Sequence record: PZ452584.1
Length of the DNA stretch: 64,000 nt
From: a phage
Reading direction: 5' to 3' (one strand)
Part shown: positions 1 through 64,000 of the stretch, piece after piece
How the letters are laid out: the number at the start of each line of letters is the position of its first letter
Position numbering within the stretch: position 1 is the stretch's first letter
The notes under the pieces: model-generated
Database searches by the model: none
Seen by the model: the letters and a program-made list of their open reading frames with translations, nothing else
What the model was told of the DNA's origin: nothing
Made by a program: the position numbers and the translations under genes

Positions 1-641
1 ACATCTTTTATAACTTTTTCACTATCAAAACTTTCTTTATTTTCCTTCGATGGAAAAAGCTTATTCTCTACATCATTCCATGTATAAACTCGCTGCGCAG
101 TTTTTGGAATACTGTCACGCTCCCCTCGAGCCATCCAATAAACAGGAACATTTAATATTTCACTCGCATGATCGCAGTGGTGAGCGAGATCGTCAATATA
201 ACAAATTACGTTATATTTCTCTTTTGCCTTTTTGAACAACTCTTCTTTTGAAGAATCATGACCACACATCAATACTTCTGAGAAGGCACCAGGAAAAAGA
301 GCATTCAAATTAAATTGACGATTCAGCAGAGCGTCAATAGAATCACCCAATGCTGTAACAGCTACAAAATTATAATCTTCTTTTAATTTGTTAATTACAC
401 ACAGGGCATCTTTATACGGAGACAAGTAACGAATAAAATCTGAACGATTGTATTTTTCAATTAACTTGACGCCAAGTTCTTCGTCACAATTAAAGAGTTT
501 ACCTGGAGAAATAAATTTCTCATCTTGGATCATTTTTAAAATATGTTCTAACGGAAGATTATATTTCTGAGCAAAATAAGGAAGGCCTGATTGCCAGCTT
601 AAACATACTCCATCAATATCAGTTAAAATAGTAGGCTTCAT
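1..641 (-). CDS. HAD-superfamily phosphatase / 5'(3')-deoxyribonucleotidase-like protein (N-terminal ~213 codons; 3' end beyond window)
   Basis: ATG at 641-639 overlaps upstream stop (ATGA); N-terminus MKPTILTDIDGV has HAD motif I (DxDG); frame open to position 1; absent from ORF track because no stop in window. Confidence 0.5.
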   Translation of the reverse strand, partial: MKPTILTDIDGVCLSWQSGLPYFAQKYNLPLEHILKMIQDEKFISPGKLFNCDEELGVKLIEKYNRSDFIRYLSPYKDALCVINKLKEDYNFVAVTALGDSIDALLNRQFNLNALFPGAFSEVLMCGHDSSKEELFKKAKEKYNVICYIDDLAHHCDHASEILNVPVYWMARGERDSIPKTAQRVYTWNDVENKLFPSKENKESFDSEKVIKD

Positions 642-1096
642 AGAGAGTCTCTTAATAGGTTTAACACATCAATAAATTCAGCTTCGGTTAGTATTGTATC
701 ATCTTTTGTTAGACCACTAGCCATGCTGTGCTTCAAAACTTTTCCTTTCGAGGCTAGTAATGCATCACGAAAGCCCTTGTTTTGAATCGCTGCTTCAAAA
801 TATGCATTTGTGTATAATTCTTTCCACGCTGTGGAGTATCTTGAAAACGGAACTCCAAGCCAGAAGAGGGTCCCACGGTCCTGAGCTCTAGCATAAGACC
901 TTCCAGCTTGTTGGGCGGCAAGCCCGGATAACCCAAATACACGACGTTGTTGTTCAACATTTTTCACCTTGCATCCTTGGAGGAATCCTTCAAGACCTCC
1001 AAATTGAATACCATCCATGACGAAAGGCCATTGGGCAAAATTACTTAATGCGCATGATGGCCATCTAAAATTGCTTCTAATCTCTAACTCAGACAT
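638..1096 (-). CDS. YbiA/NADAR-family (DUF1768-like) protein
   Basis: Track ORF 638-1102 trimmed to first ATG; motif LSNFAQWPF..DG..EGFLQGCK resembles FSNF..WP..DG core of YbiA-type NADAR domains; start uncertain. Confidence 0.5.
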   Translation of the reverse strand: MSELEIRSNFRWPSCALSNFAQWPFVMDGIQFGGLEGFLQGCKVKNVEQQRRVFGLSGLAAQQAGRSYARAQDRGTLFWLGVPFSRYSTAWKELYTNAYFEAAIQNKGFRDALLASKGKVLKHSMASGLTKDDTILTEAEFIDVLNLLRDSL

Positions 1097-1295
1097 TTTC
1101 AATACTTATAATTTCAACATCAGCCCAATGACCATAGCAAGGAAGACGAAATTCAACTGGCCAGTTAGGGTCCTTTTCTAATATAATAGACTTAACTTGC
1201 GGTTCTTCGTGTTCATCAGTATACGGATTTTTATCTGTTACTTTATATGTTACCTTAATGTACTGAATTCCAAAAATCTTATTAATTATATTCAT
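1089..1295 (-). CDS. hypothetical protein (68 aa)
   Basis: Track ORF in minus-strand array, overlaps neighbours by a few nt; start codon not verified. Confidence 0.45.
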   Translation of the reverse strand: MNIINKIFGIQYIKVTYKVTDKNPYTDEHEEPQVKSIILEKDPNWPVEFRLPCYGHWADVEIISIENV

Positions 1296-1489
1296 ACTAA
1301 TTCCTTTAGTCCGTAGATAGGAGATAATTCATCGCCCATACGAAGGTCTTCATTTCCATCTACCCAAGAAACAATATAAGCCTCTTTTACTTGAACATTT
1401 CCCAATTTAAATGCGGGTAAAACCTTAGAAATTAATCCAGGTATACCAACTCCCTTTAATTCAACGGTTTGGCCTAAAAAGAATTTCAT
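1292..1489 (-). CDS. hypothetical protein (65 aa)
   Basis: Track ORF in minus-strand array; 4-nt overlap with neighbours typical of T4 coupling. Confidence 0.45.
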   Translation of the reverse strand: MKFFLGQTVELKGVGIPGLISKVLPAFKLGNVQVKEAYIVSWVDGNEDLRMGDELSPIYGLKELV

Positions 1490-1776
1490 TAGAACCTCAT
1501 CTGAAAACCATGTGATTTAACATTACCGCCATTAATATCAGAACTATTAATTTCACGTGCAATTGAGGGATCAATGTCAATTTCGCCATTAAGTTTAATG
1601 ATAGACAAAGTATCACGCCCATTTACTGTGCGGAACTCTAAAGGACAAACTACATCAACGTAGTTTTTAATCGATTCACTGGTAGGCTGCAAATGAGCAG
1701 GAAGGTCTTTAGGCGCCTTTGAGAAAACTACTTCACAGAAATTTTTGCGGGTGTCAAAATAAGTAGTCATAAACAT
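1489..1776 (-). CDS. hypothetical protein (95 aa)
   Basis: Track ORF 1489-2058 trimmed to ATG at 1776-1774 preceded by GAGGAAAA; longer frame would run through a promoter and terminator. Confidence 0.5.
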   Translation of the reverse strand: MFMTTYFDTRKNFCEVVFSKAPKDLPAHLQPTSESIKNYVDVVCPLEFRTVNGRDTLSIIKLNGEIDIDPSIAREINSSDINGGNVKSHGFQMRF

Positions 1777-1794
1777 AACATTTTCCTCAGTAAA

Positions 1795-1820
1795 GGGCCG
1801 AAGCCCTTTTCTTTTGTTTG
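1795..1820. other. GGGCCGAAGCCC hairpin in 5' leader, followed by T-run on plus strand
   Basis: Same hairpin sequence as at 38701 and 38929; strand of action ambiguous. Confidence 0.35.
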
Positions 1821-1829
1821 TGTAAGATA

Positions 1830-1859
1830 ATACTATCACAAAGGAACCGTACTGTAAAC
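1830..1859 (-). promoter_or_regulatory. T4-type early promoter (-35 GTTTAC, 18-bp spacer, -10 TAGTAT)
   Basis: gtaaac at 1854-1859 and atacta at 1830-1835 on plus strand. Confidence 0.5.
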
Positions 1860-1877
1860 AACTTTGTGCAATCTTTG

Positions 1878-1907
1878 GAAAATAAAAAAGGACTCCCGAA
1901 GGAGTCC
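1878..1907 (-). terminator. intrinsic terminator (GGACUCC-UUCG-GGAGUCC hairpin + U-run on minus transcript)
   Basis: ggactcc cgaa ggagtcc at 1890-1907 preceded on plus strand by A-run 1881-1889. Confidence 0.65.
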
Positions 1908-1912
1908 TCAAC

Positions 1913-2089
1913 TTATGCTTTCTGCTTACCAAAACGAGAAGCATCATCTCGAAGAACCGCACGTGCTCGGCGCATGATCTTCTCAACAGTTTGATTGATA
2001 CGAGAGTTCGACCCACGCTTGTAACCAGCGCGTTTAGAATCACCAACTTTCTTTTCAACTGCTTTCTTTGCTTTAGCTTGTTTTGCCAT
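1913..2089 (-). CDS. small highly basic protein (58 aa, MAKQAKAKKAVEKK...)
   Basis: Track ORF 1913-2131 trimmed to ATG at 2089-2087 with AAGAGA upstream; followed by intrinsic terminator 1878-1907. Confidence 0.5.
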   Translation of the reverse strand: MAKQAKAKKAVEKKVGDSKRAGYKRGSNSRINQTVEKIMRRARAVLRDDASRFGKQKA

Positions 2090-2487
2090 TATAAATTCTC
2101 TTTTAAATGAAAATGCAGGACTTATTGGCATTGCCTGCGCAAGCCCTCAAGGGGAACATAGGTTTTTGGATATTTAACGACCAGGATAACCATAAACCCG
2201 TCATCATACCTTATAGCTCTTATCTGTTGCACACCGTTAGCTTAAAGGTTCCGGGTTCGATTTCTCGAGGATAAGATATATACTGATGGATATATAGGCC
2301 TTGAGGCGTACTCCCGATTGGCCATCACCTCGGGGTAGCATGCACTTGCCGCTATAAGAATAACATTCAAGAGGTACACCATAAAACTGCCGAGGTCTTA
2401 AAACTATAATGATTCGCAAATCATTAATCAGACAGTTCGATGGCTCCTCGATTTTAGCTCACACTAAGGCAGTGAATCTCCAATAAA

Positions 2488-2736
2488 TTACTTCAATGTT
2501 ACCACAAAGTGACGAACTGCTTTTCGTGCAGCAGAAGCCAGAGGCTTAGCATACTTAAGTTCATCTTTTTCCTGAAGCTCGGCAGCTAATGCAGTTTGAG
2601 CAGGATTCAGATGTTTGAAATAACGCAGGATTTCAAGAGCTTCGGCTTCAACATCAATAGATGCGCCATAGTTTTCGTGACCATTATTCCATGCGTTTCG
2701 TTGCAGTTCAAGAGCGTGTTGTAATTGTTTAATCAT
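2488..2736 (-). CDS. rIII: rIII lysis-inhibition accessory protein
   Basis: 82-aa ORF MIKQLQHALELQR... matches T4 rIII in length and sequence; lies downstream of gene 31. Confidence 0.9.
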   Translation of the reverse strand: MIKQLQHALELQRNAWNNGHENYGASIDVEAEALEILRYFKHLNPAQTALAAELQEKDELKYAKPLASAARKAVRHFVVTLK

Positions 2737-2875
2737 TTAAAAATTCTCGTTAGAGATTAAAACTCGGTAGTCACGTTCTTCTGAATTTCATCTTCTTTCG
2801 ACAGATCTCTCAGTTGTAGACTACCACATAGAATTGTTCGGTTAACTTATTATTCCGACACCCAATTCATATTAT

Positions 2876-2883
2876 TATTTATA
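2876..2883 (-). promoter_or_regulatory. late promoter TATAAATA upstream of rIII
   Basis: tatttata on plus strand abutting gene 31 stop, about 140 nt upstream of rIII. Confidence 0.45.
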
Positions 2884-3219
2884 TCACTTATAAAGACACG
2901 GAATAGCTTTATAGTGACAAGTAACAAATTTTTGTTTAATTTCTTTTGGCTGCTTAAGACCCAGAGCTACAAAAGGATGCGGAACATTTCGAATTTGACC
3001 AACTGGAAGAGAAGTCAAATCACCAACTTCGCAGAAACCTTCAGGAACATCAGGACCAACAGAGTGAACTACACACAGTTCAGGAACTTCACCTTGAACA
3101 CGTTTACCGATAATAAGTCCTGATTCTGTAACTTCTTCATCACCAGCCTGTGCGGGTTCAGAAACTAAAATAACATATTCACCGACAGCACGAATTGGTA
3201 GCTGTTGTACTTCAGACAT
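2884..3219 (-). CDS. 31: gp31 co-chaperonin (GroES-like)
   Basis: 111-aa [24 protein letters not shown]...; same length as T4 gp31; synteny 31-rIII. Confidence 0.9.
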
Positions 3220-3249
3220 CGTTTTTCCTTTTTGTTAACAGATGAATTA

Positions 3250-3277
3250 ATAATAACAAATAATTCTTAAAGCATTT
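3250..3277 (-). promoter_or_regulatory. MotA-dependent middle promoter candidate for gene 31
   Basis: AAATGCTTT MotA box (aagca 3270-3274) 12 bp upstream of TATTAT (3250-3255). Confidence 0.45.
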
Positions 3278-3584
3278 ATTTACCAATAAATTGGAGCAAA
3301 TGCTCAACTTTCATACCATTAACGGAAATCAATTTGTCAATAGAAAAACCTCGCCATGCACCAAGCTCAACATCAAATACTGGAATCATGTCAGTAGATT
3401 CTTTCCGAGTAGATTCAGTCAATTTACCGGTTTGCATGGTTGGCATAAAGTCTGCATCACGAGTACCTTTCATAGTACGAATAGTACCATCAGACTTTTC
3501 AAAAACTACGTTTGAAACACCCATTGACAATTTAGTTTTCAAAATTTCACGAATTGCTACTTTTTGTTCAGTCGTCAGTTTCAT
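3276..3584 (-). CDS. hypothetical protein (102 aa; position of T4 31.1/31.2 ORFs)
   Basis: Track ORF between cd and 31. Confidence 0.5.
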   Translation of the reverse strand: MKLTTEQKVAIREILKTKLSMGVSNVVFEKSDGTIRTMKGTRDADFMPTMQTGKLTESTRKESTDMIPVFDVELGAWRGFSIDKLISVNGMKVEHLLQFIGK

Positions 3585-3821
3585 TTATTTACCTATTACA
3601 GTTTTAATATGAGTTGTTCCACGTTCTTTAAGGGTGGAAAGTAATTTTTGGCATTTTTCTAAATCAGATTTCCAACTATATGGTCTATCAATACTAGTCC
3701 AATCAGTTTTATAATACTGCTTCCATTTAGAGAAAAAATACTTCTTATACTCTACAGCAAATGAAATGTTCTCGTTGGAATAAGAACTAATTGCAGTGAG
3801 TTGTACCAAACGAAATTTCAT
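3585..3821 (-). CDS. hypothetical protein (78 aa)
   Basis: Track ORF; stop/start abuts neighbours. Confidence 0.5.
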   Translation of the reverse strand: MKFRLVQLTAISSYSNENISFAVEYKKYFFSKWKQYYKTDWTSIDRPYSWKSDLEKCQKLLSTLKERGTTHIKTVIGK

Positions 3822-4402
3822 TATTCACCACAGAATTCGTTGATATTTTCCCAGTTTAACTTATTCAAGTTTTTCTTAGGAACATTAAACACTTCAATAC
3901 CCGCATTTCGCAGAATATCATCCCAGCCAGGTTTATTTTTATCGTATGTTTCGCAATAAACTAGCTTTTTAATACCAGATTGAGCTATCGCTTTTGCGCA
4001 ATCCGGACAAGGAGAAAGTGTTACATACATAGTAGCACCTTCAATAGAAGAACCATTTCGTGCAGCAAACAAAATTGCATTTAGTTCAGCATGAATTTCA
4101 TTTTTAGACGACCATTCAGAGTGAGCGCTACGGTGTTCTTTCGCCAAGACAAAGCGATCGGTTGAACCAAATGATACGCATTCAGGCTTATGACCTTGAA
4201 TGATAGTGTGTTTAGGCTTATTCAACAACCAACCTTGCTCAGCAGCATAATCACAACAGTTCACACCCCCTGCGGGTGAACCATTATACCCAGTAGAAAT
4301 AATACGTCCATTCTTTTCAATTACTGCTCCTACCTTCCAGGAGCAACATTTTGATTCCTGTGATACTAAATATGCAATTTGAAGTACTGTACTCGCTTTC
4401 AT
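3821..4402 (-). CDS. cd: dCMP deaminase
   Basis: 193-aa ORF with cytidine/dCMP deaminase zinc motifs (HAELNAI...SPCPDCAKAI); same length as T4 Cd. Confidence 0.9.
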   Translation of the reverse strand: MKASTVLQIAYLVSQESKCCSWKVGAVIEKNGRIISTGYNGSPAGGVNCCDYAAEQGWLLNKPKHTIIQGHKPECVSFGSTDRFVLAKEHRSAHSEWSSKNEIHAELNAILFAARNGSSIEGATMYVTLSPCPDCAKAIAQSGIKKLVYCETYDKNKPGWDDILRNAGIEVFNVPKKNLNKLNWENINEFCGE

Positions 4403-4737
4403 TTCATAATCACCAGATAAGCAGATTTAGCAGTTTCAACACGATAAATTTCGTGACGAAGTTTAGTTATACTTTTAATAACAGAACTAATTATATTCTG
4501 CCCATCTTTAAAGCGGTTTTTCTTATCAATAAAAACTGCGCCAGTCATCTTTTTGTGAATCTCAACTGGATACTTCGTCACAATAATAGCATCATACACA
4601 GAAGGATGAATACTATTCACCAGAGCATCATTCATTAAAGTTATTCTAATGAACTGTGCTGTTTCAGAATCAAGCGCTCTATGATCGCCAGTATCATTTT
4701 CAAGACAATTATTAATTATATCAGTTAAATTCATCAT
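4399..4737 (-). CDS. hypothetical protein (112 aa; cd.x position)
   Basis: Track ORF, 4-nt overlap coupling. Confidence 0.5.
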   Translation of the reverse strand: MMNLTDIINNCLENDTGDHRALDSETAQFIRITLMNDALVNSIHPSVYDAIIVTKYPVEIHKKMTGAVFIDKKNRFKDGQNIISSVIKSITKLRHEIYRVETAKSAYLVIMK

Positions 4738-4973
4738 AGTACGCCATACACCCTTTGTGCTTCAACTAATCCATCAAAATCCAGTTTAAGATGCGATATT
4801 TGATCGCCATCACCTGGATTCACAATTACTAATACTGAACGAGGAGTTTCGGTAATAACACGAACCGATGTTTCAGGAAATCGTTCAGAAACCTTATTTA
4901 CTAATTCCTGTGCAAATAGTTTAACTTTTTCTTGGAATTCTTTAACAGTAATTGGTTTTTCACTTAGCAGCAT
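4734..4973 (-). CDS. hypothetical protein (79 aa; cd.x position)
   Basis: Track ORF preceded by early promoter 5003-5032. Confidence 0.5.
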   Translation of the reverse strand: MLLSEKPITVKEFQEKVKLFAQELVNKVSERFPETSVRVITETPRSVLVIVNPGDGDQISHLKLDFDGLVEAQRVYGVL

Positions 4974-5002
4974 TTTGTTTTCCTCATTTGTTTGGTAGAG
5001 CT

Positions 5003-5032
5003 ATAATATCACAACTCTACCGTAAAGTAAAC
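5003..5032 (-). promoter_or_regulatory. T4-type early promoter (GTTTAC / TATTAT)
   Basis: gtaaac 5027-5032, ataata 5003-5008; -10 sits in loop of inverted repeat GGTAGAG..CTCTACC. Confidence 0.5.
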
Positions 5033-5034
5033 TA

Positions 5035-5340
5035 TTAAATCGCTTTGAATTCCGCAGTTTGAGATTCAAAACGAATATCGCCTTTGATGACTAGCTCAGC
5101 ATCAAGACCGAATACAACAATGATATGCGCAGAACCTGGATACAGCGTAATGGCAACAGAATCCACTTGGTCTGGAAGCAAAGTATTCAATACATGAGTC
5201 ACTTGAGCATGAATTCGAAGCTCGGCTGCGTTATCAAGTTTTTCAAACATGTTATTAGCGATAATTTGGCTAAACACTACTTCTACGATTTTAGAGTAAG
5301 TCGGAAACATATTTACCTCACATAATTTTCTTCGAGCCAA
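5035..5340 (-). CDS. hypothetical protein (101 aa; cd.x position)
   Basis: Track ORF. Confidence 0.5.
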   Translation of the reverse strand: MARRKLCEVNMFPTYSKIVEVVFSQIIANNMFEKLDNAAELRIHAQVTHVLNTLLPDQVDSVAITLYPGSAHIIVVFGLDAELVIKGDIRFESQTAEFKAI

Positions 5341-5513
5341 TCAATAACATCCAACGCATTATCAAAAGTTGAACCATCTACTTTGTCTTCTGTTTCATAA
5401 TCAAGAACATCTAAACCTACTCTTCCATCAACAATAGGCCATAAACAAAATAGATATTTCTTTTCTTTTTCAATTTTATCACAAAGACGATAAATCTTTT
5501 CTATGTTATTCAT
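5313..5513 (-). CDS. hypothetical protein (66 aa)
   Basis: Track ORF; start not verified. Confidence 0.4.
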   Translation of the reverse strand: MNNIEKIYRLCDKIEKEKKYLFCLWPIVDGRVGLDVLDYETEDKVDGSTFDNALDVIDWLEENYVR

Positions 5514-5702
5514 AAGTTTTCCATGGTAAAGGCAGTTTAGTTTTCTTTACTGTTAGTTCAATATCAGGATTCTTTTCTCTTAATTTAAGGCATTCCTCCC
5601 AAGCTCTGATTTCACTAGTGAATACACAAAATTGCCCATTACTAGTACCGACTAAACCACTATTTACAATAATAATAGCCCAAGTTTCATGATGCCACGC
5701 CA

Positions 5703-5703
<1 letters not shown>
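5506..5703 (-). CDS. hypothetical protein (65 aa)
   Basis: Track ORF immediately downstream of pseT. Confidence 0.45.
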
Positions 5704-6906
<1,203 letters not shown>

Positions 6907-6910
<4 letters not shown>

Positions 6911-7137
6911 TTATTTTTCTCAACCAATGATTGAATATAATCATGCAGGTCTTTAGATGCTTTACCCCACTTATTTTGATATTCATTTTTAAGATTAGCC
7001 CGAGATTGAGCTAATAAAACATCATTAGTTGGAGGTAAAGATTCTAATCGTTGAATCTGACGTCCATAAATCATTGCAGCCATCTCAGATTCATAAATCA
7101 ATCCTTTGAGATGTTCAAATTGATGCCATGAAATCAT
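6907..7137 (-). CDS. hypothetical protein (76 aa)
   Basis: Track ORF. Confidence 0.45.
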
Positions 7138-7433
7138 TTACATTTATCCTCTTTTAACTCTTGACGATAATAACATATCATAGTTTTTTGGTCATGTACA
7201 TATCGTTTTACATCATTAAGCCAAATACGAAATTCCTGGGAATCTTCAAATGGCATACCGACCCAAGCTTTACCATCAATAACTTTAACTTGCCAAGATA
7301 GTTTAGCTTCATCATATGACTTTATTTGTACAGGCCAATTAGGATGAACTGTTTCTTTCTTTACTTCTAGAGGCTTTGTCGAACAACCAACTAGAAGACC
7401 AATAGATAATATTACTGCCGATAGTTTAATCAT
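7134..7433 (-). CDS. putative lipoprotein (99 aa)
   Basis: N-terminus MIKLSAVILSIGLLVGCS has signal peptide and lipobox. Confidence 0.5.
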   Translation of the reverse strand: MIKLSAVILSIGLLVGCSTKPLEVKKETVHPNWPVQIKSYDEAKLSWQVKVIDGKAWVGMPFEDSQEFRIWLNDVKRYVHDQKTMICYYRQELKEDKCK

Positions 7434-7783
7434 TTAGAAAGGTCCTGGATGTCTTCTGCGAACTTGTTGAAGGAGTTGTTGATTTGTTTTTCAACCAATC
7501 CTGGCTTATGAGCCACCACATCCGCCTTCTTTGCATCTTTGCGCAGTTTTTCATTTTCACGCTCAATAGCAGCAATTGCCTCACGATTTTTATTATTCAT
7601 CGCATCAATATAATTATACTGAATTCGCAAATTATCTAATGCTAAAGCGTTTTCATTGGCTGTTTTTGTAATTTCAGTAACTGATGTTTCTAATCTTTCT
7701 ACCTTATTTTTTAAAATAATAGATGTTCCACCCAATGCTATTACAATTAATAGTAAACCTGCTGTCGTATTACTTAATTGCAT
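7430..7783 (-). CDS. hypothetical membrane-anchored protein (117 aa)
   Basis: Hydrophobic N-terminal segment then charged helical region. Confidence 0.45.
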   Translation of the reverse strand: MQLSNTTAGLLLIVIALGGTSIILKNKVERLETSVTEITKTANENALALDNLRIQYNYIDAMNNKNREAIAAIERENEKLRKDAKKADVVAHKPGLVEKQINNSFNKFAEDIQDLSK

Positions 7784-8277
7784 AAAGTTTTAATAACCTC
7801 TATAATATCGTCTTGAGAAAGACCGTTAATTAAAATATGATGTTCAGCTGGAGATTTAGAAATTTTAAAGCATGCCTCAACATCTTCTGCCATATCCGAT
7901 GCACTACGATTTGGATTACTAATTCCAAGACGATGCTTTCCAGTCAAAGGATTAACGATGATATAGCATTTGCAGCTATTGATATGAACATTGGGCTGAG
8001 TCTGATTAATGAACACTTCGCAATCATACTTAGCGAGTTGATTTTCTAAAAAGACTTTCATCTCTTCAACCGCATCAGGAAGCATATCACGGGCTTGCTC
8101 AAGACGACGATTTCGATATTCTTTAATGGTCGTTTTCCGCTTGACTTGCTTAGCTAAATCTTTCTTAAGATCGGTGATATATCCAACTCGACGATTTCCT
8201 TTGAATACAGAAATCCCATCTGTAGTATCACCGTATGCTTCAACGACCATTTCAGTAGTAATAAGCTGCAAATCCAT
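7774..8277 (-). CDS. alc: Alc, inhibitor of transcription on cytosine-containing DNA
   Basis: 167 aa from second Met (MDLQLITTEMVVEAYGD...); T4 position between 63 and pseT; early promoter 8309-8338 upstream. Confidence 0.75.
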   Translation of the reverse strand: MDLQLITTEMVVEAYGDTTDGISVFKGNRRVGYITDLKKDLAKQVKRKTTIKEYRNRRLEQARDMLPDAVEEMKVFLENQLAKYDCEVFINQTQPNVHINSCKCYIIVNPLTGKHRLGISNPNRSASDMAEDVEACFKISKSPAEHHILINGLSQDDIIEVIKTLCN

Positions 8278-8308
8278 CATAAAGTCCTCATGTTATGTCA
8301 GTAAGACT

Positions 8309-8338
8309 ACTATAACACAACACGAGGGACTTGTAAAC
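8309..8338 (-). promoter_or_regulatory. T4-type early promoter upstream of alc (GTTTAC / TATAGT)
   Basis: gtaaac 8333-8338, actata 8309-8314. Confidence 0.55.
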
Positions 8339-8341
8339 AGC

Positions 8342-9929
<1,588 letters not shown>

Positions 9930-9937
9930 AATAAAAT

Positions 9938-9951
9938 GGGCCTTGCGGCCC
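9938..9951 (-). terminator. hairpin between nrdB and denA (possible attenuator)
   Basis: gggcc ttgc ggccc followed on minus transcript by AUUUUAUU then denA ATG. Confidence 0.35.
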
Positions 9952-9956
9952 ACTCC

Positions 9957-11135
9957 TTAAAAGTATTTTTTAAAACTCATCATAACTTTATCATCAACAT
10001 CATTATCAATCTGTGCAACAAGGTAAGATGACAGTTCTACTTCTTGTGGCGCGGATTGAACATTATCAGAATTAAGATATTCACGAATCCAAGGATATGG
10101 ATGTTTAACCGGAGCATCGGTAATTGGGCATGGAAGACCACACTGTTTCATACGAGATACAGTTAAGTAATCAATAAAGCTCCACATGCTATTTGTATTT
10201 AATCCAGGAACATCGCCATCTTTAAATAAATGAACTGCCCAATCTTTTTCTTGGCGGTTAACTTCCATGAAAATATCAACTGCTTCTTGTTCACACTCTT
10301 GAGCAATTTTAACCCATTCATCACCATCAGTGCCAAGTTGAAGTTGACGAATAATATATTGTGTGCCTTTAAGGTGAAGCTGTTCATCACGTGCAATGAA
10401 CTTCATAATCTTGGCATTACCTTCCATGATTTCCATGTTCTTATGGAAGTTAAAGGTACATGCGAAAGATACATAAAAACGAATAGCTTCCAATGCGTTG
10501 ATTACATGCAAACAGAGGTAAAGAGATTTCATTAAAGCACGTTTAGCTTCGGCTTCTTGTTTAATAGCTCTGTTTAAACGAAAGTCGGCATCAGGAGATT
10601 CTTTAGCTAGTTCTACAAATTCTTTAGCATTTTCCCATTCACGGGTTTTAATCAGAACATCATCATAATAACGTCCAATTGATTCAGCACGTTTCATAAT
10701 AGCTTCATCTAATACAATCTCATCAAATACCTTTGACGGATCAGTATAAAGATTTCGCATGATATGAGTATATGAACGACTATGAATAGTTTCACTAAAA
10801 GTCCATGTAGCAACCCATGTATCAAGGCTTGGGTCTGAAATTAATGACATAAGTACAGCAGACGGCGCACGACCCTGAATGCTATCCAAAAGTGATTGAT
10901 ACTTCAGATTATTAGTAAAAATATTCTGCTGATACTGAGGAAGCTTATTAAACTGTGCAGCATCCATCATTAAGTTTACTTCTTCCGGGCGCCAGAAAAA
11001 TGATAAGGACTTTTCTGTGAGTTCTTCAAATACTCGATGCCGTTGAATATCATAACGCGCAATACCAAGACCTGAACCAAAAAACATAGGTTCTTTTAAA
11101 ACATCAACTGGGTTTGTATTAAAAACTGTGCTCAT
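9957..11135 (-). CDS. nrdB: ribonucleotide reductase small subunit (aerobic, class Ia)
   Basis: 392-aa continuous ORF; diiron R2 fold expected; no intron interruption. Confidence 0.9.
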   Translation of the reverse strand: MSTVFNTNPVDVLKEPMFFGSGLGIARYDIQRHRVFEELTEKSLSFFWRPEEVNLMMDAAQFNKLPQYQQNIFTNNLKYQSLLDSIQGRAPSAVLMSLISDPSLDTWVATWTFSETIHSRSYTHIMRNLYTDPSKVFDEIVLDEAIMKRAESIGRYYDDVLIKTREWENAKEFVELAKESPDADFRLNRAIKQEAEAKRALMKSLYLCLHVINALEAIRFYVSFACTFNFHKNMEIMEGNAKIMKFIARDEQLHLKGTQYIIRQLQLGTDGDEWVKIAQECEQEAVDIFMEVNRQEKDWAVHLFKDGDVPGLNTNSMWSFIDYLTVSRMKQCGLPCPITDAPVKHPYPWIREYLNSDNVQSAPQEVELSSYLVAQIDNDVDDKVMMSFKKYF

Positions 11136-11186
11136 AAATTTTCCGCTTAGTTAATAGTTAGTGACTCGTCCGTGAGTCAAATTATA

Positions 11187-13451
11187 TCATAATTTACAGG
11201 ATGAACAATCTTCAGCTTTTGGAGTTTCTATTTCATAATCATCAGTACCAGAACCATCACGGGTATTATGATAATAGAAATTTTTAATGCCATAATACCA
11301 TCCGTATAGCATATCATCAATCATTATTGACATTGGAACCTTTCCTTTTGGAAAAATCTGTGGGTCATAATATGTATTCGCCGAAGCTGATTGACATACC
11401 CATTTCAGCATAATAGCTACCTGCGTAAGATAAGGTTTATTACCTTTCTTAGCTAATTTCCATGTATAATCATATAGGTCTATGTTATGTTCAATATTGG
11501 GCACGACTTGATTAAAGGAACCCTCTTTTGATTCTTTAACAGAGACTGGTCCACGTGGAGGCTCGATACCGTTTGTACTGTTAGAAACTTGGGAAGATGA
11601 CTCACATGGCATAAGTGCTGATAGTGTGCTATTACGGATGCCAAAGAGCTTAAGGTCTTCCCGCAGCGACGACCAGTCACAAACGTATTTTGGAGCTGCG
11701 ATTTGGTCAATCTTTTTATTGTACCAGTCGATAGGTAATTCGCCTCGAGACCAACGAGTGTCTGAATAATATTCGCAAGGTCCTTTTTCTTTGGCGAGCT
11801 TAATGGATGCTTTAATGAGTCCATACTGTAATCTCTCAAATAGTTCATGTGTTAAATCGTTAGCATCTTCATAAGAAGCAAAGTTACTTGCCAGCCAAGC
11901 TGCATAGTTAGTAACACCTACACCAAGGTTACGACGCTTTTTAGCTTTTTCTGCTTCAGGAACTGGATATCCTTGGTAATCCAAAAGATTATCAAGAGCA
12001 CGAACTTGAACTTCTGCCAATTCATTAATTTTATCTTGGTCTTGCCAATCGAAGTTATCCAACACAAATGCAGATAACGTGCACAATCCAATTTCAGCAT
12101 CAGGGCTATTCACATCATTTGTTGGAATAGCAATTTCACAACACAAGTTACTCTGACGAATAGGTGCCTTTTCACGAATAAACGGAGTATAGTTATTCGT
12201 ATTATCAATGAACTGCACATAAATCCTTGCTGTTCCTGAGCGTTCAGTCATGAGCAATTCAAATAGTTCACGGGCTTTAATACGCTTTTTACGAATATTA
12301 GGGTCTTTTTCTGCTGCTTCGTATAATTCACGGAAACGGTCTTGGTCTTTAAAATAAGAATAATAAAGCTCACCACCCATTTCATGCGGACTGAACAAAG
12401 TAATGTAATCATTCTTTCCGAATCGTTCCATCATCAAATCATTCAGCTGAACACCATAATCCATATGACGAATGCGGTTTTCTTCTACGCCTTTGTTATT
12501 TTTCAAAACGAGAAGATTTTCAACTTCCAAATGCCAAATAGGATAATAAGCAGTAGCAGCGCCGCCACGAATTCCACCCTGTGAACATGATTTAACTGCG
12601 GTCTGAAAATGTTTCCAAAAAGGAATAACACCAGTATGGCGTACTTCACCCATGCCAATCTTAGAACCTTCGGCACGAATCATACCAACGTTAATACCAA
12701 TTCCAGCGCGTTTAGAGATATATTCAACAATTGAAGCGGAAGCCTTATTGATAGACTTTAATGAATCACCTGCCTCAATAACAACGCATGAACTAAACTG
12801 TCGAGTCGGAGTACGACAACCAGCCATAATAGGAGTTGGCAATGAAATCTGTCGAGTAGATACTGCTTCATAAAAACGGATAACATGTTTTAATCTATCA
12901 ACAGGTTCATCTTGATGCAGTGCCATTCCAATAGTCATAAATGCAAACTGTGGAGTTTCATAAATTTGACCAGTGGTTTTATCTTTGACTAGATATTTTT
13001 CTTTTAATTGCATCGCCCCGGAATAAGTAAATTCCATATCCCGCTCGTGCTTAATTTTTGATTCTAAAAATGTAATTTCTTCTGCTGAATATTTTGACAA
13101 TAATTCAGGGTCATATTTACCTTCATTTACACAGTAAGAAATATGGTCAATAAATGAACGTGGTTCATACTGCCCATAAACATGCTTACGAAGAGCAAAC
13201 ATTAAACAGCGTGCAGCTACATATTGATAATCAGGTTCTTCAACCGAAATAGAATTCGCAGCGGCCTTAATGACAATAGTCTGAATATCATCAGTTGTCA
13301 TTCCATCACGGAGATATGATTTAATATTTTCATATAATTCATAAGGATCTACTGATGTTCCCTCAGCTGCCCAAGATAAAACTTTAATAATTTTTTGTGG
13401 ATCAAAGCTCTGAGAAACACCACTACTTTTGATAACATTAATTAATTGCAT
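11187..13451 (-). CDS. nrdA: ribonucleotide reductase large subunit
   Basis: 754-aa ORF with ATP-cone N-terminus and active-site NxCxE region (SNLCCEIAIP); same length as T4 NrdA. Confidence 0.93.
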   Translation of the reverse strand: MQLINVIKSSGVSQSFDPQKIIKVLSWAAEGTSVDPYELYENIKSYLRDGMTTDDIQTIVIKAAANSISVEEPDYQYVAARCLMFALRKHVYGQYEPRSFIDHISYCVNEGKYDPELLSKYSAEEITFLESKIKHERDMEFTYSGAMQLKEKYLVKDKTTGQIYETPQFAFMTIGMALHQDEPVDRLKHVIRFYEAVSTRQISLPTPIMAGCRTPTRQFSSCVVIEAGDSLKSINKASASIVEYISKRAGIGINVGMIRAEGSKIGMGEVRHTGVIPFWKHFQTAVKSCSQGGIRGGAATAYYPIWHLEVENLLVLKNNKGVEENRIRHMDYGVQLNDLMMERFGKNDYITLFSPHEMGGELYYSYFKDQDRFRELYEAAEKDPNIRKKRIKARELFELLMTERSGTARIYVQFIDNTNNYTPFIREKAPIRQSNLCCEIAIPTNDVNSPDAEIGLCTLSAFVLDNFDWQDQDKINELAEVQVRALDNLLDYQGYPVPEAEKAKKRRNLGVGVTNYAAWLASNFASYEDANDLTHELFERLQYGLIKASIKLAKEKGPCEYYSDTRWSRGELPIDWYNKKIDQIAAPKYVCDWSSLREDLKLFGIRNSTLSALMPCESSSQVSNSTNGIEPPRGPVSVKESKEGSFNQVVPNIEHNIDLYDYTWKLAKKGNKPYLTQVAIMLKWVCQSASANTYYDPQIFPKGKVPMSIMIDDMLYGWYYGIKNFYYHNTRDGSGTDDYEIETPKAEDCSSCKL

Positions 13452-13768
13452 AAGTCCTCAACTTGAAAATCGTCTTTAAACAATCGGTTAACTATATGAG
13501 CTATTATATCACCATGACACGGCTTTGGTTTACATGTGCATCCTAGCCTCATTCCACGTAAAGGCTCTAAATGTGCTTTAGTTATTTCTCCGGATTTAAT
13601 TCGACGTATAAAATCTTTTTTGAATAATTCAATGGCAGCCTCCCGGCTGCCAGCATCTTTACCGACGTAATTTCCCCAAAATGTACCACGGTGAATATTA
13701 ACATCAAAGTCGGATTTATATTTATTCACTACCTGGCATAGACGGCCCGCGCGGCGATAATTCGTCAT
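13442..13768 (-). CDS. hypothetical protein with CxC..PxPCHGD motif (108 aa)
   Basis: Track ORF; motif [15 protein letters not shown] suggests a small metal-binding domain (DUF4326-like is a guess). Confidence 0.5.
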
Positions 13769-13985
13769 ATTGTTTTTCCGTTAAAACAGTAATATCATAG
13801 TAACAATCTGAAGAAGTTTTAACTGTAGAAATTTTATTATCAAAATACTCACGAGTCATTTTATGAGTATAATATTTTTTGCCATAAATGATAATAGGCT
13901 GATTTGGTCCTGGAACTTCTAACTCGCTTGGATTAGGAAGTGTAAAAAGAACTACACCAGAAGTATCTTTAAATCGTAAAATCAT
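13722..13985 (-). CDS. hypothetical protein (87 aa)
   Basis: Track ORF trimmed to ATG at 13985 with GAGGAT RBS; 3' end overlaps next ORF by 47 nt in a different frame. Confidence 0.4.
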
Positions 13986-14008
13986 ATATCCTCGCAATTA
14001 AATTAAAA

Positions 14009-14869
14009 TTATACCGCCATTTTTCCTTTCAAGACACCGTAGGACTGATAATCTTTGAGAACGAAATCTTTAGGCCTGAGTTTAAGAACATATTCCAATT
14101 GTTCTTTAGTAGAAAGATAACGGAATTTATAAGGCAATCCGCCTATTACCAGTTCACAAAGCTCTTTAGGTTCACGACGCAAAATTTCTTTGCATTGTTC
14201 TACATGATTCATATAGATATGAGTATTACCACCAGAAAATATCAAATCTCCTGGAGTAAGATTACACATCTTAGCTATAATATGAACTAACGCAGCATAT
14301 GATGCAATATTAAATGGAAGGCCGAGAAAAACATCTACTGATCGTTGATACCACTGCAAATCCAAATAGCCATTACGCACATTAAACTGATAGAACATAT
14401 GACAAGGCGGTAATGCCATCTGCTTGATTTCAGCTGGATTCCATGCTGAAACGATTTGACGTCGATCAGTTGGTAATTTTTTAATACGATCAATAACTTC
14501 TACAATTTGGTCTACACCGCCAAAATCACGCCACTGTTTTCCATAAATTGGACCAAGTTCACCGCTATGGTATCCTAAATCTTTTGCTTGATTTTCGTAA
14601 TTTTCATCCCAGACTGTTTTGCCTTGGATTAACGAATCATGCTGAATTAATCGTAAATCATTGACATTTGTGCTTCCTGATAAAAACCATATTAACTCAG
14701 CAATGCAAGCTTTCCAAGCGAGCTTTTTAGTTGTTACCGCAGGAAAACCTTTAGTTAAATCCCAACGCAATTTAGTACCGAACAAAGCAATTGTTCCTGT
14801 GCCTGTTCGGTCATCGGTTTCATAACCATTTTCAAAAATGTCTTTAATTAAATCTTGGTATTGTTTCAT
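14009..14869 (-). CDS. td: thymidylate synthase (intron-less)
   Basis: 286-aa uninterrupted ORF with TS active-site region (LPPCHMFYQF); same length as spliced T4 Td. Confidence 0.93.
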   Translation of the reverse strand: MKQYQDLIKDIFENGYETDDRTGTGTIALFGTKLRWDLTKGFPAVTTKKLAWKACIAELIWFLSGSTNVNDLRLIQHDSLIQGKTVWDENYENQAKDLGYHSGELGPIYGKQWRDFGGVDQIVEVIDRIKKLPTDRRQIVSAWNPAEIKQMALPPCHMFYQFNVRNGYLDLQWYQRSVDVFLGLPFNIASYAALVHIIAKMCNLTPGDLIFSGGNTHIYMNHVEQCKEILRREPKELCELVIGGLPYKFRYLSTKEQLEYVLKLRPKDFVLKDYQSYGVLKGKMAV

Positions 14870-14914
14870 TTAGTACCTTATATAAATTATAATACATTTT
14901 ATGAAGCTAAATAA

Positions 14915-15274
14915 TCAATACGGTTTAGCATCAAATTTTCTCTCAATTTCAGGTGTGAAATATAATTCTTTACCGCGTTTGGAAAAGCGACCAATAATAT
15001 GATAATTATTCTCATCAAACGTAATATTACCAATATCCATAGCTTTCAACCAAATATCGATATTTCTATCCAGCTTTATGTCAAAATTCCAATACGGAGA
15101 ACTATTACCAAAAATACTACAAGCGGATTCAGTGAAACAGCTACTATAAATCTTGTCTTTAGGAACTACTAATTGATAGACACCTTTAATAAACTGAGGA
15201 CCTTGCCATTTTGGCTGTTTCGCGTCTTTTTCTAATAGAATAGGATAATAATTAAAATTCATATTTTCCGCCAC
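14915..15274 (-). CDS. hypothetical protein (115-119 aa) inserted between frd and td
   Basis: Long ORF in AT-rich DNA; first ATG at 15262 with weak SD, track start is GTG. Confidence 0.45.
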   Translation of the reverse strand: MAENMNFNYYPILLEKDAKQPKWQGPQFIKGVYQLVVPKDKIYSSCFTESACSIFGNSSPYWNFDIKLDRNIDIWLKAMDIGNITFDENNYHIIGRFSKRGKELYFTPEIERKFDAKPY

Positions 15275-15282
15275 GCGTTATT

Positions 15283-15867
<585 letters not shown>

Positions 15868-16110
15868 TCAAAACCCCCTTTCAATAAACCATTCAGTGGC
15901 TTTATTAGCATCAAAGAATAATTCTTCATATGTCTTTTCTTTGTTTTCAAAAACTGTCACACAAACACGTTGACATTCTCCACAGTATTCTTCTGACATA
16001 CTTAAAGCGTCAGAAAACATTTCTTTAAATTCATTTAAATCAGGATTATGCAATGCGTTAAAAATTGCATAATCAAATTCATCATTCATAAATTCAAATA
16101 CAAAAATCAT
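15868..16110 (-). CDS. hypothetical protein (80 aa)
   Basis: Track ORF; Cys-rich (CGECQRVC). Confidence 0.45.
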   Translation of the reverse strand: MIFVFEFMNDEFDYAIFNALHNPDLNEFKEMFSDALSMSEEYCGECQRVCVTVFENKEKTYEELFFDANKATEWFIERGF

Positions 16111-16120
16111 ATTGTTTTCC

Positions 16121-16363
16121 TTAAACAGACTTTTTCACAATTTTCCAATCAGCTTTAAACTGCTCGACGTCAGAGTGATGAATCCAGAAACCAGATGAGC
16201 TACCATCTTCATAAAGAGGACAACCATCGCACTCATCTTTCCAACCCATCGCGCATAAAGTTTCTTCAGCTTTTTCCAGAGCTTCTGGATTGTTACCCTG
16301 GATTGTAAAGTACCATTTGCCTTTAACTTCTGAATCTTTGATGCTCTCACGTTGTAATTTCAT
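16121..16363 (-). CDS. hypothetical protein (80 aa)
   Basis: Track ORF; CDGC motif. Confidence 0.45.
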   Translation of the reverse strand: MKLQRESIKDSEVKGKWYFTIQGNNPEALEKAEETLCAMGWKDECDGCPLYEDGSSSGFWIHHSDVEQFKADWKIVKKSV

Positions 16364-16440
16364 TTTATTCTCCAGTGTTTTAGTTGTTAACTCAGTATGG
16401 GACCATTATGTCATAGCCCCATTTGGTTGTACACTACTTT

Positions 16441-16812
16441 TTACTGAATATTAAAAGTTGCTTTAATCAGTGCAATGACTTCTGCCGCATTTTTATGATT
16501 TACCTGCACATGAATGGTTTGGGTATCAATATCAGGAGCATCGCCATCAACTTCCAGGAAGTGACAGAATTCCCATTCAGCGAGTTCAAAGTACTCGTCA
16601 GCATTATCATAAACAGACTTCAGGATGGTGCCATCTTTCATTTCAACTTTTTCGACAAAATAATCACCGTCGATATAACACATGTCCAGGACTTTAAAGG
16701 AACTGCCATGTTGTTCCATAATCTTAATCATGCGCGAATTGTTATCAGGACTACCAGCGATGAATTGTTTTTTGGCAGCAGGGTCTAATACGTAAAATTT
16801 ACCAATTTCCAT
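16441..16812 (-). CDS. hypothetical protein (123 aa), paralog of 16871-17251
   Basis: Track ORF trimmed to ATG 16812 with GAGGAAAA RBS; early promoter 16842-16871 upstream. Confidence 0.5.
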   Translation of the reverse strand: MEIGKFYVLDPAAKKQFIAGSPDNNSRMIKIMEQHGSSFKVLDMCYIDGDYFVEKVEMKDGTILKSVYDNADEYFELAEWEFCHFLEVDGDAPDIDTQTIHVQVNHKNAAEVIALIKATFNIQ

Positions 16813-16841
16813 TTTATTTTCCTCATGTAGTTGATAGGGTA

Positions 16842-16871
16842 ATAGTATCACACTACTACCCTACTGTAAAC
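16842..16871 (-). promoter_or_regulatory. T4-type early promoter (GTTTAC / TACTAT)
   Basis: gtaaac 16866-16871, atagta 16842-16847; flanked by TAGGGTA/TACCCTA inverted repeat. Confidence 0.55.
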
Positions 16872-17251
16872 TACTTTTTGAAAGTTTTTCGCAAAAGTTC
16901 AATGATTTCATCTACATTGTTTTCATCTACAATGCAGTGAATTTTTGTTACGCCAGAAACCTTGTCTTTGACTTCAACTTCTTCAGAAGTCGGTTCTTTA
17001 TACTCACGAAAACAATGAAATTCGTCTTCGCAAATTTCTAAAAGTCTATCTTTGAGGTAAAAATGCTTTCCATTTGCGCATTCAATGTGTTTTACTGCTT
17101 TATATCCATTAGCGACGGAAACTTCTTTAACTTCAAACCATCCGCCATTATCTCGAATCGCTTTAACTATTGATGAATTAGAACGTGGGCTATAATTAAT
17201 AAATGTATCAATAAGTCTTGGAACAAGCTCATACTTTTTACCGGTATACAT
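16871..17251 (-). CDS. hypothetical protein (126 aa), paralog of 16441-16812
   Basis: Shared architecture with neighbour (G-K-x-Y-x-L N-terminus; C-terminal IH..V...N..E.I.L...TF). Confidence 0.5.
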   Translation of the reverse strand: MYTGKKYELVPRLIDTFINYSPRSNSSIVKAIRDNGGWFEVKEVSVANGYKAVKHIECANGKHFYLKDRLLEICEDEFHCFREYKEPTSEEVEVKDKVSGVTKIHCIVDENNVDEIIELLRKTFKK

Positions 17252-17296
17252 TACGTTTTCCTCATTTTAATAGGGGCTGTAATAGCCCCTCGATAA

Positions 17297-17527
17297 TTAT
17301 TGTTCAATCAGTCCCATGTAAAATTCTGCGTCTTCAGAATCCATGCCATCACAATATTCATTAGCCATAAAGCGGGTAAGGTCTTCAAGAGGACCTTCAA
17401 TGACAATAGAAAAATTGCAATAATTGGGATCATCATGAATACTTGTGATACTAAGTTCAGGATAACGATTACGAATAATTTCTTCGATATATTCAAAATC
17501 AACGATGTCAATATCAACTTTAGCCAT
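17297..17527 (-). CDS. hypothetical acidic protein (76 aa)
   Basis: Trimmed to ATG 17527 with AAAGAGGAAAA RBS; promoter cassette 17571-17600 upstream. Confidence 0.5.
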
Positions 17528-17570
17528 ATTATTTTCCTCTTTAATCATCAGCAGTATTGCCGATAGTTGT

Positions 17571-17600
17571 ATAGTACCATGGAAGAACAGGGATGTAAAC
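17571..17600 (-). promoter_or_regulatory. T4-type early promoter, member of repeated promoter-leader cassette
   Basis: gtaaac 17595-17600, atagta 17571-17576; upstream A/T tract. Confidence 0.6.
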
Positions 17601-17620
17601 CGTTTTGTGAAAAAATTTTA

Positions 17621-17648
17621 AAATAAAAAAAGGGACCTCTAGGGTCCC
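17621..17648 (-). terminator. intrinsic terminator downstream of gene 32
   Basis: gggacc..ggtccc hairpin 17632-17648 with A-run 17621-17631 on plus strand. Confidence 0.6.
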
Positions 17649-17671
17649 CGATTAATTAGTAATATAATCTA

Positions 17672-18580
17672 TTAAAGGTCATTCAAAAGGTCATCCAGGT
17701 CCGTGTCATCAGCACTAGATGAACTGCCAGAGCTTGAGCTCATAAAATCATCTTCAGTTTTTGTATTGAAGTCATCAACATTGAATGCATCCAAATCATC
17801 AGCAACTTTATCAGCTTTCTTAGCAGCAGTTGCAGCGGCACCGCCCATCACAGCAGTTCCCATAACTTGACCGAATTTAGTATTCAGTTCTTCAAACGAT
17901 TTGAATTTATCTTTAGAAGTCATTTCAGAAAGGTCAACCATTTGTTCGAACAGTTCTTTCTGGAAAGATTCATCGTCAATGTTTGGAATCGCAGATTGAT
18001 TCAGGAATTTAGATTCGTCGTAGTTACTAAATCCGGAAACTTGTTTAACTTTCAGTACAAAGTTAGCACCTTCCCACGGACAAGTTACATCAACCGGAGT
18101 TTCACCCATTTCAACATCAACTGCAATCATTGCGTTGATTTTATCCCAGATTTTCTTACCGAAACGGTATTTAAATACTTTACCTTCATTTTCTGGAGCA
18201 GCTGGGTCTTTTACTACAAGAATGTTAGCCCAGTAAGAAGTTTTACGTTTAACAAGACCGTACTCTTTATTGTCAGTGTTGTACAAATCATTTTTACTGA
18301 TGTACTGACATACTGGGCAAGAATCGTAATCACCATGGGTAGATGAACATGTTTCAATATACCATTTACCATTTTTCTTGAAACCGTGATTTACAAGAAT
18401 TGCGAATGGTGCTTGTTCATCATTTTTAGACGGAAGAAAACGAATTACTGCTTGACCGTTACCCGCATTATCGAGTTTCAGTTTCCACTCGCCTTTATCT
18501 TCAGAAGAAAAACCACCTTTATTTCCAGCCAGTTTAGCCATTTGTGCAGCGAGTTCAGCAGTAGATTTACGTTTAAACAT
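17672..18580 (-). CDS. 32: gp32 single-stranded DNA-binding protein
   Basis: 302-aa [20 protein letters not shown]... with acidic C-terminal tail; matches T4 gp32. Confidence 0.95.
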
Positions 18581-18663
18581 TTTTATTTCCTTTTTAATTT
18601 AATTAACAGTTGGTGCTATGACGATGTATGACCTCATAGCTGGTCAGTGAGATAATTATAATC
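18581..18663 (-). promoter_or_regulatory. gene 32 5' leader (candidate autoregulatory translational operator)
   Basis: Unusually long A/U-rich leader ...uuaauuaaauuaaaaaggaaauaaaaAUG preceding gene 32. Confidence 0.45.
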
Positions 18664-18671
18664 TATTTATA
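18664..18671 (-). promoter_or_regulatory. late promoter TATAAATA upstream of gene 32
   Basis: tatttata on plus strand about 85 nt upstream of gene 32 start, inside gene 59 3' end. Confidence 0.5.
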
Positions 18672-18679
18672 ATAAGCAA

Positions 18680-19333
18680 TTAATACTTGCAAGATTTCAC
18701 AGTTTCAATGAAAACACTTTTAGCTTTCTGTGAATCAATATTTAAAATTTTTCTATAAGCTTTTAACTTTATAGAATAATTATTCCAAACTAAATTATCA
18801 GTCTGTTCATCATGTTTATCAATTATATTTAAAAACGAATCAAGTAAGATAAACGTCTCAAACGAAATTATATTCGATTGAAGCAGTTTAAAAATATAAC
18901 TTGACTGAACTTTTGGATTATATTCAAAGATTTCTTTAAAAGCAGAAACTTCAACTTTCTTACTAAAATAATAAATGTTGCGAATATCTTCTTCAAACTT
19001 AAATTTAATTTGCTTTAAGCGTCCGATATATTCACGATAAAACACAAGTGCATCAGCGTCAGAGATGTCACCAATCCAAGCATCTTGGTTAGCAACAAGA
19101 TTGCTTATAAAGATTAAAGCAAGTTCCTTTAATTTATATTTTTCTGATAACTTCTGGAAAAAATACTTATCCCTTCGCTTTTGATAAGCGGCATCAGACA
19201 CCCGCATGCACCAATTATACTTAATTACATCATACTTTCCATTCATATGCTGTTTTATCATTAAGTATAATTTATAAACTGATTTACCATCAATGTATCT
19301 TTCACCACCAGCAGGCATGCGGAGTTTAATCAT
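18680..19333 (-). CDS. 59: gp59 helicase-loading protein
   Basis: 217-aa ORF MIKLRMPAGGERYIDGKSVYKLYLMIKQ...; same length as T4 gp59. Confidence 0.9.
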   Translation of the reverse strand: MIKLRMPAGGERYIDGKSVYKLYLMIKQHMNGKYDVIKYNWCMRVSDAAYQKRRDKYFFQKLSEKYKLKELALIFISNLVANQDAWIGDISDADALVFYREYIGRLKQIKFKFEEDIRNIYYFSKKVEVSAFKEIFEYNPKVQSSYIFKLLQSNIISFETFILLDSFLNIIDKHDEQTDNLVWNNYSIKLKAYRKILNIDSQKAKSVFIETVKSCKY

Positions 19334-19668
19334 AGCAGAAAATCTAATGTATTAGTTTTTTCACAACGAACAACAGAAGGACGTAAAAGATTTTCGTCAA
19401 TAGCTTCTGACTGAATTTTTTCAATTATACCCGAAGGAATAAATTTAGCAAATTGAGTTTCAGGAATAGAGTTTTCTTCCAAGAATGCTGTTGTAGCTTC
19501 AAGATAACTCATTCCAAACTCTTCTACCATTTTTTCAATAATAAATCCATTTTCTTGACGATCAAGAAGCTTTGCTATTTCATCCTTTTCTTTCTTAATT
19601 GAAAGTTCTTTTTCTGAAAGACCGGTCTCATCGACCGGACGAATATCATTTAGAGAAAACTGTGTCAT
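19330..19668 (-). CDS. 33: gp33 late-transcription co-activator
   Basis: 112 aa from ATG at 19668 (MTQFSLNDIRPVDETGLSEKELSIKK...); matches T4 gp33. Confidence 0.9.
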   Translation of the reverse strand: MTQFSLNDIRPVDETGLSEKELSIKKEKDEIAKLLDRQENGFIIEKMVEEFGMSYLEATTAFLEENSIPETQFAKFIPSGIIEKIQSEAIDENLLRPSVVRCEKTNTLDFLL

Positions 19669-19915
19669 AAAGTTCAACTACCTCTTCAGTTTCAGCTTCA
19701 AACACATCACGATTATCTTTATGATACAAAGCTAATAGACGATTAAACATCTTACCATCAACGCCAAGTTCATCTTTAGCACGAATTCGAATATCTTTAA
19801 TCAGTTCATTATAACCGGAAATTTTCAGTTTATGATCAGATGCTTCTTTAATAAATTTAGCCAAGTCTTCGCCATGGATAGCTTCATCAAATTCAACCAT
19901 TTCTTTTTTAGCCAT
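19646..19915 (-). CDS. dsbA: DsbA double-stranded DNA-binding protein
   Basis: 89-aa ORF MAKKEMVEFDEAIHGEDLAKFIKEASDHKLK...; overlaps gene 33 start by 23 nt. Confidence 0.85.
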   Translation of the reverse strand: MAKKEMVEFDEAIHGEDLAKFIKEASDHKLKISGYNELIKDIRIRAKDELGVDGKMFNRLLALYHKDNRDVFEAETEEVVELYDTVFSK

Positions 19916-19923
19916 TATTCACC

Positions 19924-20841
19924 TCAAAATTCATTAATGCTATTAGTTAATTTAGAAAGACCCGCTTTTACAAAATATGAATAAATTTTGCCACGCGGTG
20001 GTAATTTATATGAATTATAGTAATTCACAATGTTTGAAGCAATATTATCAGGAATATAATCAAAATCAATTAGAACTAAATTTTCTTTATAACGATTATA
20101 TTCAGATTCTGTGAGAAGCACCTTAGCTTGCTCACGGTCATTAGCAATAGCTTCAACGATTGAAGTTTTCATTGAAGGAGTTCGTTCACCTTCAACTCTG
20201 GTAAACCAAAAGTCAGATCGTACTTTAACTGAAGCAACGTTATCCTTTTTGTCGCCTTTAAGGATTTTAGTCATACAGTCAATTTCAGCAGAACCGCTTT
20301 TAATTTTAACCCATTTCTTGTGCATCGGTGACCATTGCTTAACATTTGGGTATTTGTGAAGCTGTGTAAAGTCACCATCCGATGAAATGATTAAAATCTT
20401 ATGTCCTTCTAAAGAGAACTTTTTAACAAGAACAGCAATGTGGTCATCTGCTTCATACTTATCAATATCCATAACAATGTATGGCATATAAGCTTTCAAT
20501 TCATCTATAACTTTATGACTGGATTCAAAATAACCTTCCCAGTCCCAAGTAGATTCTTCTCGTGCTTTTCCACGGTTTTTCTTATAATAATACGCGAAAT
20601 CACGACGCCAGTATCCAGATTTCGCATTATCAATACACAGTACAATTTTAGTGTATCCAAGCGTTTTTGCTTTTTTGACATTAAACTTAATTGAGTTCAA
20701 TATCAAATGACGAACCATTGATAAATTAATTTTTTCTTTATCTGGGAAGTTTACTAAAGCAGTTGAAAGCGCAATTTGACTAAAGTCAATAAAGCAAATT
20801 CCTTCTTTGTAATCTTCATCCAGCATCATTTCTAAATCCAT
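19924..20841 (-). CDS. rnh: RNase H (5'-3' exonuclease / flap endonuclease)
   Basis: 305 aa from ATG at 20841 (MDLEMMLDEDYKEG...); matches T4 RNase H. Confidence 0.9.
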   Translation of the reverse strand: MDLEMMLDEDYKEGICFIDFSQIALSTALVNFPDKEKINLSMVRHLILNSIKFNVKKAKTLGYTKIVLCIDNAKSGYWRRDFAYYYKKNRGKAREESTWDWEGYFESSHKVIDELKAYMPYIVMDIDKYEADDHIAVLVKKFSLEGHKILIISSDGDFTQLHKYPNVKQWSPMHKKWVKIKSGSAEIDCMTKILKGDKKDNVASVKVRSDFWFTRVEGERTPSMKTSIVEAIANDREQAKVLLTESEYNRYKENLVLIDFDYIPDNIASNIVNYYNSYKLPPRGKIYSYFVKAGLSKLTNSINEF

Positions 20842-20903
20842 ATGAACCTCGTTCAATTAGTGAGATTTCTATTATATACCATCCAAATCTTAAAGTAAAC
20901 AAG

Positions 20904-20911
20904 TATAAATA
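20904..20911 (+). promoter_or_regulatory. late promoter TATAAATA for gene 34
   Basis: Exact TATAAATA 35 nt upstream of gene 34 ATG. Confidence 0.7.
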
Positions 20912-20945
20912 CTTATTATTGAAAACACAATAGGAGCCCGGGAGA

Positions 20946-23900
20946 ATGGCCGAGATTAAAAGAAAGTTCAGAGCAGAAGACGGTCTGGACGCAGGTGGTG
21001 ATAAAATAATCAACGTAGCTTTAGCTGATCGTGCCGTAGGAACTGACGGTGTTAACGTTGATTACTTAATTCAAGAAAACACAGTTCAACAATACGATCC
21101 AACTCGTGGATATTTAAAAGATTTTGTAATCATTTATGATAACCGCTTTTGGGCTGCTATAAATGATATTCCGAAACCAGCAGGAGCTTTTAATAGCGTA
21201 CGCTGGAGAGCATTACGTACTGATGCAAACTGGACAACTGTTTCATCAGGACCTTATCAATTAAAGTCAGGCGAATCAATTTCAGTTGATACTGCAGCCG
21301 GTAATGACATTACATTTACTTTACCATCTACCCCAATTGACGGTGATACTATCGTTCTCCAAGATATTGGAGGAAAACCTGGAGTTAATCAAGTTTTAAT
21401 TACAGCTCCGGTACAAAGCATTGTAAATTTTAGAGGTCAGCAAGTACGTTCAGTACTAATGACTCATCCAAAATCACAGATAGTTTTAATTTTTAGTAAT
21501 CGTCTGTGGCAAATGTATGTCGCTGATTATAGTAGAGAAGCTGTAGTTGTAACGCCTGCGAGTCTCTATCAGGCTCAATCAAACGATTTTATCGTACGTA
21601 GATTTACTTCTGCTGCACCAATTAATGTTAAACTTCCAAGATTTGCTAATCATGGCGATATTATTAATTTCGTTGATTTAGATAAATTAAATCCTCTTTA
21701 TCACACAATTGTTACTACATATGATGAAACAACTTCAGTACAAGAAGTTGGAACTCATTCCATTGAAGGTCGTACATCGATTGACGGTTTCTTGATGTTT
21801 GATGATAATGAGAAATTGTGGAGATTGTTTGACGGGGATAGTAAAGCGCGTTTACGCATTATAACGACTAATTCTAATATTCGTCCAAATGAAGAAGTTA
21901 TGGTATTTGGTGCGAATAACGGAACAGCTCAGACAATTGAACTTCAGCTTCCGACTGATATTTCTGTTGGTGATACTGTCAAAATTTCCATGAATTACAT
22001 GAGAAAAGGACAAACGGTTAAAATCAAAGCTGCAGGTGAAGATAAAATTGCTTCTTCAGTTCAATTGCTGCAATTCCCAAAACGCTCAGAATATCCACCT
22101 GAAGCTGAGTGGGTTACAGTTCAAGAATTAGTTTTTAACGGTGAAACTAATTATGTTCCAGTTTTGGAGCTTGCTTATATTGAAGATTCTGATGGAAAAT
22201 ATTGGGTTGTACAGCAAAACGTTCCAACTGTAGAAAGAGTAGATTCTTTAAATGATTCTACTAGAGCAAGATTAGGGGTAATTGCTTTAGCTACGCAAGC
22301 TCAAGCTAATGCTGATTTAGAAAATTCTCCACAAAAAGAATTGGCAATTACTCCAGAAACGTTAGCTAATCGTACTGCTACAGAAACTCGTAGAGGTATT
22401 GCAAGAATAGCAACTACTGCTCAAGTTAACCAGGATACTACATTCTCTTTTGCTGATGACCTTATCATTACTCCTAAAAAGCTGAATGAAAGAACGGCTA
22501 CTGAAACTCGTAGAGGTATTGCTGAAATTGCTACACAGCAAGAAACTAATACAGGAACCGATGATACTACAATCATTACTCCTAAAAAGCTTCAAGCTCG
22601 TCAAGGTTCTGAATCATTATCTGGTATTGTAACCTTTGTATCTACTGCAGGTGCTACTCCAGCTTCTAGCCGTGAATTAAATGGTACGAATGTTTATAAT
22701 AAAAACACTAATAATTTAGTTGTTTCGCCTAAAGCTTTGGATCAGTATAAAGCTACTCCAACGCAGCAAGGTGCAGTAATTTTAGCAGTTGAAAGTGAAG
22801 TAATTGCTGGACAAAGTCAGGAAGGATGGGCAAATGCTGTTGTAACGCCAGAAACGTTACATAAAAAGACATCAACTGATGCAAGAATTGGTTTAATTGA
22901 AATTGCTACACAAAGTGAAGTTAATACAGGAACTGACTATACACGTGCAGTCACTCCTAAAACTTTAAATGACCGTAGAGCAACTGAAAGTTTAAGTGGT
23001 ATAGCTGAAATTGCTACGCAAGTTGAATTCGACGCAGGCGTCGACGATACTCGTATCTCTACACCATTAAAAATTAAAACCAGATTTAATAGTACTGATC
23101 GTACTTCTGTTGTTGCTCTATCTGGATTAGTTGAATCAGGAACTCTCTGGGACCATTATACACTTAATATTCTTGAAGCAAATGAGACACAGCGTGGTAC
23201 ACTTCGTGTAGCTACACAGGTCGAAGCTGCTGCAGGAACACTAGATAATGTTTTAATAACTCCTAAAAAGCTTTTAGGTACTAAATCTACCGAATCGCAA
23301 GAAGGTGTTATTAAAGTTGCAACTCAGTCTGAAGCTGTGGCTGGAACGTCAGCAAATACTGCTATATCTCCAAAAAATTTAAAATGGATTGTGCAGAGTG
23401 AACCTACCTGGGCAGCTACTACTGCGATAAGAGGTTTTGTTAAAACTTCATCTGGTTCAATTACATTCGTTGGTAATGATACAGTCGGTTCTACTCAAGA
23501 TTTAGAACTGTATGAGAAAAATAGCTATGCAGTATCACCATATGAATTAAACCGTGTATTAGCAAATTATCTGCCGTTAAAAGCAAAAGCTGTAGATAGT
23601 AATTTATTGGATGGTCTAGATTCATCTCAGTTCATTCGTAGGGATATTGCACAGACGGTTAATGGTTCACTAACCTTAACCCAACAAACGAATCTGAGTG
23701 CCCCTCTTGTATCATCTAGTACTGGTGAATTTGGTGGTTCATTGGCCGCTAATAGAACATTTACCATCCGTAATACAGGAGCCCCGACCAGTATCGTTTT
23801 CGAAAAAGGTCCTGCATCTGGGGCAAATCCTGCACAGTCAATGAGTATTCGTGTATGGGGTAACCAATTTGGCGACGGTAGTGATACAACACGTTCTACT

Positions 23901-24815
23901 GTATTTGAAGTTGGCGATGATACATCTTATCACTTTTATTCTCAACGTAATAAAGATGGTAATATAGCGTTTAGCATTAATGGTACTGTAATGCCAATAA
24001 ATGTTAATGCTTCAGGAACATTGAATGCAAATGGTGTAGCAACATTTGGTAATTCAGTCACTGCAACTGGTGAAATTATTTCTCGAAGCGCAAATGCTTT
24101 CCGTGCTATTAACGGAAATTATGGTTTCATTGTTCGCAATGATGGATCAGTAACGAATTTTATGCTTACTGCATCGGGTGATCAGACTGGCGGATTTAAT
24201 GGATTGCGTCCTTTAGCTATCAATAATGCATCTGGTCAAGTAACGATTGGTGAAAGCTTAATTATTGCCAAAGGTGCTACTATAAATTCAGGCGGTTTGA
24301 CTGTTAACTCGAGAATTCGTTCTCAGGGTACTAAAACATCTGATTTATACACCCGCGCTCCAACATCTGATACAGTAGGATTCTGGTCAATTGATATTAA
24401 CGATTCAGCCACTTATAATCAATTCCCTGGTTATTTTAAAATGGTTGAAAAAACTAATGAAGTGACTGGACTTCCATACTTAGAACGTGGTGAAGAGGTT
24501 AAATCTCCTGGTACACTGACTCAGTTTGGTAACACACTTGATTCGCTTTACCAAGATTGGATTACTTATCCAACAACACCAGAAGCGCGCACCACTCGCT
24601 GGACACGTACATGGCAGAAAACCAAAAACTCTTGGTCAAGTTTTGTTCAGGTATTTGACGGAGGTAACCCTCCTCAGCCATCTGATATCGGTGCTTTACC
24701 ATCTGATAATGCTATAATGGGTAATCTTACTATTCGTGATTTCTTACGAATTGGTAATGTTCGCATTATTCCTGACCCAGTGAATAAAACTGTTAAATTT
24801 GAATGGGTTGAATAA
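20946..24815 (+). CDS. 34: gp34 long tail fibre proximal subunit
   Basis: 1289-aa ORF, same length as T4 gp34; repetitive ATETRRGIA / ITPKKL segments; late promoter upstream. Confidence 0.93.
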   Translation: MAEIKRKFRAEDGLDAGGDKIINVALADRAVGTDGVNVDYLIQENTVQQYDPTRGYLKDFVIIYDNRFWAAINDIPKPAGAFNSVRWRALRTDANWTTVSSGPYQLKSGESISVDTAAGNDITFTLPSTPIDGDTIVLQDIGGKPGVNQVLITAPVQSIVNFRGQQVRSVLMTHPKSQIVLIFSNRLWQMYVADYSREAVVVTPASLYQAQSNDFIVRRFTSAAPINVKLPRFANHGDIINFVDLDKLNPLYHTIVTTYDETTSVQEVGTHSIEGRTSIDGFLMFDDNEKLWRLFDGDSKARLRIITTNSNIRPNEEVMVFGANNGTAQTIELQLPTDISVGDTVKISMNYMRKGQTVKIKAAGEDKIASSVQLLQFPKRSEYPPEAEWVTVQELVFNGETNYVPVLELAYIEDSDGKYWVVQQNVPTVERVDSLNDSTRARLGVIALATQAQANADLENSPQKELAITPETLANRTATETRRGIARIATTAQVNQDTTFSFADDLIITPKKLNERTATETRRGIAEIATQQETNTGTDDTTIITPKKLQARQGSESLSGIVTFVSTAGATPASSRELNGTNVYNKNTNNLVVSPKALDQYKATPTQQGAVILAVESEVIAGQSQEGWANAVVTPETLHKKTSTDARIGLIEIATQSEVNTGTDYTRAVTPKTLNDRRATESLSGIAEIATQVEFDAGVDDTRISTPLKIKTRFNSTDRTSVVALSGLVESGTLWDHYTLNILEANETQRGTLRVATQVEAAAGTLDNVLITPKKLLGTKSTESQEGVIKVATQSEAVAGTSANTAISPKNLKWIVQSEPTWAATTAIRGFVKTSSGSITFVGNDTVGSTQDLELYEKNSYAVSPYELNRVLANYLPLKAKAVDSNLLDGLDSSQFIRRDIAQTVNGSLTLTQQTNLSAPLVSSSTGEFGGSLAANRTFTIRNTGAPTSIVFEKGPASGANPAQSMSIRVWGNQFGDGSDTTRSTVFEVGDDTSYHFYSQRNKDGNIAFSINGTVMPINVNASGTLNANGVATFGNSVTATGEIISRSANAFRAINGNYGFIVRNDGSVTNFMLTASGDQTGGFNGLRPLAINNASGQVTIGESLIIAKGATINSGGLTVNSRIRSQGTKTSDLYTRAPTSDTVGFWSIDINDSATYNQFPGYFKMVEKTNEVTGLPYLERGEEVKSPGTLTQFGNTLDSLYQDWITYPTTPEARTTRWTRTWQKTKNSWSSFVQVFDGGNPPQPSDIGALPSDNAIMGNLTIRDFLRIGNVRIIPDPVNKTVKFEWVE

Positions 24816-24823
24816 GAGGTATT

Positions 24824-25942
24824 ATGGAAAAATTTATGGCAGAGTTTGGACAAGGATATGTCCAAACGCCATTTTTATCGGAAAGCAATTCAGTAAGATA
24901 CAAAATAAGTATAGCGGGTTCTTGCCCGCTTTCTACTGCAGGACCACCATATGTTAAATTTCAGGATAATCCTGTAGGAAGTCAAACATTTAGCGCAGGC
25001 CTTCATTTAAGAGTTTTTGACCCTTCCACCGGAGCATTAGTTGATAGTAAGTCATATGCTTTTTCGACTTCAAATGATACTACATCTGCTGCCTTTGTTA
25101 GTTTCATGAATTCTATTTCAAGCAATAGACTTGTTGCTATATTAACTAACGGAAAGGTTAATTTTCCTCCTGAAGTACTATCTTGGTTAAGAACAGCAGG
25201 AACGTCTGCTTTTCCATCTGACTCTGTATTGTTAAGATTTGATGTATCATATGCTGCTTTTTACACTTCTTCTAAAAGAGCTATTGCATTAGAGCATGTT
25301 AAATTAAGTAATAGAAAAAGCACAGATGATTATCAAACTATTTTAGATGTTGTATTTGACAGTTTAGAAGACGTTGGAGCTACCGGGTTTCCAAGAAGAA
25401 CATATGAAAGCGTTGAGCAATTCATGTCAGCAGTTGGTGGAACTAATAACGAAATTGCGCGTCTACCAACTTCATCCGCGATAAGTAAACTTTCTGACTA
25501 CAATTTAATTCCTGGTGATGTGCTTTATCTTAAAGCACAACTATATGCTGATGCAGATTTACTCGCTCTTGGAACTACGAATATATCTATTAGATTTTAT
25601 AATGAATCGGATGGATATATTTCTTCAACACACGCTGAGTTTACTGGTCAAGCTGGGTCATGGGAATTAAAGGAAGACTATGTAGTTGTTCCTGAAAATG
25701 CAGTAGGATTTACGATATATGCACAAAGAACTGCACAAGCAGGTCAAGGTGGCATGAGGAATTTAAGTTTTTCTGAAGTATCAAGAAATGGCGGAATTTC
25801 AAAACCTGCAGAATTTGGCGTCAATGGTATTCGAGTTAATTATGTCTGTGAATCTGCTTCACCTCCAGATATAATGGTACTTCCTACACAAGCATCGTCT
25901 AAAACTGGTAAAGTGTTTGGACAAGAATTTAGAGAAGTATAA
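24824..25942 (+). CDS. 35: gp35 long tail fibre hinge connector
   Basis: 372-aa ORF directly after gene 34; same length as T4 gp35. Confidence 0.88.
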   Translation: MEKFMAEFGQGYVQTPFLSESNSVRYKISIAGSCPLSTAGPPYVKFQDNPVGSQTFSAGLHLRVFDPSTGALVDSKSYAFSTSNDTTSAAFVSFMNSISSNRLVAILTNGKVNFPPEVLSWLRTAGTSAFPSDSVLLRFDVSYAAFYTSSKRAIALEHVKLSNRKSTDDYQTILDVVFDSLEDVGATGFPRRTYESVEQFMSAVGGTNNEIARLPTSSAISKLSDYNLIPGDVLYLKAQLYADADLLALGTTNISIRFYNESDGYISSTHAEFTGQAGSWELKEDYVVVPENAVGFTIYAQRTAQAGQGGMRNLSFSEVSRNGGISKPAEFGVNGIRVNYVCESASPPDIMVLPTQASSKTGKVFGQEFREV

Positions 25943-25947
25943 ATTGA

Positions 25948-25972
25948 GGGAGCCTTCGGGTTCCCTTTTTTC
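25948..25972 (+). terminator. intrinsic terminator downstream of gene 35
   Basis: gggagcc ttcg ggttccc hairpin followed by TTTTTTC. Confidence 0.65.
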
Positions 25973-25974
25973 TT

Positions 25975-25982
25975 TATAAATA
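25975..25982 (+). promoter_or_regulatory. late promoter TATAAATA for gene 36
   Basis: Exact TATAAATA 24 nt upstream of gene 36 ATG, just after terminator. Confidence 0.7.
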
Positions 25983-26005
25983 CTATTAAAATAAAGGGGC
26001 ATACA

Positions 26006-26671
26006 ATGGCTGATTTAAAAGTAGGTTCAACAACTGGAGGCTCTGTCATTTGGCATCAAGGAAATTTTCCATTGAATCCAGCCGGTGACGATGTACTCTA
26101 TAAATCATTTAAAATATATTCAGAATATAATAAACCACAAGCTGATGATAACGATTTCGTTTCTAAAGCTAATGGTGGTACTTATGCATCAAAGGTAACA
26201 TTTAACGGCGGTGTCCAAGTCCCGTATGCTCCAAACATCATGAACCCATGCGGTATTTATGGGGGTAACGGTGATGGTGCTACTTTTGATAAAGCAAATA
26301 TCGATATTGTTTCGTGGTATGGCGTAGGATTTAAATCGTCATTTGGTTCAACAGACCGAACTGTTGTAATTAATACACGCAATGGTGATATTAGTACAAA
26401 AGGTACAGTGGCTGCATCAAAACAAGTAAAAAGTGATGCGGCTGCTCCTATAGCAGCGAATGATCTTACTAGAAAGGACTATGTTGATGGAGCAATAAAT
26501 ATTGTTACAGCAAACGCAAACTCTAGGGTATTACGCTCTGGAGACACTATGACAGGAAATTTAACTGCGCCAAACCTTTTTTCACAGAATCCTGCATCTC
26601 AACCCTCACATGTTCCACGATTTGATCAAATTGTTATTAAGGATTCTGTTCAAGATTTCGGCTATTATTAA
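26006..26671 (+). CDS. 36: gp36 long tail fibre distal connector
   Basis: 221-aa ORF; same length and position as T4 gp36; own late promoter. Confidence 0.88.
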   Translation: MADLKVGSTTGGSVIWHQGNFPLNPAGDDVLYKSFKIYSEYNKPQADDNDFVSKANGGTYASKVTFNGGVQVPYAPNIMNPCGIYGGNGDGATFDKANIDIVSWYGVGFKSSFGSTDRTVVINTRNGDISTKGTVAASKQVKSDAAAPIAANDLTRKDYVDGAINIVTANANSRVLRSGDTMTGNLTAPNLFSQNPASQPSHVPRFDQIVIKDSVQDFGYY

Positions 26672-26679
26672 GAGGACTT

Positions 26680-29600
26680 ATGGCTACTTTAAAACAAATA
26701 CAATTTAAAAGAAGCAAAACCGCAGGAGCACGTCCTGCCGCTTCAGTATTAGCCGAAGGTGAATTGGCTATAAACTTAAAAGACCGTGTACTTTTTACTA
26801 AAGATGACCAAGGAAATATTATTGATCTTGGTTTTGCTAAGGGCGGTAGTATTGACGGGAATGTTATTCATATAGGAAACTATAACCAAACTGGTGATTA
26901 TACTTTAAATGGCGCATTAACTCAGACAGGTAATTTTAATTTAACTGGTATTGCTCGAGTAACTCGCGATATTATTGCCGCTGGGCAGATTATGACTGAA
27001 GGCGGAGAACTTATTACAAAAAGTTCAGGTACAGCACATGTTCGTTTTTTCGATGGCAATAGCCGCGAACGTGGAATCATTTATGCCCCGGCTAATGATG
27101 GTTTAACTACACAAGTACTTAATATCAGGGTTCAAGACTATGCCGCTGGTAGCGAAAGCACTTATGCATTTTCAGGCAGTGGCCTATTTACTTCACCTGA
27201 AGTATCAGCATGGAAATCTATTTCGTCTCCACAAATTCTGACCGACAAAGTTATTACAAACGGGAAGAAGACAGGCGATTATGATATCTATTCATTATCA
27301 AATAACACTCCATTGGCAGAAAGCGAAACGGCTATTAACCACCTCCGTGTTATGCGAAATGCTGTAGGAGCAGGTATTTTCCACGAAGTTAATGTTAATG
27401 ACGGAATAACCTGGTATTCCGGAGATGGCTTAAACACTTATCTTTGGTCGTTTAACTGGTCCGGTGGATTGAAAGCGGGTCATTCTATTTCTGTAGGTCT
27501 TCCTCACGGTTCTAAAAATTATTCAGAAATGGGCACGGCTTCTATTGCTTTAGGAGATAATGATACTGGGTTTCAATGGCATCAGGACGGATATTATTTT
27601 AGCGTTAATAATGGAATAAAAACGTTTTTATTTAGTCCCAGCGAAACAACTAGCCTAAGAAAATTTGTAGCTGGATATTCTACTAACGGAACCGATTTAA
27701 CTACTCCTCCGACTGAAAACTATGCTCTTGCTACTGTCGTGACATATCACGATAATAACGCGTTTGGAGATGGCCAGACTCTTTTAGGATATTATCAAGG
27801 CGGTAATTATCATCACTATTTCCGTGGTAAAGGTACTACAAACATTAATACTCACGGCGGTTTGTTAGTTACTCCCGGTAATGTAGATGTGGTCGGCGGC
27901 ATGGTTACCATTGATGGTAAAAATTATGCTTCTAGTGTGCTTTTTAAAGGAAATACTACAGGATATAGTTCAGTTGATAATATAGAGCTCAAAGTTTGGG
28001 GTGACACTTTTAATACGGTAGGTGGTACTCGTAAAAACGTAATGGAAACATCTGATGCTACTGGCTGGATGCATTATATTCAACGAACTACAGCAGGTAA
28101 AGTTGAGTCCTATTTAAATGGTACCATGAATGTAAATGAAAGCATCAACGTCAGTAAAGAAGTTAACGCCTCTGGCACTATTGCTAGTAATGCTGTCAAT
28201 GCGCTTCGCATTTGGAATGCAGATTATGGAGCCATTTTTAGACGTTCAGAAGGCAGTCTTCATATTATTCCAACTGCTTATGGTGAAGGCAAAAATGGTG
28301 ATATCGGTCCACTTCGCCCGTTTAGTATGGCTTTAGATACCGGTAAAGTTACTATTCCAGATTTACAATCAAGTTACAATACGTTCGCTGCGAACGGCTA
28401 TATTAAATTTGTTGGTCATGGAGCGGGTGCTGGCGAATATGATATTCAATACGACCAAGCAGCTCCCATTTTCCAGGAAATCGATGATGATGCCGTAAGT
28501 AAATATTACCCAATTGTTAAGCAAAAATACCTTCAAGGTAAAGCTGTGTGGTCTTTAGGTACTGAAATAGAATCTGGTACTTTTATTTTACATCATTTAA
28601 AAGAAGATGGAACACAAGCCCATACCTCAAGATTTAATGCTGATGGTACAGTTAACTTCCCTGATAACGTGCAGGTTGGTGGGGGTGAAGCTACTATTGG
28701 CAAAAATGGTAACATCTGGTCTGATATCTGGAAAACGTTTACTTCTGCCGGTGATGTAACCAATCTTCTTGGTGCTGTCTATAGCCGTGTTTCAAAAGAA
28801 GGCGATACGCTGACAGGCCGCTTAACTATTAATGCCAACTCGGATGCTATTGTTATTAACAGTGCTGCAACCGAATCTGGTTATGTGAAAGGACAAAAAG
28901 CAGGCGTTGATAACTGGTATGTAGGTAATGGCGGCGCCGATAATGCTCTATCGTTTTATAGTTTCAGAACCAATTCAGGCGTTAATATTCATAATAGTGG
29001 AGAAATTGCTTTAGCTCCTCAAGGGTCGGATACTTTTTATTTTAATAGGGACCGTCTTTATATAAAGGGTTCGCACTGGGTTGCACATAAATCTGGCGCT
29101 TGGGCCGACCAATGGGGCTTAGAAGCTCCTGTGTTTGTGGATTTTGGTAATGTTGGTAATGATAGTTATTATCCTATTATTAAAGGAAGATCTGGTATTA
29201 CGAATGAAGGATACATATCTGGTGTTGATTTTGGTATGCGACGCATTACTAATAACTGGGCACAAGGTATTATCCGTGTAGGTAATCAGGAAAACGGTTC
29301 CGACCCACAAGCTATCTATGAATTTCACCACAATGGAGTTATGTATGTTCCTAACATGGTTAAAACCGGAGCAAGATTATCAGCTGGCGCTGGTGACCCG
29401 GTGTGGCAAGGCGCATGCGTTGCTATTGGTGATAATGATACCGGATTAGTTCATGGTGGTGATGGGCGAATTAATATGGTTGCAAATGGAGTGCATATTG
29501 CTTCATGGTCTTCATCCCATCATGAACACACTGGGCTTTGGGGCACCGACGGCGCGTTTTGGACTGAAACCGGAAGAGCTATTATTTCATTTGGACATTT

Positions 29601-29988
29601 AATTCAACAGAATGACAGCTATTCAACATATGTCCGCGATGTTTATGTCCGCTCTGATATTCGTGTTAAAAAGAACCTCGTTAAATTTGAAAATGCTTCT
29701 GAGAAGCTTTCTAAAATTAACGGTTACACTTATATGCAGAAGCGAGGCCTAGATGAAGAAGGTAATCAGAAATGGGAACCTAACGCCGGTTTGATAGCTC
29801 AAGAAGTTCAAGCTATTTTACCAGAATTAGTTGAAGGTGACCCGGATGGTGAAGCTTTACTTCGTTTGAACTATAATGGTATAATTGGTTTAAATACAGC
29901 TGCAATCAATGAGCATACTGCAGAAATTGCAGAACTTAAGTCAGAGATTGAAGAGCTTAAAAAATTAGTTAAATCATTGTTAAAATAA
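26680..29988 (+). CDS. 37: gp37 long tail fibre distal subunit with C-terminal intramolecular-chaperone-like domain
   Basis: 1102-aa ORF following gene 36; N-terminus conserved with T-even gp37; C-terminus DIRVKKNL...coiled-coil resembles self-cleaving chaperone domains. Confidence 0.88.
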
Positions 29989-29993
29989 TAAGA

Positions 29994-30007
29994 GGGGCTT
30001 CGGCCCC
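29994..30007 (+). other. GGGGC-UUCG-GCCCC hairpin between genes 37 and 38
   Basis: No T-run; directly followed by gene 38 RBS, so probably a stabilising or processing hairpin. Confidence 0.4.
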
Positions 30008-30019
30008 TTGGAGGTTTAT

Positions 30020-30793
30020 ATGGCAGTTGAAGGACCGTGGGTAGGATGGTCTGCGAGGGTACAAACTGGAGACCCTTGGATGGGTGGTGCCGCGCAGAGA
30101 TTGAGAATGGGAATTCCGTTTTGGATGAGTAATATGATAGGTCGATCTGTTGAAGTAATTCACACCCTTGGAGCAGACCATAACTTCAATGGTCAATGGT
30201 TCCGAGACAGATGTTTTGAGGCAGGTAGTACACCTATAGTGTTTAATATCACTGGAGATTTAGTATCATATTCTAAAGATGTTCCTTTATTCTTCATGTA
30301 TGGAGATACACCGAATGAATATGTTCAGTTGAATATACACGGCGTAACGATGTATGGACGTGGCGGTAATGGCGGTAGCAATAGTCCTGGCTCAGCTGGA
30401 GGTCATTGTATTCAAAACGATATTGGTGGGAGACTAAGAATTAATAATGGTGGAGCTATTGCAGGCGGCGGTGGCGGCGGTGGCGGTGGTAACAGGGGTA
30501 GACTAGTATTTGGTGGTGGCGGTGGTCGCCCATTCGGCGGTGGCGGGTCTTCCTCTCATATGAGTTCTGCTGCAACCGCTGGCACCATTTACGCTCCGGG
30601 TGCAGGATCTGTCGGTGAGGGGTCTCTTAGTGCATATACAGGCGGGTCTGGTGGTGAAGTTGGCTCCGCAGGAGGTAGATGTAATACTCACGGTACCGGT
30701 ACAGAATATGACGGCGGTGCTGCTGGTTATGCCGTCATAGGGTCTGCTCCAACGTGGATAAATGTTGGAGCAATATATGGTCCAAGAGTATAA
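30020..30793 (+). CDS. 38: gp38 receptor-recognising adhesin (T2/T6 type, glycine-rich motifs)
   Basis: ATG 30020 with GGAGG 5 nt upstream; 257 aa with poly-Gly blocks ([26 protein letters not shown]); too long for T4-type gp38 chaperone (183 aa). Confidence 0.8.
30464..30547 (+). repeat. (GGY)n glycine-codon tracts inside gene 38
   Basis: ggcggcggtggcggcggtggcggtggt and two further GGY runs encoding poly-Gly blocks. Confidence 0.8.
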
Positions 30794-30823
30794 TTTGAAT
30801 AAATATCCTTAAAAGGAGGGTCT

Positions 30824-31480
30824 ATGGCAGCACCTAGAATATCATTTTCGCCCTCTGATATTCTATTTGGTGTTCTAGATCGCTTGTTCAAAGATAACGC
30901 TACCGGGAAAGTTCTTGCTTCCCGGGTAGCTGTCGTAATTCTTTTATTTATGATGGCGATTGTTTGGTATAGGGGAGATAGTTTCTTTGAGTACTATAAG
31001 CAATCAAAGTATGAAACATACAGTGAAATTATTGAAAAGGAAAGAACTGCACGCTTTGAATCTGTCGCCCTGGAACAACTCCAGATAGTTCATATATCAT
31101 CTGAGGCAGACTTTAGTGCGGTATATTCTTTCCGCCCTAAAAACTTAAACTATTTTGTTGATATTATAGCATACGAAGGAAAATTACCTTCAACAATAAG
31201 CGAAAAATCACTTGGAGGATATCCTGTTGATAAAACTATGGATGAATATACAGTTCATTTAAATGGACGTCATTATTATTCCAACTCAAAATTTGCTTTT
31301 TTACCAACTAAAAAGCCTACTCCCGAAATAAACTACATGTACAGTTGTCCATATTTTAATTTGGATAATATCTATGCTGGAACGATAACCATGTACTGGT
31401 ATAGAAATGATCATATAAGTAATGACCGCCTTGAATCAATATGTGCTCAGGCGGCCAGAATATTAGGAAGGGCTAAATAA
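30824..31480 (+). CDS. t: holin T
   Basis: 218-aa ORF MAAPRISFSPSDILFGVLDRLFKDNATGKVLASRVAVVILLF...; matches T4 holin. Confidence 0.92.
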   Translation: MAAPRISFSPSDILFGVLDRLFKDNATGKVLASRVAVVILLFMMAIVWYRGDSFFEYYKQSKYETYSEIIEKERTARFESVALEQLQIVHISSEADFSAVYSFRPKNLNYFVDIIAYEGKLPSTISEKSLGGYPVDKTMDEYTVHLNGRHYYSNSKFAFLPTKKPTPEINYMYSCPYFNLDNIYAGTITMYWYRNDHISNDRLESICAQAARILGRAK

Positions 31481-31753
31481 TTATTTGTTCGTATACATCT
31501 CTAGATATCGATATACACCCTCAAAACCCTCGTTGAATTCGTCGATGAGGGTTTTCTTATCTTCTTGGGTTAATTCAGAAACAATTTTACGGAATGAATT
31601 CTGATTTAACTTTCTACATTCATGCGTTACTCCAATCTCATTCAGAAATGCAATAAAATTAGCACGATTCTCAACAATATCTTCTCTGGAAAATTTAATC
31701 AAAATAGACGCAACAGTAATAATTTCACGAACTGTATCAATGTTTTTATTCAT
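31481..31753 (-). CDS. asiA: AsiA anti-sigma-70 factor
   Basis: 90-aa ORF MNKNIDTVREIITVASILIKFSREDIVENRANFIAFLNEIGVTHE...; matches T4 AsiA. Confidence 0.92.
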   Translation of the reverse strand: MNKNIDTVREIITVASILIKFSREDIVENRANFIAFLNEIGVTHECRKLNQNSFRKIVSELTQEDKKTLIDEFNEGFEGVYRYLEMYTNK

Positions 31754-31765
31754 TAACTATACCAC

Positions 31766-31918
31766 TCAATTAGTTGACTTTGTTATAATATCATCAGACG
31801 CTTGATTTGTAAACTGGTCTGTGTTATTTTCTTCAAAAATTTTTTCTACGAATTCCTTGAACGACTCACGTTCCTGAGCTACATTATGCTCGATTACCTT
31901 TTCAAGATTATGACTCAT
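31766..31918 (-). CDS. small acidic ORF (50 aa), unlisted in track
   Basis: ATG overlaps stop of upstream ORF (ATGA at 31915-31918); contains the asiA early promoter; reality uncertain. Confidence 0.3.
   Translation of the reverse strand: MSHNLEKVIEHNVAQERESFKEFVEKIFEENNTDQFTNQASDDIITKSTN
31785..31814 (-). promoter_or_regulatory. T4-type early promoter upstream of asiA (GTTTAC / TATTAT)
   Basis: gtaaac 31809-31814, ataata 31785-31790, A5T6 tract upstream. Confidence 0.55.
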
Positions 31919-32193
31919 TCGAAATAATCTTCAATTTCGTAATCATGGACATAAAACATTATAGTTTTTAATATATCATCAATACTTTTTCCTGGAGCTG
32001 GAATTACGTAGAAATATCCTGCTTTTGAGAGGTCTTTATAAGTTCCAATCAAGAAATCGTTATTCTCAAGATGTAGTTCTTCAACTAATTCATTAACAAT
32101 TGAGTGGTATAAATTTGGTAGAAACTTATATAGCTTTTCTAGAATATCAATTTTGATTGTATATTGAACCGCAGATTGAGAATCAATAATCAT
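31915..32193 (-). CDS. arn: possible Arn (anti-restriction nuclease) homolog, 92 aa
   Basis: 92-aa acidic ORF next to asiA; length and position match my recollection of T4 arn; no motif confirmation. Confidence 0.4.
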   Translation of the reverse strand: MIIDSQSAVQYTIKIDILEKLYKFLPNLYHSIVNELVEELHLENNDFLIGTYKDLSKAGYFYVIPAPGKSIDDILKTIMFYVHDYEIEDYFE

Positions 32194-32276
32194 AGACCTT
32201 CCCCTTATGTTTCTGTTTGCGATTAGATTCTTTAAACGCTTTCTTCTTATCTTTATGGACAGAAGCTTTATTAAAA

Positions 32277-32495
32277 TTATGTTTTGCGACTAAATTGTTC
32301 ATAATGCTGAATTACCTCTCTTAAACATTTGCATGTGAATGAAAACTTTTTAGCTACACCACATTCAAATATATGTTCTCTTAAATCACGTGTATCAGTA
32401 TATTCCATCTCAACAATAAAATGCCGTATTAGATTTTTATCTTTATCATTGAGAGAATTAAAATAATCCGACTTTGAATTAATTTCCCTGGCCAA
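32277..32495 (-). CDS. hypothetical protein (72 aa)
   Basis: Track ORF. Confidence 0.45.
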   Translation of the reverse strand: MAREINSKSDYFNSLNDKDKNLIRHFIVEMEYTDTRDLREHIFECGVAKKFSFTCKCLREVIQHYEQFSRKT

Positions 32496-32775
32496 ATTGA
32501 ATCACCTTCAGTTGACGTTTTAGCTCTTTTATCATCTCTTCGTTCATCGCAATATAAAGATCACGTAAAGCAGGTTTTAGCATTCCATTTATTGGGGAAC
32601 TAAATGGACATACATAATCTTTTCCTACGAGCTTTTTAGTGAATTCCATGTCACAAAACTGAAATGCAGGTTCATTAGCATAAATTCCCCAATTGGTTGA
32701 CATCATTTTATTGGCATATTCCAATGCTTGGATTTGATTAGTAATTCCATCAATTTGAAACTTTTTAATATTCAT
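32479..32775 (-). CDS. hypothetical protein (98 aa)
   Basis: Track ORF. Confidence 0.45.
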   Translation of the reverse strand: MNIKKFQIDGITNQIQALEYANKMMSTNWGIYANEPAFQFCDMEFTKKLVGKDYVCPFSSPINGMLKPALRDLYIAMNEEMIKELKRQLKVIQFGQGN

Positions 32776-33236
32776 TAGTAAAGGTCCTCAGAGTAAAGTT
32801 CTTTTTCACTACCACCGCGTTCAATACGTACTTGTCCAGCGTAAGTTGCAATAATCATTGCTTCTTCACGTGTCCAATAATTACTATATTGGTCAATAAA
32901 CCCTTGGTCATCATCACAAACTTGCTGAGTAACTAATTGGGGTTTAACTACATCTAAAACTTCTGCCATATCTTTAGAATAATGACGAGCACCCGGAATA
33001 ATAAGAGTTCGTCCATCTTTTAATTTAAAACGGTTGGCTGCGCAAACAATTCGTCGTTGATACTTTTGGTTTTCATCCCAGTATGCAGACTGCCAGCAAA
33101 TTTCAGGAACTTCTTTCAGAATATCTTCTTCTGTGCATTTATAACCATGTGCTTTAAATTTTTGAACAAGACTTTCTGGAGTCTCACGAGATAAAGGAAC
33201 ATTCAACATTTTTAAACGATTAATAAATGGGTTCAT
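32775..33236 (-). CDS. hypothetical protein (153 aa)
   Basis: Track ORF. Confidence 0.5.
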
Positions 33237-33562
33237 TTAAACCATCCTTTAATACGCTGCCACAAAGTTTTCTGTTGAGCTTTGTTAACACCAATCGAGC
33301 GAATAACTGGTTGAGATTCCTGGAATTCTTTATAATCAGCAAGATAAATTTCGTAAGCTGCATCTGTAAAGGAACTTATCGCTGCCATAAAATTATTGCG
33401 AATACCTACTGGAGCATCTTTACTTTCACGAATAATCATGTATTTACCAGTCTTAATCTTTACGATAGTTCCAAGATAAGCTCCATGGTACCAAATATCC
33501 CAACCCTCTTGAGTAGGTTCTGCACAACGACGAAGTTCATTAACAATTTCTAACTTGTTCAT
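33233..33562 (-). CDS. hypothetical protein (109 aa)
   Basis: Track ORF. Confidence 0.5.
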
Positions 33563-33572
33563 TATTTATTCC

Positions 33573-34208
33573 TCACAGTTCAGATGCTACAGTGATTACA
33601 GCTTCAATGTTTTCTGCCGAGCGTTTAATGTCAAGATATACATTACCATTTTTAGCGATTTTACATGACATACCGATATCAGTAAATTTCTGAATATGAT
33701 GTTCCATCATTTTGTATCCAAAAATTCGCATATTTCCATTATTGTTAATTTCAAAATTACGAATTCCGTGAGTGCGTTTTTCTAAAATAGCGAGATAGTT
33801 ACTACGGTAAGTTTCAACTTTTTTAAGAACAAATCCATTTTCATCTAAAAGTTTTAGCATGAGGTCTTTATCTTCTTCCATATCGGAAGTAATCTCGCGA
33901 GCTTTACGAGTTGCTCGTTTTTTCAGCAGTTCCGGAGCATTTTCCTGTGCGTATAAAGTTGCTGCATTTGAAATAATATCCTGAGCTTCACCAGTAATGA
34001 TTAATCCATCACCAGATTTCTCCACCAGGCCTTTTTTAATCAATACCCCAATATTACTATTAACTACTGCATTACCTAAATCTGGATGCACCTCACGAAC
34101 TTCTGCAGCTGTAATGAAATCTTTCTTAGCAATAGTAATTAAAATCGCAGCAGTTTTTTCATTCAGAACATCGTTAGAAGCTTTGATGATGTAAGTTACT
34201 TTAGACAT
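33573..34208 (-). CDS. motA: MotA middle-transcription activator
   Basis: 211-aa ORF MSKVTYIIKASNDVLNEKTAAILITIAKKDFITAAEV...; matches T4 MotA; promoter cassette upstream. Confidence 0.92.
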   Translation of the reverse strand: MSKVTYIIKASNDVLNEKTAAILITIAKKDFITAAEVREVHPDLGNAVVNSNIGVLIKKGLVEKSGDGLIITGEAQDIISNAATLYAQENAPELLKKRATRKAREITSDMEEDKDLMLKLLDENGFVLKKVETYRSNYLAILEKRTHGIRNFEINNNGNMRIFGYKMMEHHIQKFTDIGMSCKIAKNGNVYLDIKRSAENIEAVITVASEL

Positions 34209-34249
34209 TTTCTAATCTCCGTAATTCTGTATCAGTAGTTGATAGTTGT

Positions 34250-34279
34250 ATAGTACCACAGTATGCTTTGGTTGTAAAC
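34250..34279 (-). promoter_or_regulatory. T4-type early promoter upstream of motA (cassette copy)
   Basis: gtaaac 34274-34279, atagta 34250-34255. Confidence 0.6.
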
Positions 34280-34303
34280 CGTTTTGTGAAAAAAATTTTG
34301 AAA

Positions 34304-34330
34304 TAAAAAAGGGAGAGCCTCGGCTCTCCC
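34304..34330 (-). terminator. intrinsic terminator downstream of gene 52 / small peptide gene
   Basis: gggagagcc..ggctctccc hairpin 34311-34330 with A-run on plus strand. Confidence 0.6.
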
Positions 34331-34335
34331 TAAAA

Positions 34336-34485
34336 TTACTGCATGACTGTGATAACTGTCATGATAACACGTTGAATTCCGAACGCAAGAAGACCTCCTG
34401 CTACGGCTGGAACAACGCCTAAACCCGCCAGTAAAATGCTACCGGATACTAATGCAGCGCTTGTAATACCAATGAATGGACTCAT
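34336..34485 (-). CDS. small hydrophobic peptide (49 aa), unlisted in track
   Basis: ATG overlaps gene 52 stop (ATGA); MSPFIGITSAALVSGSILLAGLGVVPAVAGGLLAFG...; followed by terminator 34304-34330. Confidence 0.4.
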   Translation of the reverse strand: MSPFIGITSAALVSGSILLAGLGVVPAVAGGLLAFGIQRVIMTVITVMQ

Positions 34486-35810
34486 TTGATTTCCTCTAAA
34501 TCTTTAGTGTATTCTGTAACTACATCAGTAGTTTTCCAATATTCGTTTTCTTCTTTTTTGGCTTTAGCTTCTTCAGCAAGTTTCTTCGCTTCATCGGAAG
34601 TCATATGAAAAATATTCATTCCAACCAGTTTATCAACATAAGAAGAATACATATTGATTTTCGAAAGTTCTTCGGTCAGTTCTTTACGAGTTTTACCCTG
34701 TACAACAATTTCACCTGAAATTACTTTCTTAATGAAATGTGCCTTGGCAAAGGCTAAACGAAAAGCGGACTCAGTTTCTTTAATTTTGTTATCAATTCGT
34801 TTTTGGACATAAGTTTTACGAACTTCAACAAAGTCTTTAATTAAATCAACTACGTTATCGTAAACTTGTAGTTTTCCTTTCTCATTAATAACCGTAATAT
34901 TCTGAGAACGACGCTCAATCAACCCGAAGTCTTTCATAATTTTTGCATGACGTTCTTCTTCATTATCGCTCAAAGAATATTCTTTGCGGAATTTAACTTT
35001 GAATCCAAAACCATGCTCACCACAAGCATCATCCCATGTAATGAAGCCTTTATCTTCAAGTGGGTCTAAGATTTTACTCACATAAGTTTCACGATCATAC
35101 TTATACGGAATCTCAGTGATATTCATTTGAGTTCGTGAAGTAAACTTGTACGTTCCACGAATTTCATATTGCCCATCAATTTCAACGACTTCACCACGAA
35201 ATTCTGGGAATTCTACCTTCGGTTTAGTTACTTTCTTTCCTTGAAGAGCTTGTAATACAGCTTTCTTGACAGAAGAAACACTATGAGGAAGAATGTAAGT
35301 TGCATAACCAGTTGCAATACCGGAAACGCCATTAAGAAGAACAGTAGGAATAATAGGCAAATAGAAAGCAGGCGGAATGTGTTCTTTATCTTGATGTACC
35401 GGAGCATATTCAGTATCTTTATATACGTTATAGAAATTTTTACTTACACGAGCAAAAATATAACGACTTGCTGCTGCTTTTTGGACGGTACGAGAACCAA
35501 AGTTTCCTTGACCATCTAACAGAGGAAAGTTATTATTCCAAGTGTTAGCCATCAAAGCACCTGCGTCTTGCGCAGAGTTTTCACCATGATGATATCCAAG
35601 GTCCGCTACACCACCTGCAATAGAAGCGAGTTTGTGAAACTTATCTTTATTTCCTCGTGCCAAATCAAGAGCTCGAGCAATAACAAATCGTTGAACTGGC
35701 TTAAATCCGTCAATCATATTTGGGATAGCACGATTTTCAACCGTGTACATAGCATAAGCCAATGCTTCATTATCAATGATACTTTTTAAATCGCGATTAT
35801 TCAGTTGCAT
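34482..35810 (-). CDS. 52: gp52 topoisomerase II medium subunit (GyrA-like)
   Basis: 442-aa ORF MQLNNRDLKSIIDNEALAYAMYTVENRAIPNMIDGFKPVQRFV...; same length as T4 gp52. Confidence 0.92.
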   Translation of the reverse strand: MQLNNRDLKSIIDNEALAYAMYTVENRAIPNMIDGFKPVQRFVIARALDLARGNKDKFHKLASIAGGVADLGYHHGENSAQDAGALMANTWNNNFPLLDGQGNFGSRTVQKAAASRYIFARVSKNFYNVYKDTEYAPVHQDKEHIPPAFYLPIIPTVLLNGVSGIATGYATYILPHSVSSVKKAVLQALQGKKVTKPKVEFPEFRGEVVEIDGQYEIRGTYKFTSRTQMNITEIPYKYDRETYVSKILDPLEDKGFITWDDACGEHGFGFKVKFRKEYSLSDNEEERHAKIMKDFGLIERRSQNITVINEKGKLQVYDNVVDLIKDFVEVRKTYVQKRIDNKIKETESAFRLAFAKAHFIKKVISGEIVVQGKTRKELTEELSKINMYSSYVDKLVGMNIFHMTSDEAKKLAEEAKAKKEENEYWKTTDVVTEYTKDLEEIK

Positions 35811-35947
35811 AAATTTACCATACTAGTGAATGTAGTGCCATAATAACATCAGAAATGAAAAGCACGACTTGAATTAATCCGAACATTACTCCATAATATA
35901 GTGCTACCAATAAAGTAGCAAGGGATAATGAATAGCCCAAGATTTTC

Positions 35948-36106
35948 TTAATCATTAGTAGATAACAACACAAATGTTAAATATGCACACATACCCTGGG
36001 CTAAAGCTTGTGAAAACACACTGCTAGCATCGATACAGATAGTTAAAACACATGCTACTATCCAACAAATAAATGAAATAACTCCTAATAATTTTGCGAT
36101 ATTCAT
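35948..36106 (-). CDS. small membrane peptide (52 aa), paralog of ac
   Basis: Trimmed to ATG 36106 with GAGGAGAA RBS; ...SVFSQALAQGMCAYL shares motif with ac-like peptide. Confidence 0.45.
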   Translation of the reverse strand: MNIAKLLGVISFICWIVACVLTICIDASSVFSQALAQGMCAYLTFVLLSTND

Positions 36107-36116
36107 AATATTCTCC

Positions 36117-36272
36117 TCAACTATTTTTAGAACCAATGTACGCGAATAATGATAAAATCGCTAATACGCCCTGAGCTGATGCTTGCAAAAATACTGAAGT
36201 TTCTCCAGTTATTACTGTTCCGATGCATAAAAAGAACCAACAGAAAAAGGCTATACCGTGAACAAATTTCAT
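36117..36272 (-). CDS. ac: Ac-like 51-aa membrane peptide (acridine sensitivity)
   Basis: Unlisted ORF; ATG 36272 with GAGGAAAA RBS; 51 aa as T4 Ac; position between 52 and stp. Confidence 0.55.
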   Translation of the reverse strand: MKFVHGIAFFCWFFLCIGTVITGETSVFLQASAQGVLAILSLFAYIGSKNS

Positions 36273-36279
36273 ATTTTCC

Positions 36280-36360
36280 TCACTGGCGTCCGAAGACGCC
36301 TTTGGTTTTAAGATTGTTACGATAGAACTGCATCACATGTTCGTTATGGAAATTACTCAT
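36280..36360 (-). CDS. stp: Stp peptide (26 aa; activator of host PrrC anticodon nuclease)
   Basis: Unlisted ORF translating to [26 protein letters not shown], matching T4 Stp as I recall it; start overlaps ndd stop (TAATG). Confidence 0.8.
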
Positions 36361-36803
36361 TAATATGCCTGCAAAACAAATTTAAAGTTATCAGCCAACA
36401 TACGGTTCATTTCTTCAAGTGTTTGATACTCAGAATGATGATTACGAGTAAACGCTAAAGCTAACTGACCTTTTCCAAATCCTGTCGTCAGAGGTTTCAT
36501 CTTAGAAGCAGGCAGATAAAATACTGTGTATACCATATTGTTATTTGCAATAGTACGCGCAAGTTGAGACCGGCGTTGACGAATATGACTTAAAACCGCA
36601 CTAAATCCTTGCTTAGAACGCTGATTACCTACATAAAATCGTGCAGATACGCATGAACCATCGAATTCACTTACTAAAAAGTAAAATCCAGGTTTAGACA
36701 AAATGTCTTTATGCGGGGTTCCCAAAAACCATTCACCACCCTTAATTGTACCAATAACAGTTGCGCCTGCATTATTCAGATCAGTAACAGTCATATATTT
36801 CAT
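36360..36803 (-). CDS. ndd: Ndd nucleoid-disruption protein
   Basis: 147 aa from ATG 36803 ([18 protein letters not shown]...) with GAGGAAA RBS; flanked by stp as in T4. Confidence 0.7.
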
Positions 36804-37193
36804 TTTAATTTCCTCTAAATTATTTTCTACTCCAAGGCCGCATGAATACACACGGCCGATAAATTAATCGTCGCAGTCGACGCTCAATTCCCAAAACTCT
36901 TCTACGGTATAAGTTTCAGTATCATTTTCAATACAGAAACGTTCATTACTGTTATTTGCTAAAGTAGCGTTAACTGTCATTTTCTCGCTAGTCTCTTAAG
37001 AGGTGAAATACGAATTAACTGATCACCATTATCTAAACAAAAAATTTCACCAACTTTTACATCTTTAAAAATTTTCATAATTCACCTCAGGGAGTATAAA
37101 ATCCAAATGCAGTTGTTGACCATCCCATCCAATATGGGATATTTGCGCCAATGTAAAATACAAGAATATAAAACCAAATGCTTAGTAAATTCA

Positions 37194-37391
37194 TTATTTT
37201 ACACCATTCCAAATTGTTTCAACCACAGATTTCAAACCATTTTGGTGAATATCCATTCCGACAACTGCCATCAAATAAATTCCAACTACAACTGAACCTA
37301 AGGCAAAAATCAGCATGAAAATGAATAAAGCCGGAAAAATATTATCGAAAAACCATTCAATAAATGTAAAAGCACTACGTTTACGCTTCAT
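37194..37391 (-). CDS. small membrane protein (65 aa)
   Basis: Trimmed to ATG 37391 with GAGGAAAA RBS; hydrophobic core. Confidence 0.4.
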   Translation of the reverse strand: MKRKRSAFTFIEWFFDNIFPALFIFMLIFALGSVVVGIYLMAVVGMDIHQNGLKSVVETIWNGVK

Positions 37392-37398
37392 ATTTTCC

Positions 37399-37512
37399 TC
37401 ACATAAATCCAAAATAAGCGTTTAATACATCAATCATTAAAACGATTGGGAATATACTCAAAACTATTAGTATTATAACTACATTCCATATAGCTTTAAT
37501 AATCTTTTTCAT
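37399..37512 (-). CDS. small hydrophobic peptide (37 aa)
   Basis: ATG 37512 with GGAGGAA RBS directly downstream of promoter cassette 37541-37570. Confidence 0.4.
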   Translation of the reverse strand: MKKIIKAIWNVVIILIVLSIFPIVLMIDVLNAYFGFM

Positions 37513-37540
37513 TTTCTGTTCCTCCATAGTTGATAGGGTA

Positions 37541-37570
37541 ATAGTACCACGGAGGAACAGTCTTGTAAAC
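37541..37570 (-). promoter_or_regulatory. T4-type early promoter (cassette copy)
   Basis: gtaaac 37565-37570, atagta 37541-37546. Confidence 0.55.
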
Positions 37571-37577
37571 CACTTTT

Positions 37578-37676
37578 TTAAAAATATTCGTAATAAATGT
37601 GAATACCAATCACTACCGCCGAAACTTGCGCAACCCACCACGCACAAGCAATAAGTACAGAATTCAAAATTTTCAT
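37578..37676 (-). CDS. small hydrophobic peptide (32 aa), unlisted
   Basis: MKILNSVLIACAWWVAQVSAVVIGIHIYYEYF; GAGG upstream; start overlaps stop of next peptide (ATGA). Confidence 0.3.
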   Translation of the reverse strand: MKILNSVLIACAWWVAQVSAVVIGIHIYYEYF

Positions 37677-37759
37677 AATAACCTCATTACAAAAGTAAAT
37701 GTTAAACAAATTACTGGAATACTAATTAACCAAATAAAACACCACCATAGTGAACTCAT
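37673..37759 (-). CDS. small hydrophobic peptide (28 aa), unlisted
   Basis: MSSLWWCFIWLISIPVICLTFTFVMRLL; weak RBS; ndd.x-like position. Confidence 0.25.
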   Translation of the reverse strand: MSSLWWCFIWLISIPVICLTFTFVMRLL

Positions 37760-37787
37760 AGTTCAATCTCAACGATTTTCATTTTAC

Positions 37788-37994
37788 TCAATAATCCGCT
37801 AAAAGATCGACGATTGCATCACGAAGACACTTATTCGCAATACGTTTAAGAGCAATTTCAGTTTCTGGAGCATTTTGAATAATCATTGAATTCAATTCAG
37901 CCTCAGCAAACTGAAGTTCTTTAACTAATTCAGCTTTATATTTTCCTTGCCCTTTCTTAGCTTTTGCTCGTTTTAATTCAGCTGTAGTAAACAT
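37788..37994 (-). CDS. hypothetical protein (68 aa)
   Basis: Trimmed to ATG 37994 with GGAG RBS downstream of promoter cassette 38029-38058. Confidence 0.5.
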   Translation of the reverse strand: MFTTAELKRAKAKKGQGKYKAELVKELQFAEAELNSMIIQNAPETEIALKRIANKCLRDAIVDLLADY

Positions 37995-38028
37995 TTTATT
38001 CTCCAAATCCGTATCAGTTGATAGTTGT

Positions 38029-38058
38029 ATAGTACCACGGTCCTTGTGGTATGTAAAC
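38029..38058 (-). promoter_or_regulatory. T4-type early promoter (cassette copy)
   Basis: gtaaac 38053-38058, atagta 38029-38034. Confidence 0.6.
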
Positions 38059-38074
38059 TGTTTTGTGAAAATTT

Positions 38075-38632
38075 TTAAATGGAAAGATACCATCCGTTGT
38101 AGTTGCTTTTTCTTACAACCTTACGAAGGTCTTCTCTATCACCGATGAACTTCGGAGTGTACTGGATGACACCTGGATGAATTTCTTTAGTGTTGAATAT
38201 AATTATACAGTCAGCGACTTGATGATTCAGAATGGGCCCTAGATTTATTCCAGAGCCATATGGATACTCTCCGCTGCATCCGGTTGTTACCGAAATCCAA
38301 CGCGAGTCAGTTTGATGTGTTTTGACTTCTACACGAAGCCCACAGTATTTTGGATGCGCCAATACATCCCATGCATATGTATATGGGTCATTAACATCCT
38401 CTTGGCCTTTGTTAACATACCCACTCAACCAATCTGCTACCACATACTCGGCATACACAGCAATACGACATCTTTCGATAACTTCTGCCTTATCCTGATT
38501 TGGATTTTGTTTTAAAGAGTATCTTGCAGTATCAGCAATTTTGGCCTTCATTTCACTAGTCAAGTCACTGTTAGATAGGGTAAATAACGGAATCTGAAAT
38601 AGTCTCTGCAAACCCGGATTCGTTTTCTGCAT
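38075..38632 (-). CDS. denB: endonuclease IV
   Basis: 185-aa ORF, same length and position (between ndd region and rIIB) as T4 DenB. Confidence 0.7.
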   Translation of the reverse strand: MQKTNPGLQRLFQIPLFTLSNSDLTSEMKAKIADTARYSLKQNPNQDKAEVIERCRIAVYAEYVVADWLSGYVNKGQEDVNDPYTYAWDVLAHPKYCGLRVEVKTHQTDSRWISVTTGCSGEYPYGSGINLGPILNHQVADCIIIFNTKEIHPGVIQYTPKFIGDREDLRKVVRKSNYNGWYLSI

Positions 38633-38691
38633 TTAAACTTTCCTTTATGTCGGAATCACTGATATTCATATAATAAATCATAATTTCTCTT

Positions 38692-38712
38692 AAAACAAAA
38701 GGGCCGAAGCCC
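38692..38712 (-). terminator. intrinsic terminator (GGGC-CGAA-GCCC type)
   Basis: gggccgaagccc 38701-38712 with A-rich tract upstream and T-rich tract downstream (bidirectional appearance). Confidence 0.5.
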
Positions 38713-38717
38713 TTATT

Positions 38718-38912
38718 TTATTTGAATTGTGCAATTCTTTTCTCTAGACATTCAGCATAAGATTTCATTGAGATGAATTGTGAAAGCAGCAGTTCTTGCT
38801 CAACTGCACTAACCGTTAGAAACTTTGCGCTTTCTAAAAATTTGCTCAGTGCATTAATTTTGAGCATTAATTGATCGTATTCTTCTTTTACTCGTGCTTG
38901 ATAACCTAACAT
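38718..38912 (-). CDS. hypothetical protein (64 aa)
   Basis: ATG 38912 with GAGGAAAA RBS; terminator 38692-38712 downstream. Confidence 0.5.
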   Translation of the reverse strand: MLGYQARVKEEYDQLMLKINALSKFLESAKFLTVSAVEQELLLSQFISMKSYAECLEKRIAQFK

Positions 38913-38940
38913 AATTTTCCTCAGTTAAGGGCCGAAGCCC

Positions 38941-39879
38941 TTATTTAAATTGTTCAGTAACGTCTTCAACTACTTCGTATTGGCAGGTACGCATTTTAGC
39001 ATCGTTGTAATCAATCGGAATTGATACTACATCACGTGGATGTACTTTAACTTTTACAACTCGGCTGGTTGAACTGCCAAAGTGACGAATATAAGATTTA
39101 GAACACACATGCAGACCACGAGAACAAGTTTGTGTATCATCGTCATTCACACGAGTACGTGGCATTTTAACTACTTTACCCGGACTGTTATCAAAGGTAT
39201 TTGAGTGACAGTCAAAGTAATTGCTGCGAACTACTTTCCAAGCATAGAAGTAACCATCTTCTGTAATTTCAATATCGTTTGCTACTAAGAAATCAAAGAG
39301 TCGAGATACCGCTTTTTGGCTTGGGTTTTCCAACAGATTTTCCAGGAACGGAAAATAAAATTCAAAGTTTTCACCTTTTTCCATCGAATCGAGAATACGA
39401 TCAACCAAACCAGACCGCAATTCAATATTTTGATAGAACAAGCTTCCACCTTCAATTCGAACATCACCGGAAATATATTTTTCAACAGCGCGACGAACAT
39501 TAATTTTTTGTGCCGCTTCTTCTAACTTATCTGCTACGAGCAGATTAAGAATTTCCTGGAAGTTTGAATGAGTATTAGGAGTTGCGTTATAAGTTACACC
39601 ATCGACAGTAATTGAAATGAATTTTTTAGATGCATTCCAAATAATGTCAGATTTAGCAACTGGAGCAATAACTGCATCGCTATTAACTTTAACTGTAATA
39701 TCACCGCTAATAGTAACTTTAGAGTGTTTAGCTTCTTCAGCATTTTTCAAAACACGACGGATTGTGTCAACCGATACACCTTGCCAATCAGCCAATTCCT
39801 GTTGGGTGTAATTACCACTTGAATACAGCTTAACAATTTCAGCTTGTTCGTTTTTGGTCAGGCATTTAATATTGTACAT
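38941..39879 (-). CDS. rIIB: rIIB rapid-lysis protein
   Basis: 312-aa ORF MYNIKCLTKNEQAEIVKLYSSGNYTQQELADWQGVSVDTIRRVLKNAEEAK; matches T4 rIIB. Confidence 0.95.
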   Translation of the reverse strand: MYNIKCLTKNEQAEIVKLYSSGNYTQQELADWQGVSVDTIRRVLKNAEEAKHSKVTISGDITVKVNSDAVIAPVAKSDIIWNASKKFISITVDGVTYNATPNTHSNFQEILNLLVADKLEEAAQKINVRRAVEKYISGDVRIEGGSLFYQNIELRSGLVDRILDSMEKGENFEFYFPFLENLLENPSQKAVSRLFDFLVANDIEITEDGYFYAWKVVRSNYFDCHSNTFDNSPGKVVKMPRTRVNDDDTQTCSRGLHVCSKSYIRHFGSSTSRVVKVKVHPRDVVSIPIDYNDAKMRTCQYEVVEDVTEQFK

Positions 39880-39890
39880 AATTTTCCTTA

Positions 39891-42068
39891 TTAGGCCGCA
39901 AGGGCCTTCATAGTTTTAGCGATTTGGGAAACTTCATCATCACTTAAAGAGTTGCGATAACCGATGAAGTCGGAAACAATACGGAATTTCTTGGTAAACT
40001 CAGCAACCATTTTATCACTATTTTTTGAAGCATTATTTGATAATACATCAAAAAGATTAGTTACTGTCCAGATGTCATGACCGATGGTATCTTTTCCACC
40101 GTTGAAATATACACCCTGTAATGAACTAACCATATTAGCGAGTCGTGTATATTCTTCAGAAACTTCATCTACACTGAAGTACTTCATCATAAAATCTAAC
40201 TCAGGATACTTGATAATTTTATCAATATATCGTTTAGCTGAACTTGAATAACCTACATACTTATCATAATCTACATCATCAAAAGCATCTACATATAAAT
40301 CACGCAGAGTTTCAAAAATACATTGGCACTGACCAAGTTCTTTTACCTTTTTCTGTAAAAGCGGACGAATAACATAAAATTCATTAATGCCAATAAGATT
40401 AGCCATACGAATCAAAATATTCATAGATGGATGACAAAGAGATGTAGTACCATCCATAGAGAAAATATCAGAACGATGCATGTATGCTACATAACCAGTA
40501 ATTTCATCTGCTTCTGATGTGAGCGTAAATAGTTCCTCTTTTTCCCATCGCCCATCTTTAATTTCAAACTTAAATGCTGTAGCAGCTTTAGGACGAGGAG
40601 CTTTACTTTTAACTACCTTTGGAATATAGCTTTTAACTAAAGCTTCGATTTCTGACAAATAATGAATGTTAACTTCATCACTTTCAAACATCGCCATAAT
40701 ATCAGGAAGCAAATCAATCTGCGATTCTACTTCCGGATTAATAAACAGAAGACGCTCATTGTGATGAATATTTAAAGTGTTATTAAATTCACTATCATCT
40801 AACGCATGTGCTAATCCACGGACAATATTAACACGATTTTTAATATTATCAATAACAATATTAATTTTTGTCGTATTAATACCAAACAGACGATAACTTG
40901 ATGCAACGGCTGAAGTTTCATGACTTTGTTTAATGCGTTTCAGTCGAGGGTCAAGATTTACTTCATACACAACTCCTGCATTGCATAACTTACTATCAGG
41001 TTCAAACATACTCTGCATCTTCTTATATGACAGATTTTTAGTCGTGAATTTGACTGAATTACTAATCATATAATCTCGAGCAGAATACCCCATCTTCATC
41101 AATTCACGATATGTATGACGGGGAGATGTAGATTCTTTAAATCGTTTTACATCTTCATTAAATGCTTTCTCACTGAGTTCTTTAACTCGTTCAATAATAT
41201 TTTTACGAGTACGATCATCCAATGAAAGAGCCTCACGAGATGGAGCAATATCAAGTGAACCCATTGGAAACTTAATGTAATTCACTTCATTACGGATGCT
41301 TAGCCAGTTACGGTCTCTAATAACACCGTCGATAGGATAAACAATACCGCCATAGATAGCATATAATCCACCACGATCAGGCCAGTATCTTTCTGGATTT
41401 ACGCCGTAATAATCATCAAAATCCGGAAAATAATCAATTTCGCGGTCAAGACCATTAATGATAGCCAAATCTTTGAACGGTCGCATGATATAAGAAACTT
41501 CATAAGCAAAGTTTCTAAAGTCTTTTTCTTCAACTGGAACTACGATTTCAATACCAGTTTTATCATCTGGACCCATTTCTTTTACGAATGTAGGTTTAAT
41601 CTGCGGACCGTCACCATCCATGTAAGCTACATAACCACGAATTTCGCCTTTATGATATGAAGTAATACTAAATGTATCAGTATAACTAAACGGAGATTTA
41701 GAACCTAAACCAAATCCGCCAATGAAATCGTTAGATTCAGCCTTAGATGAACTGAAGTATGAATTATACAGACCAGGAGAATTATCATCACCCTGAATAT
41801 CAAAATCACTCATACCCGGACCAAAATCTCGGCAAACAAATCGTGGATCTAAACGTCCAGGAACTTGAATGATAAATTTTTCAGGATTTCCATTGAGAGC
41901 ATGGGCATCAATCATGTTGGTAATCAATTCACGGACTACTGCGCGAATTTTGTTTGTATACAAATCAGATGACAGAATTTTAAATACTTTAGGAGATGCT
42001 GTGATGCTAAATGCTTTTGATTTAGAACCATTACCAAGAATTGTTTCTTTTTCAGTGGTGATAATCAT
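39891..42068 (-). CDS. rIIA: rIIA rapid-lysis protein (GHKL-type ATPase-like)
   Basis: 725-aa ORF immediately upstream of rIIB; same length as T4 rIIA. Confidence 0.93.
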
Positions 42069-42078
42069 AATTTCCTCA

Positions 42079-42282
42079 TTAATTCATATTACGCTTAATA
42101 ACTTCAGCAACTTCTAGTAGTTCGTCTTTAGTTGCGGTGTCGGATTGAATTTTATCTCTAATATCTTTAAAGCGGTTTTTAAATTCTTCGGCTTCTCCCA
42201 TATCGAAAAAGCGTTGAATGATTCTATATTCTCGATGAACTGCTTTATCAAAAAGTTCTAAATTTACTTTATATGATTTCAT
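42079..42282 (-). CDS. hypothetical protein (67 aa)
   Basis: ATG 42282 with GAGGA RBS; early promoter 42308-42337 upstream. Confidence 0.5.
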
Positions 42283-42307
42283 TTCAATATCCTCATTTGC
42301 CCAATTA

Positions 42308-42337
42308 ATTATACCACATCCTTGTGGTAAAGTAAAC
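42308..42337 (-). promoter_or_regulatory. T4-type early promoter (GTTTAC / TATAAT)
   Basis: gtaaac 42332-42337, attata 42308-42313. Confidence 0.55.
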
Positions 42338-44154
42338 TACTGGCTCATCCATTCTTTACGAAGGTCAGCATTATCTCCCATGAGCATTTCAAAAAGCTCT
42401 TTCCAGTTCTCAGGAAGTTTAACAACATCATATACTGGGTTTTGAATCATCTCACGATATTCAGATTTTTCCAAAGAGCCAAGTCCTTTAATATAACGGA
42501 TGCTATGTTTAGGTAGAGCATCTTTGGCACTCTCATATTCAGCGACTGTATAAAACCATTCTTGTTTTTTACCGACCTGAGCGATGATTACAGGAGTTTT
42601 GACAAAGCGAATTCGTCCTTGCTCAAACAATTCTGGCCAATTACTAAAAAATCCGAGCAGAGAAGGATAAATGCTTCCTAAACCATCATGGTCAGCATCA
42701 GTCATAATAGCAATATTATGATAATTCAAGTTTTCAGCTTTTTCACCAAGAACTAATCCAGTGATTGCGCAAATATCAAACAATTCTTTGTTTTTAAGCA
42801 TATCGGCATATGACATACCCCAGCTATTAAGAACTTTACCGCGCAATGGATAACCACCATGAAGTTCTTTATCACGAACATCAATAAGATATCCGATAGC
42901 AGAATCACCCTCAGTCAAGAAAAGAGTAGTATCAGCATCTTTACCACAAAGATTCGCTTTAATATGTTTATGAACCTTAGCTTTAGAAGCCTTTTTAGCT
43001 GCTTTAGTTTCTGCTGCTTTTTCTGCCGCCAATTTACGAGCCAAGGCAGCTTCAATAATTGGCATTAAAATTGCTTCATTATTTAGAATAGCACGTGAAA
43101 TCTTTTTAGCATCAAGCTGAATATGACTACGAATTTCACCAAATGGAGAAGTAAGTCGTTCTTTAGTTTGAGAATCAAATCGCATGTTTTTCATATCACG
43201 AACAAACATAACGATAGTCAAACATTCTTTAACGCGTGCTTTAGTTACATCAATTTTGAACTTACGTTTGATTTGTGGAATAAGGTCTTCACAAATATCA
43301 TCCATAACACAATCAATGTGATGGCCACCATTCTTAGTATGAATGTTATTCACATAAGTTAATTGACGAAATCCATCAGGTGAACGACCAACCGCAATAG
43401 AACAATTTTCTTGTTCTTGAACGATAGCATGTTCATCATACTGCCGTGCATATTTCTTAAAATTACCCTGAACCTTTTTACCATTAAAGGTAAATTGAAT
43501 ATCAGGATAAACAACAGCAAGTGTCTGGAGACGATCTAGTGTAATGTCAAGATAAACTTGGGACAGCTCATTAGTTTCAAATGACATAAAATCAGGAATG
43601 AAAGTAACACGGGTTCCTTTCCATTTTCCAGGAATAGTTTCCCAGGATTTATTTTCCATGCCATTTGAACAACGAACTACAATATTATTTTGACCATCGC
43701 CAGTTTCACCGACAAACATCACAGAAAAAATGTTAGTTAAACTAGAACCAACACCATTCATACCACCGGTGACACGTTCTTTATCATCACCAAAGTTACC
43801 ACCCGCTTTTGGAATAGTCCAAGCAGCAACTGGACCAGGAATTTCTTCACCGGTAGGTGTTTTAACCATCGCTTGTGGAATACCACGACCGTTATCTTCA
43901 ACTGTTACTTGATTGTTTTTGATAGTAACATTAATTTTATTTGCGAATTTAAACTTAGTACGAATACCTTCATCTACTGAGTTATCGATAATTTCATCAA
44001 TAAGCTTAACAAGACCAGGTACATACTGAACACTTTCCCATTTACCAAACAGAAAGCGCTCATGCATTTCATTAGCTGAAGAGCCAATGTACATGCCACT
44101 ACGCTTTTTGATATGTTCAATATCGCTCAGAATTTTAATTTCATTCTTAATCAT
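42337..44154 (-). CDS. 39: gp39 topoisomerase II large subunit (uninterrupted GyrB-like ATPase + Toprim)
   Basis: 605 aa from ATG 44154 (MIKNEIKILSDIEHIKKRSGMYIGS...); single ORF covering what T4 splits into genes 39 and 60. Confidence 0.92.
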   Translation of the reverse strand: MIKNEIKILSDIEHIKKRSGMYIGSSANEMHERFLFGKWESVQYVPGLVKLIDEIIDNSVDEGIRTKFKFANKINVTIKNNQVTVEDNGRGIPQAMVKTPTGEEIPGPVAAWTIPKAGGNFGDDKERVTGGMNGVGSSLTNIFSVMFVGETGDGQNNIVVRCSNGMENKSWETIPGKWKGTRVTFIPDFMSFETNELSQVYLDITLDRLQTLAVVYPDIQFTFNGKKVQGNFKKYARQYDEHAIVQEQENCSIAVGRSPDGFRQLTYVNNIHTKNGGHHIDCVMDDICEDLIPQIKRKFKIDVTKARVKECLTIVMFVRDMKNMRFDSQTKERLTSPFGEIRSHIQLDAKKISRAILNNEAILMPIIEAALARKLAAEKAAETKAAKKASKAKVHKHIKANLCGKDADTTLFLTEGDSAIGYLIDVRDKELHGGYPLRGKVLNSWGMSYADMLKNKELFDICAITGLVLGEKAENLNYHNIAIMTDADHDGLGSIYPSLLGFFSNWPELFEQGRIRFVKTPVIIAQVGKKQEWFYTVAEYESAKDALPKHSIRYIKGLGSLEKSEYREMIQNPVYDVVKLPENWKELFEMLMGDNADLRKEWMSQ

Positions 44155-44203
44155 CACTTATCCTCGTTTGGTTTCGGGAATATTATACTCCGGTAATCAT
44201 AAA

Positions 44204-44224
44204 GCTAAAGGCCCGAAGGCCTTT
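44204..44224 (-). terminator. intrinsic terminator upstream of gene 39
   Basis: aaaggcc cgaa ggccttt hairpin 44207-44224 flanked by A/T runs. Confidence 0.5.
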
Positions 44225-44484
44225 TATTTAAAACGAATAGTTGAATCCTTAAAGAACAGCCCAGAACATACTGTTCCTTCTACTTTCTGCCCAGTAGGTC
44301 CAATAGCACGAAATCCAGTATGCTGGAAATCATTTTCAGAGCAACCGAACCAATTATATCCAGTGATTTCAATATTAGTAAAACCGCTTGAAGACAAAAC
44401 TTTAGTTGCATTATCAGCATCAGTACATCCTACTAAAGACACTACTAATACTAATGCTGCAATAGAACGATTAATATATTTCAT
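44224..44484 (-). CDS. putative lipoprotein (86 aa)
   Basis: MKYINRSIAALVLVVSLVGCTD signal peptide plus lipobox. Confidence 0.55.
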   Translation of the reverse strand: MKYINRSIAALVLVVSLVGCTDADNATKVLSSSGFTNIEITGYNWFGCSENDFQHTGFRAIGPTGQKVEGTVCSGLFFKDSTIRFK

Positions 44485-44486
44485 AA

Positions 44487-44663
44487 TTACCCTTTAAGCA
44501 AGTCGTAAAATCCGCCATTCACATGCTTAGGAGCGGAAACTAACCGAATAGCAATCCGATGACAATCAGGACATACATCAGTATCCCTTTCAGAAATTTT
44601 CTTGATTTTTTCGTATTCTTTTGCACAGTCTTTGGATTGACATTTATAATCATAAAGAGGCAT
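44487..44663 (-). CDS. zinc-ribbon protein (58 aa), unlisted in track
   Basis: MPLYDYKCQSKDCAKEY...CPDCHR: two CxxC pairs; AAGGAA RBS; abuts neighbours. Confidence 0.5.
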   Translation of the reverse strand: MPLYDYKCQSKDCAKEYEKIKKISERDTDVCPDCHRIAIRLVSAPKHVNGGFYDLLKG

Positions 44664-44665
44664 AA

Positions 44666-45085
44666 TTATTCCTTAAAGTGAGCTTTCAACATCTGATACA
44701 AGGACCATGCCTGTTCATTATTTTCAATAGTAACTTTCATGACCGGGAATTCTGTGAAATCTTCTATTTGTTCTTGCTCTTCCTGTTCTTGCTCTTCAGC
44801 TGCCTGATATGGATTTTCCACTTCATCAAAGAACCCAGCTTCGTTAGTAGAAAGCCAGATAAAGTTTTCGTCAAGGATATCAGCGCCGGCACAACGTTTG
44901 AGTACACCTGTGGATGTCATAATTTTAGTAGGACGCCCAAGATAATCAGCATCTAAAATTTTAAAAGGTTTCATACCTAAACGCCGTGCGTAGATTCCGT
45001 TATCAGTATGGTCTTTAATAAAATTTTCTTGAGCTTGTTTATTTTTAAATTGATACCATTTATTAACTTCAAATTTAATAGCCAT
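44666..45085 (-). CDS. hypothetical protein (139 aa) with acidic [10 protein letters not shown] tract
   Basis: Track ORF. Confidence 0.5.
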
Positions 45086-45300
45086 TAATAAATTTCCTTC
45101 CAGTAAGTTGTGCCATCTTCAGTAATTTCACGAAATACACCGTAAATTGGTTGTTTATCACCAACCTTTTCATACACATAAACCGAAGTCAAGTGAGTAA
45201 ACTTAACGGTATGTTCCTTTTGAACTACTACCAAATCTGGATCGAATAATACATCTTCAAATTCGTCATTAGTACAATTCTGAACAATTTTACGTTTCAT
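45085..45300 (-). CDS. hypothetical protein (71 aa)
   Basis: Track ORF; TAATG overlap with downstream gene. Confidence 0.5.
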
Positions 45301-45313
45301 TACAATTTCCTCA

Positions 45314-45583
45314 TTAATTGAACAGTGGAGCGATGCGTTTCAGAAGAGCAGCAGCACCTTTGGCAAATTTTACATCATGAAAAACAGTTTCTTCTTCCGT
45401 TACAACACGAGCTTTAATGTTTTCACAATCCCAATTTTTGCGAACAATCTTCAAAAGCTGCAGTAAATCTTTACATTCAGCAATATCGATAACACATCCA
45501 CGAGAATCTTCCATTATCGCACGATAACCGTAAGCCATACCATAATCGTTGAAAGATTGCTCGATGATAATTAAGTTTTCCAT
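45314..45583 (-). CDS. hypothetical protein (89 aa)
   Basis: Trimmed to ATG 45583 with GGAGAA RBS in promoter-leader cassette. Confidence 0.5.
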   Translation of the reverse strand: MENLIIIEQSFNDYGMAYGYRAIMEDSRGCVIDIAECKDLLQLLKIVRKNWDCENIKARVVTEEETVFHDVKFAKGAAALLKRIAPLFN

Positions 45584-45626
45584 TTTATTCTCCAAGTTGT
45601 TTTCTGTATCAGTAGTTGATATTGAT

Positions 45627-45678
45627 ATAGTACCATAATCAACTACTGATGTATATAGTTTTATGAAAAATTTTAAAC
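45627..45678 (-). promoter_or_regulatory. degenerate copy of promoter-leader cassette with 13-bp inverted repeat
   Basis: atagta 45627-45632 but -35 replaced (GTTTAA at 45673-45678); inverted repeat 45608-45620 / 45638-45650. Confidence 0.3.
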
Positions 45679-45679
45679 T

Positions 45680-46168
45680 TTATGCATAGAGAGCATTGCT
45701 ATAGTGTTTAATCCAACTTTCAGGAATGACTTTGTATGTTCCTAAAAATACCACGTTGTACAACTTAACGCCATCTTCTACCCATTGATCGGTAATGTAT
45801 CCACACATAGCGCGAGTATAAACAGCCTTTCCATCATCTTTGATAAATTTAAATTCGCAAGGAGCAATGAACTTAATAGCTTGACCGAGTTTCCACTTAA
45901 AGTCTACACCTACATGCGAAGTATCAATCGTTTCAATTCCTTTAGCGGGAACAGCTTTCAAAAACGCAGATTCAAGAAATTTCGCGCGAACATAACCAAA
46001 CTGAGGTTTAGACTTTCCATCTTTAGGAATGATACGAACTTTTACTTCAGAATCTTCATCTTTAACACCATGTTTAAGCTGAATGCTTACAATTTCAACC
46101 AATTTTCCTGCTGCTTTAGAGCGGGATTTATCAGATACACGAGCTAATTCACCAATATTAATAATCAT
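45680..46168 (-). CDS. hypothetical protein (162 aa; MotB-sized), paralog of 46245-46784
   Basis: C-terminal motif YITDQWVEDGVKLYNVVF shared with neighbour; size matches my recollection of T4 MotB but unconfirmed. Confidence 0.5.
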   Translation of the reverse strand: MIINIGELARVSDKSRSKAAGKLVEIVSIQLKHGVKDEDSEVKVRIIPKDGKSKPQFGYVRAKFLESAFLKAVPAKGIETIDTSHVGVDFKWKLGQAIKFIAPCEFKFIKDDGKAVYTRAMCGYITDQWVEDGVKLYNVVFLGTYKVIPESWIKHYSNALYA

Positions 46169-46212
46169 AGTTATCTCTCACTTGTTAAAAAGATTTTATA
46201 CTCCATAGGACC

Positions 46213-46242
46213 ATTATACTCTGGTCCCAAGAGTTTGTAAAC
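46213..46242 (-). promoter_or_regulatory. T4-type early promoter (GTTTAC / TATAAT)
   Basis: gtaaac 46237-46242, attata 46213-46218; GGACC/GGTCC inverted repeat around -10. Confidence 0.55.
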
Positions 46243-46244
46243 TA

Positions 46245-46784
46245 TTAATTTAAAATAGCTACCACCGCACTACGAGGTACTACGCTAAAATCACCTGCAT
46301 GAACAACGTTCAGAAGTTCAACACCATCTTCAATCCATTGGTCTGTTACCCAACCACAGACCGAAATAAATGGAGTCTTGATAGCTACCGCATGAGTTAG
46401 AAGGTCAGTAGGATCGCATTCTTGAAAGAGGATGAACTCTGCTTCAAAAACTATAGTTTTAATTACTTCATCATTATCTAAACGGCGTACTCGAATCACG
46501 TAAGCTTTATTCTTATCATACCAGTTACTTTTTGAAAAGCTTTTAACCACAAACTCGCCTTCACCAAAAACATTAGTCAATGCTTTATAACCCAAATTTA
46601 GTTCAGTAGTTTTAATTTCAGTTTCAACCAGTTTGTAGGTTTTGCCGATTTCAATAGCGGTAGTCATAGTAGGTTCCTTAATTTCCAGTGGTTTAACAGG
46701 GCATACATAAGTGCTTACAACATCAAAATCAATCAGTTTAGCTACCGGATTTGGTATGTATTCAGGATTATAATTAAATTTCAT
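46245..46784 (-). CDS. hypothetical protein (179 aa), paralog of 45680-46168
   Basis: C-terminal motif WVTDQWIEDGVELLNVVH. Confidence 0.5.
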   Translation of the reverse strand: MKFNYNPEYIPNPVAKLIDFDVVSTYVCPVKPLEIKEPTMTTAIEIGKTYKLVETEIKTTELNLGYKALTNVFGEGEFVVKSFSKSNWYDKNKAYVIRVRRLDNDEVIKTIVFEAEFILFQECDPTDLLTHAVAIKTPFISVCGWVTDQWIEDGVELLNVVHAGDFSVVPRSAVVAILN

Positions 46785-46786
46785 AA

Positions 46787-47287
46787 TTATCTCATTTCAA
46801 TAAAATCTACGAGTTCAGCATGCGATTTGCGGAACATTACTTGATGCCCACCAATGATAACTTCATCTTCAGGAACTTCGTATACAGCGAGATAAAATCC
46901 TTTAGAAGATAATTCTTCCCGCTCTTCTTGTGTGAACCATCTCATCATATCATATTCGCTAGCGAAAGCAAAATGATAAAGAGCTATAAACCATCCTGGA
47001 ATATGATATTCTACTCCAACATAATCTTTCTTGAACTTAGTATTAATTACTATATTAGCGTTTTTAACTAATAGTTTATCTTCGTGTGGTAAAGGAATTC
47101 TTTTATTATTATCGCTATGATGCATAAAATTAGGTCTGTCATAACCTACGTGTAATAACCACTCTTCGCTCCATGAATCTATTATACTCCTGTACGGCGT
47201 TATTTGAACACAAAGATTTCGACGTATTGTTATAGCATCTTCATAATCAAGAATACTAAACGATGATTCAACACGATAAATTTTCAT
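46787..47287 (-). CDS. hypothetical protein (166 aa)
   Basis: ATG 47287 with GAGGA RBS; early promoter 47315-47344. Confidence 0.5.
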   Translation of the reverse strand: MKIYRVESSFSILDYEDAITIRRNLCVQITPYRSIIDSWSEEWLLHVGYDRPNFMHHSDNNKRIPLPHEDKLLVKNANIVINTKFKKDYVGVEYHIPGWFIALYHFAFASEYDMMRWFTQEEREELSSKGFYLAVYEVPEDEVIIGGHQVMFRKSHAELVDFIEMR

Positions 47288-47314
47288 TTTATTATCCTCA
47301 GTAGCTATGGTGTT

Positions 47315-47344
47315 ATAATACCATAACTAACCGAGGAAGTAAAC
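47315..47344 (-). promoter_or_regulatory. T4-type early promoter (GTTTAC / TATTAT)
   Basis: gtaaac 47339-47344, ataata 47315-47320. Confidence 0.55.
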
Positions 47345-47350
47345 AACTTT

Positions 47351-48034
47351 TTATCGTTTAGTTGGAAGAGATAGAGGATCGCATTCTTCCTCTGATGGAG
47401 CGTCTTCAAGACCCATAGCATATCGCAAAGCATACTTCATCATCAGGATGTCTTTCGCACAGTCATGAATAGAATCATGTGCAACGAATCCATCTAAAGT
47501 TCCCTTTGGAAGAGGACACGTGGTCATATCACGAACAAGCAGAAGTGCTTCAATTCTGGTACGAATATCACGCTGATTCCAGAATTTACACGGTTCTAAC
47601 TTAAATGTGTCAAGCTCATTCTCAGAAACACCATTAAAACGTTGAATATCACGAATAAGATCGACTAAAATTGGAAAATCAAACGACATTCCACGGCACC
47701 AGCCTTGAGATTTCCAAGGATCGATATTATGTGCATTGATGTAATCATTAAATTTTGCAATACCATCGATAGTGCTTACATCTTCATCTGATGGTGCAAT
47801 ATTTTTTCTAGCTTCAGGTGATTGATTTTTCCACCATTCGATAGTGCTTTTAGTAAAAAGACGATGTCCTTTTTGGCTTTTTAAATCAAATTTGATTTTA
47901 ATGCCACGTGAAACTAATTCATCAAACGTTTCAACGACTTCTGGATTAGGGTCAAAAGCAATTACAGCCAAATCAATAACAGCTGCTTTTTCACCACTTC
48001 CCATTGTTTCAAAATCTATAATAAAATCAAACAT
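47351..48034 (-). CDS. dexA: exonuclease A (DEDDh 3'-5' exonuclease)
   Basis: 227-aa ORF MFDFIIDFETMGSGEKAAVIDLAV... with exonuclease motifs; same length as T4 DexA. Confidence 0.88.
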   Translation of the reverse strand: MFDFIIDFETMGSGEKAAVIDLAVIAFDPNPEVVETFDELVSRGIKIKFDLKSQKGHRLFTKSTIEWWKNQSPEARKNIAPSDEDVSTIDGIAKFNDYINAHNIDPWKSQGWCRGMSFDFPILVDLIRDIQRFNGVSENELDTFKLEPCKFWNQRDIRTRIEALLLVRDMTTCPLPKGTLDGFVAHDSIHDCAKDILMMKYALRYAMGLEDAPSEEECDPLSLPTKR

Positions 48035-48309
48035 TAAACTTTCCTCGCTAAATCGCGAATTTGGCCTACAGTATAGTCTTGAATATAAACTTTATTAATA
48101 GGTTCATCAATAAATTTTGCCATAGATTCAATATCTTTTTGCATCTCTTCAAGACTGTATATTATCTTTAAAGCTTTTTCGCGAATAGTAATATTTTCAG
48201 GACCAGAATTTTTCTCAATGACAGCTTTAACATTTGTCATAAGAGATTTAAACTGACACCAACTTAATTCAATCATTAATAACCGCCTTATAAAGATGGC
48301 TAATTTCAC
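48034..48309 (-). CDS. hypothetical protein (91 aa), paralog of 48269-48529
   Basis: Shares LEE(M/I)(Q/E)(K/R)D...DY(T/I)(V/L)G(Q/E)I pattern with neighbour. Confidence 0.45.
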   Translation of the reverse strand: MKLAIFIRRLLMIELSWCQFKSLMTNVKAVIEKNSGPENITIREKALKIIYSLEEMQKDIESMAKFIDEPINKVYIQDYTVGQIRDLARKV

Positions 48310-48529
48310 CTAAAATGTAATCACTGATTGTAACAGTTTTTACTTCACCACAAAAGAATTCTAACGCAATCAAATCTCGTTCAATTTCTTCCAATTGAAG
48401 CATTAACTTGCCTGATTCAGTTTTCACATTTTTGCGATTTTTGCTATAAGCTATTTCATAAATTTCGCTTACTTTATCTTGAAGAAGATAAAACTGATCT
48501 TTAGTTATTTCCACGAATAGCTTCCTCAA
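48269..48529 (-). CDS. hypothetical protein (86 aa), paralog of 48034-48309
   Basis: Track ORF; overlaps neighbour by 41 nt. Confidence 0.45.
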   Translation of the reverse strand: MRKLFVEITKDQFYLLQDKVSEIYEIAYSKNRKNVKTESGKLMLQLEEIERDLIALEFFCGEVKTVTISDYILGEISHLYKAVIND

Positions 48530-48535
48530 ATTTAA

Positions 48536-49855
48536 TCATACATAAAATACATCATAACGACCACGTGTTACACCAACATAAAGAAGCTGCTGAGCTAGTT
48601 CAACATCTGCATAATGAATACAAGGCGTATAAATGAAAGCACGGTCTACAGACATGCCCTGCGCTTTATGGAATGTTGATGCAGGAAGTGCTTTCACTTT
48701 ACTAAACTGTGATTTAGCATCCCAAAAATCACTCCATGGAGCTTTTCCGCCTTTGTTCCAATTTTTATAAGTTTCTGCCGTTTTACCTAAAAATAAGTTA
48801 AACTTATACAGTTCTTCATCAGATGAAATTATTTTAATCTTTTCACGATAATATTCATCATCACCGTAAGTTTCTACTGTTAAATCCCAATGACGAATTA
48901 GATATTCCCCAGAAACACCACGAGCTTTAACAAAGGTTGATGTATACTTTGCTTCTATAATACGAACTAATTGTCCGTTATTAAAAATAATTTCTGACAC
49001 AGGCTTTCCATCAATTTTATATGTTTTAATTAATGGTTCCTGCATTACAATAATTTCACCGACAATAAAATCTTTATCAGTTTCAAAAATCTTTTTACGA
49101 ATAATGCTATTTAACTTGTCAACAGATTTATTCGTAAATGCCATTACGCGATTTTCAAACAAATCATCTAGAGATTTGACGATTGAAAAATAATTTACCA
49201 TAAAATCGCGTAAAGCGGTATCACCAGTAAATCCACGTACTCCATGCCCGTCAACAACTTTATCATAAATCCACTTACCGTTACGAACGTCAGTAGCTAC
49301 ATCAATAATAGGAGCATTACTGCGTTTAACTTCAGTGAGTTCACACTGATAAAAATCTTTATGTGTAAAGAATGGACTGATATAAGCAGTGTTTTCTCCT
49401 GGGTCAACAGGTCTGATTTGCTTATTATCCCCTATTCCAATTATAGTACACCAAGGTGGAATAGTTGAAAGCAGAATTTTAAATAGCTTTCTATCATACA
49501 TTGACACTTCGTCGCAGATTAATACCCTGCATTTAGCTAAATCTGGTACTTCTTTTTGTTCAAAAAGAACATTTTCTTCATATGTTACCGGGTTAATTTT
49601 AAGAATACTATGAATAGTACTCGCTTCTTTCCCTGATAGTTTTGAAAGAATCTTTTTAGCCGCATGTGTAGGAGCTGCTAAAATAATACCAGTTTCACCC
49701 GTAGATATTAAAGCTTCAATGATGAACTTAGTAAGAGTAGTCTTACCAGTACCAGCAGGTCCATTAATAGTTACATGATGTTTCTTTTCTTTAATAGCCT
49801 TCATAACAATGTTAAAGGCATTTTTCTGGCCTTCGGTCAAATCATCAAATGTCAT
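48536..49855 (-). CDS. dda: Dda DNA helicase (SF1B)
   Basis: 439-aa ORF with Walker A (GPAGTGKT); same length as T4 Dda. Confidence 0.92.
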   Translation of the reverse strand: MTFDDLTEGQKNAFNIVMKAIKEKKHHVTINGPAGTGKTTLTKFIIEALISTGETGIILAAPTHAAKKILSKLSGKEASTIHSILKINPVTYEENVLFEQKEVPDLAKCRVLICDEVSMYDRKLFKILLSTIPPWCTIIGIGDNKQIRPVDPGENTAYISPFFTHKDFYQCELTEVKRSNAPIIDVATDVRNGKWIYDKVVDGHGVRGFTGDTALRDFMVNYFSIVKSLDDLFENRVMAFTNKSVDKLNSIIRKKIFETDKDFIVGEIIVMQEPLIKTYKIDGKPVSEIIFNNGQLVRIIEAKYTSTFVKARGVSGEYLIRHWDLTVETYGDDEYYREKIKIISSDEELYKFNLFLGKTAETYKNWNKGGKAPWSDFWDAKSQFSKVKALPASTFHKAQGMSVDRAFIYTPCIHYADVELAQQLLYVGVTRGRYDVFYV

Positions 49856-50163
49856 CGGAAAGTCCCTGCAATTGGAATACTAACAATACGACCAGTATCT
49901 AAAATTCGCTGATATAATCTTTGTGTGTCTACGTCAGGCTTAACATGTTTAACTTCTATTTTATTAAACCAAAATTTACGTGGAGTCTCAACTAATCTTG
50001 GAATTCCCTTACCTAAAGCTAGTTGATACTGCTCTTTAAGAGTGGTAAATACTTTATCAGCAATCTTCCATTCAAAAAATACAGCAGGACGATGTTCATC
50101 AAGCGGAACTGGCGCAGTAAATCCGTCTTTGTCTCGGTAAACTATCGCATATACATAAACCAT
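49852..50163 (-). CDS. hypothetical protein (103 aa; dda.1 position)
   Basis: Track ORF, 4-nt overlap with dda. Confidence 0.5.
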   Translation of the reverse strand: MVYVYAIVYRDKDGFTAPVPLDEHRPAVFFEWKIADKVFTTLKEQYQLALGKGIPRLVETPRKFWFNKIEVKHVKPDVDTQRLYQRILDTGRIVSIPIAGTFR

Positions 50164-50164
50164 A

Positions 50165-50911
50165 TTATCCTCGGATAAGTTTAAAAATTGAACAATTTAG
50201 CGGGTATCCTCTTTTCAGTTTAAGTTTATCAATAAAAGACAAATTTTGATACCGCTCTACACCTTGAATAATTTTATCACACATATCATATTGCATTTCT
50301 GCTTCTGACAACTTTTTCACAATTTTCCAATCCGAACCTTTAAGAAGAACGTTCAGTTTAACAACTTCAGCGCCTTCTGCTATGCGAGAACCATCAATAC
50401 GAGCTTTAAGTGCTATAATTCTTAGCTTAATGTCAGAGGTCTGTTTTGATTTAGAAAGCTGAGAAATGTGTTCAATTCGGTTTTCACGTTTTTTCTGTAT
50501 AGCTTTAATTTGATTATAAGTCTTTTTGATTTTAGCCCATTTCTTTTCATCTAAATTTAGTTTATGAACTTTTTTCGCAGATGAACGACCAATTCGCAAA
50601 GCAAATAAATCACGCTTTTCAATCAACTCTTCTAAAGTATAATCAGAACGAAATGTATTATACTTTTTCTTTACTGCAATAACATTCCCTTTAATGTATC
50701 CAACGTTATTATCAAAACGTTCTAATGATAATTTCTCTCCTTCAATACGATTATCAAAAGGTTCTCCCGAGTAAGCGCAAACTTTTTGGTCTAAAATGTT
50801 CTTAATGTAATTGAAGTCTAAGTTAAAATCTTTAGAACGTCTTTTTGCAGATGCCTGAGTGTGCTCTAAACGACGTTTAATTTTACGAATTTGATTATTA
50901 GACAGTTTCAT
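50165..50911 (-). CDS. srd: possible Srd (sigma-70-related) protein, 248 aa
   Basis: Basic 248-aa ORF between dda and modA as in T4; identity by position and size only. Confidence 0.4.
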   Translation of the reverse strand: MKLSNNQIRKIKRRLEHTQASAKRRSKDFNLDFNYIKNILDQKVCAYSGEPFDNRIEGEKLSLERFDNNVGYIKGNVIAVKKKYNTFRSDYTLEELIEKRDLFALRIGRSSAKKVHKLNLDEKKWAKIKKTYNQIKAIQKKRENRIEHISQLSKSKQTSDIKLRIIALKARIDGSRIAEGAEVVKLNVLLKGSDWKIVKKLSEAEMQYDMCDKIIQGVERYQNLSFIDKLKLKRGYPLNCSIFKLIRG

Positions 50912-50949
50912 ATTTTTCTCACATCTTACGGACGATTTAATACTTTATT

Positions 50950-50979
50950 ACTATAACATTTTTACCTTAACTTGTAAAC
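50950..50979 (-). promoter_or_regulatory. T4-type early promoter upstream of srd candidate (GTTTAC / TATAGT)
   Basis: gtaaac 50974-50979, actata 50950-50955. Confidence 0.5.
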
Positions 50980-51036
50980 AACTTTATGTAAAAATGCTTT
51001 AAAAATTTCATGGTATAATGAATCTAAGTCCTTCCA

Positions 51037-51639
51037 TTATAGATTAAATCCTTCAAAATCAAGAGTATAGATAGTGTATGTTGAATACTTTTTGTACTCA
51101 TATCTATCTGCAATTCTAAATACACTTCCAGCTGGTATCATTACTTCTTGTTCATCTGAAACTAATTCCATATTACGATAACGATGACTATCCGGAAACT
51201 TAAAGTTTGGATTGTATTCTTTACAGCGTAGAGCTTTTATAGCATACTCCTGGAAATTGAATACCATAGGAGCTTTGAATTCAAAAATAACTTGTGTGTT
51301 ATACTCTAAACCGGAAGCAAAATGTAGAGCTATATTTTTATCATATGAAGCTGATACGACTTTATCAAATGTAATAATATCAATTCCTTGATTTAACACT
51401 TGCTTAGTCTCGACTGGAACACCTCTCCAAAGAGGTTTATCGTTTGGGACCAAACGAGATTTGATTATTTCATTTAACCAAGAATGATCGTCTGGTTTAT
51501 TAGTAATACAATGAATTAAAAGTTCAATTTCAGATAAATTAAACCCTTCAGAAAGTAATTCTTCACGAATAGAAGCACGCACCGATGCATCCATTGATTT
51601 TATTTTAAAATCTTTTAGTTGTATTACTGAGTATTTCAT
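51037..51639 (-). CDS. modA: ModA ADP-ribosyltransferase
   Basis: 200-aa ORF with R-S-E type motifs (LWRGVP ... DEQEVMIPAG); same length as T4 ModA. Confidence 0.8.
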   Translation of the reverse strand: MKYSVIQLKDFKIKSMDASVRASIREELLSEGFNLSEIELLIHCITNKPDDHSWLNEIIKSRLVPNDKPLWRGVPVETKQVLNQGIDIITFDKVVSASYDKNIALHFASGLEYNTQVIFEFKAPMVFNFQEYAIKALRCKEYNPNFKFPDSHRYRNMELVSDEQEVMIPAGSVFRIADRYEYKKYSTYTIYTLDFEGFNL

Positions 51640-52259
51640 TCAACTACCTCAATATCATAAACTTTAAATGTTCCAAATGAATCGTGTAATTTTTCTTTTG
51701 AAATAGAAGTTATTCTATACTTTCCAATTGGAATCATCCATTCTTGTTCATGCACAATCATCATTAAGTTATCAGTACGCTCTGAATCTAGCCCATCAGT
51801 ATCTTCATACGTGTACTTAAACTCAGTATTAGGAGAAGAAAGTATAATATCGCTGATATGGTCAGAGTAATTAAAAGCTTTATCAGTTTTTAAACGAAGT
51901 ATTGTTTCAGTGAAATATTCAGCATAAGAAAAAGAACATGCTGTGTGCAAACTAGTAGTAAATGAATCTACCCTGTTCGTTGAAAACACTTCTCCAACTT
52001 GTAAATCTTTAATAAGTTCTTTTGTCGATTTTGATATACCACGATATAACTGATAAGGCGATTTAGTTAAATGCTTTTTAATGATTTTATTCAATTGCCG
52101 ATGAAGAGCTTCATTCTTTTTAGCTTCCATACATTGCCAAAGAATTGACTGCTCAAAGTCAGTAAATTTTTCACAGACTTTTTTATACATATCATATTGA
52201 AAATCAACGCTTTCAGCTTTTATAGATAACTGTTCAACATCTGCAGGATTAATAATCAT
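51636..52259 (-). CDS. modB: ModB ADP-ribosyltransferase
   Basis: 207-aa ORF with LYRGIS ... HEQEWMIPIG; same length as T4 ModB; 4-nt overlap with modA. Confidence 0.8.
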   Translation of the reverse strand: MIINPADVEQLSIKAESVDFQYDMYKKVCEKFTDFEQSILWQCMEAKKNEALHRQLNKIIKKHLTKSPYQLYRGISKSTKELIKDLQVGEVFSTNRVDSFTTSLHTACSFSYAEYFTETILRLKTDKAFNYSDHISDIILSSPNTEFKYTYEDTDGLDSERTDNLMMIVHEQEWMIPIGKYRITSISKEKLHDSFGTFKVYDIEVVE

Positions 52260-52285
52260 GATAGCCTCCGTATACTTCAGAAGCT

Positions 52286-52315
52286 ATCATATCATCGTTA
52301 GAAAGGAAAGTAAAC
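52286..52315 (-). promoter_or_regulatory. T4-type early promoter upstream of modB (GTTTAC / TATGAT)
   Basis: gtaaac 52310-52315, atcata 52286-52291. Confidence 0.5.
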
Positions 52316-52326
52316 AACTTTTTGAA

Positions 52327-52509
52327 TTATTTTGCCCAGGGAGCCCAGGGCGGAGGGTCAAGATGGTATGAAGCTAGTTCTTCTAGAAGAGCATCTGGGG
52401 CTTCAATTCCATAATTCTGTAATACTATACGGTATTCTTTCTTATAATCACTAGAATCATTCTGGATATTCGTAGAATGATTATCTTCTAACATCTCAAA
52501 TAAATCCAT
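52327..52509 (-). CDS. hypothetical protein (60 aa)
   Basis: Track ORF. Confidence 0.4.
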   Translation of the reverse strand: MDLFEMLEDNHSTNIQNDSSDYKKEYRIVLQNYGIEAPDALLEELASYHLDPPPWAPWAK

Positions 52510-52517
52510 ATTAATTC

Positions 52518-52988
52518 CTAGCGATAAAAACCAAAGTGACGATTAGCTTCAACAATCTTTCTTTCTTCTTCAGACATTCTCCAGCGTAGTCCAACATCAA
52601 AATGAGCCCAGACCATCCTAACAAATGCATTTATATCTTTAATATCTTCAATAATGAATGTTTTACTTTTGGAAGGCTGACTTGCCAATTTAACTTTATC
52701 GTCTTCAAACATGTCAAAAAGACCATATTCATGAGCTCTTTTATAGCCTTTAATAGTTAAAGCTTCAGAAGAAGAAAACGGTGAATCAGTATTCTGCAAA
52801 ATATCTTCAGTATGCTTTATAATTAGAATAACATTTTCTGGATATTTTCTTTCTTTTATATCTTTAATTAAAAAATCCGGATTTTCTGCTAAAGGAATAA
52901 TTAATGAGCAGTTTTTATCAAGTGTATTTACTGATTTACCTTCTTTAGACATAAATTCTATTGAATAATGTTTTGCTACTTCAATCAT
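52518..52988 (-). CDS. hypothetical protein (156 aa)
   Basis: Track ORF in modB-soc interval. Confidence 0.5.
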
Positions 52989-53141
52989 GGGATTTCCTTT
53001 TGCCTACTAATGGACCATCAGGAATTTTGTTTTCCTGGATATATTTCTCATTTTCTTCCATCATTTTACTACCTATTTTAAGAAGCAAATCCATTGCTTC
53101 ATTTGCTTTTGCTTTAGCCTCTTCCAATGTTATATCTTTGT

Positions 53142-53345
53142 TCATGATTTATCACCATAGATGTCTCTCATCAATTTAAGCGCTGAGCGTTCTAATTTCT
53201 TTTCTTTCTCAGCACTAATCATTGATTTCATCCATTCTTCCGATTCGTTCTGCATTTCTTTATTTGCCTGTTCAACCCAACCATCATCAATATACATTGA
53301 GTTTGGTCTACTGAACCATTCAAGAATCTTCTTGAGAGCTTTCAT
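53142..53345 (-). CDS. hypothetical protein (67 aa)
   Basis: Track ORF. Confidence 0.4.
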
Positions 53346-53817
53346 TTATTTTACCTAAAACAATAGTAGGAGCATCGTCAAATTTATGAATTTTTAGCAA
53401 ATTTGGATTTAAATTATTCCATAAAGAGGTAATAAAATATGATAGCGCACTTTCGTCTGTAATTATAAATTTATTTCCTTTATCTATTTTCCAATCATAT
53501 ATTGAATCATATGAATAGAAGGACAATGGTTTATTATTATAATACGCTTCACTAACATCAATATAGTTAGATTTAGTAAATGCTTGAATTGACATAAATG
53601 GAGAATTTTGTACAGTTTCAATAATTCCGATCTTTTTGAGTTTTATTTCAACATCTTCTGGAACTGGCATTGAAATAAAATCTTCTACTAGATACATGTT
53701 ATTGTCATATCTTTTATCAATCATTACTGCTACGGTAATTGGAACATCCTTGACAAACGCCATACTAATACTATTGATAGACATTTCAAACAAAATTGCT
53801 TCCATAATTTTCCTCAA
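53320..53817 (-). CDS. hypothetical protein (165 aa)
   Basis: Track ORF. Confidence 0.5.
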
Positions 53818-54146
53818 TCACAAGATGTAGATGAACAACTAGAATCACAAGAACTTCCGCATGAATCACCTGCCCATATGTGAACAGGGACATTTGTATC
53901 ATATGAAGAATTAGAACTTTTAACTTCGTTAGAAGATGCAGGTACTGACCAGCGCCAAGGATTTTTATAATATTCTTGGGCTTCTTCATAAGTCATAGTG
54001 ACTGCTTCTACTGTTCCATCTCCCATATAAACATATTCAACTACAGTTAAAGGAAGGTAGTCATTTGAAATAGGAACTACACCTTCTCCAGGAGTCGTAG
54101 AGAAAAAATTCGTAAAGAAACTTTTAAACCAATTAAAGATAAACAT
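53814..54146 (-). CDS. hypothetical protein (110 aa) with C-terminal Cys/Ser-rich tail
   Basis: Track ORF; ...[18 protein letters not shown]. Confidence 0.45.
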
Positions 54147-54358
54147 TACAAAAAGCCTCTTTGAAATTCGACTCTTTGAAATCCATCCCAGTCAGTGTAT
54201 CGCATTTCAGCATTGAACTCGACTGAACCATCTGCATGCATCATGAATGAATGCGTGACGATATCACAATCCCAGCTTTTCATACCCCATTTATCAGAGA
54301 TAGCTTTATCAAGAACCTTCTGGAGGTCTTCATTTGGTTTAATCCAACGATTTAACAT
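54146..54358 (-). CDS. hypothetical protein (70 aa)
   Basis: ATG 54358 with GAGGAGAA RBS; early promoter 54386-54415. Confidence 0.5.
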   Translation of the reverse strand: MLNRWIKPNEDLQKVLDKAISDKWGMKSWDCDIVTHSFMMHADGSVEFNAEMRYTDWDGFQRVEFQRGFL

Positions 54359-54385
54359 GGTGTTCTCCTCTATAAGATATTTTTA

Positions 54386-54415
54386 TTATACCATACTCAT
54401 TTTGGAAAGTAAACC
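54386..54415 (-). promoter_or_regulatory. T4-type early promoter (GTTTAC / TATAAT)
   Basis: gtaaac 54410-54415, attata 54386-54391. Confidence 0.55.
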
Positions 54416-54423
54416 ATAAAATG

Positions 54424-54447
54424 AAAAAGGACTCCCGAAGGAGTCCT
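54424..54447 (-). terminator. intrinsic terminator downstream of soc
   Basis: ggactcc cgaa ggagtcc at 54430-54447 (same hairpin as 1890-1907) preceded by A-run. Confidence 0.65.
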
Positions 54448-54454
54448 TGAATTA

Positions 54455-54700
54455 TTAACCACCAGTTACTTTCCACAAATCTTCGTTTGCAGCAATCCAT
54501 TCAGTACGCTGATTTTCTTCATATACAGTAGTATATGCTGCTTTTTCTGAAGGGAACGTCTGGTAATGAGCACCAGAAATTTTGTGAACGTCAGAATAAA
54601 GAGGGAAAGCTACTGAAATTTCCTTTCCTTCAATTTTCTTATTTCCATCTAATTTCTGCTCAAATGTTTTGATATTAACATAACCGCGAGTACTAGCCAT
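54455..54700 (-). CDS. soc: Soc small outer capsid protein
   Basis: 81-aa ORF MASTRGYVNIKTFEQKLDGNKKIEGKEISVAFPLYSDVHKISGAHYQTF...; late promoter upstream, terminator downstream. Confidence 0.9.
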   Translation of the reverse strand: MASTRGYVNIKTFEQKLDGNKKIEGKEISVAFPLYSDVHKISGAHYQTFPSEKAAYTTVYEENQRTEWIAANEDLWKVTGG

Positions 54701-54730
54701 GTAATTCTCCTTTTATTTAAATTACATGAT

Positions 54731-54738
54731 TATTTATA
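54731..54738 (-). promoter_or_regulatory. late promoter TATAAATA for soc
   Basis: tatttata on plus strand about 30 nt upstream of soc start. Confidence 0.65.
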
Positions 54739-54768
54739 ATAAATTCTCGCGGCTTTTAAGACGAGCTG

Positions 54769-55287
54769 TTAATAACCTCGGTCTTGACGAGCGAAATTTT
54801 CAGCATTTTTCAGATAATAAAGTTTAAAGATTTCTTCAGCTGTAAGACCAAGACCCTGGAACATATTCAGAACGAAATGAAGAATATCAATCATTTCAAA
54901 TTTAATTTCTAACTGGTCTTGCGGAGACAAATCAGTAATCAGAGTTTCACGACGTTCACCATGCTGCGACTTCCAAGGTTTCCATACAGCAGATGCATCT
55001 TTTTCGCCATTGCTCATACCACCAAGAGAAGTCAGAAGTTCGCGGAATTCATCATCAATATAATCTTTCTGATTACGCAGCCAATCAACAACTTCACCTG
55101 CAGTAGCCAAATCATCAGGATGACGGTTATATTCAGGTTTATCTTTAGCTAAACGAATCTGTAGAGATTTCTGCATATCAAGCATTACCTGCAGCGGGTC
55201 TTTTTCATCACCGAGAATATCCCAATATTCATTTTGAGCTTTATCAGCGCCTTCAATCAGTTGTGAACATTCATTAAAGTATGCCAT
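54769..55287 (-). CDS. 56: gp56 dCTPase/dUTPase (MazG-like)
   Basis: 172 aa from ATG 55287 (MAYFNECSQLIEGADKAQNEYWDILGDE...); AAGGA RBS; MotA-type promoter upstream. Confidence 0.85.
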   Translation of the reverse strand: MAYFNECSQLIEGADKAQNEYWDILGDEKDPLQVMLDMQKSLQIRLAKDKPEYNRHPDDLATAGEVVDWLRNQKDYIDDEFRELLTSLGGMSNGEKDASAVWKPWKSQHGERRETLITDLSPQDQLEIKFEMIDILHFVLNMFQGLGLTAEEIFKLYYLKNAENFARQDRGY

Positions 55288-55321
55288 TATTTTTCCTTTC
55301 AATTCATGGGTTAGTAGATTA

Positions 55322-55347
55322 ATTATACAATAAATATATAAAGCAAT
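55322..55347 (-). promoter_or_regulatory. MotA-dependent middle promoter candidate for gene 56
   Basis: ATTGCTTTA box (55339-55347) 11 bp upstream of TATAAT (55322-55327). Confidence 0.45.
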
Positions 55348-55358
55348 AAGGAGGACAT

Positions 55359-55559
55359 ATGGTACAAAAATTAATGGCACTTGTTAATGCCATAAAAGGT
55401 AATAAAAAACGTATAGCTTTTACTATTTCTGCTATGATAGGAATTTTACTCTGGAATTTTGTTTTATCACCAATTGCTATTGCTCATGGTGTTAATATTC
55501 CAGTAATTACTCTTGATACATTCGTAGATTTAGCATTTGCTTTGGTTGGGTTAATTTAA
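55359..55559 (+). CDS. small hydrophobic ORF (66 aa) convergent with gene 61
   Basis: ATG with AAGGAGG 4 nt upstream; two hydrophobic segments; lies in the 56-61 intergenic region opposite to all neighbours. Confidence 0.3.
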   Translation: MVQKLMALVNAIKGNKKRIAFTISAMIGILLWNFVLSPIAIAHGVNIPVITLDTFVDLAFALVGLI

Positions 55560-56584
55560 ATCTTAGCATATTTAGATAGCCGCATTTTAGCCATCAACCC
55601 TTGGGCAATATTATTTTTCATATATTCCATAATTTGTTTAGGGGTTGCACCTTCCTTTCTAATCATATCATTAACATCTTTTGATTTCCAGGGAGATTTA
55701 TCCCAAAACATAACCCTTTCTCCTGCATCAACTAATTTAGTCATTCGCTTAATAGTGTCAGGGTGACGAGGTTCATTATCTAAAACCCACACTCGTCTAT
55801 CTTTAAATGGAACAACTTCTAGGTCTAATTGACCACCCGTAATAGCTATACCATTTTCAATAAAAAGTGAATCTATAGGTCCTTCTAGAACATATACATC
55901 GCCATCTTTAACTCGTTCGACTCCATATATTTTTGTTGCCTCAGGATAAGCTTTAATGGTGATATATTTTTGAGGAGCATCTTTCTTTAATGCGCGTCCT
56001 TGAAAAGACTCAGCCTTTCCGTCAGCATTATAAATTGGAATAACAAGACGAGGCTCAGAAATTTCCTTTTTATATGTTCCCGGTACTATGCTATTAACTA
56101 ATTTAGGCCATTCGGTTGTAAACCAAAGATATTTCCATTTATCCTTTGGAATACAACGAGCTTTTACATATTTTATAATTGGATGGTCTTCCGCCAGTTT
56201 ATCTAATCTAACACATGACGGAAGAGATTTAATTATTTTCTTCTCAGGTTGTTTAGGAAGTTCTTTAGGTTTTTCTACTGGACGACTTTTACCTTTTTCT
56301 TTTCTTATTTCAAAGATATACTCACGATATAAATCAGGTTCAAACTCCTTTAAATATATTCCGATTGGTGCATGATAGTTACAGTTATAACAATGAATAT
56401 TTCCTTCATTATTATCACCATAATACCATCCACGCGCTTTATTTTGGTCGGTTTTTGAATCTCCACATACTGGACATCTAAACCGCAATTTAAAAGTTGA
56501 ACTATTATTTACTTGTGTGAATTTAGGTAAATGAGCTAATGCACGATACGCAAACTCATTATCAATCCAAGGTATTGATGACAT
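55556..56584 (-). CDS. 61: gp61 DNA primase
   Basis: 342-aa ORF with zinc ribbon CPVCGDSKTD...CYNCNYH; same length as T4 gp61. Confidence 0.92.
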   Translation of the reverse strand: MSSIPWIDNEFAYRALAHLPKFTQVNNSSTFKLRFRCPVCGDSKTDQNKARGWYYGDNNEGNIHCYNCNYHAPIGIYLKEFEPDLYREYIFEIRKEKGKSRPVEKPKELPKQPEKKIIKSLPSCVRLDKLAEDHPIIKYVKARCIPKDKWKYLWFTTEWPKLVNSIVPGTYKKEISEPRLVIPIYNADGKAESFQGRALKKDAPQKYITIKAYPEATKIYGVERVKDGDVYVLEGPIDSLFIENGIAITGGQLDLEVVPFKDRRVWVLDNEPRHPDTIKRMTKLVDAGERVMFWDKSPWKSKDVNDMIRKEGATPKQIMEYMKNNIAQGLMAKMRLSKYAKI

Positions 56585-56586
56585 TT

Positions 56587-56751
56587 TTACTCTTCTTTTT
56601 CTTTAGATTCCTCTTTTTTCTTTTTAGGAATCTGTTCAGGACCTTTATTTACTACAGCACCTGATGTTGTTCCAGTAGAGATATTTTCAGGATTACCACC
56701 TGAATCTCCAGCAACCATATCTTCTTTGATAAATTCTTTATATGTTTTCAT
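56587..56751 (-). CDS. hypothetical protein (54 aa), unlisted in track
   Basis: MKTYKEFIKEDMVAGDSGGNPENISTGTTSGAVVNKGPEQIPKKKKEESKEKEE; fills gap between 61.x ORF and gene 61. Confidence 0.4.
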   Translation of the reverse strand: MKTYKEFIKEDMVAGDSGGNPENISTGTTSGAVVNKGPEQIPKKKKEESKEKEE

Positions 56752-56752
56752 A

Positions 56753-57109
56753 TTAACCTCTATTCATAAAAGCATTAAAAATTTGGTCATCAATAGATGG
56801 AATAACAACCTTTTCGGCATCATTTAGCAAATCATTAATTTCATCAGATAGCATAACACATGTACCTTTATTTCCTGTAATTGTTACTGCGCAATTACGA
56901 ACGTTTTCTTTATTAAATTTTAGGTTAATATTTTCGTAATGAAAATCCTTTAATGCTGAATATATTTTTAAAATGAAATTGTCTTTTACTACAATAAACC
57001 CAACCTCACTATTAAAACGCGGTTCATGGAAACTGTAATAAACCTTTTCATCTATAAAATCGTATGAAATTTTTTCCATTTTTAAATATGAAAATTCAGA
57101 ACTATACAT
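56753..57109 (-). CDS. hypothetical protein (118 aa; 61.1-like position)
   Basis: Track ORF. Confidence 0.5.
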   Translation of the reverse strand: MYSSEFSYLKMEKISYDFIDEKVYYSFHEPRFNSEVGFIVVKDNFILKIYSALKDFHYENINLKFNKENVRNCAVTITGNKGTCVMLSDEINDLLNDAEKVVIPSIDDQIFNAFMNRG

Positions 57110-57121
57110 ATTAACCTCTAA

Positions 57122-57415
57122 TTATTCACCTACCACTTCAGTGATGATATTTTTATTATTAAAGTTTTTATCGCAATACAAAACATAATTATACTGCATT
57201 ACACCACCAGACTTAAGCTGTTTTTGTACTTCAGCTTTCATTTCAGGGCGATCACGCTCAACGATATTCATAATATCTGCTTCAATCTGAGTTTCAACTT
57301 CAGTCTGATCCGCAGTCATAGACCATTCACACAAATCTTTATCATAACCTGCCATAGCAGGCTGAGCAGCACAAGAAGCTAAAGCAAAAATTGCAGCAAA
57401 AACAAATTTTTTCAT
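57122..57415 (-). CDS. sp: Spackle periplasmic protein (superinfection exclusion)
   Basis: 97-aa ORF MKKFVFAAIFALASCAAQPAMAGYDKDLCEW... with signal peptide; same length as T4 Sp. Confidence 0.8.
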   Translation of the reverse strand: MKKFVFAAIFALASCAAQPAMAGYDKDLCEWSMTADQTEVETQIEADIMNIVERDRPEMKAEVQKQLKSGGVMQYNYVLYCDKNFNNKNIITEVVGE

Positions 57416-57475
57416 GATAATCTCCTCAGTAGTTTATGTTTATATAGTATCTCAATTTCCAACAAAAGTAAACAG

Positions 57476-57733
57476 TTATTTTAAAACTTCTGCATAATCA
57501 CATGTTACAAACTGTTTCTCTAACTTGACGATTTTACGAAAGTATCTTTTGCATTGACGAATCTGTCGCTTCGTAGGGCGCACAGCAAACTTAATAAATT
57601 CCACTCGACCAAATGGAGGACTTTCTTCTGGTGGAATATCTAACACCAATTCCCACGTATCTGCAATAAGTGCTTTGAATTGCGTATTTTTCCTGACGTT
57701 ATACGGAGTAGGTTTAAATAAAACAATATGCAT
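57476..57733 (-). CDS. hypothetical protein (85 aa; 61.4-like position)
   Basis: Track ORF. Confidence 0.5.
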   Translation of the reverse strand: MHIVLFKPTPYNVRKNTQFKALIADTWELVLDIPPEESPPFGRVEFIKFAVRPTKRQIRQCKRYFRKIVKLEKQFVTCDYAEVLK

Positions 57734-57734
57734 A

Positions 57735-57917
57735 TTATCCTCGGCAATCTACTTCACATACTTGCTTGTCATCAACGAAAGCTTTAACTAATGCTTTATT
57801 AACTTCAGCATATTGAGTAGTAGCCCATTGAACGTCATCTTTCATCATTGTGATTTCTTTAGTAAACATGCTTTCATTCTTAAACCACCCCATAAAAACT
57901 ACCTTTACCAATTCCAT
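57735..57917 (-). CDS. dmd: Dmd (antitoxin against host RnlA/LsoA RNases)
   Basis: 60-aa ORF MELVKVVFMGWFKNESMFTKEITMMKDDVQW...; matches T4 Dmd; AAGGAG RBS. Confidence 0.8.
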   Translation of the reverse strand: MELVKVVFMGWFKNESMFTKEITMMKDDVQWATTQYAEVNKALVKAFVDDKQVCEVDCRG

Positions 57918-57946
57918 AACAATCTCCTTATTTAACCAACAAGACT

Positions 57947-57976
57947 ACTATACCATAGTCTTGTCAGCTTGTAAAC
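57947..57976 (-). promoter_or_regulatory. T4-type early promoter upstream of dmd (GTTTAC / TATAGT)
   Basis: gtaaac 57971-57976, actata 57947-57952; CAAGACTA/TAGTCTTG inverted repeat around -10. Confidence 0.55.
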
Positions 57977-59403
57977 TAAAATTTTAATTCATTTGCCAAA
58001 GCATCTAACTGAGCTCGAGTGGATTCATTTCTTTGATAGCGATTCTGTTCAGCTTGAATCTGTTGTGAACCTGCTACTTCACTCACTTCAGTTGGAGTAG
58101 AATCTTGTTCAATTTCTACCCATTTCTGATTTCCTTTTTGAACACCCATCAAAAACTTATTCCACTTATTCTTATCACCATATCGTGATTTGATTTGCTT
58201 AATGAGTTGTTGTTCAGCAGCTGCTAGCTCCTCGGTTTCAATGACCGCAAGCATAAAATCAGCTGTTGCTGGAAGACCAGCAGATTCTGCGATATCACTC
58301 ATGTTAACATCAGAAGAGTCCCAAGCTTGTTTACCGACCTGTGCCGCAGTCCAAAGAACAGTTTCTGTTTCAACAGCCAAAGCACGCAATTCCTCTGCAA
58401 TAGCTTTAACAGTTGTATAACTATTTTCTGAATAAACTCTAATGCGGCAAGATTTACAAATACCTAGATAGTCGACAATAATGATTGTTGGAACAAAATT
58501 CTTTTTGAGCTTCAATTCATTCAAGAGAGACCTGAATGTATTAGCGTCTGCTCCACCAGTAGGATACTGTTTAACGATTAAACGACCGAGAGTAGATTTC
58601 TCACGCCATTTTTCCATTTTTCCTTTATACTCAGCGTAAGAAATATGCCCATCATCAATGTCATCAAGAGAAACATCGAGCATATTAGCGTCAATACGTT
58701 TAGCACAGACTTCTTCTGCCATTTCCATGGAGATATAAAGAACGTTATGTCCGAGCTGTAAATAATCTGCTGCTAATGAACAAAGTCCTAATGATTTACC
58801 AACGTTAACGCCAGCCATTAAAACGTTCAGTGTTCCAGTCTCAGCTCCGCCTTTAGTAATTTTGTTTAGAATTCTGAGTTTAAATGGAACCTTACGAGCT
58901 TTATTCATATAAGATAGCCAACGTGCTTCATAGTCATCCATCCAATCATGGCCAACGTAGCTATCAAATGAAATTGATAATGCTTGGCGCATGATGTCAG
59001 GAATAGCACCTACATCTGGCATTTTCTTATTTCGTTTTTCCGGAGGAAGCTCAGCATTAGTTTGAATTTCGATTATTTTAGAAGTAGCATTAAACATCGC
59101 CCTTTGCTGAACATATTTTTCTGTTTCTTTTACTAACCAACTGTGGTCTTCTGGAGAATCGGCTAGTTTTGAAATAAGTGTTTTTACACCAGAATATTCC
59201 GTTTCAGTAAATGAACTATTTTCTAATGCAACATTTAACGCATTAATAGATGGAACGCTATGATACTCATTAACATGAGATTTAATTAATTTGAACGTAT
59301 TTTTAGCTGGACCACTTTCAAAATATTCTGAATCCATATATGGCCAAACTTTTGAAAAATAAGCTTGATCAAATATGAGATGAGAAAGAATAATTTCTAC
59401 CAC
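57976..59403 (-). CDS. 41: gp41 replicative DNA helicase (DnaB-like)
   Basis: 475-aa ORF MVEIILSHLIFDQAYFSKVWPYMDSEYF...; apparent GTG start with AAGGAG RBS; same length as T4 gp41. Confidence 0.93.
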   Translation of the reverse strand: MVEIILSHLIFDQAYFSKVWPYMDSEYFESGPAKNTFKLIKSHVNEYHSVPSINALNVALENSSFTETEYSGVKTLISKLADSPEDHSWLVKETEKYVQQRAMFNATSKIIEIQTNAELPPEKRNKKMPDVGAIPDIMRQALSISFDSYVGHDWMDDYEARWLSYMNKARKVPFKLRILNKITKGGAETGTLNVLMAGVNVGKSLGLCSLAADYLQLGHNVLYISMEMAEEVCAKRIDANMLDVSLDDIDDGHISYAEYKGKMEKWREKSTLGRLIVKQYPTGGADANTFRSLLNELKLKKNFVPTIIIVDYLGICKSCRIRVYSENSYTTVKAIAEELRALAVETETVLWTAAQVGKQAWDSSDVNMSDIAESAGLPATADFMLAVIETEELAAAEQQLIKQIKSRYGDKNKWNKFLMGVQKGNQKWVEIEQDSTPTEVSEVAGSQQIQAEQNRYQRNESTRAQLDALANELKF

Positions 59404-59412
59404 ACTTACTCC

Positions 59413-59775
59413 TTAAAAGAATTTAAACTTTTTCTTTGACCTTTTATTAAATGCATCTTGTAGTTGCATTGTAATACATTTTTCTACATGAGGAGCTAAC
59501 TCAGCTTTTCTTTCTTGGTCAAGAACAGCAAAGTCCATTACAACCTTTCCATTAACCCAATCTAATTTTGTCACATACACAATGTGTGTAGAACCATCTT
59601 CTAGTTTAATGACAATCTCCTGGATAACATTTTCCATAGCGGATTTAATTATCTTAAGAGACTCATTAAAAAGACGTTCTTTTCTTTCTTCTTCCCCCTC
59701 CGAAGAGGGGGATTCATCGATAATTTCTAGATCTAAATCTAAATCATCTTTATTCATTAAATTCTTCCATATCAC
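59413..59775 (-). CDS. 40: gp40 head vertex assembly chaperone
   Basis: 120-aa ORF between uvsX and 41 as in T4; assignment by position and size. Confidence 0.65.
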   Translation of the reverse strand: MIWKNLMNKDDLDLDLEIIDESPSSEGEEERKERLFNESLKIIKSAMENVIQEIVIKLEDGSTHIVYVTKLDWVNGKVVMDFAVLDQERKAELAPHVEKCITMQLQDAFNKRSKKKFKFF

Positions 59776-60931
59776 TTAGCTGATCTAGGTCAGTTTCTAA
59801 ATCAGCCGCTGATTTACTTTTACTTTCTGGAGATTTAAATTTTTCAACTTTTGAGTTAATTAATTCATCAACTTCCGCTTCAACAATTTCATTACTATCA
59901 ATAGCACCTAACTGATAAGCACGTTTAATAGCATCTCGGAATGGTTGATGCTTAAATAAAGGACCCCAGAATGTAGTGCAGTTAGTATCTTTTGCACGCC
60001 AAGATTTTTCTTCGCGAATCATCTCGCCGGTTTCTTCGTCAAGAAATTCACGAGCATACCAACCATTCTTAGGTTTTACAACAAATCCTAATTCTAGAGC
60101 CATATCTAACAATCCAGAATAAGGATCGATACCACCGTCAAATTTAACATCAATAAAGAATTTACTTTTTTCTTTAACGGTACGAGATTTTTCTACATTT
60201 AGAACAAATTGATACCCCTGAAGATCAGAACCATCTTTAATCTGACGTTTACCGATAATGAATACAGTATCAGCCGAATACATTACGCCTGTACCACCTG
60301 TCATCACGGTTTTACTAAACATTTCAATTGTTTCAATTGTATGGTTAACCGCAACACATGGAATATTTTTAATGCTAAAGTAAGGAGTAACAATACGGAA
60401 TAATGACTTCAGTGATTTAGCACGAGTCATATCTGCCACAGATTTTTCATTCAAGGCATCTTCCGTTTCTTTCTTAGAAGCCATATTACCGATTGAGTCG
60501 ATGAATACAATAACTTTTTCACCGCGCTCAATAGCTTCAAGCTGATTCACCATATCAATTTTCAGCTGTTCAACTGACTGGATTGGCGTATGAATTACTC
60601 GTTCCGGGTCAACTCCCATGGATCGCAAATAAGCTGGAGTAATACCAAATTCACTATCATAGAATAGACAAACCGCGTCAGGATATTTGTTTAAATATGC
60701 CGCAACCATAGTCAAAGACATATTTGATTTAAAGTGTTTAGAAGGACCTGCAAAAATGGTTAAACCAGACTGCATACCGCCATCAATCGCACCAGAAATA
60801 GCGATATTAAGCATTGGGATTTTTGTACGGATTACATCCTTTTCATTAAAGAATTTAGATGTAGTCAGTTCAGCAGTCATTTTAGAAGTGGAAGCTTTAA
60901 TCAAACGGGATTTTAAATCTGCAATAGACAT
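59750..60931 (-). CDS. uvsX: UvsX recombinase (RecA-like)
   Basis: 393-aa ORF MSIADLKSRLIKASTSKMTAELTTSKFFNEKDVIRTKIPMLNIAISG...; close to T4 UvsX with substitutions. Confidence 0.93.
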   Translation of the reverse strand: MSIADLKSRLIKASTSKMTAELTTSKFFNEKDVIRTKIPMLNIAISGAIDGGMQSGLTIFAGPSKHFKSNMSLTMVAAYLNKYPDAVCLFYDSEFGITPAYLRSMGVDPERVIHTPIQSVEQLKIDMVNQLEAIERGEKVIVFIDSIGNMASKKETEDALNEKSVADMTRAKSLKSLFRIVTPYFSIKNIPCVAVNHTIETIEMFSKTVMTGGTGVMYSADTVFIIGKRQIKDGSDLQGYQFVLNVEKSRTVKEKSKFFIDVKFDGGIDPYSGLLDMALELGFVVKPKNGWYAREFLDEETGEMIREEKSWRAKDTNCTTFWGPLFKHQPFRDAIKRAYQLGAIDSNEIVEAEVDELINSKVEKFKSPESKSKSAADLETDLDQLSDMEEFNE

Positions 60932-61008
60932 TCATTTTTTCCATAGGCATCATTATATTTTCCTCACTGGTTAAAGATAGAGTAATTATAACACAATAAA
61001 TTTAGGCA

Positions 61009-61851
61009 TTAATCAACTGCTATTGGATGAATAGCATTAAACTTATGAAATGCTTCTGATTTTTCTTTACGCGAAACACACATGCGAAGAACCTTTAATG
61101 GCTCGTCTTCTTCACCCAACGATTTTCGTTTTTCAATATTAGAAGTTTTCCAACGAGCTTGCTCTGGAAACTCTCTATTGATTTGCTCAAGCGCTCTATT
61201 ATGTTTAGAATTACTACGAATTGAACTACACCCACCAGGAGCTTGTGCTTTTCCAGATACAACCAGATATTTGAACAAGGCCAAATGCGGATAACCTTGA
61301 TTAATTAAATTGAGAAATGCATACATATCTTCGCACAAATCAATTTTTCCATACCCAATTTGTTCTGTCGTAAGTTTTCCAAGGTCATACCATGTATTCG
61401 TGAATCCATATGAATTTTCACGATAATTACCCCAAGATGAAGTAATTTTAAAAATTGGTAGGCGAGCATGACCGTGATAATACCCGCAATCCATGGCATC
61501 TTCGACGTATTGAATCAATTCATAGAACTGTTCATGAGTCAATTGATTGACTTTATCCACGCAACGACGGTCATCTCTTTTTCGCATTGAACTCATACGA
61601 ATAGTAGTATCATCGTCAATCATCCAGATTCGTTGGCCTGCATACATATCAGTAATTGCTTTACGAGTACCGGCAATTCCGTTTACATCATCAGGAATAG
61701 TTATAATTTTAGCTCTAGACCCATAGGCATCATAATAAGCTTTTTCTTCATGTTCACGCACTACAATATGGGGTTCATAATCAGTCGGAAACATATCAAG
61801 GGCAGAAACTGCCCCGACACGCTGATAACTTGGAATTACGAATTGAATCAT
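61009..61851 (-). CDS. DxD glycosyltransferase at the beta-gt locus (possible beta-alpha glucosyl-HMC glucosyltransferase)
   Basis: 280 aa from ATG 61851 (ATGA overlap with gene 42 stop); WMIDDDTT DxD motif; too short for T4 beta-gt (351 aa). Confidence 0.45.
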   Translation of the reverse strand: MIQFVIPSYQRVGAVSALDMFPTDYEPHIVVREHEEKAYYDAYGSRAKIITIPDDVNGIAGTRKAITDMYAGQRIWMIDDDTTIRMSSMRKRDDRRCVDKVNQLTHEQFYELIQYVEDAMDCGYYHGHARLPIFKITSSWGNYRENSYGFTNTWYDLGKLTTEQIGYGKIDLCEDMYAFLNLINQGYPHLALFKYLVVSGKAQAPGGCSSIRSNSKHNRALEQINREFPEQARWKTSNIEKRKSLGEEDEPLKVLRMCVSRKEKSEAFHKFNAIHPIAVD

Positions 61852-62588
61852 TTCCACTCACCTTTATAGTCTTTTTTCACAATATGAGTTTCGCCAGTAT
61901 TCCACCAATGATCAACCAAGTAAAAATGACGAGAATATACATGAAGACTTCCAACATTCCATATAATAGAACCTGCTTTATACTGACGAGTTGAATCGCC
62001 GACATTCAAATCAGATACTAATTTATCTAATACGTATTTTTGCCATGCATAATCATTACGGAATCCGAAGACCACGTCATTTGAGCGCATGCTTACTACT
62101 GCATTGACTTTCTTATCACGAATCAGGTACTGTACTGTATTAGTACACATGAAATCTGACATACCATCTTTATTGTAGTCAAATTGCATGGATGGACGAG
62201 TATAAATCATGATACCACGTCGAGAATCAGGATTTTGACCAAGTTCAGCTAAACACATATCATACTGGGCATAGTTATCTTCTGACCAAATAGCCCAACC
62301 ATAATTCGAGTTAATTTCGCCTTTAGAAGATGCTACCTGCTGCCAAATCTTTGGTGTTTCGCCTGGAATATCTTTAACAAACAAGCTCTTAGATTTATAC
62401 CATTCAAGTTCACGCTGAATGTATTCATCATTAAGAGCGCCAAAAATAAACGGTTCATCTGCTACAAATGATGCGCCAATAATTTCAATAGTTTTAACAC
62501 CAGTTTTATCAACTACGAAATCTTTTTCTTTTAATGCAAGCCCCAAATGAAGACGGATTTCTTCAACTGTCATAGAGTCACTAATCAT
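61848..62588 (-). CDS. 42: gp42 dCMP hydroxymethylase
   Basis: 246-aa ORF MISDSMTVEEIRLHLGLALKEKDFVVDKTG...; same length as T4 gp42. Confidence 0.93.
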   Translation of the reverse strand: MISDSMTVEEIRLHLGLALKEKDFVVDKTGVKTIEIIGASFVADEPFIFGALNDEYIQRELEWYKSKSLFVKDIPGETPKIWQQVASSKGEINSNYGWAIWSEDNYAQYDMCLAELGQNPDSRRGIMIYTRPSMQFDYNKDGMSDFMCTNTVQYLIRDKKVNAVVSMRSNDVVFGFRNDYAWQKYVLDKLVSDLNVGDSTRQYKAGSIIWNVGSLHVYSRHFYLVDHWWNTGETHIVKKDYKGEWK

Positions 62589-62741
62589 TTAAACCTCAAT
62601 TGATACATTCATATTTAAATTGTAACAGTAATAAACCCCAACCTAAAATAATAGTTGGAATCATAAGAGGAACCGTTACACTATAGTATATACTTATTAT
62701 AATCATCAAGATTAAAAGCAACACTGTTATAATTTTGCTTT

Positions 62742-62993
62742 TCATTCCTTCTCTCTGATGATAATTACCTGATTTGGCTGTGCAGACTTTTTAGTTTCAC
62801 CCGCAATTGACCAAATAAATGTAATAAACCAACCAATAATTGACCAGTTAAACAGTAAAGATGTGAAAAAGATTCCTACTGTCGATTTTGACCCACGCAT
62901 CAAGGCGATAAACCATGGAAGCATGTATATAATAATAGCCAACACACCTGAAACTAAAACCATAAAAATTGAACCTGCTACTAAAGTTTCCAT
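62742..62993 (-). CDS. imm: Imm immunity (superinfection exclusion) membrane protein
   Basis: 83-aa ORF with two TM segments METLVAGSIFMVLVSGVLAIIIYMLPWF...; T4 position between 43 and 42. Confidence 0.85.
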   Translation of the reverse strand: METLVAGSIFMVLVSGVLAIIIYMLPWFIALMRGSKSTVGIFFTSLLFNWSIIGWFITFIWSIAGETKKSAQPNQVIIIREKE

Positions 62994-63000
62994 GTTTTCC

Positions 63001-63381
63001 TCACTTAATCAAATTTTTTACACATGAATTATAAGAATTCACTACATACTCCATCGGAGCATTTTTACCAGTACGCCATTGGTAATTATTAGCCCAATTT
63101 GCCCAAAGCTCGGCGCAGTAGTTTTCAATTTTTTCTTCGCGTGTAATTACATCCGAATTACGATATGCTTGAGCAGATTCATCTGGACGAATAGCTTCGT
63201 CAAAATTCGCCTGCATTTGTTCTACTGTTTGCTTTGGAGCTTCTTTATAACACTTGACATTAGGATTATAAAATTTGCTTGAACAGTTTACAATTTTTCC
63301 TACATCAGACTGATTTACTACCGGTCCTTGAGCTACACAACCAGTAAGACCTAATGCAATAACCAAAATAGCGATTTTCAT
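63001..63381 (-). CDS. putative lipoprotein (126 aa)
   Basis: MKIAILVIALGLTGCVAQ signal peptide plus lipobox. Confidence 0.55.
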   Translation of the reverse strand: MKIAILVIALGLTGCVAQGPVVNQSDVGKIVNCSSKFYNPNVKCYKEAPKQTVEQMQANFDEAIRPDESAQAYRNSDVITREEKIENYCAELWANWANNYQWRTGKNAPMEYVVNSYNSCVKNLIK

Positions 63382-63391
63382 AATAATTTCC

Positions 63392-63628
63392 TCAAATGCA
63401 AGTAGTAATTACTCCAGTAGTGCTTATGCAGGTATTACCCATTTGCACACCTAAAGATCCATTTGTATTCACATGAAGATTATCATCAATTTTAACTGAT
63501 ATTTTACCATTAGTGTGAATAACGGTGCTAGATTCAATCACAGGTTGAGTATCATTTTCAACACTAACAAATGGAACTGCTGCTAATGCAACTAAACAAA
63601 CTGCTAAGCATCCCATAACAATTTTCAT
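63392..63628 (-). CDS. putative secreted protein (78 aa)
   Basis: Trimmed to ATG 63628 with GGAGAA RBS in promoter-leader cassette; MKIVMGCLAVCLVALAAVPFV signal peptide. Confidence 0.5.
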   Translation of the reverse strand: MKIVMGCLAVCLVALAAVPFVSVENDTQPVIESSTVIHTNGKISVKIDDNLHVNTNGSLGVQMGNTCISTTGVITTCI

Positions 63629-63665
63629 TTTATTCTCCAAATCTGTATCAGTAGTTGATAGTTGT

Positions 63666-63695
63666 ATAGTACCATGGAAGAACAGTCTTGTAAAC
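63666..63695 (-). promoter_or_regulatory. T4-type early promoter (cassette copy)
   Basis: gtaaac 63690-63695, atagta 63666-63671. Confidence 0.6.
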
Positions 63696-63775
63696 AGTTT
63701 TGTGAAAATTTTTTAGGGAATTCTAAAGGTCCAGAATCATCTGTTTTTCATAAGTATAGATTTATATTACTTGTA

Positions 63776-63798
63776 TGAAAAAGGGACCCGGAGGTCCC
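63776..63798 (-). terminator. intrinsic terminator downstream of gene 43
   Basis: gggacc cgga ggtccc at 63783-63798 preceded by A-run. Confidence 0.6.
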
Positions 63799-63811
63799 TA
63801 GATTTATTCTA

Positions 63812-64000
63812 TCAGCCAAACAGGAAGTCTAACGAAGCTTTTTCTTCATAGTCCATACCAGCCGATTCACACATGCCTGCAAGCGGTTTAACAAACGATT
63901 TTTGGAACAAAGTTGAGTAGTCAATCCAAGACAGTACGTCAGAACGAATTTCTTTTGGAAGTTCTGTACCCGATGGCCAAGCAATGCACTTGTCACCAAA
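63812..64000 (-). CDS. 43: gp43 DNA polymerase, C-terminal 62 codons (5' part beyond window end)
   Basis: Open minus-strand frame ending ...EKASLDFLFG then TGA at 63814-63812; T4 position upstream of imm; terminator follows. Confidence 0.5.
   Translation of the reverse strand, partial: FGDKCIAWPSGTELPKEIRSDVLSWIDYSTLFQKSFVKPLAGMCESAGMDYEEKASLDFLFG

What the first reader, a model, noticed from the sequence alone, without database searches (positions are those of the whole stretch)
1..1102. NADAR/YbiA-like ORF translationally coupled to a HAD-type nucleotidase ORF
ORF 638-1096 carries LSNFAQWPF..DG..EGFLQGCK, which resembles the FSNF..WP..DG core of YbiA-type NADAR (DUF1768) domains. NADAR enzymes act on ADP-ribose derivatives and have been implicated in reversing DarT-type guanine ADP-ribosylation of DNA. 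Its stop overlaps (ATGA) the start of an ORF beginning MKPTILTDIDGV, a HAD phosphatase motif typical of 5'(3')-deoxyribonucleotidases. The pair could be a nucleotide-salvage or anti-defence module rather than core replication machinery.
Basis: partly seen in the sequence, partly recalled or inferred. Interest (0 to 1): 0.55.

Follow-up and report, generated by a model that had tools for sequence, protein, structure and literature searches.

The report
Phage T4 adfN (NADAR) plus gene 30.2
This is the T4-type phage gene 30.3 (adfN), a published enzyme that removes ADP-ribose put on phage DNA by the bacterial DarTG1 defence, followed by gene 30.2, an uncharacterised HAD-family phosphatase; the main finding is correct but already known.

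Summary
The window is a T4-like (Tequatrovirus) genome, and both ORFs lie on the minus strand. ORF 638-1096 is gene 30.3 (Pfam Phage_30_3, E=1.4e-69) and is 148/152 identical to T4 gp30.3. My AlphaFold model matches only NADAR structures (YbiA, Phytophthora NADAR, Geobacter lovleyi NADAR). T4 gp30.3 was published in 2024-2025 as AdfN. It is a His-variant NADAR that removes guanine ADP-ribose from DNA and is necessary and sufficient for T-even resistance to DarTG1.

The ATGA overlap is real. The downstream ORF (1-641, cut by the window edge) is gene 30.2. It has an intact HAD phosphatase fold with all four motifs, and its closest relatives are 5'(3')-deoxyribonucleotidases (NT5C), although that match is below family thresholds.

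Published T4 transposon data show that 30.2 is dispensable on DarTG1 (log2FC -0.12), whereas 30.3 is not (-7.25). The pair is therefore not an obligate anti-DarTG1 module, and every gene junction in this cluster overlaps anyway.

One new lead came up. gp30.3-type NADAR domains are fused to NT5C domains in at least 120 Bacteroidales protein clusters, next to SIR2, TIR and ADP-ribosylglycohydrolase genes. This hints at a shared ADP-ribose pathway.

The parts
638..1096 (-). Gene 30.3 = adfN. It encodes a 152-aa His-variant NADAR ADP-ribosylglycohydrolase. Catalytic codons are E36 (991-989) and K43 (970-968), with last-strand H123 (730-728). The protein is full length, with no RB69-type truncation.
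   Evidence: Pfam PF08010 E=1.4e-69. It is 148/152 identical to T4 gp30.3. The AF2 model has pLDDT 85.6. The top Foldseek PDB hits are 2b3w YbiA, 8bau and 8bat, all NADARs. Function was shown for the T4 orthologue in PMC11825919 and PMC11125620.
1..641 (-). Gene 30.2, first 213 of 279 codons; the gene continues beyond the window start. It is a HAD-superfamily phosphatase with a helical C1 cap. Motif I is D8/D10 (620-618, 614-612), motif II is T96 (356-354), motif III is K132 (248-246), and motif IV is D150-D151 (194-189).
638..641 (-). ATGA start/stop overlap between 30.3 and 30.2.
   Evidence: Read directly from the sequence. A possible AAGAG Shine-Dalgarno lies about 9 nt upstream of the 30.2 ATG, so either translational coupling or independent initiation is possible (inference).
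754..960 (-). ORF 30.3', an alternative-frame ORF inside 30.3. It is annotated in T4 as an internal translation product. Here it is 68 aa, against 75 aa in T4.
1089..1295 (-). Gene 30.4 (68 aa), immediately upstream. Its stop overlaps the 30.3 start by 8 nt. It is the only other T4 gene that becomes conditionally important on DarTG1.
   Evidence: T4 TnSeq sheet S6 gives 30.4 log2FC -1.79, adjusted p 0.014. Homologues are found only in T-even-clade loci and always abut 30.3.

Best explanation
ORF 638-1096 (minus strand) is the orthologue of T4 gene 30.3, named adfN. Its product is a small stand-alone NADAR-fold N-glycosidase. It carries the conserved Glu36 and Lys43 of the ADP-ribose pocket, and a histidine (His123) replaces the usual last-strand Glu/Asp. 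When a host DarT1 toxin ADP-ribosylates guanines in single-stranded phage DNA and blocks replication, AdfN hydrolyses the guanine-ribose bond. This releases ADP-ribose, restores the base and lets replication continue. These steps were shown for T4 AdfN by others and are inferred here from 97% identity and intact residues. The overlapping downstream ORF is gene 30.2. It is a catalytically intact Mg-dependent HAD phosphatase whose cap and the motif after the nucleophile (DGVxxxWQSGL) most resemble 5'(3')-deoxyribonucleotidases. It probably dephosphorylates a nucleotide or a ribose-phosphate-type small molecule (inferred; the substrate is unknown). It is co-transcribed with adfN in a tightly packed early-gene string, but it is not needed for DarTG1 evasion.
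Confidence: 0.88

Rival explanations
1. 30.3 and 30.2 form a two-enzyme ADP-ribose-processing module. The NADAR cuts the N-glycosidic bond. The NT5C-like phosphatase then handles a phosphorylated product or substrate, such as ribose-5-phosphate or AMP from released ADP-ribose, ADPr-phosphates, or ADP-ribosylated (deoxy)nucleotides. This step is useful but not essential against DarTG1.
For: gp30.3-type NADAR (PF08010) and NT5C (PF06941, 61 bits against a cut-off of 24.8) occur in one polypeptide, in the same N-to-C order as the T4 genes. At least 120 Bacteroidales protein clusters show this. These fusions sit in operons with SIR2 plus ADP_ribosyl_GH, or with TIR genes. gp30.2 aligns to the fused NT5C domain by hhalign at 82% probability, E=1e-5. 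In 38 of 79 viral loci a NADAR gene lies upstream on the same strand as 30.2. Both genes occur in about 1,450-1,500 phage records with nearly identical genus counts. Aravind and colleagues note HAD 5'-nucleotidases coupled to ADPr glycohydrolases in other systems (PMC9503650).
Against: T4 insertions in 30.2 are neutral on DarTG1 (log2FC -0.12, p=0.61, 71 sites). In 41 of 79 loci no NADAR lies within 4 kb; for example, in Enterobacter phage PG7 the two genes are about 55 kb apart. Three non-Straboviridae phages with the NADAR have no HAD neighbour. Co-presence may only reflect shared ancestry within Straboviridae. The gp30.2 HMM does not detect the fused domains directly.
Confidence: 0.3
2. gp30.2 is an independent nucleotide-pool enzyme, a 5'(3')-(deoxy)nucleotidase used in phage dNTP economy. 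It is adjacent to adfN only because T4 packs unrelated early genes together.
Against: The recurrent NADAR-NT5C fusion in bacteria is hard to explain by chance. There is no biochemical evidence. NT5C membership is below threshold.
Confidence: 0.4
3. gp30.2 is the unidentified T-even factor that AdfN needs for full activity in vivo.
For: AdfN(T4) works fully only during Tevenvirinae infection, and DNA modification was excluded as the reason (PMC11825919). 30.2 is the overlapping neighbour, and RB69-like phages also carry it.
Against: The genome-wide T4 TnSeq on DarTG1 finds only 30.3 and 30.4 significant. 30.2 is unaffected. Redundancy is the only escape from this result.
Confidence: 0.04
4. gp30.2 is a nucleic-acid end 3'-phosphatase, like the HAD domain of T4 Pnk. 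It would work with the nearby DNA ligase (gene 30) to repair breaks left at ADP-ribosylated sites.
Against: gp30.2 has a large helical cap, which is typical of small-molecule HAD enzymes; Pnk-type phosphatases lack such a cap (own knowledge). NT5C-type hits rank better. There is no TnSeq phenotype on DarTG1.
Confidence: 0.06

Closest known systems
AdfN (anti-DarT factor NADAR) = T4 gp30.3 (Johannesman et al., Nat Commun 2025, PMC11825919; Toxins 2024, PMC11125620)
   Same: It occupies the same locus between 30.4 and 30.2. It is 148/152 identical to T4 gp30.3, has the same length, and has the same E36/K43/H123 residues.
   Different: There are four conservative substitutions (V53I, T89P, L114Q, M125I). 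Activity has not been tested in this phage.
DarG1 / DarT1-associated NADAR antitoxins (e.g. Geobacter lovleyi NADAR, PDB 8bat)
   Same: It shares the NADAR fold and the conserved Glu/Lys pocket, and the T4 orthologue has guanine-ADPr hydrolase chemistry (PMC11125620).
   Different: It has no adjacent DarT toxin, and the literature reports no N-terminal extension. The last-strand residue is His instead of Asp. T4 AdfN cannot replace DarG1 in uninfected cells.
E. coli YbiA / COG3236 NADAR (PDB 2b3w)
   Same: It is the best structural match (TM 0.67, E=1.2e-4) and the best profile hit. The FSNF..WP..DG..E..Q..K motif is shared.
   Different: Identity is about 18%. YbiA has Glu in the last strand and, according to the literature, is linked to riboflavin-intermediate hydrolysis. 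The Pfam NADAR model does not reach this protein.
Cytosolic/mitochondrial 5'(3')-deoxyribonucleotidases cdN/mdN (Pfam NT5C, PDB 2jao, 2i7d, 1mh9) and S. epidermidis 3bwv
   Same: Both have a HAD core plus a helical cap. The stretch after motif I matches: DGVxxxWQSGL in gp30.2 against DGVLADFESGL in cdN. cdN is the top Foldseek hit and the top profile hit.
Bacteroidales NADAR(gp30.3-type)-NT5C fusion proteins (e.g. P0132, P0359)
   Same: They contain the same two domain types in the same order as genes 30.3 then 30.2. The NADAR domain carries the phage-type His.
   Different: They are single bacterial polypeptides in SIR2/TIR/ARH neighbourhoods. Their NT5C domain is canonical, whereas gp30.2 is a divergent relative (hhalign 82%). 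Their function is unknown.

Membership tests
NADAR superfamily | [quoted passage not shown] | tested here: met
   The AF2 model (pLDDT 85.6, pTM 0.83) has this topology. The only Foldseek PDB hits with probability >0.1 are 2b3w, 8bau and 8bat, all NADARs.
NADAR superfamily | Conserved catalytic/ADPr-binding Glu and Lys (E..Q..K motif) and a charged or His residue in the last strand | tested here: met
   E36, K43 and H123 are invariant in the family alignment, where they are numbered E38, K45 and H125 from the TTG start. The alignment to YbiA pairs the E and K residues. The roles of these residues come from PMC11825919 and PMC11125620.
NADAR superfamily | Significant match to Pfam NADAR PF08719 | tested here: not met
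   Only PF08010 hits this protein. Nine of 56 PF08010 relatives hit PF08719 with E values from 1e-3 down to 1.2e-6, below the gathering score in the cases inspected. Pfam keeps the two as separate models. Fold and residues decide membership here.
AdfN (T4 gp30.3 orthologue) | Orthology: near-identity, the same genomic position, and full length including the C-terminal helix lost in RB69 | tested here: met
   It is 148/152 identical, 152 aa long, and lies between 30.4 and 30.2.
AdfN (T4 gp30.3 orthologue) | Removes guanine-linked ADP-ribose from DNA and protects the phage from DarTG1 | not testable with these tools
   This was shown for the T4 protein (PMC11825919, PMC11125620; TnSeq). It is inferred here by identity.
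DarTG1 toxin-antitoxin (DarG1 antitoxin) | NADAR encoded next to a DarT1 ADP-ribosyltransferase and able to neutralise it in uninfected cells | tested here: not met
   The neighbours are 30.4 and 30.2, with no DarT. T4 AdfN fails to rescue DarT1 toxicity. It is an orphan antitoxin-like enzyme, not a TA component.
HAD superfamily phosphatase | Four motifs: DxD nucleophile/acid, S/T, K, and DD | tested here: met
   D8, D10, K132, D150 and D151 are invariant and T96 nearly invariant in 27 relatives. Their codons were verified in the window sequence.
HAD superfamily phosphatase | Rossmannoid HAD core fold with cap | tested here: met
NT5C 5'(3')-deoxyribonucleotidase family (PF06941) | Match to the family model above threshold | tested here: not met
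   This protein has no hit. Five of 27 relatives hit with a best E of 1.2e-4.
NT5C 5'(3')-deoxyribonucleotidase family (PF06941) | Closest solved relatives are cdN/mdN, including the cap and the post-motif-I signature | tested here: inconclusive
NT5C 5'(3')-deoxyribonucleotidase family (PF06941) | dNMP phosphatase activity | not testable with these tools
   No paper on gp30.2 was found.

The most novel reading that the evidence does not exclude
Genes 30.3 and 30.2 may be the split form of a two-domain NADAR-NT5C enzyme that is widespread in Bacteroidales NAD+/ADP-ribose conflict islands, next to SIR2, TIR and ADP-ribosylglycohydrolase genes. Under this reading gp30.2 acts in the same ADP-ribose-processing pathway as AdfN. 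It might clear phosphorylated ADPr-derived products or ADP-ribosylated nucleotides, or counter a different NAD-based defence than DarTG1. The His-type 'phage' NADAR clade would then have a broader, non-DarT role. A side lead concerns gp30.4, which is restricted to T-even phages. It is the only other DarTG1-conditional T4 gene, so it, rather than gp30.2, could be the unknown factor that AdfN needs in vivo.
Probability: 0.3. Interest if true: 0.55.

Novelty: already known. Interest (0 to 1): 0.25.

Why it matters
The main object is a textbook-phage gene whose function was established in 2024-2025, so the scan has rediscovered a known anti-defence enzyme. The value here is confirmation: this phage carries an intact adfN and should resist DarTG1. 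What remains open is gp30.2, which is present in about 1,400 sequenced phages and has no known substrate. The NADAR-NT5C fusion and its SIR2/TIR/ARH neighbourhoods give a concrete, testable reason to ask whether a phosphatase step belongs to phage handling of ADP-ribose chemistry. The published TnSeq table also points to 30.4 as a cheap candidate for AdfN's missing T-even cofactor.

Tried and rejected
- **Sequence-level links to NADAR.** A direct Pfam NADAR hit and a single-sequence PDB search for gp30.3 both found nothing. The link needed a profile, a structure model and the literature.
- **gp30.2 family hits.** Pfam and NCBIfam gave nothing for gp30.2.
- **tRNA-like stretch.** A tRNA-like stretch near 2230-2290 was checked with ARAGORN and Rfam, and neither found anything.
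- **Direct detection of the fused domains.** The gp30.2 HMM against 147 gp30.3-family representatives gave no hit. The fusion was found through Pfam NT5C instead.
- **gp30.2 as AdfN's missing T-even factor.** I considered this and rejected it on T4 TnSeq data.
- **ATGA overlap as evidence of coupling.** I rejected this as non-specific, because all junctions in the cluster overlap.
- **Strict 30.2-30.3 linkage.** This was rejected. The genes are unlinked in 41 of 79 loci, and no HAD neighbour is present in three non-Straboviridae phages.
- **Literature searches that found nothing.** 'gp30.2' returned 0 papers, and a search for cdN/mdN pocket residues returned 0. The apparent match of W16, F43 and Y64 to cdN aromatic pocket residues rests only on the alignment and my memory, so I do not rely on it.

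Full report
**What the window is.** The first 2.4 kb match hundreds of Tequatrovirus genomes; the best places are mostly 95-99% identical. The ORF string on the minus strand reproduces the T4 map: cd, 31.2, 31.1, 31, rIII, 30.9, 30.6, 30.5, 30.4, 30.3, 30.2. All features of the finding are therefore minus-strand genes of a T4-like phage.

**Observation.** The ORF from ATG 1096 to the TGA at 640-638 encodes 152 aa with the quoted LSNFAQWPF..DG..EGFLQGCK stretch. The ORF listing also offers an upstream TTG at 1102, but homologues and T4 start at the ATG. The stop overlaps the ATG (641-639) of an ORF that begins MKPTILTDIDGV. That ORF leaves the window after 213 of its 279 codons. The overlap is not distinctive, however, because every junction from 30.6 to 30.2 overlaps by 1-8 nt.

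**Identity of ORF 638-1096.**
- It matches Pfam PF08010 (Phage_30_3) at E=1.4e-69 and is 148/152 identical to T4 gp30.3.
- No PDB chain matches by single-sequence search.
- An AlphaFold2 model (pLDDT 85.6) matches only three structures with meaningful probability: YbiA 2b3w (E=1.2e-4, TM 0.67), Phytophthora NADAR 8bau and Geobacter lovleyi NADAR 8bat.
- Nine of 56 family members also touch Pfam NADAR PF08719. The NADAR fold and residues are thus established, although the Pfam NADAR model itself does not reach this protein.

**What is already known.**
- PMC11125620 calls phage NADARs 'gp30.3 proteins' and notes that a histidine replaces the last-strand Glu/Asp. It shows that the phage enzyme hydrolyses guanine-ADP-ribose but not thymidine-ADP-ribose in vitro, and that it cannot rescue DarT1 toxicity in cells.
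- PMC11825919 renamed T4 30.3 adfN. [quoted passage not shown] E36A and K43A mutants are impaired, and the purified protein removes ADP-ribose from DarT1-modified DNA.
- AdfN works fully only in Tevenvirinae infections. DNA hypermodification was excluded as the reason, and an unknown T-even factor was proposed.
- The window's protein keeps E36 (991-989), K43 (970-968) and H123 (730-728) and is full length, so it should be an active AdfN (inference from identity).

**Gene 30.2.**
- No Pfam or NCBIfam model hits it. Its family is large: 100 listed relatives across Straboviridae and 1,440 phage records by tblastn.
- The four HAD motifs are conserved: D8-x-D10, K132 and D150-D151 are invariant and T96 nearly invariant in 27 diverse relatives.
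- The AF2 model is confident for residues 1-200. The T-even-specific C-terminal tail is disordered.
- Foldseek ranks mouse cytosolic 5'(3')-deoxyribonucleotidase first. The family profile's only significant PDB sequence hit is the same enzyme, aligned from motif I through the cap to motif II (E=0.0075). Five of 27 relatives hit Pfam NT5C (best E=1.2e-4).
- Conclusion: gp30.2 is a HAD phosphatase, and NT5C-like is the best but unproven subfamily.

**Are the two a module?** The evidence points both ways.
- *Against:*
  - Of 79 viral loci with a 30.2 relative, 38 carry a gp30.3-type gene upstream on the same strand and 41 do not.
  - In Enterobacter phage PG7 the two genes lie about 55 kb apart.
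  - Three non-Straboviridae phages have the NADAR among tRNA and RNA-repair genes with no HAD neighbour.
  - The published T4 transposon screen gives the clearest answer. On DarTG1 only two genes are significant: 30.3 (log2FC -7.25) and 30.4 (-1.79, adjusted p 0.014). Gene 30.2, with 71 TA sites, is unaffected (-0.12, p 0.61), and 30.2 is non-essential.
  - gp30.2 is therefore not required for DarTG1 evasion and is very unlikely to be AdfN's missing cofactor.
- *For:*
  - A whole-library HMM search found 1,450 gp30.3-type clusters.
  - Among the multi-domain members, some carry a C-terminal NT5C domain above Pfam's threshold.
  - A follow-up search found at least 120 clusters with both domains, from Prevotella and Bacteroidaceae chromosomes.
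  - These fusions sit in operons with SIR2 plus ADP-ribosylglycohydrolase, or beside TIR proteins.
  - gp30.2 aligns to the fused domain at 82% hhalign probability.
  - The fusion has the same order as 30.3 then 30.2. This suggests the two activities can serve one ADP-ribose-related pathway, with the phosphatase step non-essential against DarTG1.
  - I rate this reading at about 0.3.

**Verdict.** The central object is already known (adfN), so novelty is low. The residual interest lies in the uncharacterised gp30.2, the NADAR-NT5C fusion lead, and gene 30.4 as a possible AdfN partner. That last signal could equally be a polar effect, because the 30.4 stop overlaps the adfN start by 8 nt and gp30.4 homologues occur only in the T-even clade.

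Noticed in passing
window 1089-1295 (-): Gene 30.4 (68 aa) overlaps the adfN start by 8 nt. In the published T4 TnSeq it is the only gene besides 30.3 that is significantly depleted on DarTG1 (log2FC -1.79, adjusted p 0.014). Its homologues are found only in T-even-clade loci and always abut 30.3. The depletion is either a polar effect or a sign that 30.4 is AdfN's unknown T-even cofactor.
   Followed up: partly
window 1806/1807 junction; window 2208-2362: Relative to T4, the window lacks 781 bp that hold gene 30.7 and most of 30.8. Window 1-1806 aligns to T4 locus L002 3171-4976, and window 1807-2207 aligns to L002 5759-6159. A 155-bp patch between 30.9 and rIII has no T4 match.
   Followed up: partly
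P0132, P0270-P0388; loci L082-L090: gp30.3-type (His) NADAR domains are fused to canonical NT5C domains in at least 120 Bacteroidales protein clusters. The fusions lie in operons with SIR2 plus ADP_ribosyl_GH, or next to TIR-Sel1 and RyR-domain genes. The 'phage' NADAR clade is therefore abundant in bacterial chromosomes.
   Followed up: partly
P0123, P0125, P0126, P0138, P0212 (about 290 aa): These proteins carry two tandem gp30.3-type NADAR domains, which matches the 296-position PHROG 652 profile. Other family members are fused to ASCH, LRR, GDSL-lipase or UPF0227 domains.
   Followed up: no
L091 (Sinorhizobium phage phiN3), L092 (Ralstonia RsoM2USA), L093 (Ralstonia RSP15): Outside Straboviridae, the same NADAR type sits among tRNA gene arrays, an RNA ligase and a CCA-adding enzyme. 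This is consistent with the proposed link of some NADARs to RNA repair rather than to DarT.
   Followed up: partly
gp30.2 residues about 200-279 (beyond the window start; P0023 and relatives in A2): The disordered T-even-type C-terminal tail contains a short conserved motif, G[IV]EY[LWY]xN[RQ]PT, in several divergent phages. It may be a docking peptide.
   Followed up: no
window 754-960 (-): The alternative-frame ORF 30.3' inside adfN, annotated in T4 as an internal translation product, is conserved here but ends 7 codons earlier than in T4.
   Followed up: no
window 1909-1888 (-) and 1858-1830 (-): A strong terminator-like hairpin (GAGGACTCC-TTCG-GGAGTCCTT followed by a T-run) lies just after 30.9. 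A promoter-like site (TTTACA-17-TAGTAT with TG) follows, upstream of 30.6. This could define the start of the 30.6-to-30.2 transcription unit.
   Followed up: no
T4 locus L002 1-1003 (outside the window, downstream of gene 30): In T4, the Alt ADP-ribosyltransferase gene lies only about 2.8 kb downstream of adfN, in the order 30.3-30.2-30.1-30-alt.1-alt. An ADPr 'writer' and an ADPr 'eraser' therefore share one genomic neighbourhood.
   Followed up: no

What the first reader, a model, noticed from the sequence alone, without database searches (positions are those of the whole stretch)
2132..2487. 356-bp GC-enriched non-coding gap downstream of rIII
In an otherwise gap-free array, this stretch has no credible ORF: the only track ORF (2237-2419) has a TTG start, no RBS and a junk-like product. 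The sequence is noticeably more GC-rich than its flanks and contains several short inverted repeats (for example aatgattcgcaaatcatt at 2408-2426). It could encode a structured RNA, a replication or packaging signal, or a decayed gene.
Basis: seen in the sequence. Interest (0 to 1): 0.5.

Follow-up and report, generated by a model that had tools for sequence, protein, structure and literature searches.

The report
Unannotated folded RNA after rIII
The "empty" gap after the lysis-inhibition gene rIII of this T4-like phage encodes, on the minus strand, a roughly 150-base RNA with an elaborate, evolutionarily maintained fold that matches no catalogued RNA family, occurs in over 400 related phage genomes, and is missing from T4 itself.

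Summary
There is no conserved ORF between rIII (2488-2736, minus) and gene 30.9 (1913-2089, minus). The gap is 43% GC against 35.6% for the window, which puts it in the top 1.7% of windows.

It is a 149-nt domain at 2210-2358 on the minus strand. Across 24 distinct copies from about 11 genera of T4-like phages it keeps these features:
- a closing stem;
- a linker-free four-way junction;
- an inner three-way junction;
- a GNRA tetraloop;
- a 6-bp kissing loop that is complementary in 24/24 copies, in four covarying versions.

Of the modelled base-pair positions, 98.6% form a standard pair. 23 of 46 pairs show double (compensatory) changes, against 8.7 in shuffles (0/500 shuffles reach 23). G·U asymmetry (57 against 5) and the GNRA loop place the RNA on the gene-sense strand.

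It is more conserved (85-93% nt) than the neighbouring rIII gene (65-76% nt). It always lies between rIII and 30.9. It behaves as an exchangeable cassette: T4 lacks it and T6-type phages carry a different 50-nt insert.

There is no Rfam, tRNA, host-genome or plasmid match, and I found no paper describing it. Function is inferred only. The most likely reading is an autonomous protein- or ligand-binding RNA made from the rIII-30.9 transcript.

The parts
2210..2358 (-). Whole conserved RNA domain (149 nt), closed by stem P1.
   Evidence: Covariance model R1 scores 192 bits, E=1e-50, over 2200-2370 minus, and finds a single copy in the 64-kb window. Consensus structure. The single-sequence centroid fold reproduces it.
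2351..2358 (-). P1 5' strand (CUUAUAGC).
   Evidence: Pairs with 2210-2217. The three inner variable pairs covary (AU/GC/UA, AU/UA/CG). By eye, the length and sequence of P1 differ between genera but complementarity is kept.
2210..2217 (-). P1 3' strand (GCUAUAAG).
   Evidence: See the P1 5' strand. Coordinates.
2297..2350 (-). P2 arm: GGC/GCC (2350-2348 with 2299-2297); conserved internal loop AAGUGCAU (2347-2340) / CUCAAG (2305-2300); P2a/P2b stems (2339-2330 with 2317-2306); 12-nt loop L2 (2329-2318).
   Evidence: 10 stem pairs, 5 of them with double changes. Internal-loop bases are invariant or nearly so.
2322..2327 (-). Kissing-loop strand in L2 (UGAUGG).
   Evidence: Watson-Crick complementary to 2284-2289 in 24/24 sequences. 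Four versions: UGAUGG/CCAUCA, CGAUGG/CCAUCG, CUAUGG/CCAUAG, CAAUGA/UCAUUG.
2277..2296 (-). P3 hairpin (UAUAUAU / GUAUAUA) whose loop CCAUCA (2289-2284) is the second kissing strand.
   Evidence: 7 pairs, 3 with double changes, 99.4% paired.
2218..2276 (-). P4 arm: UCUUAUC (2276-2270) / GAUAAGA (2224-2218). It encloses P5 (2268-2257), P6 (2256-2231) and the invariant joiner GCAACA (2230-2225).
   Evidence: P4: 7 pairs, 3 with double changes, 100% paired. P6: 5 pairs, 2 with double changes.
2257..2268 (-). P5 hairpin UCGA-GAAA-UCGA with a GNRA tetraloop (2264-2261).
   Evidence: The loop is GAAA in 17 and GUAA in 3 of 24 sequences, and reads as GNRA only on the minus strand. 3 of 4 pairs covary (CG/UA/UG, CG/UA/AU).
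2371..2449 (-). Module A: a separate long irregular hairpin downstream of the rIII stop.
   Evidence: MFE -24.9 kcal/mol, z=-2.2. Compensatory CCAU/AUGG against CCGU/ACGG, and AAUGAUU/AAUCAUU against AUCGAUU/AAUCGGU, between relatives (read by eye).
2158..2209 (-). Module B: a conserved hairpin module (GUAUGAUGACG...CGUUAAAUAUCCAAAA...) downstream of the core.
   Evidence: It lies downstream of the core in the window, T4, Moon, EnC07 and EcS1, but upstream of the core in the Klebsiella, CIP9 and Serratia types. It is unique in the window.
2105..2157 (-). Module C: a small hairpin (2140-2157). Module D: a GC-rich hairpin GCAGG...CCUGC (2115-2138) followed by AUUUUCAUUU (2105-2114), just upstream of the 30.9 ribosome-binding site.
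   Evidence: Sequence. C is unique in the window. A hairpin plus U-rich tract precedes 30.9 in every phage examined, with or without the core. The terminator scan did not call it.
1913..2089 (-). Gene 30.9: a 58-aa, very basic protein of unknown function and the constant downstream neighbour.
   Evidence: Annotated in LZ9 and T4. PHROG 1427 'unknown function', no Pfam or PDB match. Present downstream in all 23 core-bearing rIII loci.
2488..2736 (-). Gene rIII, the constant upstream neighbour. The RNA lies in its 3' untranslated region.
   Evidence: PHROG 1457, lysis inhibition accessory protein, E=5e-44. Annotations.

Best explanation
SHOWN. Window 2210-2358 encodes, on the minus strand (the sense strand of the flanking genes), an independently folding 149-nt RNA domain. 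A closing stem P1 opens into a four-way junction with no unpaired linkers (P1, P2, P3, P4). The long, bent P2 arm and the short P3 hairpin are tied together by a 6-bp loop-loop (kissing) helix. P4 carries an inner three-way junction with a GNRA-capped hairpin (P5) and a hairpin (P6) with a conserved 15-nt loop. About 30 unpaired nucleotides are invariant or nearly so. The domain has no promoter of its own. In several genera it starts 7-19 nt after the rIII stop codon, so it is made as part of the rIII-30.9 transcript.

INFERRED.
- The domain is self-contained. Its neighbouring modules change order between genera, its P1 sequence is free to vary, and close relatives carry it, a different insert, or nothing. 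I therefore read it as an autonomous accessory RNA module rather than a switch wired to one gene.
- Endonucleolytic cuts in the A/U-rich single-stranded flanks, followed by exonuclease trimming up to P1, would leave a stable RNA of about 150 nt.
- That RNA would act through its tertiary structure by binding a specific partner: a phage or host protein, or a small ligand. It could work for example as a decoy or sequestering RNA, or as the RNA part of a small ribonucleoprotein.

My confidence that it is a genuine selected RNA structure on this strand is about 0.95. The 0.45 given here is for the whole statement, including the trans-acting, partner-binding mode of action.
For: Structure: RNAalifold on 24 distinct copies gives 43 pairs, 22 of them compensatory. 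With the kissing loop added there are 46 pairs. 98.6% of cells are paired, against 90.7% in shuffles and 28-42% when partners are slid. 23 pairs show double changes against 8.7±1.9 in shuffles (0/500). An unbiased mutual-information scan puts model pairs in the top six places.

Kissing loop: 6 pairs, 100% paired, 3 covarying, no single-sided change.

Strand: 57 G·U against 5 A·C cells. The P5 loop is GAAA or GUAA in 20/24.

Selection: the core is 85-93% identical to phages whose rIII gene is only 65-76% identical at nucleotide level and whose RIII protein is 65-77% identical.

Distribution: 411 phage records across Escherichia, Klebsiella, Enterobacter, Citrobacter, Serratia, Yersinia and other hosts, one copy per genome (412 places in 411 records). 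It always lies between rIII and 30.9.

Co-transcription: only 7-19 nt separate it from the rIII stop in Moon, PSH1140, EnC07 and EcS1. There is no sigma-70-like promoter in the gap. No T4 middle promoter is listed between P30.2 and P31 (PMC2988021). rIII is transcribed from early, middle and late promoters (PMC9409239).

Autonomy and cassette behaviour: modules B and C change sides relative to the core. There are three alleles at one slot. 30.9 often occurs without the RNA.
Against: No transcript, processing or stability data exist for any phage that carries it. T4, the experimental model, lacks it. Excision to a stable RNA and action in trans are inferences from architecture only. No partner is identified.

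Its invariable position upstream of 30.9, and the hairpin plus U-tract before that gene, would equally suit a cis-regulatory role.

The 24-38 sequences are phylogenetically related, so the number of independent compensatory events is smaller than the cell counts suggest.

The covariance-model search of public collections was indirect. It used seeded patterns and BLAST, not a full Infernal scan.
Confidence: 0.45

Rival explanations
1. Riboswitch-like or attenuator leader of gene 30.9. The domain is a sensor (aptamer) for a metabolite, ion or signalling nucleotide. Ligand binding changes read-through of the hairpin plus U-tract (module D), or access to the 30.9 ribosome-binding site.
For: Complexity typical of aptamers: a multi-helix junction, loop-loop tertiary contact, a GNRA loop and many invariant unpaired bases. 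It is always upstream of, and co-oriented with, 30.9. A GC-rich hairpin followed by a U-rich tract and a hairpin that can cover the Shine-Dalgarno sequence lies before 30.9.
Against: There are 84-162 nt and one to three unrelated hairpin modules between P1 and the 30.9 start codon, and their order changes between genera. P1, normally the switching helix, varies freely in sequence and length, and I saw no conserved alternative pairing. Module D and the hairpin covering the Shine-Dalgarno sequence are present and conserved in phages that lack the RNA, so they do not depend on it. No Rfam riboswitch model matches.
Confidence: 0.2
2. Protein-binding operator in cis. The RNA is the binding site of a phage protein (for example the very basic gp30.9, as autoregulation) or of a host RNA-binding protein such as ribosomal protein S1, which RIII is reported to bind. 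Binding would tune expression or decay of the rIII-30.9 message.
For: gp30.9 is 58 aa and extremely basic, and is always encoded just downstream. RIII interacts with S1 and blocks S1-dependent activation of the RegB nuclease (PMC9409239). GGAG motifs, the RegB recognition sequence, occur in the spacer and in P2 (sequence).
Against: gp30.9 and rIII are common without the RNA (T4, T6 and others). The GGAG inside P2 is not conserved (the Serratia type, EcS1 and Yen9-01 lack it). The distance to the 30.9 ribosome-binding site is too long for simple steric repression. No known RNA-binding domain was detected in gp30.9.
Confidence: 0.12
3. Passive 3' stabiliser. A compact structure in the rIII 3' UTR blocks 3'-to-5' exonucleases and prolongs rIII mRNA life.
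For: It sits in the rIII 3' UTR, directly after the stop codon in several genera. It is a compact, GC-enriched fold.
Against: A simple hairpin would do the job, and one already exists (module A). About 30 invariant unpaired nucleotides, the GNRA loop and a covarying kissing loop imply selection for a precise three-dimensional shape, not just stability.
Confidence: 0.08
4. New self-cleaving ribozyme that separates the rIII and 30.9 cistrons.
For: A four-way junction with tertiary contacts between arms recalls hairpin and twister-sister ribozymes (my background knowledge). It sits between two cistrons.
Against: No match to any Rfam ribozyme model. No conserved candidate cleavage-site context was identified. 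The domain is dispensable in close relatives.
Confidence: 0.05
5. DNA-level element: a recombination, replication or packaging signal, or a PeSL-type promoter/stem-loop shuffling cassette.
For: Presence/absence and replacement at a fixed slot flanked by conserved motifs resembles the modular shuffling described for T4-type phages (PMC2839356, PMC4122927).
Against: Strand-asymmetric G·U pairs (57 against 5) and the GNRA loop indicate selection on RNA. There is no early-promoter consensus in the gap. It is not repeated elsewhere in the window, whereas PeSLs are dispersed repeats.
Confidence: 0.03
6. Decayed or very small protein-coding gene.
For: A 46-60 aa ORF spans the core in this phage. Some depositors annotate short hypothetical CDSs here.
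Against: The frame is interrupted by stops or frameshifts in the Serratia-type copies (Ser4S, L056, L058), L065, EnC07, EcS1 and Yen9-01. Most genera lack an in-frame start upstream. Substitutions are paired across stems.
Confidence: 0.02

Closest known systems
Junction-type riboswitch aptamers with a loop-loop contact (lysine riboswitch L2-L3 kissing loop; purine riboswitch; SAM-I four-way junction)
   Same: A multi-helix junction closed by P1. Two neighbouring arms are held side by side by a roughly 6-bp kissing loop, and the longer arm has an internal loop that could provide the bend. There are many invariant junction and loop bases. Even short words resemble the SAM-I consensus (UCUUAUC...GAUAAGAG, CCCGG-AACC). 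These comparisons come from my own knowledge.
   Different: No score against any Rfam model, even in a 181-nt targeted scan. The helix count and topology differ: a four-way junction plus an inner three-way junction. There is no adjacent expression platform. The neighbours are shuffled. The ligand is unknown.
T4 stable RNAs C and D (species 1 and 2) from the tRNA cluster
   Same: Small, stable, non-tRNA RNAs of T-even phages with unknown function, made by processing of a longer transcript (PMC3014915).
   Different: They map to the tRNA region, not to the rIII-30.9 spacer. BLAST finds one place per genome for this domain (412 places in 411 records), so there is no paralogue. T4 lacks this domain.
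PeSL cassettes (promoter-early stem-loops) of T4-type phages
   Same: Non-coding modules at boundaries where inserts are gained, lost or swapped between close relatives (PMC2839356, PMC4122927).
   Different: PeSLs are dispersed repeats made of an early promoter plus a simple stem-loop. This is a single-copy, 149-nt, multi-helix RNA without a promoter consensus.
Candidate structured RNAs catalogued in viruses (Fremin, Bhatt and Kyrpides 2023, PMC10690425)
   Same: The same kind of object: a covarying intergenic motif in phage genomes, found by comparative genomics.
   Different: That paper highlights motifs upstream of gp20 and gp32. I could not check its list of 10,006 motifs because no supplement is held. 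This domain may or may not be among them. No description of its fold or context was found.

Membership tests
tRNA / tRNA-like | Cloverleaf with a 7-bp acceptor stem, D and T loops and a 7-nt anticodon loop, detectable by ARAGORN. | tested here: not met
   ARAGORN finds nothing in 1800-2900. The T-loop-like GGTTCGATT on the plus strand is the complement of P5/P6 of the minus-strand RNA, where the bases covary as a GNRA hairpin.
Any Rfam 15 family (4,227 models, including riboswitches, ribozymes, leaders, sRNAs and CRISPR repeats) | Covariance-model score at or near the family's gathering threshold. | tested here: not met
   No hit overlaps the core at E<=10 in a 1.3-kb scan or in a targeted 181-nt scan. 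None at E<=5 in six divergent members.
Riboswitch (generic) | Conserved, covarying aptamer with invariant junction or loop nucleotides. | tested here: met
Riboswitch (generic) | Expression platform (terminator or Shine-Dalgarno sequester) immediately downstream and mutually exclusive with P1. | tested here: not met
   84-162 nt of shuffled modules separate P1 from the start codon. The hairpins next to 30.9 are kept in phages without the RNA.
Riboswitch (generic) | Specific ligand binding. | not testable with these tools
   Needs in-line probing, ITC or similar.
PeSL (promoter-early stem-loop) | Early promoter consensus (TTTACW-N17-TAYWAT in the T4 group) joined to a stem-loop. | tested here: not met
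   The promoter scan finds no site inside 2090-2487. The nearest sites are inside rIII and downstream of 30.9. Consensus taken from PMC4122927.
PeSL (promoter-early stem-loop) | Dispersed repeats through hyperplastic regions. | tested here: not met
   The core, module B and module C each occur once in 64 kb.
Intrinsic terminator | GC-rich hairpin directly followed by a U-tract. | tested here: inconclusive
   None was called in the gap. Module D (2105-2138) has a 5-bp GC stem, a 14-nt loop and AUUUUCAUUU, outside the scanner's loop limit. The core itself has no U-tract.
Protein-coding gene | Open frame with a start codon conserved across relatives. | tested here: not met
Self-cleaving ribozyme | Site-specific self-scission. 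| not testable with these tools
   Known classes are excluded by Rfam. A new class needs a cleavage assay.
Type III toxin-antitoxin (RNA antitoxin, terminator, toxin) | Tandem repeats of the antitoxin RNA and a ToxN/CptN-type endoribonuclease of about 170 aa downstream. | tested here: not met
   The RNA is a single non-repeated copy. The downstream protein is 58 aa with no Pfam match. The family definition is from my own knowledge.

The most novel reading that the evidence does not exclude
The domain is the first representative of a new class of functional RNA in T4-like phages. It could be a new riboswitch or ribozyme fold, or an RNA that counteracts a host factor or defence system by mimicry or sequestration. 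It would be carried as an exchangeable accessory cassette that is nearly universal in Klebsiella and Enterobacter T4-like phages and polymorphic in coliphages.
Probability: 0.3. Interest if true: 0.85.

Novelty: new variant of a known kind. Interest (0 to 1): 0.7.

Why it matters
T4 and its relatives are among the best-studied viruses. A 2010 review states that no riboswitch or trans-acting regulatory RNA had been functionally characterised from T4, and that genomes of relatives might suggest candidates (PMC3014915).

This is such a candidate, with an unusually clear signal: a 149-nt RNA with a junction, a tetraloop and a covarying kissing loop. It is more conserved than the protein genes beside it and occurs in more than 400 sequenced phages, many of them therapy candidates against Klebsiella, Enterobacter and E. 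coli. It is unannotated in all but a few records, which call short hypothetical CDSs over it.

T4 naturally lacks it and close relatives carry it. That gives ready-made isogenic comparisons, so its function is directly testable by swapping the cassette. It also warns that automatic annotation is placing spurious small CDSs over it.

Tried and rejected
1. tRNA reading of GGTTCGATT on the plus strand. ARAGORN was negative, and the bases belong to covarying minus-strand helices.

2. Rfam. Three scans gave only spurious sub-threshold hits elsewhere. One example is Atu_C8 on the 30.9 terminator. The C/D-box hits on UGAUGA lie in the 3' flank (2195-2218) and only touch the P1 3' strand.

3. RNAalifold's small hairpin inside L2 (GGY/GCC). 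I replaced it by the kissing loop, which is 100% paired with no one-sided changes. The hairpin had 10 G·U cells and 3 mismatches.

4. A second pseudoknot between AAGUGCAU and GUGUGCAACA. The variable positions change without compensation, so I rejected it (read by eye).

5. K-turn, loop-E or 11-nt receptor identity for the P2 internal loop. The resemblance is partial only. I am not claiming it.

6. Divergent copies in rIII loci that lack the domain. A covariance-model search with filters off found nothing better than E=0.12, and that match did not align convincingly.

7. Bacterial genomes. E. coli genomes gave no match and plasmids gave only two 30-nt matches with E about 0.4, which I take as chance.

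8. Metagenome scan. It found 14 more copies, all close to known ones, so it added no diversity.

9. Promoter readings of module B (early, middle, late, DnaA box). No consistent consensus across genera.

10. Literature searches for the locus, LZ9, gp30.9 and structured RNAs in Tevenvirinae found no description. The supplement of the 10,006-motif catalogue is not held.

Full report
WHERE WE ARE. The window is a Tequatrovirus (T4-like) genome. Positions 1800-2900 are 100% identical to the partial record of Escherichia phage LZ9 and 98-99% identical to many T4-like coliphages. All genes here run on the minus strand: cd (3821-4402), gene 31 (2884-3219), rIII (2488-2736) and 30.9 (1913-2089), followed by a clean intrinsic terminator (1909-1888) and an early-type promoter (1858-1830).

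THE OBSERVATION.
- The gap is real and slightly larger than stated.
- The gap is 43.3% GC against 35.6% for the window, in the top 1.7% of equal-sized windows.
- The frame of the longest ORFs across the core is not conserved in other genera.

WHAT RELATIVES SHOW.
- BLAST of the gap against 50,697 phage records splits it. T4 itself has only about 200 of the 356 bases.
- The missing middle piece, roughly 2217-2351, is 91-96% identical in Klebsiella, Enterobacter, Citrobacter and Raoultella T4-like phages, whose flanks no longer match at all.
- In every case it lies between rIII and the 30.9 homologue. In total 411 records carry it, once each.
- Against the window, the core is 85-93% identical where the rIII gene is 65-76% identical and the RIII protein 65-77%.
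- In IMG/VR, 23 of 46 rIII loci carry it, and all 23 have 30.9 downstream. Many loci have 30.9 without it.

THE STRUCTURE. I aligned 24 non-identical copies in gene-sense orientation (A2). RNAalifold predicts 43 pairs, 22 of them with compensatory changes. The architecture in window coordinates is:
- P1 (2358-2351 with 2217-2210) closes a four-way junction that has no unpaired linker nucleotides.
- P2 (2350-2297) is a long arm with a conserved asymmetric internal loop, AAGUGCAU / CUCAAG.
- P3 (2296-2277) is a 7-bp hairpin.
- P4 (2276-2270 with 2224-2218) encloses a three-way junction. This contains P5 (UCGA-GAAA-UCGA), P6 (with the loop GAACCUUUAAGCUAA) and the invariant joiner GCAACA.

While inspecting the loops I found that six bases of the P2 loop (UGAUGG, 2327-2322) are exactly complementary to the P3 loop (CCAUCA, 2289-2284). 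The pairing is kept in all 24 sequences through four different versions.

With this kissing helix the model has 46 pairs, and 98.6% of cells are paired. 23 pairs have changes on both sides, against 8.7±1.9 in column shuffles (0 of 500 reach the observed value). Only 28-42% of cells pair when partners are slid by 1-3 columns. A structure-blind mutual-information scan ranks model pairs in the first six places. The centroid fold of the single window sequence recovers the same helices.

STRAND AND CODING.
- On the gene-sense strand there are 57 G·U cells against 5 A·C cells. The antisense strand would pair in 93.2% of cells instead of 98.2%.
- The P5 loop is GAAA or GUAA in 20 of 24 copies, a GNRA tetraloop only on this strand.
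- The frame of the window's longest ORFs is open across the whole core in only a few lineages.

The element is therefore an RNA, read in the same direction as rIII and 30.9.

HOW IT IS MADE.
- In Moon, PSH1140, EnC07 and EcS1 the domain starts 7-19 nt after the rIII stop codon, which leaves no room for a promoter.
- The promoter scan finds none in the gap.
- The published list of T4 middle promoters has none between P30.2 and P31 (PMC2988021).
- rIII is transcribed from early, middle and late promoters (PMC9409239).

The RNA is therefore part of the rIII-30.9 transcript and should be present throughout infection. This step is an inference. No expression data exist for a carrier phage.

THE SPACER IS MODULAR. 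Besides the core, the spacer contains five other modules:
- a hairpin right after rIII (module E, 2451-2481);
- a long irregular hairpin with compensatory changes (module A, 2371-2449);
- module B (2158-2209);
- a small hairpin, module C (2140-2157);
- a GC-rich hairpin plus U-rich tract, module D (2105-2138), before the 30.9 ribosome-binding site.

Their order is not fixed. B lies downstream of the core here but upstream of it in the Klebsiella, CIP9 and Serratia types, and C lies upstream in EnC07 and EcS1.

At the exact slot of the core, between CTCTTGAATGT and TATGATGACG, close relatives carry one of three alleles: the core (this phage, JS98, VR26), an unrelated insert of about 50 nt (T6-type and several Dhakavirus- and Mosigvirus-like contigs), or nothing (T4). 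The covariance model finds no cryptic copy in the loci that lack it, even with filters off.

WHAT IT IS NOT.
- Not a tRNA.
- Not any of the 4,227 Rfam families.
- Not a PeSL: there is no promoter consensus and it is single-copy.
- Not a host-derived sequence: no match in 5,426 E. coli genomes, only two 30-nt matches with E about 0.4 (taken as chance) in 72,556 plasmids, and only chance 17-mers in the bacterial genome collection.
- Not a gene.

Literature searches found no description of it. A 2023 catalogue of 10,006 viral motifs could include it, but its list is not available to me.

HOW IT MOST LIKELY WORKS. What is shown is a precisely maintained three-dimensional RNA. The invariant unpaired bases, the tetraloop and the kissing loop cannot be explained by a need for mere stability.

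What is inferred is the mode of action. Three facts argue against a classical riboswitch wired to 30.9:
- P1 varies freely.
- The flanking modules are shuffled.
- The hairpins next to 30.9 persist in phages without the RNA.

Those facts, together with the cassette-like presence/absence, fit an autonomous accessory RNA. It would be released from the polycistronic message by cuts in its A/U-rich flanks. It would then act by binding a specific protein or ligand, as a decoy, a sequestering RNA or the RNA part of a small ribonucleoprotein. I give that reading about 0.45. The alternatives are a riboswitch or attenuator at about 0.2, a cis protein operator at about 0.12, a passive stabiliser at about 0.08, a new ribozyme at about 0.05, and DNA-level or coding explanations at 0.05 or less together.

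COMPARISON WITH KNOWN SYSTEMS. In architecture it most resembles junction-type riboswitch aptamers whose neighbouring arms are clamped by a kissing loop (lysine, purine) or built on a four-way junction (SAM-I). This comparison rests on my own knowledge. It fails the sequence and structure membership test for every one of them. In biology it is closest to the enigmatic T4 stable RNAs C and D (PMC3014915), but it is unrelated in sequence and location.

I therefore file it as a new RNA family of a known general kind (complex-folded non-coding RNA), not as a member of any named family.

VERDICT. The finding is a strongly supported and, as far as I could find, undescribed structured RNA of T4-like phages. 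Its function is open and directly testable because natural alleles with and without it exist.

Noticed in passing
window 2208-2363, compared with L005 (T4), L032, L034, L037-L039, L043, L045, L047: There are three alleles at one slot between the conserved motifs CTCTTGAATGT and TATGATGACG. They are the 149-nt RNA, an unrelated insert of about 50 nt (TACTATCACGCGTCAGAAAAAGGTTATCTGTCTAAGYCGTGGTTGG; T6-type), and no insert (T4). The 50-nt insert was not analysed for structure. A short resemblance to the core (ACGC-TCA) may be chance or a remnant.
   Followed up: partly
window 2371-2449 (minus strand): A long irregular hairpin lies downstream of rIII (z=-2.2). Relatives show compensatory changes (CCAU/AUGG against CCGU/ACGG; the apical AAUGAUU/AAUCAUU against AUCGAUU/AAUCGGU in L047). 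It is present in T4 too, so it is experimentally accessible.
   Followed up: partly
window 2158-2209 (minus strand); L003, L004, L007, L009, L013: Module B (GUAUGAUGACG...CGUUAAAUAUCCAAAA...) is a conserved hairpin-forming module. It sits downstream of the core in some genera and upstream in others. No consistent promoter consensus was found in it. A 34-aa ORF over it (2103-2207) is not conserved.
   Followed up: partly
window 2140-2157 and about 2364-2380 (minus strand); L010, L011: The small hairpin GUUCCCCUUGAGGGCUUG (module C) has a degenerate second copy (GUACCUCUUGAAUGU) on the other side of the core, so the core is bracketed by imperfect direct repeats. In EnC07 and EcS1 the intact copy lies upstream of the core. 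This could be the homology used for cassette exchange.
   Followed up: no
window 2451-2481 (minus strand): The hairpin module right after the rIII stop (AUUCACUGCCUUAGUGUGAGCUAAAAU) matches the type I-F CRISPR repeat GTTCACTGCCGTATAGGCAGCTAAGAAA at 18-19 of 28 ungapped positions. I recalled that repeat from memory. The Cas6f hairpin is not preserved and no Rfam CRISPR model hits, so this may be coincidence. Versions in other genera are less similar.
   Followed up: no
window 2105-2138 and the 30.9 leader in L003-L014: Every phage examined, with or without the RNA, has a strong hairpin followed by a U-rich tract before 30.9. In the non-T-even genera this is followed by a UCUCC...GGAAGA hairpin that can cover the 30.9 Shine-Dalgarno sequence. 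This suggests translational or termination control of this very basic 58-aa protein of unknown function.
   Followed up: no
window 1874-1957 (minus strand): The best Rfam hit in the region (Atu_C8, 31 bits against a threshold of 50) is simply the intrinsic terminator after 30.9, and is spurious.
   Followed up: yes
L003 2415-2558, L013 649-753, and 'hypothetical protein' calls under the match in many records: Several deposited genomes annotate short hypothetical CDSs, on either strand, across the RNA domain. These are very likely annotation artefacts.
   Followed up: partly
(counts by host name): The RNA is present in essentially all Klebsiella and Enterobacter T4-like records that match the locus (161 and 27, against 157 and 22 that match the 1.1-kb locus query). 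It is present in only about a quarter of Escherichia records (131 of 560) and about a third of Shigella records (27 of 78). This host-linked distribution may hint at function.
   Followed up: no

What the first reader, a model, noticed from the sequence alone, without database searches (positions are those of the whole stretch)
14915..15274. Extra ORF inserted between frd and td
In T4 the frd stop codon overlaps the td start codon. Here a 115-119-aa ORF of unknown function separates them, with frd ending at 15283 and td starting at 14869. A long open frame in AT-rich DNA is unlikely to be random. This looks like an accessory-gene insertion at a junction that is fused in T4.
Basis: partly seen in the sequence, partly recalled or inferred. 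Interest (0 to 1): 0.45.

Follow-up and report, generated by a model that had tools for sequence, protein, structure and literature searches.

The report
Known small gene td.1 between frd and td
The extra open frame between the dihydrofolate reductase and thymidylate synthase genes is a real, well-conserved but uncharacterised T-even phage gene (called td.1 in phage T6) that most T4 relatives carry and T4 itself lacks, so it is an ordinary accessory gene, not a new insertion.

Summary
An open frame at 14915..15274 (-) lies between frd (15283..15864) and an intronless td (14009..14869), and in T4 the two genes overlap by ATGA. The likely start is the ATG at 15262, giving 115 aa.

It is a real gene. 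The protein is identical in T2, T6 and RB6, it is named td.1 in a T6 GenBank record, and it belongs to PHROG 1928 (unknown function). About 350 Tequatrovirus records carry it. pN/pS is 0-0.1.

Diverged homologues (30-66% identity) sit directly after frd in at least seven other T4-like lineages, often with a tandem paralogue.

The slot has three alleles in Tequatrovirus records:
- td.1, about 70%
- an unrelated 68-aa ORF, about 26%
- the fused T4 type, about 4%

T4 equals the window minus 417 bp bounded by an 11-of-12-nt direct repeat (TAAATGAAA core). One Klebsiella phage and one metagenomic contig carry frd-A-B-C-td, which favours differential loss. A Mosigvirus has clearly acquired td.1 horizontally, so the direction of change in Tequatrovirus is unresolved; I put it at about 60:40 for loss in T4.

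The parts
14915..15262 (-). td.1 coding sequence (115 aa, ATG start; stop TGA at 14917..14915). PHROG 1928, predicted small beta-barrel protein.
   Evidence: phrog_1928, E 9.5e-36; 100% aa identity to T2, T6, RB6; pN/pS 0-0.1; named td.1 in T6 record; AF2 pLDDT 78.7.
15263..15274 (-). Upstream in-frame extension to a GTG (the 119-aa reading). Probably untranslated leader holding a weak Shine-Dalgarno-like GGCGGA.
   Evidence: Homologues start at MNFNYY, and GenBank records annotate 348 nt.
15281..15289 (-). Left copy of the direct repeat TAAATGAAA, which includes the frd stop TGA at 15285..15283. Extends to 15278 as 11 of 12 nt.
   Evidence: D1, spacing 417.
14864..14872 (-). Right copy of the direct repeat TAAATGAAA, which includes the td start ATG at 14869..14867. 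Extends to 14861 as 11 of 12 nt.
14884..14907 (-). T4 middle-promoter-like element (MotA-box core AGCTTCA, 12 nt, TAATTT, with TATAAT overlapping) in the 45-bp spacer between td.1 and td.
   Evidence: pattern found 24 times versus 6.95 expected in the window; this site is one of them. (a promoter is annotated at the same place in phage Lutter). (spacer conserved among td.1-type alleles). This is a consensus match only; no transcript data.
14870..14914 (-). 45-bp td.1-td intergenic spacer with AAGG (14879..14876) as the likely td ribosome-binding site. It replaces the translational coupling seen in T4.
   Evidence: The Mosigvirus copy has a 15-bp version that lacks the promoter-like block.
15283..15864 (-). 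frd (dihydrofolate reductase), left flank of the slot.
   Evidence: 95% aa identity to T4 Frd.
14009..14869 (-). td (thymidylate synthase), intronless, right flank of the slot.
   Evidence: blastn aligns the window across the T4 exon 1 / exon 2 junction with no intron.

Best explanation
The feature is td.1, a genuine and dispensable protein-coding gene of T-even-type phages (PHROG 1928).

Shown:
- It lies on the same strand as frd and td, with no terminator-like hairpin between them.
- It is under strong purifying selection.
- Its family is an old resident of the position immediately downstream of frd across many Tevenvirinae lineages, often as two tandem paralogues (A and B), sometimes followed by a third unrelated small gene (C, 68 aa).
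- The frd-td slot is polymorphic. Tequatrovirus genomes carry A (td.1), or C, or nothing.
- The same cassettes recur at high identity in Mosigvirus (A) and Dhakavirus (C), so alleles are exchanged between co-infecting genera.
- The T4 junction equals this window minus 417 bp bounded by the repeat TAAATGAAA(C/T)AA.

Inferred:
- T4 lost td.1 by recombination between those repeats. The repeats exist because frd ends AAATGA and both td.1 and td begin ATGAA.
- In this genome td.1 is transcribed with frd from upstream promoters. td then gets its own MotA-type middle promoter and ribosome-binding site from the 45-bp spacer, in place of the ATGA coupling used in T4.

Inferred with low confidence:
- The product is a soluble 13.6-kDa beta-barrel with OB-fold-like topology and a conserved basic hairpin, G-R-F-x-K-x-G.
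- No acidic or histidine residues are invariant, so it is more likely a binding protein (nucleic acid or a protein partner) than an enzyme.
- It is made together with the nucleotide-synthesis enzymes.
For: Gene reality:
- about 350 Tequatrovirus records; 100% aa identity to T2, T6 and RB6.
- PHROG 1928, E 9.5e-36.
- 17 synonymous versus 0 non-synonymous differences against T2.
- named td.1.

Old resident of the slot:
- one or two homologues between frd and td in five further phages (Kanagawavirus, Gelderlandvirus, Karamvirus, Winklervirus and an unclassified Klebsiella T4-like phage).
- shared motifs QKKW, HGIY and GRFxKxG.
- frd-A-B-C-td arrays in L013 and in Klebsiella phage phi1_146055.
- distant family representatives also sit directly after DHFR.

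Divergence tracks the flanks roughly: Frd 45-55%, Td 72-78%, ORF A 30-47%.

Three alleles.

Diversity of td.1 within Tequatrovirus (95-99% nt) matches that of the flanks (94.6-95% window versus T4). That argues td.1 is as old as the genus.

Exact 417-bp difference at repeats.

Inter-genus exchange:
- NHEP29 td.1 is 89% nt identical (pS 0.44) while its td is 73% (pS 0.74).
- the JS98 68-aa ORF is 97% identical to that of Paracelsus while Frd is 78%.

Promoter-like element. No terminator-like hairpin in 14700..16200.

Fold:
- pLDDT 78.7, pTM 0.75; strand-strand-strand-strand-helix-strand-strand-strand order.
- only uncharacterised T4-like phage proteins match in BFVD.

No enzyme signature. Invariant residues are G, W, Y, F, L, Q, R and K only.
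Against: - Direction of change is not settled. RB69 and T4 share the same fused junction sequence.
- Within the E. coli T-even genera, td.1 was seen only at about 89% nucleotide identity or more.
- The window's td.1 is 63-66% identical to the L013/L014 copies even though Frd is only 48-49% identical. By contrast, L013 versus the Klebsiella phage gives A 39% with Frd 63%. This anomaly would fit horizontal acquisition by Tequatrovirus.
- Other perfect 9-nt repeats occur by chance in the same 471 bp. The repeat is notable only for its position.
- The promoter is a consensus match with one mismatch to the TGCTT core. The generic sigma-70 scan is at chance level.
Confidence: 0.75

Rival explanations
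1. The fused ATGA junction is ancestral for the E. coli T-even genera. td.1 (with its 3' spacer) was acquired by Tequatrovirus from a more distant T4-like phage and inserted at the junction, duplicating or using the TAAATGAA microhomology. It then spread by recombination.
For: - T4 and RB69 share the identical fused junction TATAAATGAAACAATACC.
- Most Mosigvirus records are fused.
- A Mosigvirus (NHEP29) clearly gained td.1 at exactly this junction, flanked by the 8-nt repeat TAAATGAA.
- td.1 is anomalously similar to the L013/L014 copies (63-66%) relative to Frd (48-49%).
- The insert is flanked by 9-12-nt direct repeats that resemble a target-site duplication.
Against: - The family sits in the same slot in at least seven other lineages, and the unrelated 68-aa allele is also part of the same A-B-C array. 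Differential retention needs fewer events.
- Diversity of td.1 within Tequatrovirus equals that of its flanks, so it is not a recent arrival.
- td.1 is the 70% allele and the fused state the 4% allele.
- There is no transposase and no convincing terminal inverted repeat; only AT-only 8-9-mers were found.
- Most of the repeat is forced by coding: frd ends AAATGA, and td.1 and td begin ATGAA.
Confidence: 0.35
2. td.1 is a free-standing homing endonuclease, or a degenerate remnant of one, that drives its own spread into td.1-less genomes. Several BASEL-collection GenBank records label it 'putative homing endonuclease'.
For: - Annotation in AndreasVesalius, AugustSocin, WilhelmHis and AdolfPortmann.
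- Patchy presence between two conserved genes and cross-genus transfer at high identity. This is the distribution typical of seg and mob genes, as reviewed in PMC2988022.
Against: - No GIY-YIG, HNH, LAGLIDADG or PD-(D/E)xK domain was found in any of 35 family members, even at E up to 10.
- There is no invariant acidic or histidine residue.
- No nuclease ranks among the leading structural matches.
- At 115 aa it is far smaller than I-TevI (738-nt coding sequence).
- Deep conservation with pN/pS below 0.1 and the tandem A/B paralogues are unlike selfish endonuclease genes.
Confidence: 0.03
3. The ORF is a chance open frame in an AT-rich spacer and is not expressed.
For: Chance ORFs of 120-160 aa do occur in wrong frames of this window. 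By my arithmetic, about 2-3 are expected.
Against: - 17 synonymous versus 0 non-synonymous changes against T2.
- Intact in about 350 Tequatrovirus genomes.
- Homologues down to 30% identity share motifs and a confident common predicted fold.
Confidence: 0.01

Closest known systems
Td.1 hypothetical protein of phage T6 (GenBank AY262134.2, ABI48938.1) and its T2/RB-phage copies; PHROG 1928
   Same: Same gene. The window's 115-aa product matches at 100% amino-acid identity in the complete T2, T6 and RB6 genome records. In the annotated T6 record it has the same position between frd and td and the same 348-nt length. The HMM match to phrog_1928 is full length.
   Different: Nothing of substance. 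The window differs from T2 only by synonymous changes. No function has been assigned to the family.
The T4 frd-td ATGA overlap (NC_000866; known from the original T4 frd/td sequencing, recalled from my own knowledge)
   Same: Flanking sequences are collinear and about 95% identical. The T4 junction sequence is the window's with one copy of the repeat.
   Different: T4 lacks the 417 bp that carry td.1, the promoter-like spacer and the separate td ribosome-binding site. In T4, td translation is coupled to frd.
Free-standing homing endonuclease genes of T-even phages (seg, mob; review PMC2988022)
   Same: A small gene sitting between conserved genes, with patchy distribution and transfer between related phages.
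   Different: No nuclease domain, no catalytic residues, no structural match to nucleases. The family is ancient and under purifying selection. No cleavage site is known.
OB-fold nucleic-acid-binding domains (RPA, SSB, Teb1, HIN, S1)
Hyperplastic regions and modular shuffling of small ORFs in T4-type genomes (Comeau et al. 2007; Arbiol et al. 2010; recalled from my own knowledge)
   Same: Alternative small-ORF cassettes lie between conserved genes and are exchanged among related phages.
   Different: Here the boundaries are start/stop-codon microhomologies rather than promoter-stem-loop cassettes. No hairpin was found in 14700..16200.

Membership tests
PHROG 1928 / Td.1 family | Significant full-length match to the family profile | tested here: met
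   E 9.5e-36, residues 8-115 against profile positions 2-125 of 126; the CC31 and Klebsiella homologues hit the same PHROG.
PHROG 1928 / Td.1 family | Conserved motifs (QxKW, G-x-Y, G-R-F-x-K-x-G ... F) | tested here: met
   Invariant in both alignments: W19, G27, G91, F93, K95, G97. L9, Y29 and R92 are invariant in the 35-sequence alignment. Q16 and F102 are invariant or nearly invariant. All are present in the window protein.
PHROG 1928 / Td.1 family | Position immediately downstream of frd and upstream of td | tested here: met
Homing endonucleases (GIY-YIG, HNH, LAGLIDADG, PD-(D/E)xK) | Recognisable nuclease domain or catalytic motif | tested here: not met
   no Pfam hit for any of 35 members at E up to 10; no invariant D, E or H.
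Homing endonucleases (GIY-YIG, HNH, LAGLIDADG, PD-(D/E)xK) | Structural similarity to a nuclease fold | tested here: not met
Homing endonucleases (GIY-YIG, HNH, LAGLIDADG, PD-(D/E)xK) | Site-specific cleavage of the allele that lacks the gene, and super-Mendelian inheritance | not testable with these tools
   Needs in vitro cleavage assays and T2 x T4 crosses.
OB-fold domains | Five-stranded closed beta-barrel with a helix between strands 3 and 4 | tested here: inconclusive
OB-fold domains | Binding of oligonucleotide, oligosaccharide or protein on the barrel face | not testable with these tools
   Needs EMSA or pull-down experiments.
Transposable element insertion | Flanking direct repeats (target-site duplication) | tested here: met
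   D1: 11 of 12 nt at spacing 417. Most of the repeat is explained by the frd stop and td start contexts, and other 9-nt repeats occur by chance in the same region.
Transposable element insertion | Transposase or recombinase gene, and terminal inverted repeats | tested here: not met
   The only ORF has no transposase or integrase domain. Only AT-only 8-9-nt inverted matches lie near the ends (I3 and I4).
T4 MotA-dependent middle promoter | MotA box (a/t)(a/t)(a/t)TGCTT(t/c)A about 12 bp upstream of a TAnnnT -10 element (consensus recalled from my own knowledge) | tested here: inconclusive
   the core pattern is matched at 14884..14907 and is enriched 3.5-fold in the window. The box reads TTTAGCTTCA, one mismatch to the consensus; a promoter is annotated at the same place in phage Lutter. 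There are no transcript data.

The most novel reading that the evidence does not exclude
Td.1 and its A/B paralogues would be a previously unrecognised class of small OB-like binding proteins, co-translated with phage DHFR and thymidylate synthase across Tevenvirinae. They might act on the dNTP-synthesis complex, or on a host factor or defence system. T4, the model phage, happens to have lost the gene, which would explain why it was never studied. A second novel element would be that stop/start-overlap motifs (AAATGAA) act as the recombination joints that let whole genes drop out of, or into, this operon without breaking translation.
Probability: 0.12. Interest if true: 0.5.

Novelty: already known. 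Interest (0 to 1): 0.2.

Why it matters
The finding has modest value.
- It shows that the textbook frd/td overlap of T4 is the rare state among its relatives, about 4% of sequenced Tequatrovirus records.
- It shows that a conserved, selected gene of unknown function sits inside the nucleotide-synthesis operon of T2, T6 and most T4-like phages.
- It corrects misleading database labels for this ORF ('putative homing endonuclease', 'putative glucose-1-phosphate adenylyltransferase').
- It documents a tidy three-allele slot whose boundaries fall on start/stop microhomologies. That slot is a convenient natural system for studying gene loss and exchange between co-infecting T-even phages.

It does not reveal a new kind of element.

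Tried and rejected
1. Homing-endonuclease reading. Rejected: no domains, no catalytic residues and no nuclease fold.
2. The 45-bp td.1-td spacer as a decayed 3' remnant of the 68-aa ORF. Rejected: local alignment scores are matched by 71-78% of shuffles.
3. The spacer as a copy of another promoter region in the window. No other match was found, even with 3 mismatches.
4. td.1 as a distant paralogue of neighbouring small-gene families (FRD2, DUF5417, DUF7247, NrdA.2, ORF68). hhalign probabilities were all at or below 5.4%. The window's own copies were dropped from that run by a script naming clash, but the other members sufficed.
5. Known defence or anti-defence families, NCBIfam, and PDB by sequence. 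Nothing was found.
6. Long repeat proteins that appeared in the representative search (SprB-repeat, PEGA and similar). These are spurious beta-repeat matches.
7. Rfam over the whole window. No RNA family matched.
8. Literature. Full-text searches for 'phrog_1928', 'frd and td' and 'td.1' found no paper that discusses this gene.

Full report
**Observation.** The window is a Tequatrovirus (T4-like) genome segment, about 95-96% identical over 25 kb to several sequenced phages. Three genes lie on the minus strand:
- frd, 15283..15864, 193 aa, 95% identical to T4 Frd.
- An open frame, 14915..15274.
- An uninterrupted td, 14009..14869, 286 aa.

In T4 (NC_000866) frd starts at 145109 and td ends at 145112. 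The coordinates and the recollection are both right.

The open frame can be read from a GTG (119 aa) or from the ATG at 15262 (115 aa). The ATG is favoured. Homologues begin MNFNYY at an ATG that overlaps the frd stop, and GenBank records annotate 348 nt.

**Is it more than chance?** Length alone is not decisive. With a stop frequency of 0.066, a 119-codon open stretch has P of about 3e-4. By my arithmetic that predicts two or three chance ORFs of this size in six frames of 64 kb, and wrong-frame ORFs of 121-159 aa are indeed listed nearby. Conservation and selection are what decide it.
- The 115-aa product is 100% identical in T2, T6 and RB6 and at least 95% identical in about 350 phage records.
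- Against T2 the gene differs by 17 synonymous and 0 non-synonymous substitutions. All pairwise pN/pS values are 0.00-0.11.
- It is a real, selected gene.
- A T6 GenBank entry (AY262134.2) already names it td.1, 'hypothetical protein'.
- It belongs to PHROG 1928, function unknown.

**What the family looks like.** Pfam, NCBIfam, PADLOC and PDB sequence searches found nothing. A profile search of 1.84 billion representative proteins returned only 54 hits. Nearly all are 95-150 aa; a few long beta-repeat proteins among them are spurious.

Homologues at 30-48% identity lie in the same place, directly after frd and before td, in these phages:

| Lineage | Example |
|---|---|
| Kanagawavirus | Q7622 |
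| Karamvirus | CC31 |
| Gelderlandvirus | S16 |
| Winklervirus | Virsaitis27 |
| Klebsiella T4-like phage | K65_evo1 |

Most of these carry two tandem paralogues: a short A type, to which td.1 belongs, and a B type with a roughly 20-residue insertion. Genes there overlap by ATGA or similar.

The closest relatives outside Tequatrovirus (63-66% identity) are on two metagenomic T4-like contigs, again right after frd. Two distant representatives I looked up also sit just after DHFR, or between DHFR and thymidylate synthase. A third lies in a different context.

Motifs shared across the family are QxKW, G-x-Y and G-R-F-x-K-x-G followed by F. No acidic or histidine residue is invariant.

**The slot is polymorphic.** Comparing the junction across phage records gives three Tequatrovirus alleles (counts are approximate, derived from the coverage classes in the cited searches).

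| Allele | Approx. records | Share | Examples |
|---|---|---|---|
| td.1 | 350 | about 70% | window, T2, T6 |
| Unrelated 68-aa ORF (PHROG 9550), overlapping both the frd stop and the td start | 135 | about 26% | Paracelsus |
| Fused T4 type | 20 | about 4% | T4, HY03, FN |

RB69 and most Mosigvirus genomes are fused, with the same junction sequence as T4. Dhakavirus JS98 carries the 68-aa ORF, unannotated and 97% identical to the Paracelsus copy.

One metagenomic contig (L013) and Klebsiella phage phi1_146055 carry all three genes in the order frd-A-B-C-td, where C is the 68-aa family. The Tequatrovirus alleles therefore look like different leftovers of an older A-B-C array.

**The T4 difference in detail.** The T4 junction is the window's sequence with 417 bp removed between two copies of TAAATGAAA. 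The copies lie at 15289..15281 and 14872..14864 on the minus strand, and they extend to 11 of 12 nt.
- The left copy contains the frd stop and the right copy the td start. One recombination between them gives exactly the ATGA overlap.
- Much of the repeat is forced. Frd ends ...Y-K-stop (TAT AAA TGA), and both td.1 (ATGAAT) and td (ATGAAA) begin ATGAA.
- Other perfect 9-mers repeat by chance in the same 471 bp. The repeat is remarkable only for where it sits.
- No transposase and no convincing terminal inverted repeats are present.

**Direction of change.** These points favour loss in T4:
- The family is widespread in this slot, and A-B-C arrays exist.
- td.1 is the majority allele.
- td.1 diversity within Tequatrovirus (95-99% nt) equals that of its flanks (about 95% window versus T4).

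These points favour gain:
- T4 and RB69 share one fused junction.
- td.1 is unexpectedly close to the L013/L014 copies (63-66%) given Frd at 48-49%.
- There is one clear case of acquisition. Mosigvirus NHEP29 has Frd 97% and Td 98% identical to RB69. Yet it carries td.1 at 89% nucleotide identity to the window (pS 0.44), while its td is only 73% identical (pS 0.74). The gene is inserted precisely at the fused junction and flanked by TAAATGAA.
- About 20 Mosigvirus records have td.1 and over 100 do not.

The slot alleles clearly move between co-infecting genera. I put loss in the T4 lineage at about 60% and gain in the T2-type lineage at 35-40%.

**Expression signals.** No terminator-like hairpin lies between frd and td, so td.1 should be transcribed with frd. 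The 45-bp spacer after td.1 contains AGCTTCA, then 12 nt, then TAATTT, with TATAAT overlapping. That is a match to the core of T4 MotA-dependent middle promoters.
- The core pattern occurs 24 times in the window against 6.95 expected.
- A promoter is annotated at the same spot in phage Lutter.
- The spacer is conserved among td.1-type alleles.
- The Mosigvirus copy has a 15-bp spacer without this block.

AAGG at 14879..14876 is the probable td ribosome-binding site. These are consensus matches, not evidence of use.

**Protein.** AlphaFold2 with a 35-sequence alignment gives mean pLDDT 78.7 and pTM 0.75. The model has four strands, a helix at 68-77 and three more strands. The very confident C-terminal hairpin carries GRFxKxG.
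- Foldseek against PDB finds nothing.
- Foldseek against viral models finds only uncharacterised T4-like phage proteins; weaker matches include Aeromonas phage proteins.
- The AlphaFold-database library was unavailable.
- Calculated pI is 8.5 and mass 13.6 kDa.

My working reading, at low confidence, is a small OB-like binding protein (nucleic acid or protein partner) made together with the nucleotide-synthesis enzymes. It is dispensable in the laboratory, since T4 and RB69 lack it.

**Alternatives considered.** The 'putative homing endonuclease' label in several BASEL records has no support from domains, residues or fold. The 'glucose-1-phosphate adenylyltransferase' label in two other records has no domain support either. 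td.1 is not related to the neighbouring small-gene families. The spacer is not a detectable remnant of the 68-aa ORF. Full-text searches found no paper discussing td.1.

**Verdict.** But it is a long-known, widely distributed hypothetical gene (td.1), and T4 is the unusual one. Novelty: already known. Interest: low (0.2). The residual interest lies in the unknown function of a selected gene inside the T-even nucleotide-synthesis operon, and in the three-allele slot.

Noticed in passing
L010:2568-2774 (Paracelsus), L018:6214-6420 minus strand (JS98), L013:5670-5879, L019:2501-2707: A different 68-aa ORF (MSNKLKVKDVP..., PHROG 9550, unknown function) occupies the same frd-td slot in about 135 Tequatrovirus records and in Dhakavirus JS98. 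Its start overlaps the frd stop (ATGA) and its stop overlaps the td start (TAATG). It is unannotated in the Paracelsus and JS98 records. Relatives at 42% identity occur in Phapecoctavirus genomes in another context.
   Followed up: partly
L015:1501-1848 (Escherichia phage NHEP29, PQ511150.1): A Mosigvirus (Frd 97% and Td 98% identical to RB69) carries td.1 at 94% aa / 89% nt identity to the window, although its td is only 73% nt identical. This is a clear cross-genus transfer into the fused junction. About 20 Mosigvirus records share it.
   Followed up: yes
window 15868..16110 (-): Another 80-aa ORF (MIFVFEFMNDEFDY...) sits between the frd.1-like gene (16121..16363) and frd. T4 has only a 71-bp gap there. 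The same ORF is annotated in phage HY03. It is a second small accessory gene missing from T4.
   Followed up: partly
window 9957..13451 and 17672..19333: This genome lacks the T4 mobile elements of the region. td is intronless. The ORF at 9957..11135 (392 aa), which by size and synteny is nrdB, is contiguous. Only 51 bp separate it from nrdA (11187..13451), so there is no mobE or nrdB.1. Only about 100 bp separate the ORFs that by size and synteny are genes 32 and 59, so there is no segG. Gene identities for nrdB, 32 and 59 are inferred from size and order, not tested.
   Followed up: no
GenBank records MZ501050, MZ501052, MZ501113, MZ501046; MN580668/NC_054937, OR125554; AY310907.2: Database labels for this ORF are inconsistent. 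Four BASEL phage records call it 'putative homing endonuclease'. Records for pSe_SNUABM_01 and BW-1 call it 'putative glucose-1-phosphate adenylyltransferase'. It is not annotated at all in the 2003 T2 record. None of these functional labels is supported by the domain searches.
   Followed up: yes
whole window: The MotA-box core plus -10 pattern GCTTYA-N11-13-TANNNT occurs 24 times against 6.95 +/- 2.6 in shuffles. This is consistent with many middle promoters in this early/middle gene region. No Rfam family matched anywhere in the window.
   Followed up: no
L018:6417-7001 (JS98 frd) versus window 15283..15864: Nucleotide identity between the frd genes of JS98 and the window swings between 58% and 92% in 60-nt blocks. 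This suggests mosaic recombination between Dhakavirus and Tequatrovirus inside frd itself.
   Followed up: no

Follow-up and report, generated by a model that had tools for sequence, protein, structure and literature searches.

The early (Pe) promoters of bacteriophage T4 are defined by GTTTAC at -36 to -31, an A-rich UP element at -40 to -44 and a GT-rich or TGn stretch above -12, together with A at -11 and T at -7 (PMC1524935, PMC2988021). This consensus goes back to Liebig & Rueger 1989 and Miller et al. 2003 in the form in which PMC2988021 and PMC1524935 summarize them, and both it and the promoter names are used here via such secondary sources. The T4 orthologues of the promoters described below become active immediately upon infection, with the unmodified host sigma-70 polymerase and without phage protein synthesis (PMC2988021, PMC6024815), and for two Pe promoters the T4 coordinates 27,044 (Pe26.4) and 150,727 (Pe148.6, with support from primer extension) have been given (PMC6024815). 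The target consensus of RegB/S1 endoribonuclease is likewise available, with cleavage of the T4 motA, motB and motB.2 mRNAs (Durand et al. 2006, PMC1702504), the motA leader being a good RegB substrate (PMC1702504). PeSL cassettes of the T4/PST type share the promoter consensus TTTACW-N17-TAYWAT (PMC4122927).

The 64,000-nt stretch of phage DNA analysed here (hereafter the window) is a Tequatrovirus (T4-like) genome with 95-98% identity to many T4-like coliphages, and its minus strand is the early-gene coding strand. A repeat search returned a family of six copies at 17562-17620, 34241-34299, 37532-37590, 38020-38078, 45618-45676 and 63657-63715. Every copy lies on the minus strand, and identity to the 17.6-kb copy (the reference) is 69-90% across 59 nt. 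These are the same six loci (17.56, 34.23, 37.52, 38.01, 45.60 and 63.64 kb) listed in a preliminary description of this DNA, which wrote the motif in its functional orientation and overlooked that it lies on the minus strand of the window. A scan of the window for GTTTAC-N18-TACTATAC with at most two mismatches gave 10 matches, all on the minus strand, compared with 0.60 expected, a count reached in 0/100 shuffles; the repetition is thus real and far above chance. In a multiple alignment, conservation runs for ~85-100 bp from the A/T tract (around -60) down to the ATG, with unrelated flanks on both sides. Gene duplication was rejected because the sequence after the ATG is unrelated between copies and the products fall into different PHROG/Pfam families; the repeat unit is a cassette. 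All six cassettes have T4 orthologues, located upstream of frd.3, motA, ndd.4, ndd.6, the ORF preceding cef, and imm.1.

Each cassette presents, in order, an A/T-rich UP tract, GTTTAC (-36 to -31), a 14-nt spacer, TGn followed by TACTAT, and a leader of 22-37 nt that ends in a Shine-Dalgarno (SD) sequence and ATG. Little or no variation is seen in the blocks TTTTCACAAAAC-GTTTACA and TGGTACTAT-ACAACTATC: TGGTACTAT, 14 nt beyond GTTTACA, is unchanged in 6/6 copies, GTTTACA occurs in five of the six, and TTTTCACAAAAC also occurs in five, with TTTTAAAAAAGT in its place in the ndd.4 copy. Information content exceeds background in the UP and A/T-tract positions (consensus ...aaaa.ttttcA.aaA.t.GTTTAC), and an independent promoter scan returned TTTACA-17-TACTAT with TG upstream. 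Calling the copies 'nearly identical' was nevertheless too strong, as the 14-nt spacers are of unrelated types although the blocks that flank them hardly vary. Three other features ascribed to the family need correction in detail: GTTTAC is found in five copies but is ATATAC at 45.6 kb, the leader end GGAG(A/G)A is replaced at 17.6 kb by GAGGAAAATAAT-ATG, and the downstream gene, described as small, is motA (211 aa) at 34.2 kb. The five leaders that carry GGAG fold no better than shuffled sequences (z -0.2 to +1.4), a small hairpin (-7.6 kcal/mol) lies at the 5' end of the 17.6-kb leader, and an Rfam search of the window gave no match.

The first copy, the frd.3 early promoter and leader (17525..17625, minus strand; located by alignment and position weight matrix (PWM) scan; T4 orthologue with G at 146875), comprises an UP tract at 17601-17625, GTTTACA at 17594-17600, the e.8-type spacer TCCCTGTTCTTCCA at 17580-17593, TGGTACTAT at 17571-17579, a predicted +1 at 17564, the SD GAGGAA and the ATG at 17525-17527. 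The ORF downstream belongs to Pfam Phage_FRD3, and in a relative (GenBank MZ726795) the orthologous site is already labelled 'T4 early promoter'. The intrinsic terminator hairpin of gene 32 (GGGGACCCTAGAGGTCCCT, then a T-run; 17631..17649, minus strand; dG -12.0 kcal/mol) abuts this copy, and together they make up a predicted full terminator-promoter (PeSL-type) unit. A second strong terminator hairpin (AGGGAGAGCCGAGGCTCTCCCT, then a T-run; 34310..34331, minus strand; dG -17.6 kcal/mol) lies directly upstream of the motA early promoter and leader (34206..34304, minus strand; alignment; T4 orthologue with G at 163673), in which GTTTACA occupies 34273-34279, TGGTACTAT 34250-34258, the predicted +1 34243 and the ATG 34206-34208, with the SD GGAGAUUAGAA; from the -35 element through the ATG this copy is identical to T4, with two mismatches in the UP tract. 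At ndd.4 (37 aa), the early promoter and leader (37510..37595, minus strand; alignment; T4 orthologue with G at 166807) contain GTTTACA at 37564-37570, TGGTACTAT at 37541-37549, a predicted +1 at 37534, the SD GGAGGA and the ATG at 37510-37512.

The remaining three copies each precede an ORF inserted or retained between promoter and T4 gene. The early promoter and leader that serve ndd.6 in T4 (37992..38083, minus strand; T4 orthologue with G at 167086; phrog_4535), with GTTTACA at 38052-38058, a predicted +1 at 38022, GGAGAATAAAA at 37994-38004 and the ATG at 37992-37994, here serve an inserted 68-aa ORF (37788-37994), with a repeat of TAAAATG between it and ndd.6. The 45.6-kb copy (45581..45681, minus strand; T4 orthologue with G at 6630; phrog_3720) has a weakened, variant -35 element (ATATACA, 45650-45656), followed by TGGTACTAT at 45627-45635, a predicted +1 at 45620, GGAGAATAAAA at 45583-45593 and the ATG (45581-45583) of an 89-aa ORF that in T4 has lost 200 bp and persists only as a remnant, upstream of cef. 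The imm.1 promoter (63626..63720, minus strand), orthologue of T4 Pe26.4 (T4 G at 27080, +1 at 27,044), contains GTTTACA at 63689-63695, TGGTACTAT at 63666-63674, a predicted +1 at 63659, GGAGAATAAAA at 63628-63638 and the ATG at 63626-63628, and here precedes an inserted 78-aa ORF (63392-63628) and then imm.1.

An iterated PWM scan widened the family to 20 minus-strand sites, 19 of them with GT[TG]TAC, against one marginal plus-strand site. One extra site (42308-42336) from the repeat and promoter scans brings the number beyond the six copies to 15, making the earlier figure of at least 11 further loci conservative. All 20 PWM sites lie 26-53 nt 5' of a minus-strand start codon with an SD, which bears out the proposal that the cassette supplies both promoter and ribosome-binding site (RBS), and they sit at T4 early genes (alc, asiA, motA, motB, modB, srd, dmd, sp, ndd.4, frd.1-3 and others). 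The plus-strand match, at 45599, is treated as an artefact: it mirrors the 45.6-kb copy, its score is close to the threshold, and no ORF downstream makes sense of it. A control scan for plain sigma-70 hexamers found 84 against 76.3 expected and 78 against 79.1, not above chance, and is uninformative for a genome as AT-rich as this; the signal is carried by the extended T4-type pattern only.

All of these looser members are on the minus strand. At frd.1 (16361..16434; PWM scan) the promoter has GTGTACA and its leader ends in the exact RegB/S1 consensus, GGAGAATAAAA-TG; at frd.2 (16810..16871; motif, repeat and PWM scans) it reads GTTTACA-N14-TGATACTAT with the leader TACCCTATCAACTAC...GAGGAAAATAAAATG, and the frd.2 allele that it drives has only 34% identity to T4 frd.2. 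The early promoter serving 30.8 in T4 (1830..1859; repeat and PWM scans) has a terminator hairpin directly upstream (1888-1909), and with 30.7 and 30.8 deleted here it drives the 30.6 homologue. The cd.2 early promoter (5003..5032; motif and PWM scans) is the orthologue of 'Pe133295', named in the T4 RefSeq record, and the rnh promoter (20871..20900) that of T4 Pe148.6 (T4 G at 150763, +1 at 150,727). The mrh.2 early promoter (54385..54455, G at 54414) abuts a terminator hairpin (dG -14.8 kcal/mol) in a PeSL-type arrangement, and the scans also located the alc early promoter at 8309..8338. Further sites, each spanning G-29 to G, have the G of GTTTAC at 31814 (asiA), 42337 (rIIA.1), 46242 (motB), 47344 (motB.2), 50979 (srd), 52315 (modB), 57473 (sp) and 57976 (dmd).

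Taken together, the cassettes are almost certainly T4-type early (Pe) sigma-70 promoters with their 5' leaders, forming a high-identity subfamily of ~21 in the window. The hallmarks of T4 early promoters had been noted before, and comparison with the published definition and consensus shows the elements to fit position for position, with T4 orthologues at all six copies. The expectation that transcripts begin 7-8 nt downstream of the -10 element agrees with the T4 orthologues of two sites, in which the predicted +1, 7 nt past the -10 element, coincides with 27,044 and 150,727; as neither coordinate falls on a gene boundary, we read both as sites of transcription initiation. The literature searched contained no genome-wide T4 start-site map by RNA-seq or Cappable-seq. 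By extension from T4 work on polymerase contacts, timing and actual start sites, unmodified E. coli sigma-70 RNA polymerase would bind four cassette elements at once right after DNA injection, the alpha-CTDs contacting the A/T-rich UP tract (AAAATTTTCACAAAAC), sigma region 4 the TTTACA of the -35 element, sigma region 3 the TGn of the extended -10 and, across a 17-bp spacer, sigma region 2 the TACTAT. Transcription would start at the A 7 nt after the -10 element, on the minus strand at the six predicted positions given above, and the unstructured leader with its SD would provide transcription and translation signals for any ORF placed behind the cassette.

Two other identities for the repeat carry hardly any probability. 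If the cassettes were MotA/AsiA-dependent middle promoters or gp55 late promoters, the sigma-70 -10 element would be accounted for, since middle promoters share it and about half of them have TGn; but the six copies contain neither a MotA box ((a/t)(a/t)(a/t)TGCTTtA centred at -30) nor a late TATAAATA box, and in place of the former have a -35-type GTTTACA with a 17-bp spacer and an UP element. Moreover, middle transcription requires motA and asiA, two genes that sites of the cassette family drive, and we regard this assignment as extremely improbable. A dispersed intergenic repeat of ~90 bp and the 5' hairpin of the 17.6-kb leader might suggest a transposon-like (MITE) element, a small RNA or a structured cis-regulatory RNA. 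However, the leaders fold like shuffles in 5/6 cases, conservation ends at the ATG and above the UP tract, the alignment reveals no TIR-like similarity between cassette ends, and the copies share a single orientation and occupy T4-orthologous positions, leaving such elements a negligible chance. A structured leader RNA or riboswitch in particular was rejected on the unremarkable fold z-scores and the lack of an Rfam match.

In the copies at 38.0, 45.6 and 63.6 kb, the leader 3' end, GGAGAATAAAA, is an exact match to the published RegB/S1 target. The 11-nt consensus GGAGRAYARAA, single-stranded and usually located at an early-gene SD, has four matches in the window compared with 0.35 expected (37994-38004, 45583-45593, 63628-63638 and, at frd.1, 16363-16373; motif scan), all on the minus strand and each forming the SD of a promoter-proximal ORF; their GGAG lies at 38001-38004, 45590-45593, 63635-63638 and 16370-16373, respectively. 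The motA leader has one mismatch to the consensus, yet has the same sequence as the T4 site. Two copies do not conform, at 17.6 kb (GAGGAA, no GGAG) and 37.5 kb (a poor match), and the predicted RegB reading covers only about half of the copies. By analogy with T4, GGAGAAUAAAA at the SD of three copies and frd.1 would be an optimal target of RegB and ribosomal protein S1, and the cassette would also programme inactivation of its mRNA a few minutes later; regB itself lies outside the window (T4 62,279-62,740). The preliminary description did not mention the RegB/S1 identity of this leader end.

Between the window and T4, the frd.3 cassette is identical in UP tract, -35, -10 and leader, whereas its spacer agrees at only 4/14 positions. 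Among relatives this spacer is of three types, each like a different paralogous cassette: an e.8 type in the window, T6, ASO78A and 235Ecol030PP; an nrdC.10 type in T4 (14/14 to T4 nrdC.10) and ECO4 (12/14); and a motA type in JB75 (13/14). Spacer sequences among these types include TCCCTGTTCTTCCA (e.8-type), AGCATAAAGCTTTA and ACCAAAGCATACTG; the e.8-type cassette came to light in an exact IMG/VR scan with the -10 plus leader core, which gave 8 loci, too few to survey the diversity of the genes downstream. The imm.1 cassette of RB14 carries both spacer and leader of the e.8 type, segments such as CTGATACAGAAAACAACTT travelling with the spacer. The three types at frd.3 indicate probable short-patch gene conversion, in agreement with the published PeSL shuffling model. 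The likeness of the six copies would then reflect selection on the promoter blocks together with repeated short-patch conversion between dispersed copies, in which the invariant blocks flanking the spacer may serve as homology arms.

Pure convergence, in which each copy was selected alone towards an optimal early promoter and RBS, gains from the fact that the invariant blocks are the functional elements (UP, -35, TGn/-10, the +1 region and SD) and that, according to reviews, conservation in T4 early promoters extends to additional positions. We nevertheless consider it very unlikely: the spacer is unconserved across the family, yet 13-14/14 positions are shared by non-orthologous copies while orthologous ones differ at 10/14 (a rough estimate by hand puts the chance of a match of at least 13/14 at ~1e-6 per pair), and in RB14 imm.1 the accompanying leader segments moved as well. 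The 14-nt spacer might instead be the meaningful unit, an exchangeable module of which a few types (counted here as e.8, nrdC.10, motA and imm.1/ndd.4) are shuttled between early promoters so that sister-phage orthologues differ, with possible tuning of expression. Spacer exchange itself appears well supported by the comparisons among relatives; any functional meaning of the spacer type is speculation, and as a full account the module is improbable. If spacer type did tune promoter strength or the response to Alt ADP-ribosylation, early expression could be re-tuned rapidly; in published work, Alt responsiveness is unexplained by the -35, TGn or -10 elements.

A stronger contender, possible although we lean against it, is that the cassettes are primarily PeSL mobile units, portable recombination sites whose similarity is kept for that role and not for promoter strength, and in which stem-loop, early promoter, SD and ATG would excise or insert accessory ORFs as mini-circles. 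In T4-type phages, the T4/PST pair among them, the PeSL model is already published, with mini-circle junctions mapped between the -10 element and the SD/ATG (PMC2839356, PMC4122927) and with a search for excision products made in RB49 and phi1, and the cassettes fit the T4/PST-type promoter consensus, followed by an SD and start codon. Terminator hairpins abut the 17.6- and 34.2-kb copies and the 1.86- and 54.4-kb sites; orf68 and orf78 are inserted between cassette and T4 gene and bounded by SD-ATG-end repeats; the frd.2 allele has been swapped exactly between two promoters; spacer types relocate between loci; and the ndd.4-ndd.6 region, for which Comeau et al. described a T4/PST exchange, contains a directly repeated pair at a distance of 488 bp, the 37.5- and 38.0-kb copies. 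This reading is, however, compatible with the promoter explanation and not an alternative to it, and the six cassettes are not actively moving, because all are at T4-orthologous positions. A strong upstream hairpin (dG <= -10 kcal/mol, the 5th percentile of background being -10.0 kcal/mol) is present at 2/6 copies (17.6 and 34.2 kb) and 6/21 sites, the rest being at background, and the insertion junctions show only 7-14 nt of SD/ATG microhomology, which a comparable SD at any T4 gene start would offer. Of 21 gaps between the window and T4, five touch a cassette compared with 1.2 expected under a uniform null (P ~0.005), but we set this enrichment aside because it vanishes with gene starts as the null: indel breakpoints fall at 4/16 cassette-bearing and 18/100 other gene starts (Fisher P=0.36, on crude ORF calls that recovered 16/20 cassette ATGs). 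The window gives no specific evidence that the cassettes drive gene gain or loss. The suggestion that they are recombination substrates has spacer swapping between paralogous copies and the published PeSL model in its favour, but not the breakpoint test with gene starts as the null.

The repeat is therefore best regarded as real but ordinary, a strong T4-type early promoter with leader and RBS that is already well known. Its discovery value is small: these are textbook T4 early promoters, a role of PeSL in shuffling has been published, and the GGAG leader end is a known RegB/S1 site. Two refinements are added here, namely the RegB/S1 match in three leaders and the three types of frd.3 spacer allele. 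The annotation gains 21 early promoters with predicted start sites, as well as a worked example of a promoter, an RBS and a predicted mRNA-inactivation signal in one cassette. With its three spacer alleles, frd.3 also makes a clear comparative example of gene conversion between dispersed promoters, one that could be extended genus-wide, with ~500 or more sequenced close relatives matching this region, to the rate of cassette homogenization or exchange in T4-like phages.

Among known systems, the closest are the T4 Pe promoters themselves (Pe26.4, the motA early promoter and Pe148.6), which have the same elements in the same register (UP, GTTTAC, 14 nt, gTGg, TAnnnT at -12 to -7), lie on the same strand and precede the same early genes, with ~95-100% identity between orthologues; nothing essential differs apart from the frd.3 spacer allele and the ORF that follows three copies (orf68, orf89 and orf78). 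The RegB/S1 sites of T4 are matched by an exact GGAGAAUAAAA at the SD of four promoter-proximal ORFs here and in a single-stranded context, and at motA and motB.2 the sequence is that of T4 sites with demonstrated cleavage; a good predicted site, however, is confined to part of the family, with frd.3 and ndd.4 lacking one. PeSL (Arbiol et al. 2010, PMC2839356; Comeau et al. 2014, PMC4122927) share the AT-rich tract, promoter, SD and ATG, sometimes a terminator, the location upstream of small accessory ORFs and the evidence of exchange between copies, but differ in that a strong stem-loop is the exception here and breakpoints are not enriched over gene starts. T7 A1, lambda PL and T5 P207 (strong phage sigma-70 promoters with UP elements) likewise outcompete host promoters through multiple near-consensus elements, whereas the T4 type has TTTACA in place of TTGACA at -35, additional conserved positions and, as far as T4 can be taken as a guide, stimulation in part by Alt ADP-ribosylation of the alpha subunit.

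The motif first described at 17560-17610 is present there, although the plus strand shows its reverse complement and the functional motif lies on the minus strand, where this 17.6-kb copy reads TTTTAAAATTTTTTCACAAAACG GTTTACA TCCCTGTTCTTCCA TGGTACTAT ACAACTATC...GAGGAAAATAAT ATG. A repeat search returned a six-member direct-repeat family in the window (17562-17620, 34241-34299, 37532-37590, 38020-38078, 45618-45676 and 63657-63715, all minus strand; 69-90% identity to the first copy), at the same six loci named in the preliminary description. When the six copies were aligned by MAFFT with 70-100 nt of flank per side, the conserved stretch started at an A/T tract around -60 and ended at the ATG, with unrelated sequence on both sides. 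Because conservation stops at these two points, the repeated unit is an intergenic cassette of ~85-100 bp and not a duplicated gene. The pattern GTTTAC-N18-TACTATAC, with up to two mismatches, has ten matches in the window, all on the minus strand, versus 0.6 expected, and none of 100 shuffled sequences gave ten. An iterated position-weight-matrix scan of the window yielded 20 minus-strand sites and one marginal mirror-image match on the plus strand; the repeat search and promoter scan add a 21st site at 42308-42336, so the earlier count of at least 11 further loci was right, and on the low side. Scanning the window for plain TTGACA/TATAAT worked no better than scanning shuffled sequence: only the extended pattern, not the plain sigma-70 hexamers, carries meaning.

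The window derives from a Tequatrovirus; it shares 95-98% identity with many T4-like coliphages and Shigella phages, and is collinear with ~127.7-168.9 kb and 0-27.4 kb of the T4 map, its early and middle genes lying on the minus strand. All 20 matrix sites have a minus-strand start codon with a Shine-Dalgarno (SD) sequence 26-53 nt beyond the end of the -10, in agreement with the proposal that the cassette provides both promoter and ribosome-binding site. The genes that follow, all on the minus strand, are the 30.6 homologue, cd.2, alc, frd.1, frd.2, frd.3, rnh, asiA, motA, ndd.4, orf68, orf89, motB, motB.2, srd, modB, mrh.2, sp, dmd and orf78, with the six high-identity copies preceding frd.3, motA, ndd.4, orf68 (then ndd.6), orf89 and orf78 (then imm.1). 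Among these are three small cassette-driven ORFs that T4 lacks or has only in truncated form: orf68 (37788-37994; phrog_4535), orf89 (45314-45583; phrog_3720), which survives in T4 as a remnant shortened by a 200-bp deletion between 8-nt repeats, and orf78 (63392-63628; phrog_4189), with, by eye, a hydrophobic, signal-peptide-like N-terminus containing Cys. The same matrix found the six cassettes again in T4 at orthologous places (G of GTTTAC at 146875, 163673, 166807, 167086, 6630 and 27080), and T4 has further family members beyond the region covered by the window, at e.8 (70696), nrdC.10 (55384), nrdC.9 (53943), trna.4 (73572) and ipI (73939).

The cassette architecture agrees at each position with the published T4 early promoter, defined by GTTTAC (-36 to -31), an A-rich tract resembling a UP element (-40 to -44), a GT-rich/TGn element 5' of -12, and the bases A (-11) and T (-7) (PMC1524935). 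T4 early promoters have been termed 'uber' UP/-35/TGn/-10 promoters, read by unmodified host sigma-70 polymerase and stimulated in part when Alt ADP-ribosylates the alpha subunit (PMC2988021). Read conventionally, the cassettes have hexamers TTTACA and TACTAT, a 17-bp spacer and TGG directly 5' of the -10. Window site 5032 corresponds to the T4 RefSeq note 'early promoter Pe133295 between cd.2 and cd.3'. In GenBank MZ726795, the orthologous frd.3 site bears the annotation 'similar to phage T4 early promoter GTTTAC(N14)gtggTAttaT' and is closely preceded by a rho-independent terminator. The +1 was predicted as the seventh base past TACTAT (G minus 36); in T4 it falls at 27,044 for the orthologue of window site 63695 and at 150,727 for that of 20900; Patterson-West et al. 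give these same map units for regions starting at Pe26.4 and Pe148.6, the latter with primer extension support at 1 min (PMC6024815). As neither coordinate coincides with a gene boundary, we read both as transcription start sites, an indirect check through T4 orthologues that favours 5' ends 7-8 nt past the -10. The repeat observation holds, with its strand and some details amended, and its interpretation as T4 early promoters is supported by this architecture and the six T4 orthologues.

The leaders of the six copies span 22-37 nt from +1 to ATG; four share AUCAACUACUGAUAC(A/G)G, the 38.0-kb leader is the same with a 3-nt deletion, and three end in UUGGAGAAUAAAAUG. According to Durand et al., the endoribonuclease RegB, with ribosomal protein S1, targets an 11-nt single-stranded sequence, usually an early-gene SD, with T4 consensus GGAGAAUAAAA and degenerate form GGAGRAYARAA (PMC1702504). 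The latter has four matches in the window versus 0.35 expected, all on the minus strand (16363-73, 37994-38004, 45583-93 and 63628-38), and each match forms the SD of a promoter-proximal ORF. At motA, the leader (GGAGAUUAGAA) does not differ from the T4 sequence, which is reported to be a good RegB substrate, and the GGAU of motB.2 is one of two GGAU sites cleaved in T4 (PMC1702504). The five GGAG-carrying leaders are unstructured (MFE -0.6 to -4.4 kcal/mol, z -0.2 to +1.4), as would suit the start of translation as well as recognition by RegB/S1. The 17.6-kb (GAGGAA) and 37.5-kb copies have no good RegB site, and regB itself lies outside the window. For about half of the copies, the cassette would plausibly carry three instructions together, for strong transcription straight away, for the start of translation and for functional inactivation of the mRNA later on.

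PeSL cassettes, as defined by Arbiol et al. and Comeau et al., comprise a stem-loop, early promoter, SD and ATG, with consensus TTTACW-N17-TAYWAT for T4/PST; recombination between copies was proposed to shuffle accessory ORFs, and crossovers were mapped between the -10 and the SD/ATG (PMC2839356, PMC4122927). In the window, strong hairpins adjoin promoters at 17631-17649, 34310-34331, 1888-1909 and 54.4 kb, and hairpins beyond the background 5th percentile occur at only two of the six copies and six of the 21 sites. Five of 21 homology gaps between window and T4 touch a cassette (P about 0.005 under a uniform null), and orf68 and orf78 are inserted between cassette and T4 gene, with repeats of the SD-ATG end on either side. 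With gene starts as the null, however, indel junctions show no significant excess at cassettes (4/16 versus 18/100, P = 0.36), and they are not counted as cassette-specific evidence.

The earlier suggestion that the repeats serve as recombination substrates, which these indels do not bear out, finds its footing in spacers exchanged between copies. At frd.3, window and T4 are essentially identical in the gene 32 terminator, UP, -35, TGn/-10 and locus-specific leader, whereas the 14-nt spacer between GTTTACA and the TGn/-10 block has only 4/14 positions in common. The window spacer, TCCCTGTTCTTCCA, is of the e.8 type (14/14 in three IMG/VR contigs, 13/14 to T4 e.8), the T4 spacer, AGCATAAAGCTTTA, equals that of T4 nrdC.10 (14/14; NC_000866, 146875 versus 55384), and the JB75 spacer, ACCAAAGCATACTA, matches motA at 13/14. 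Sequenced Tequatroviruses hence carry at least three frd.3 spacer types, each with a different paralogue (e.8, nrdC.10 or motA) as its identical or near-identical counterpart. The RB14 imm.1 cassette has an e.8-type spacer and leader; this promoter has undergone conversion to the e.8 type. Since spacers at frd.3 and imm.1 match paralogues while the spacer is otherwise unconserved in the family, we infer short-patch gene conversion between dispersed copies, with the invariant promoter blocks as homology; this comparison clearly supports the PeSL prediction of exchange between copies.

Pure convergence cannot account for identical spacers at non-orthologous sites, and the ORFs downstream of the copies are unrelated, which excludes gene duplication. 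A transposon-like nature of the repeat is unlikely: the copies all point in one direction and occupy positions orthologous to T4, and their alignment gives no hint of terminal inverted repeats. Middle or late promoters are excluded, since the copies contain neither a MotA box nor TATAAATA and these sites drive motA and asiA themselves; leader folding and Rfam exclude a structured RNA.

Several other differences from T4 were observed. In this phage nrdB and td lack their group I introns and, with them, the homing endonucleases I-TevIII and I-TevI; mobE with nrdB.1, segG and segF are also absent (jointly at 10459-10462, 14320-14328, 11135-11191, 18643-18679 and 54738-54769); an Rfam search of the whole window found no intron. 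At 42685-42737, ~1.1 kb of T4 (2806-3911), including 60.1 and mobA, is missing from the gene 60 translational-bypass element (T4 2803-2852) onwards, and the gene 39/60 topoisomerase subunit is probably unsplit and bypass-free in this phage. The DNA adenine methyltransferase gene dam is almost wholly absent at 55327-55348 (T4 16825-17725), its flanking homology blocks lying only ~20 nt apart. Segments 26846-30799 and 60919-61866, without nucleotide homology to T4, correspond to distal tail-fibre genes 37/38, which are host-range determinants, and the segA/beta-glucosyltransferase region. The frd.2 allele (16374-16809) encodes a protein just 34% identical to T4 frd.2, and the exact borders of the swapped segment are two early promoters (leader/ATG 16812, leader 16373). 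At 1776-1859, T4 30.7 and 30.8 are deleted directly downstream of an early promoter, and a UUCG-tetraloop hairpin (1792-1809) remains in the new leader of the 30.6 homologue. The coding region of gene 34 (proximal tail fibre) contains three diverged ~68-nt direct repeats (22347-23017; 65-74% identity).

Each aspect of the feature has been described before, be it as T4 early promoter, PeSL cassette or RegB/S1 site, and the swapping of frd.3 spacer alleles is a tidy illustration rather than a new principle.
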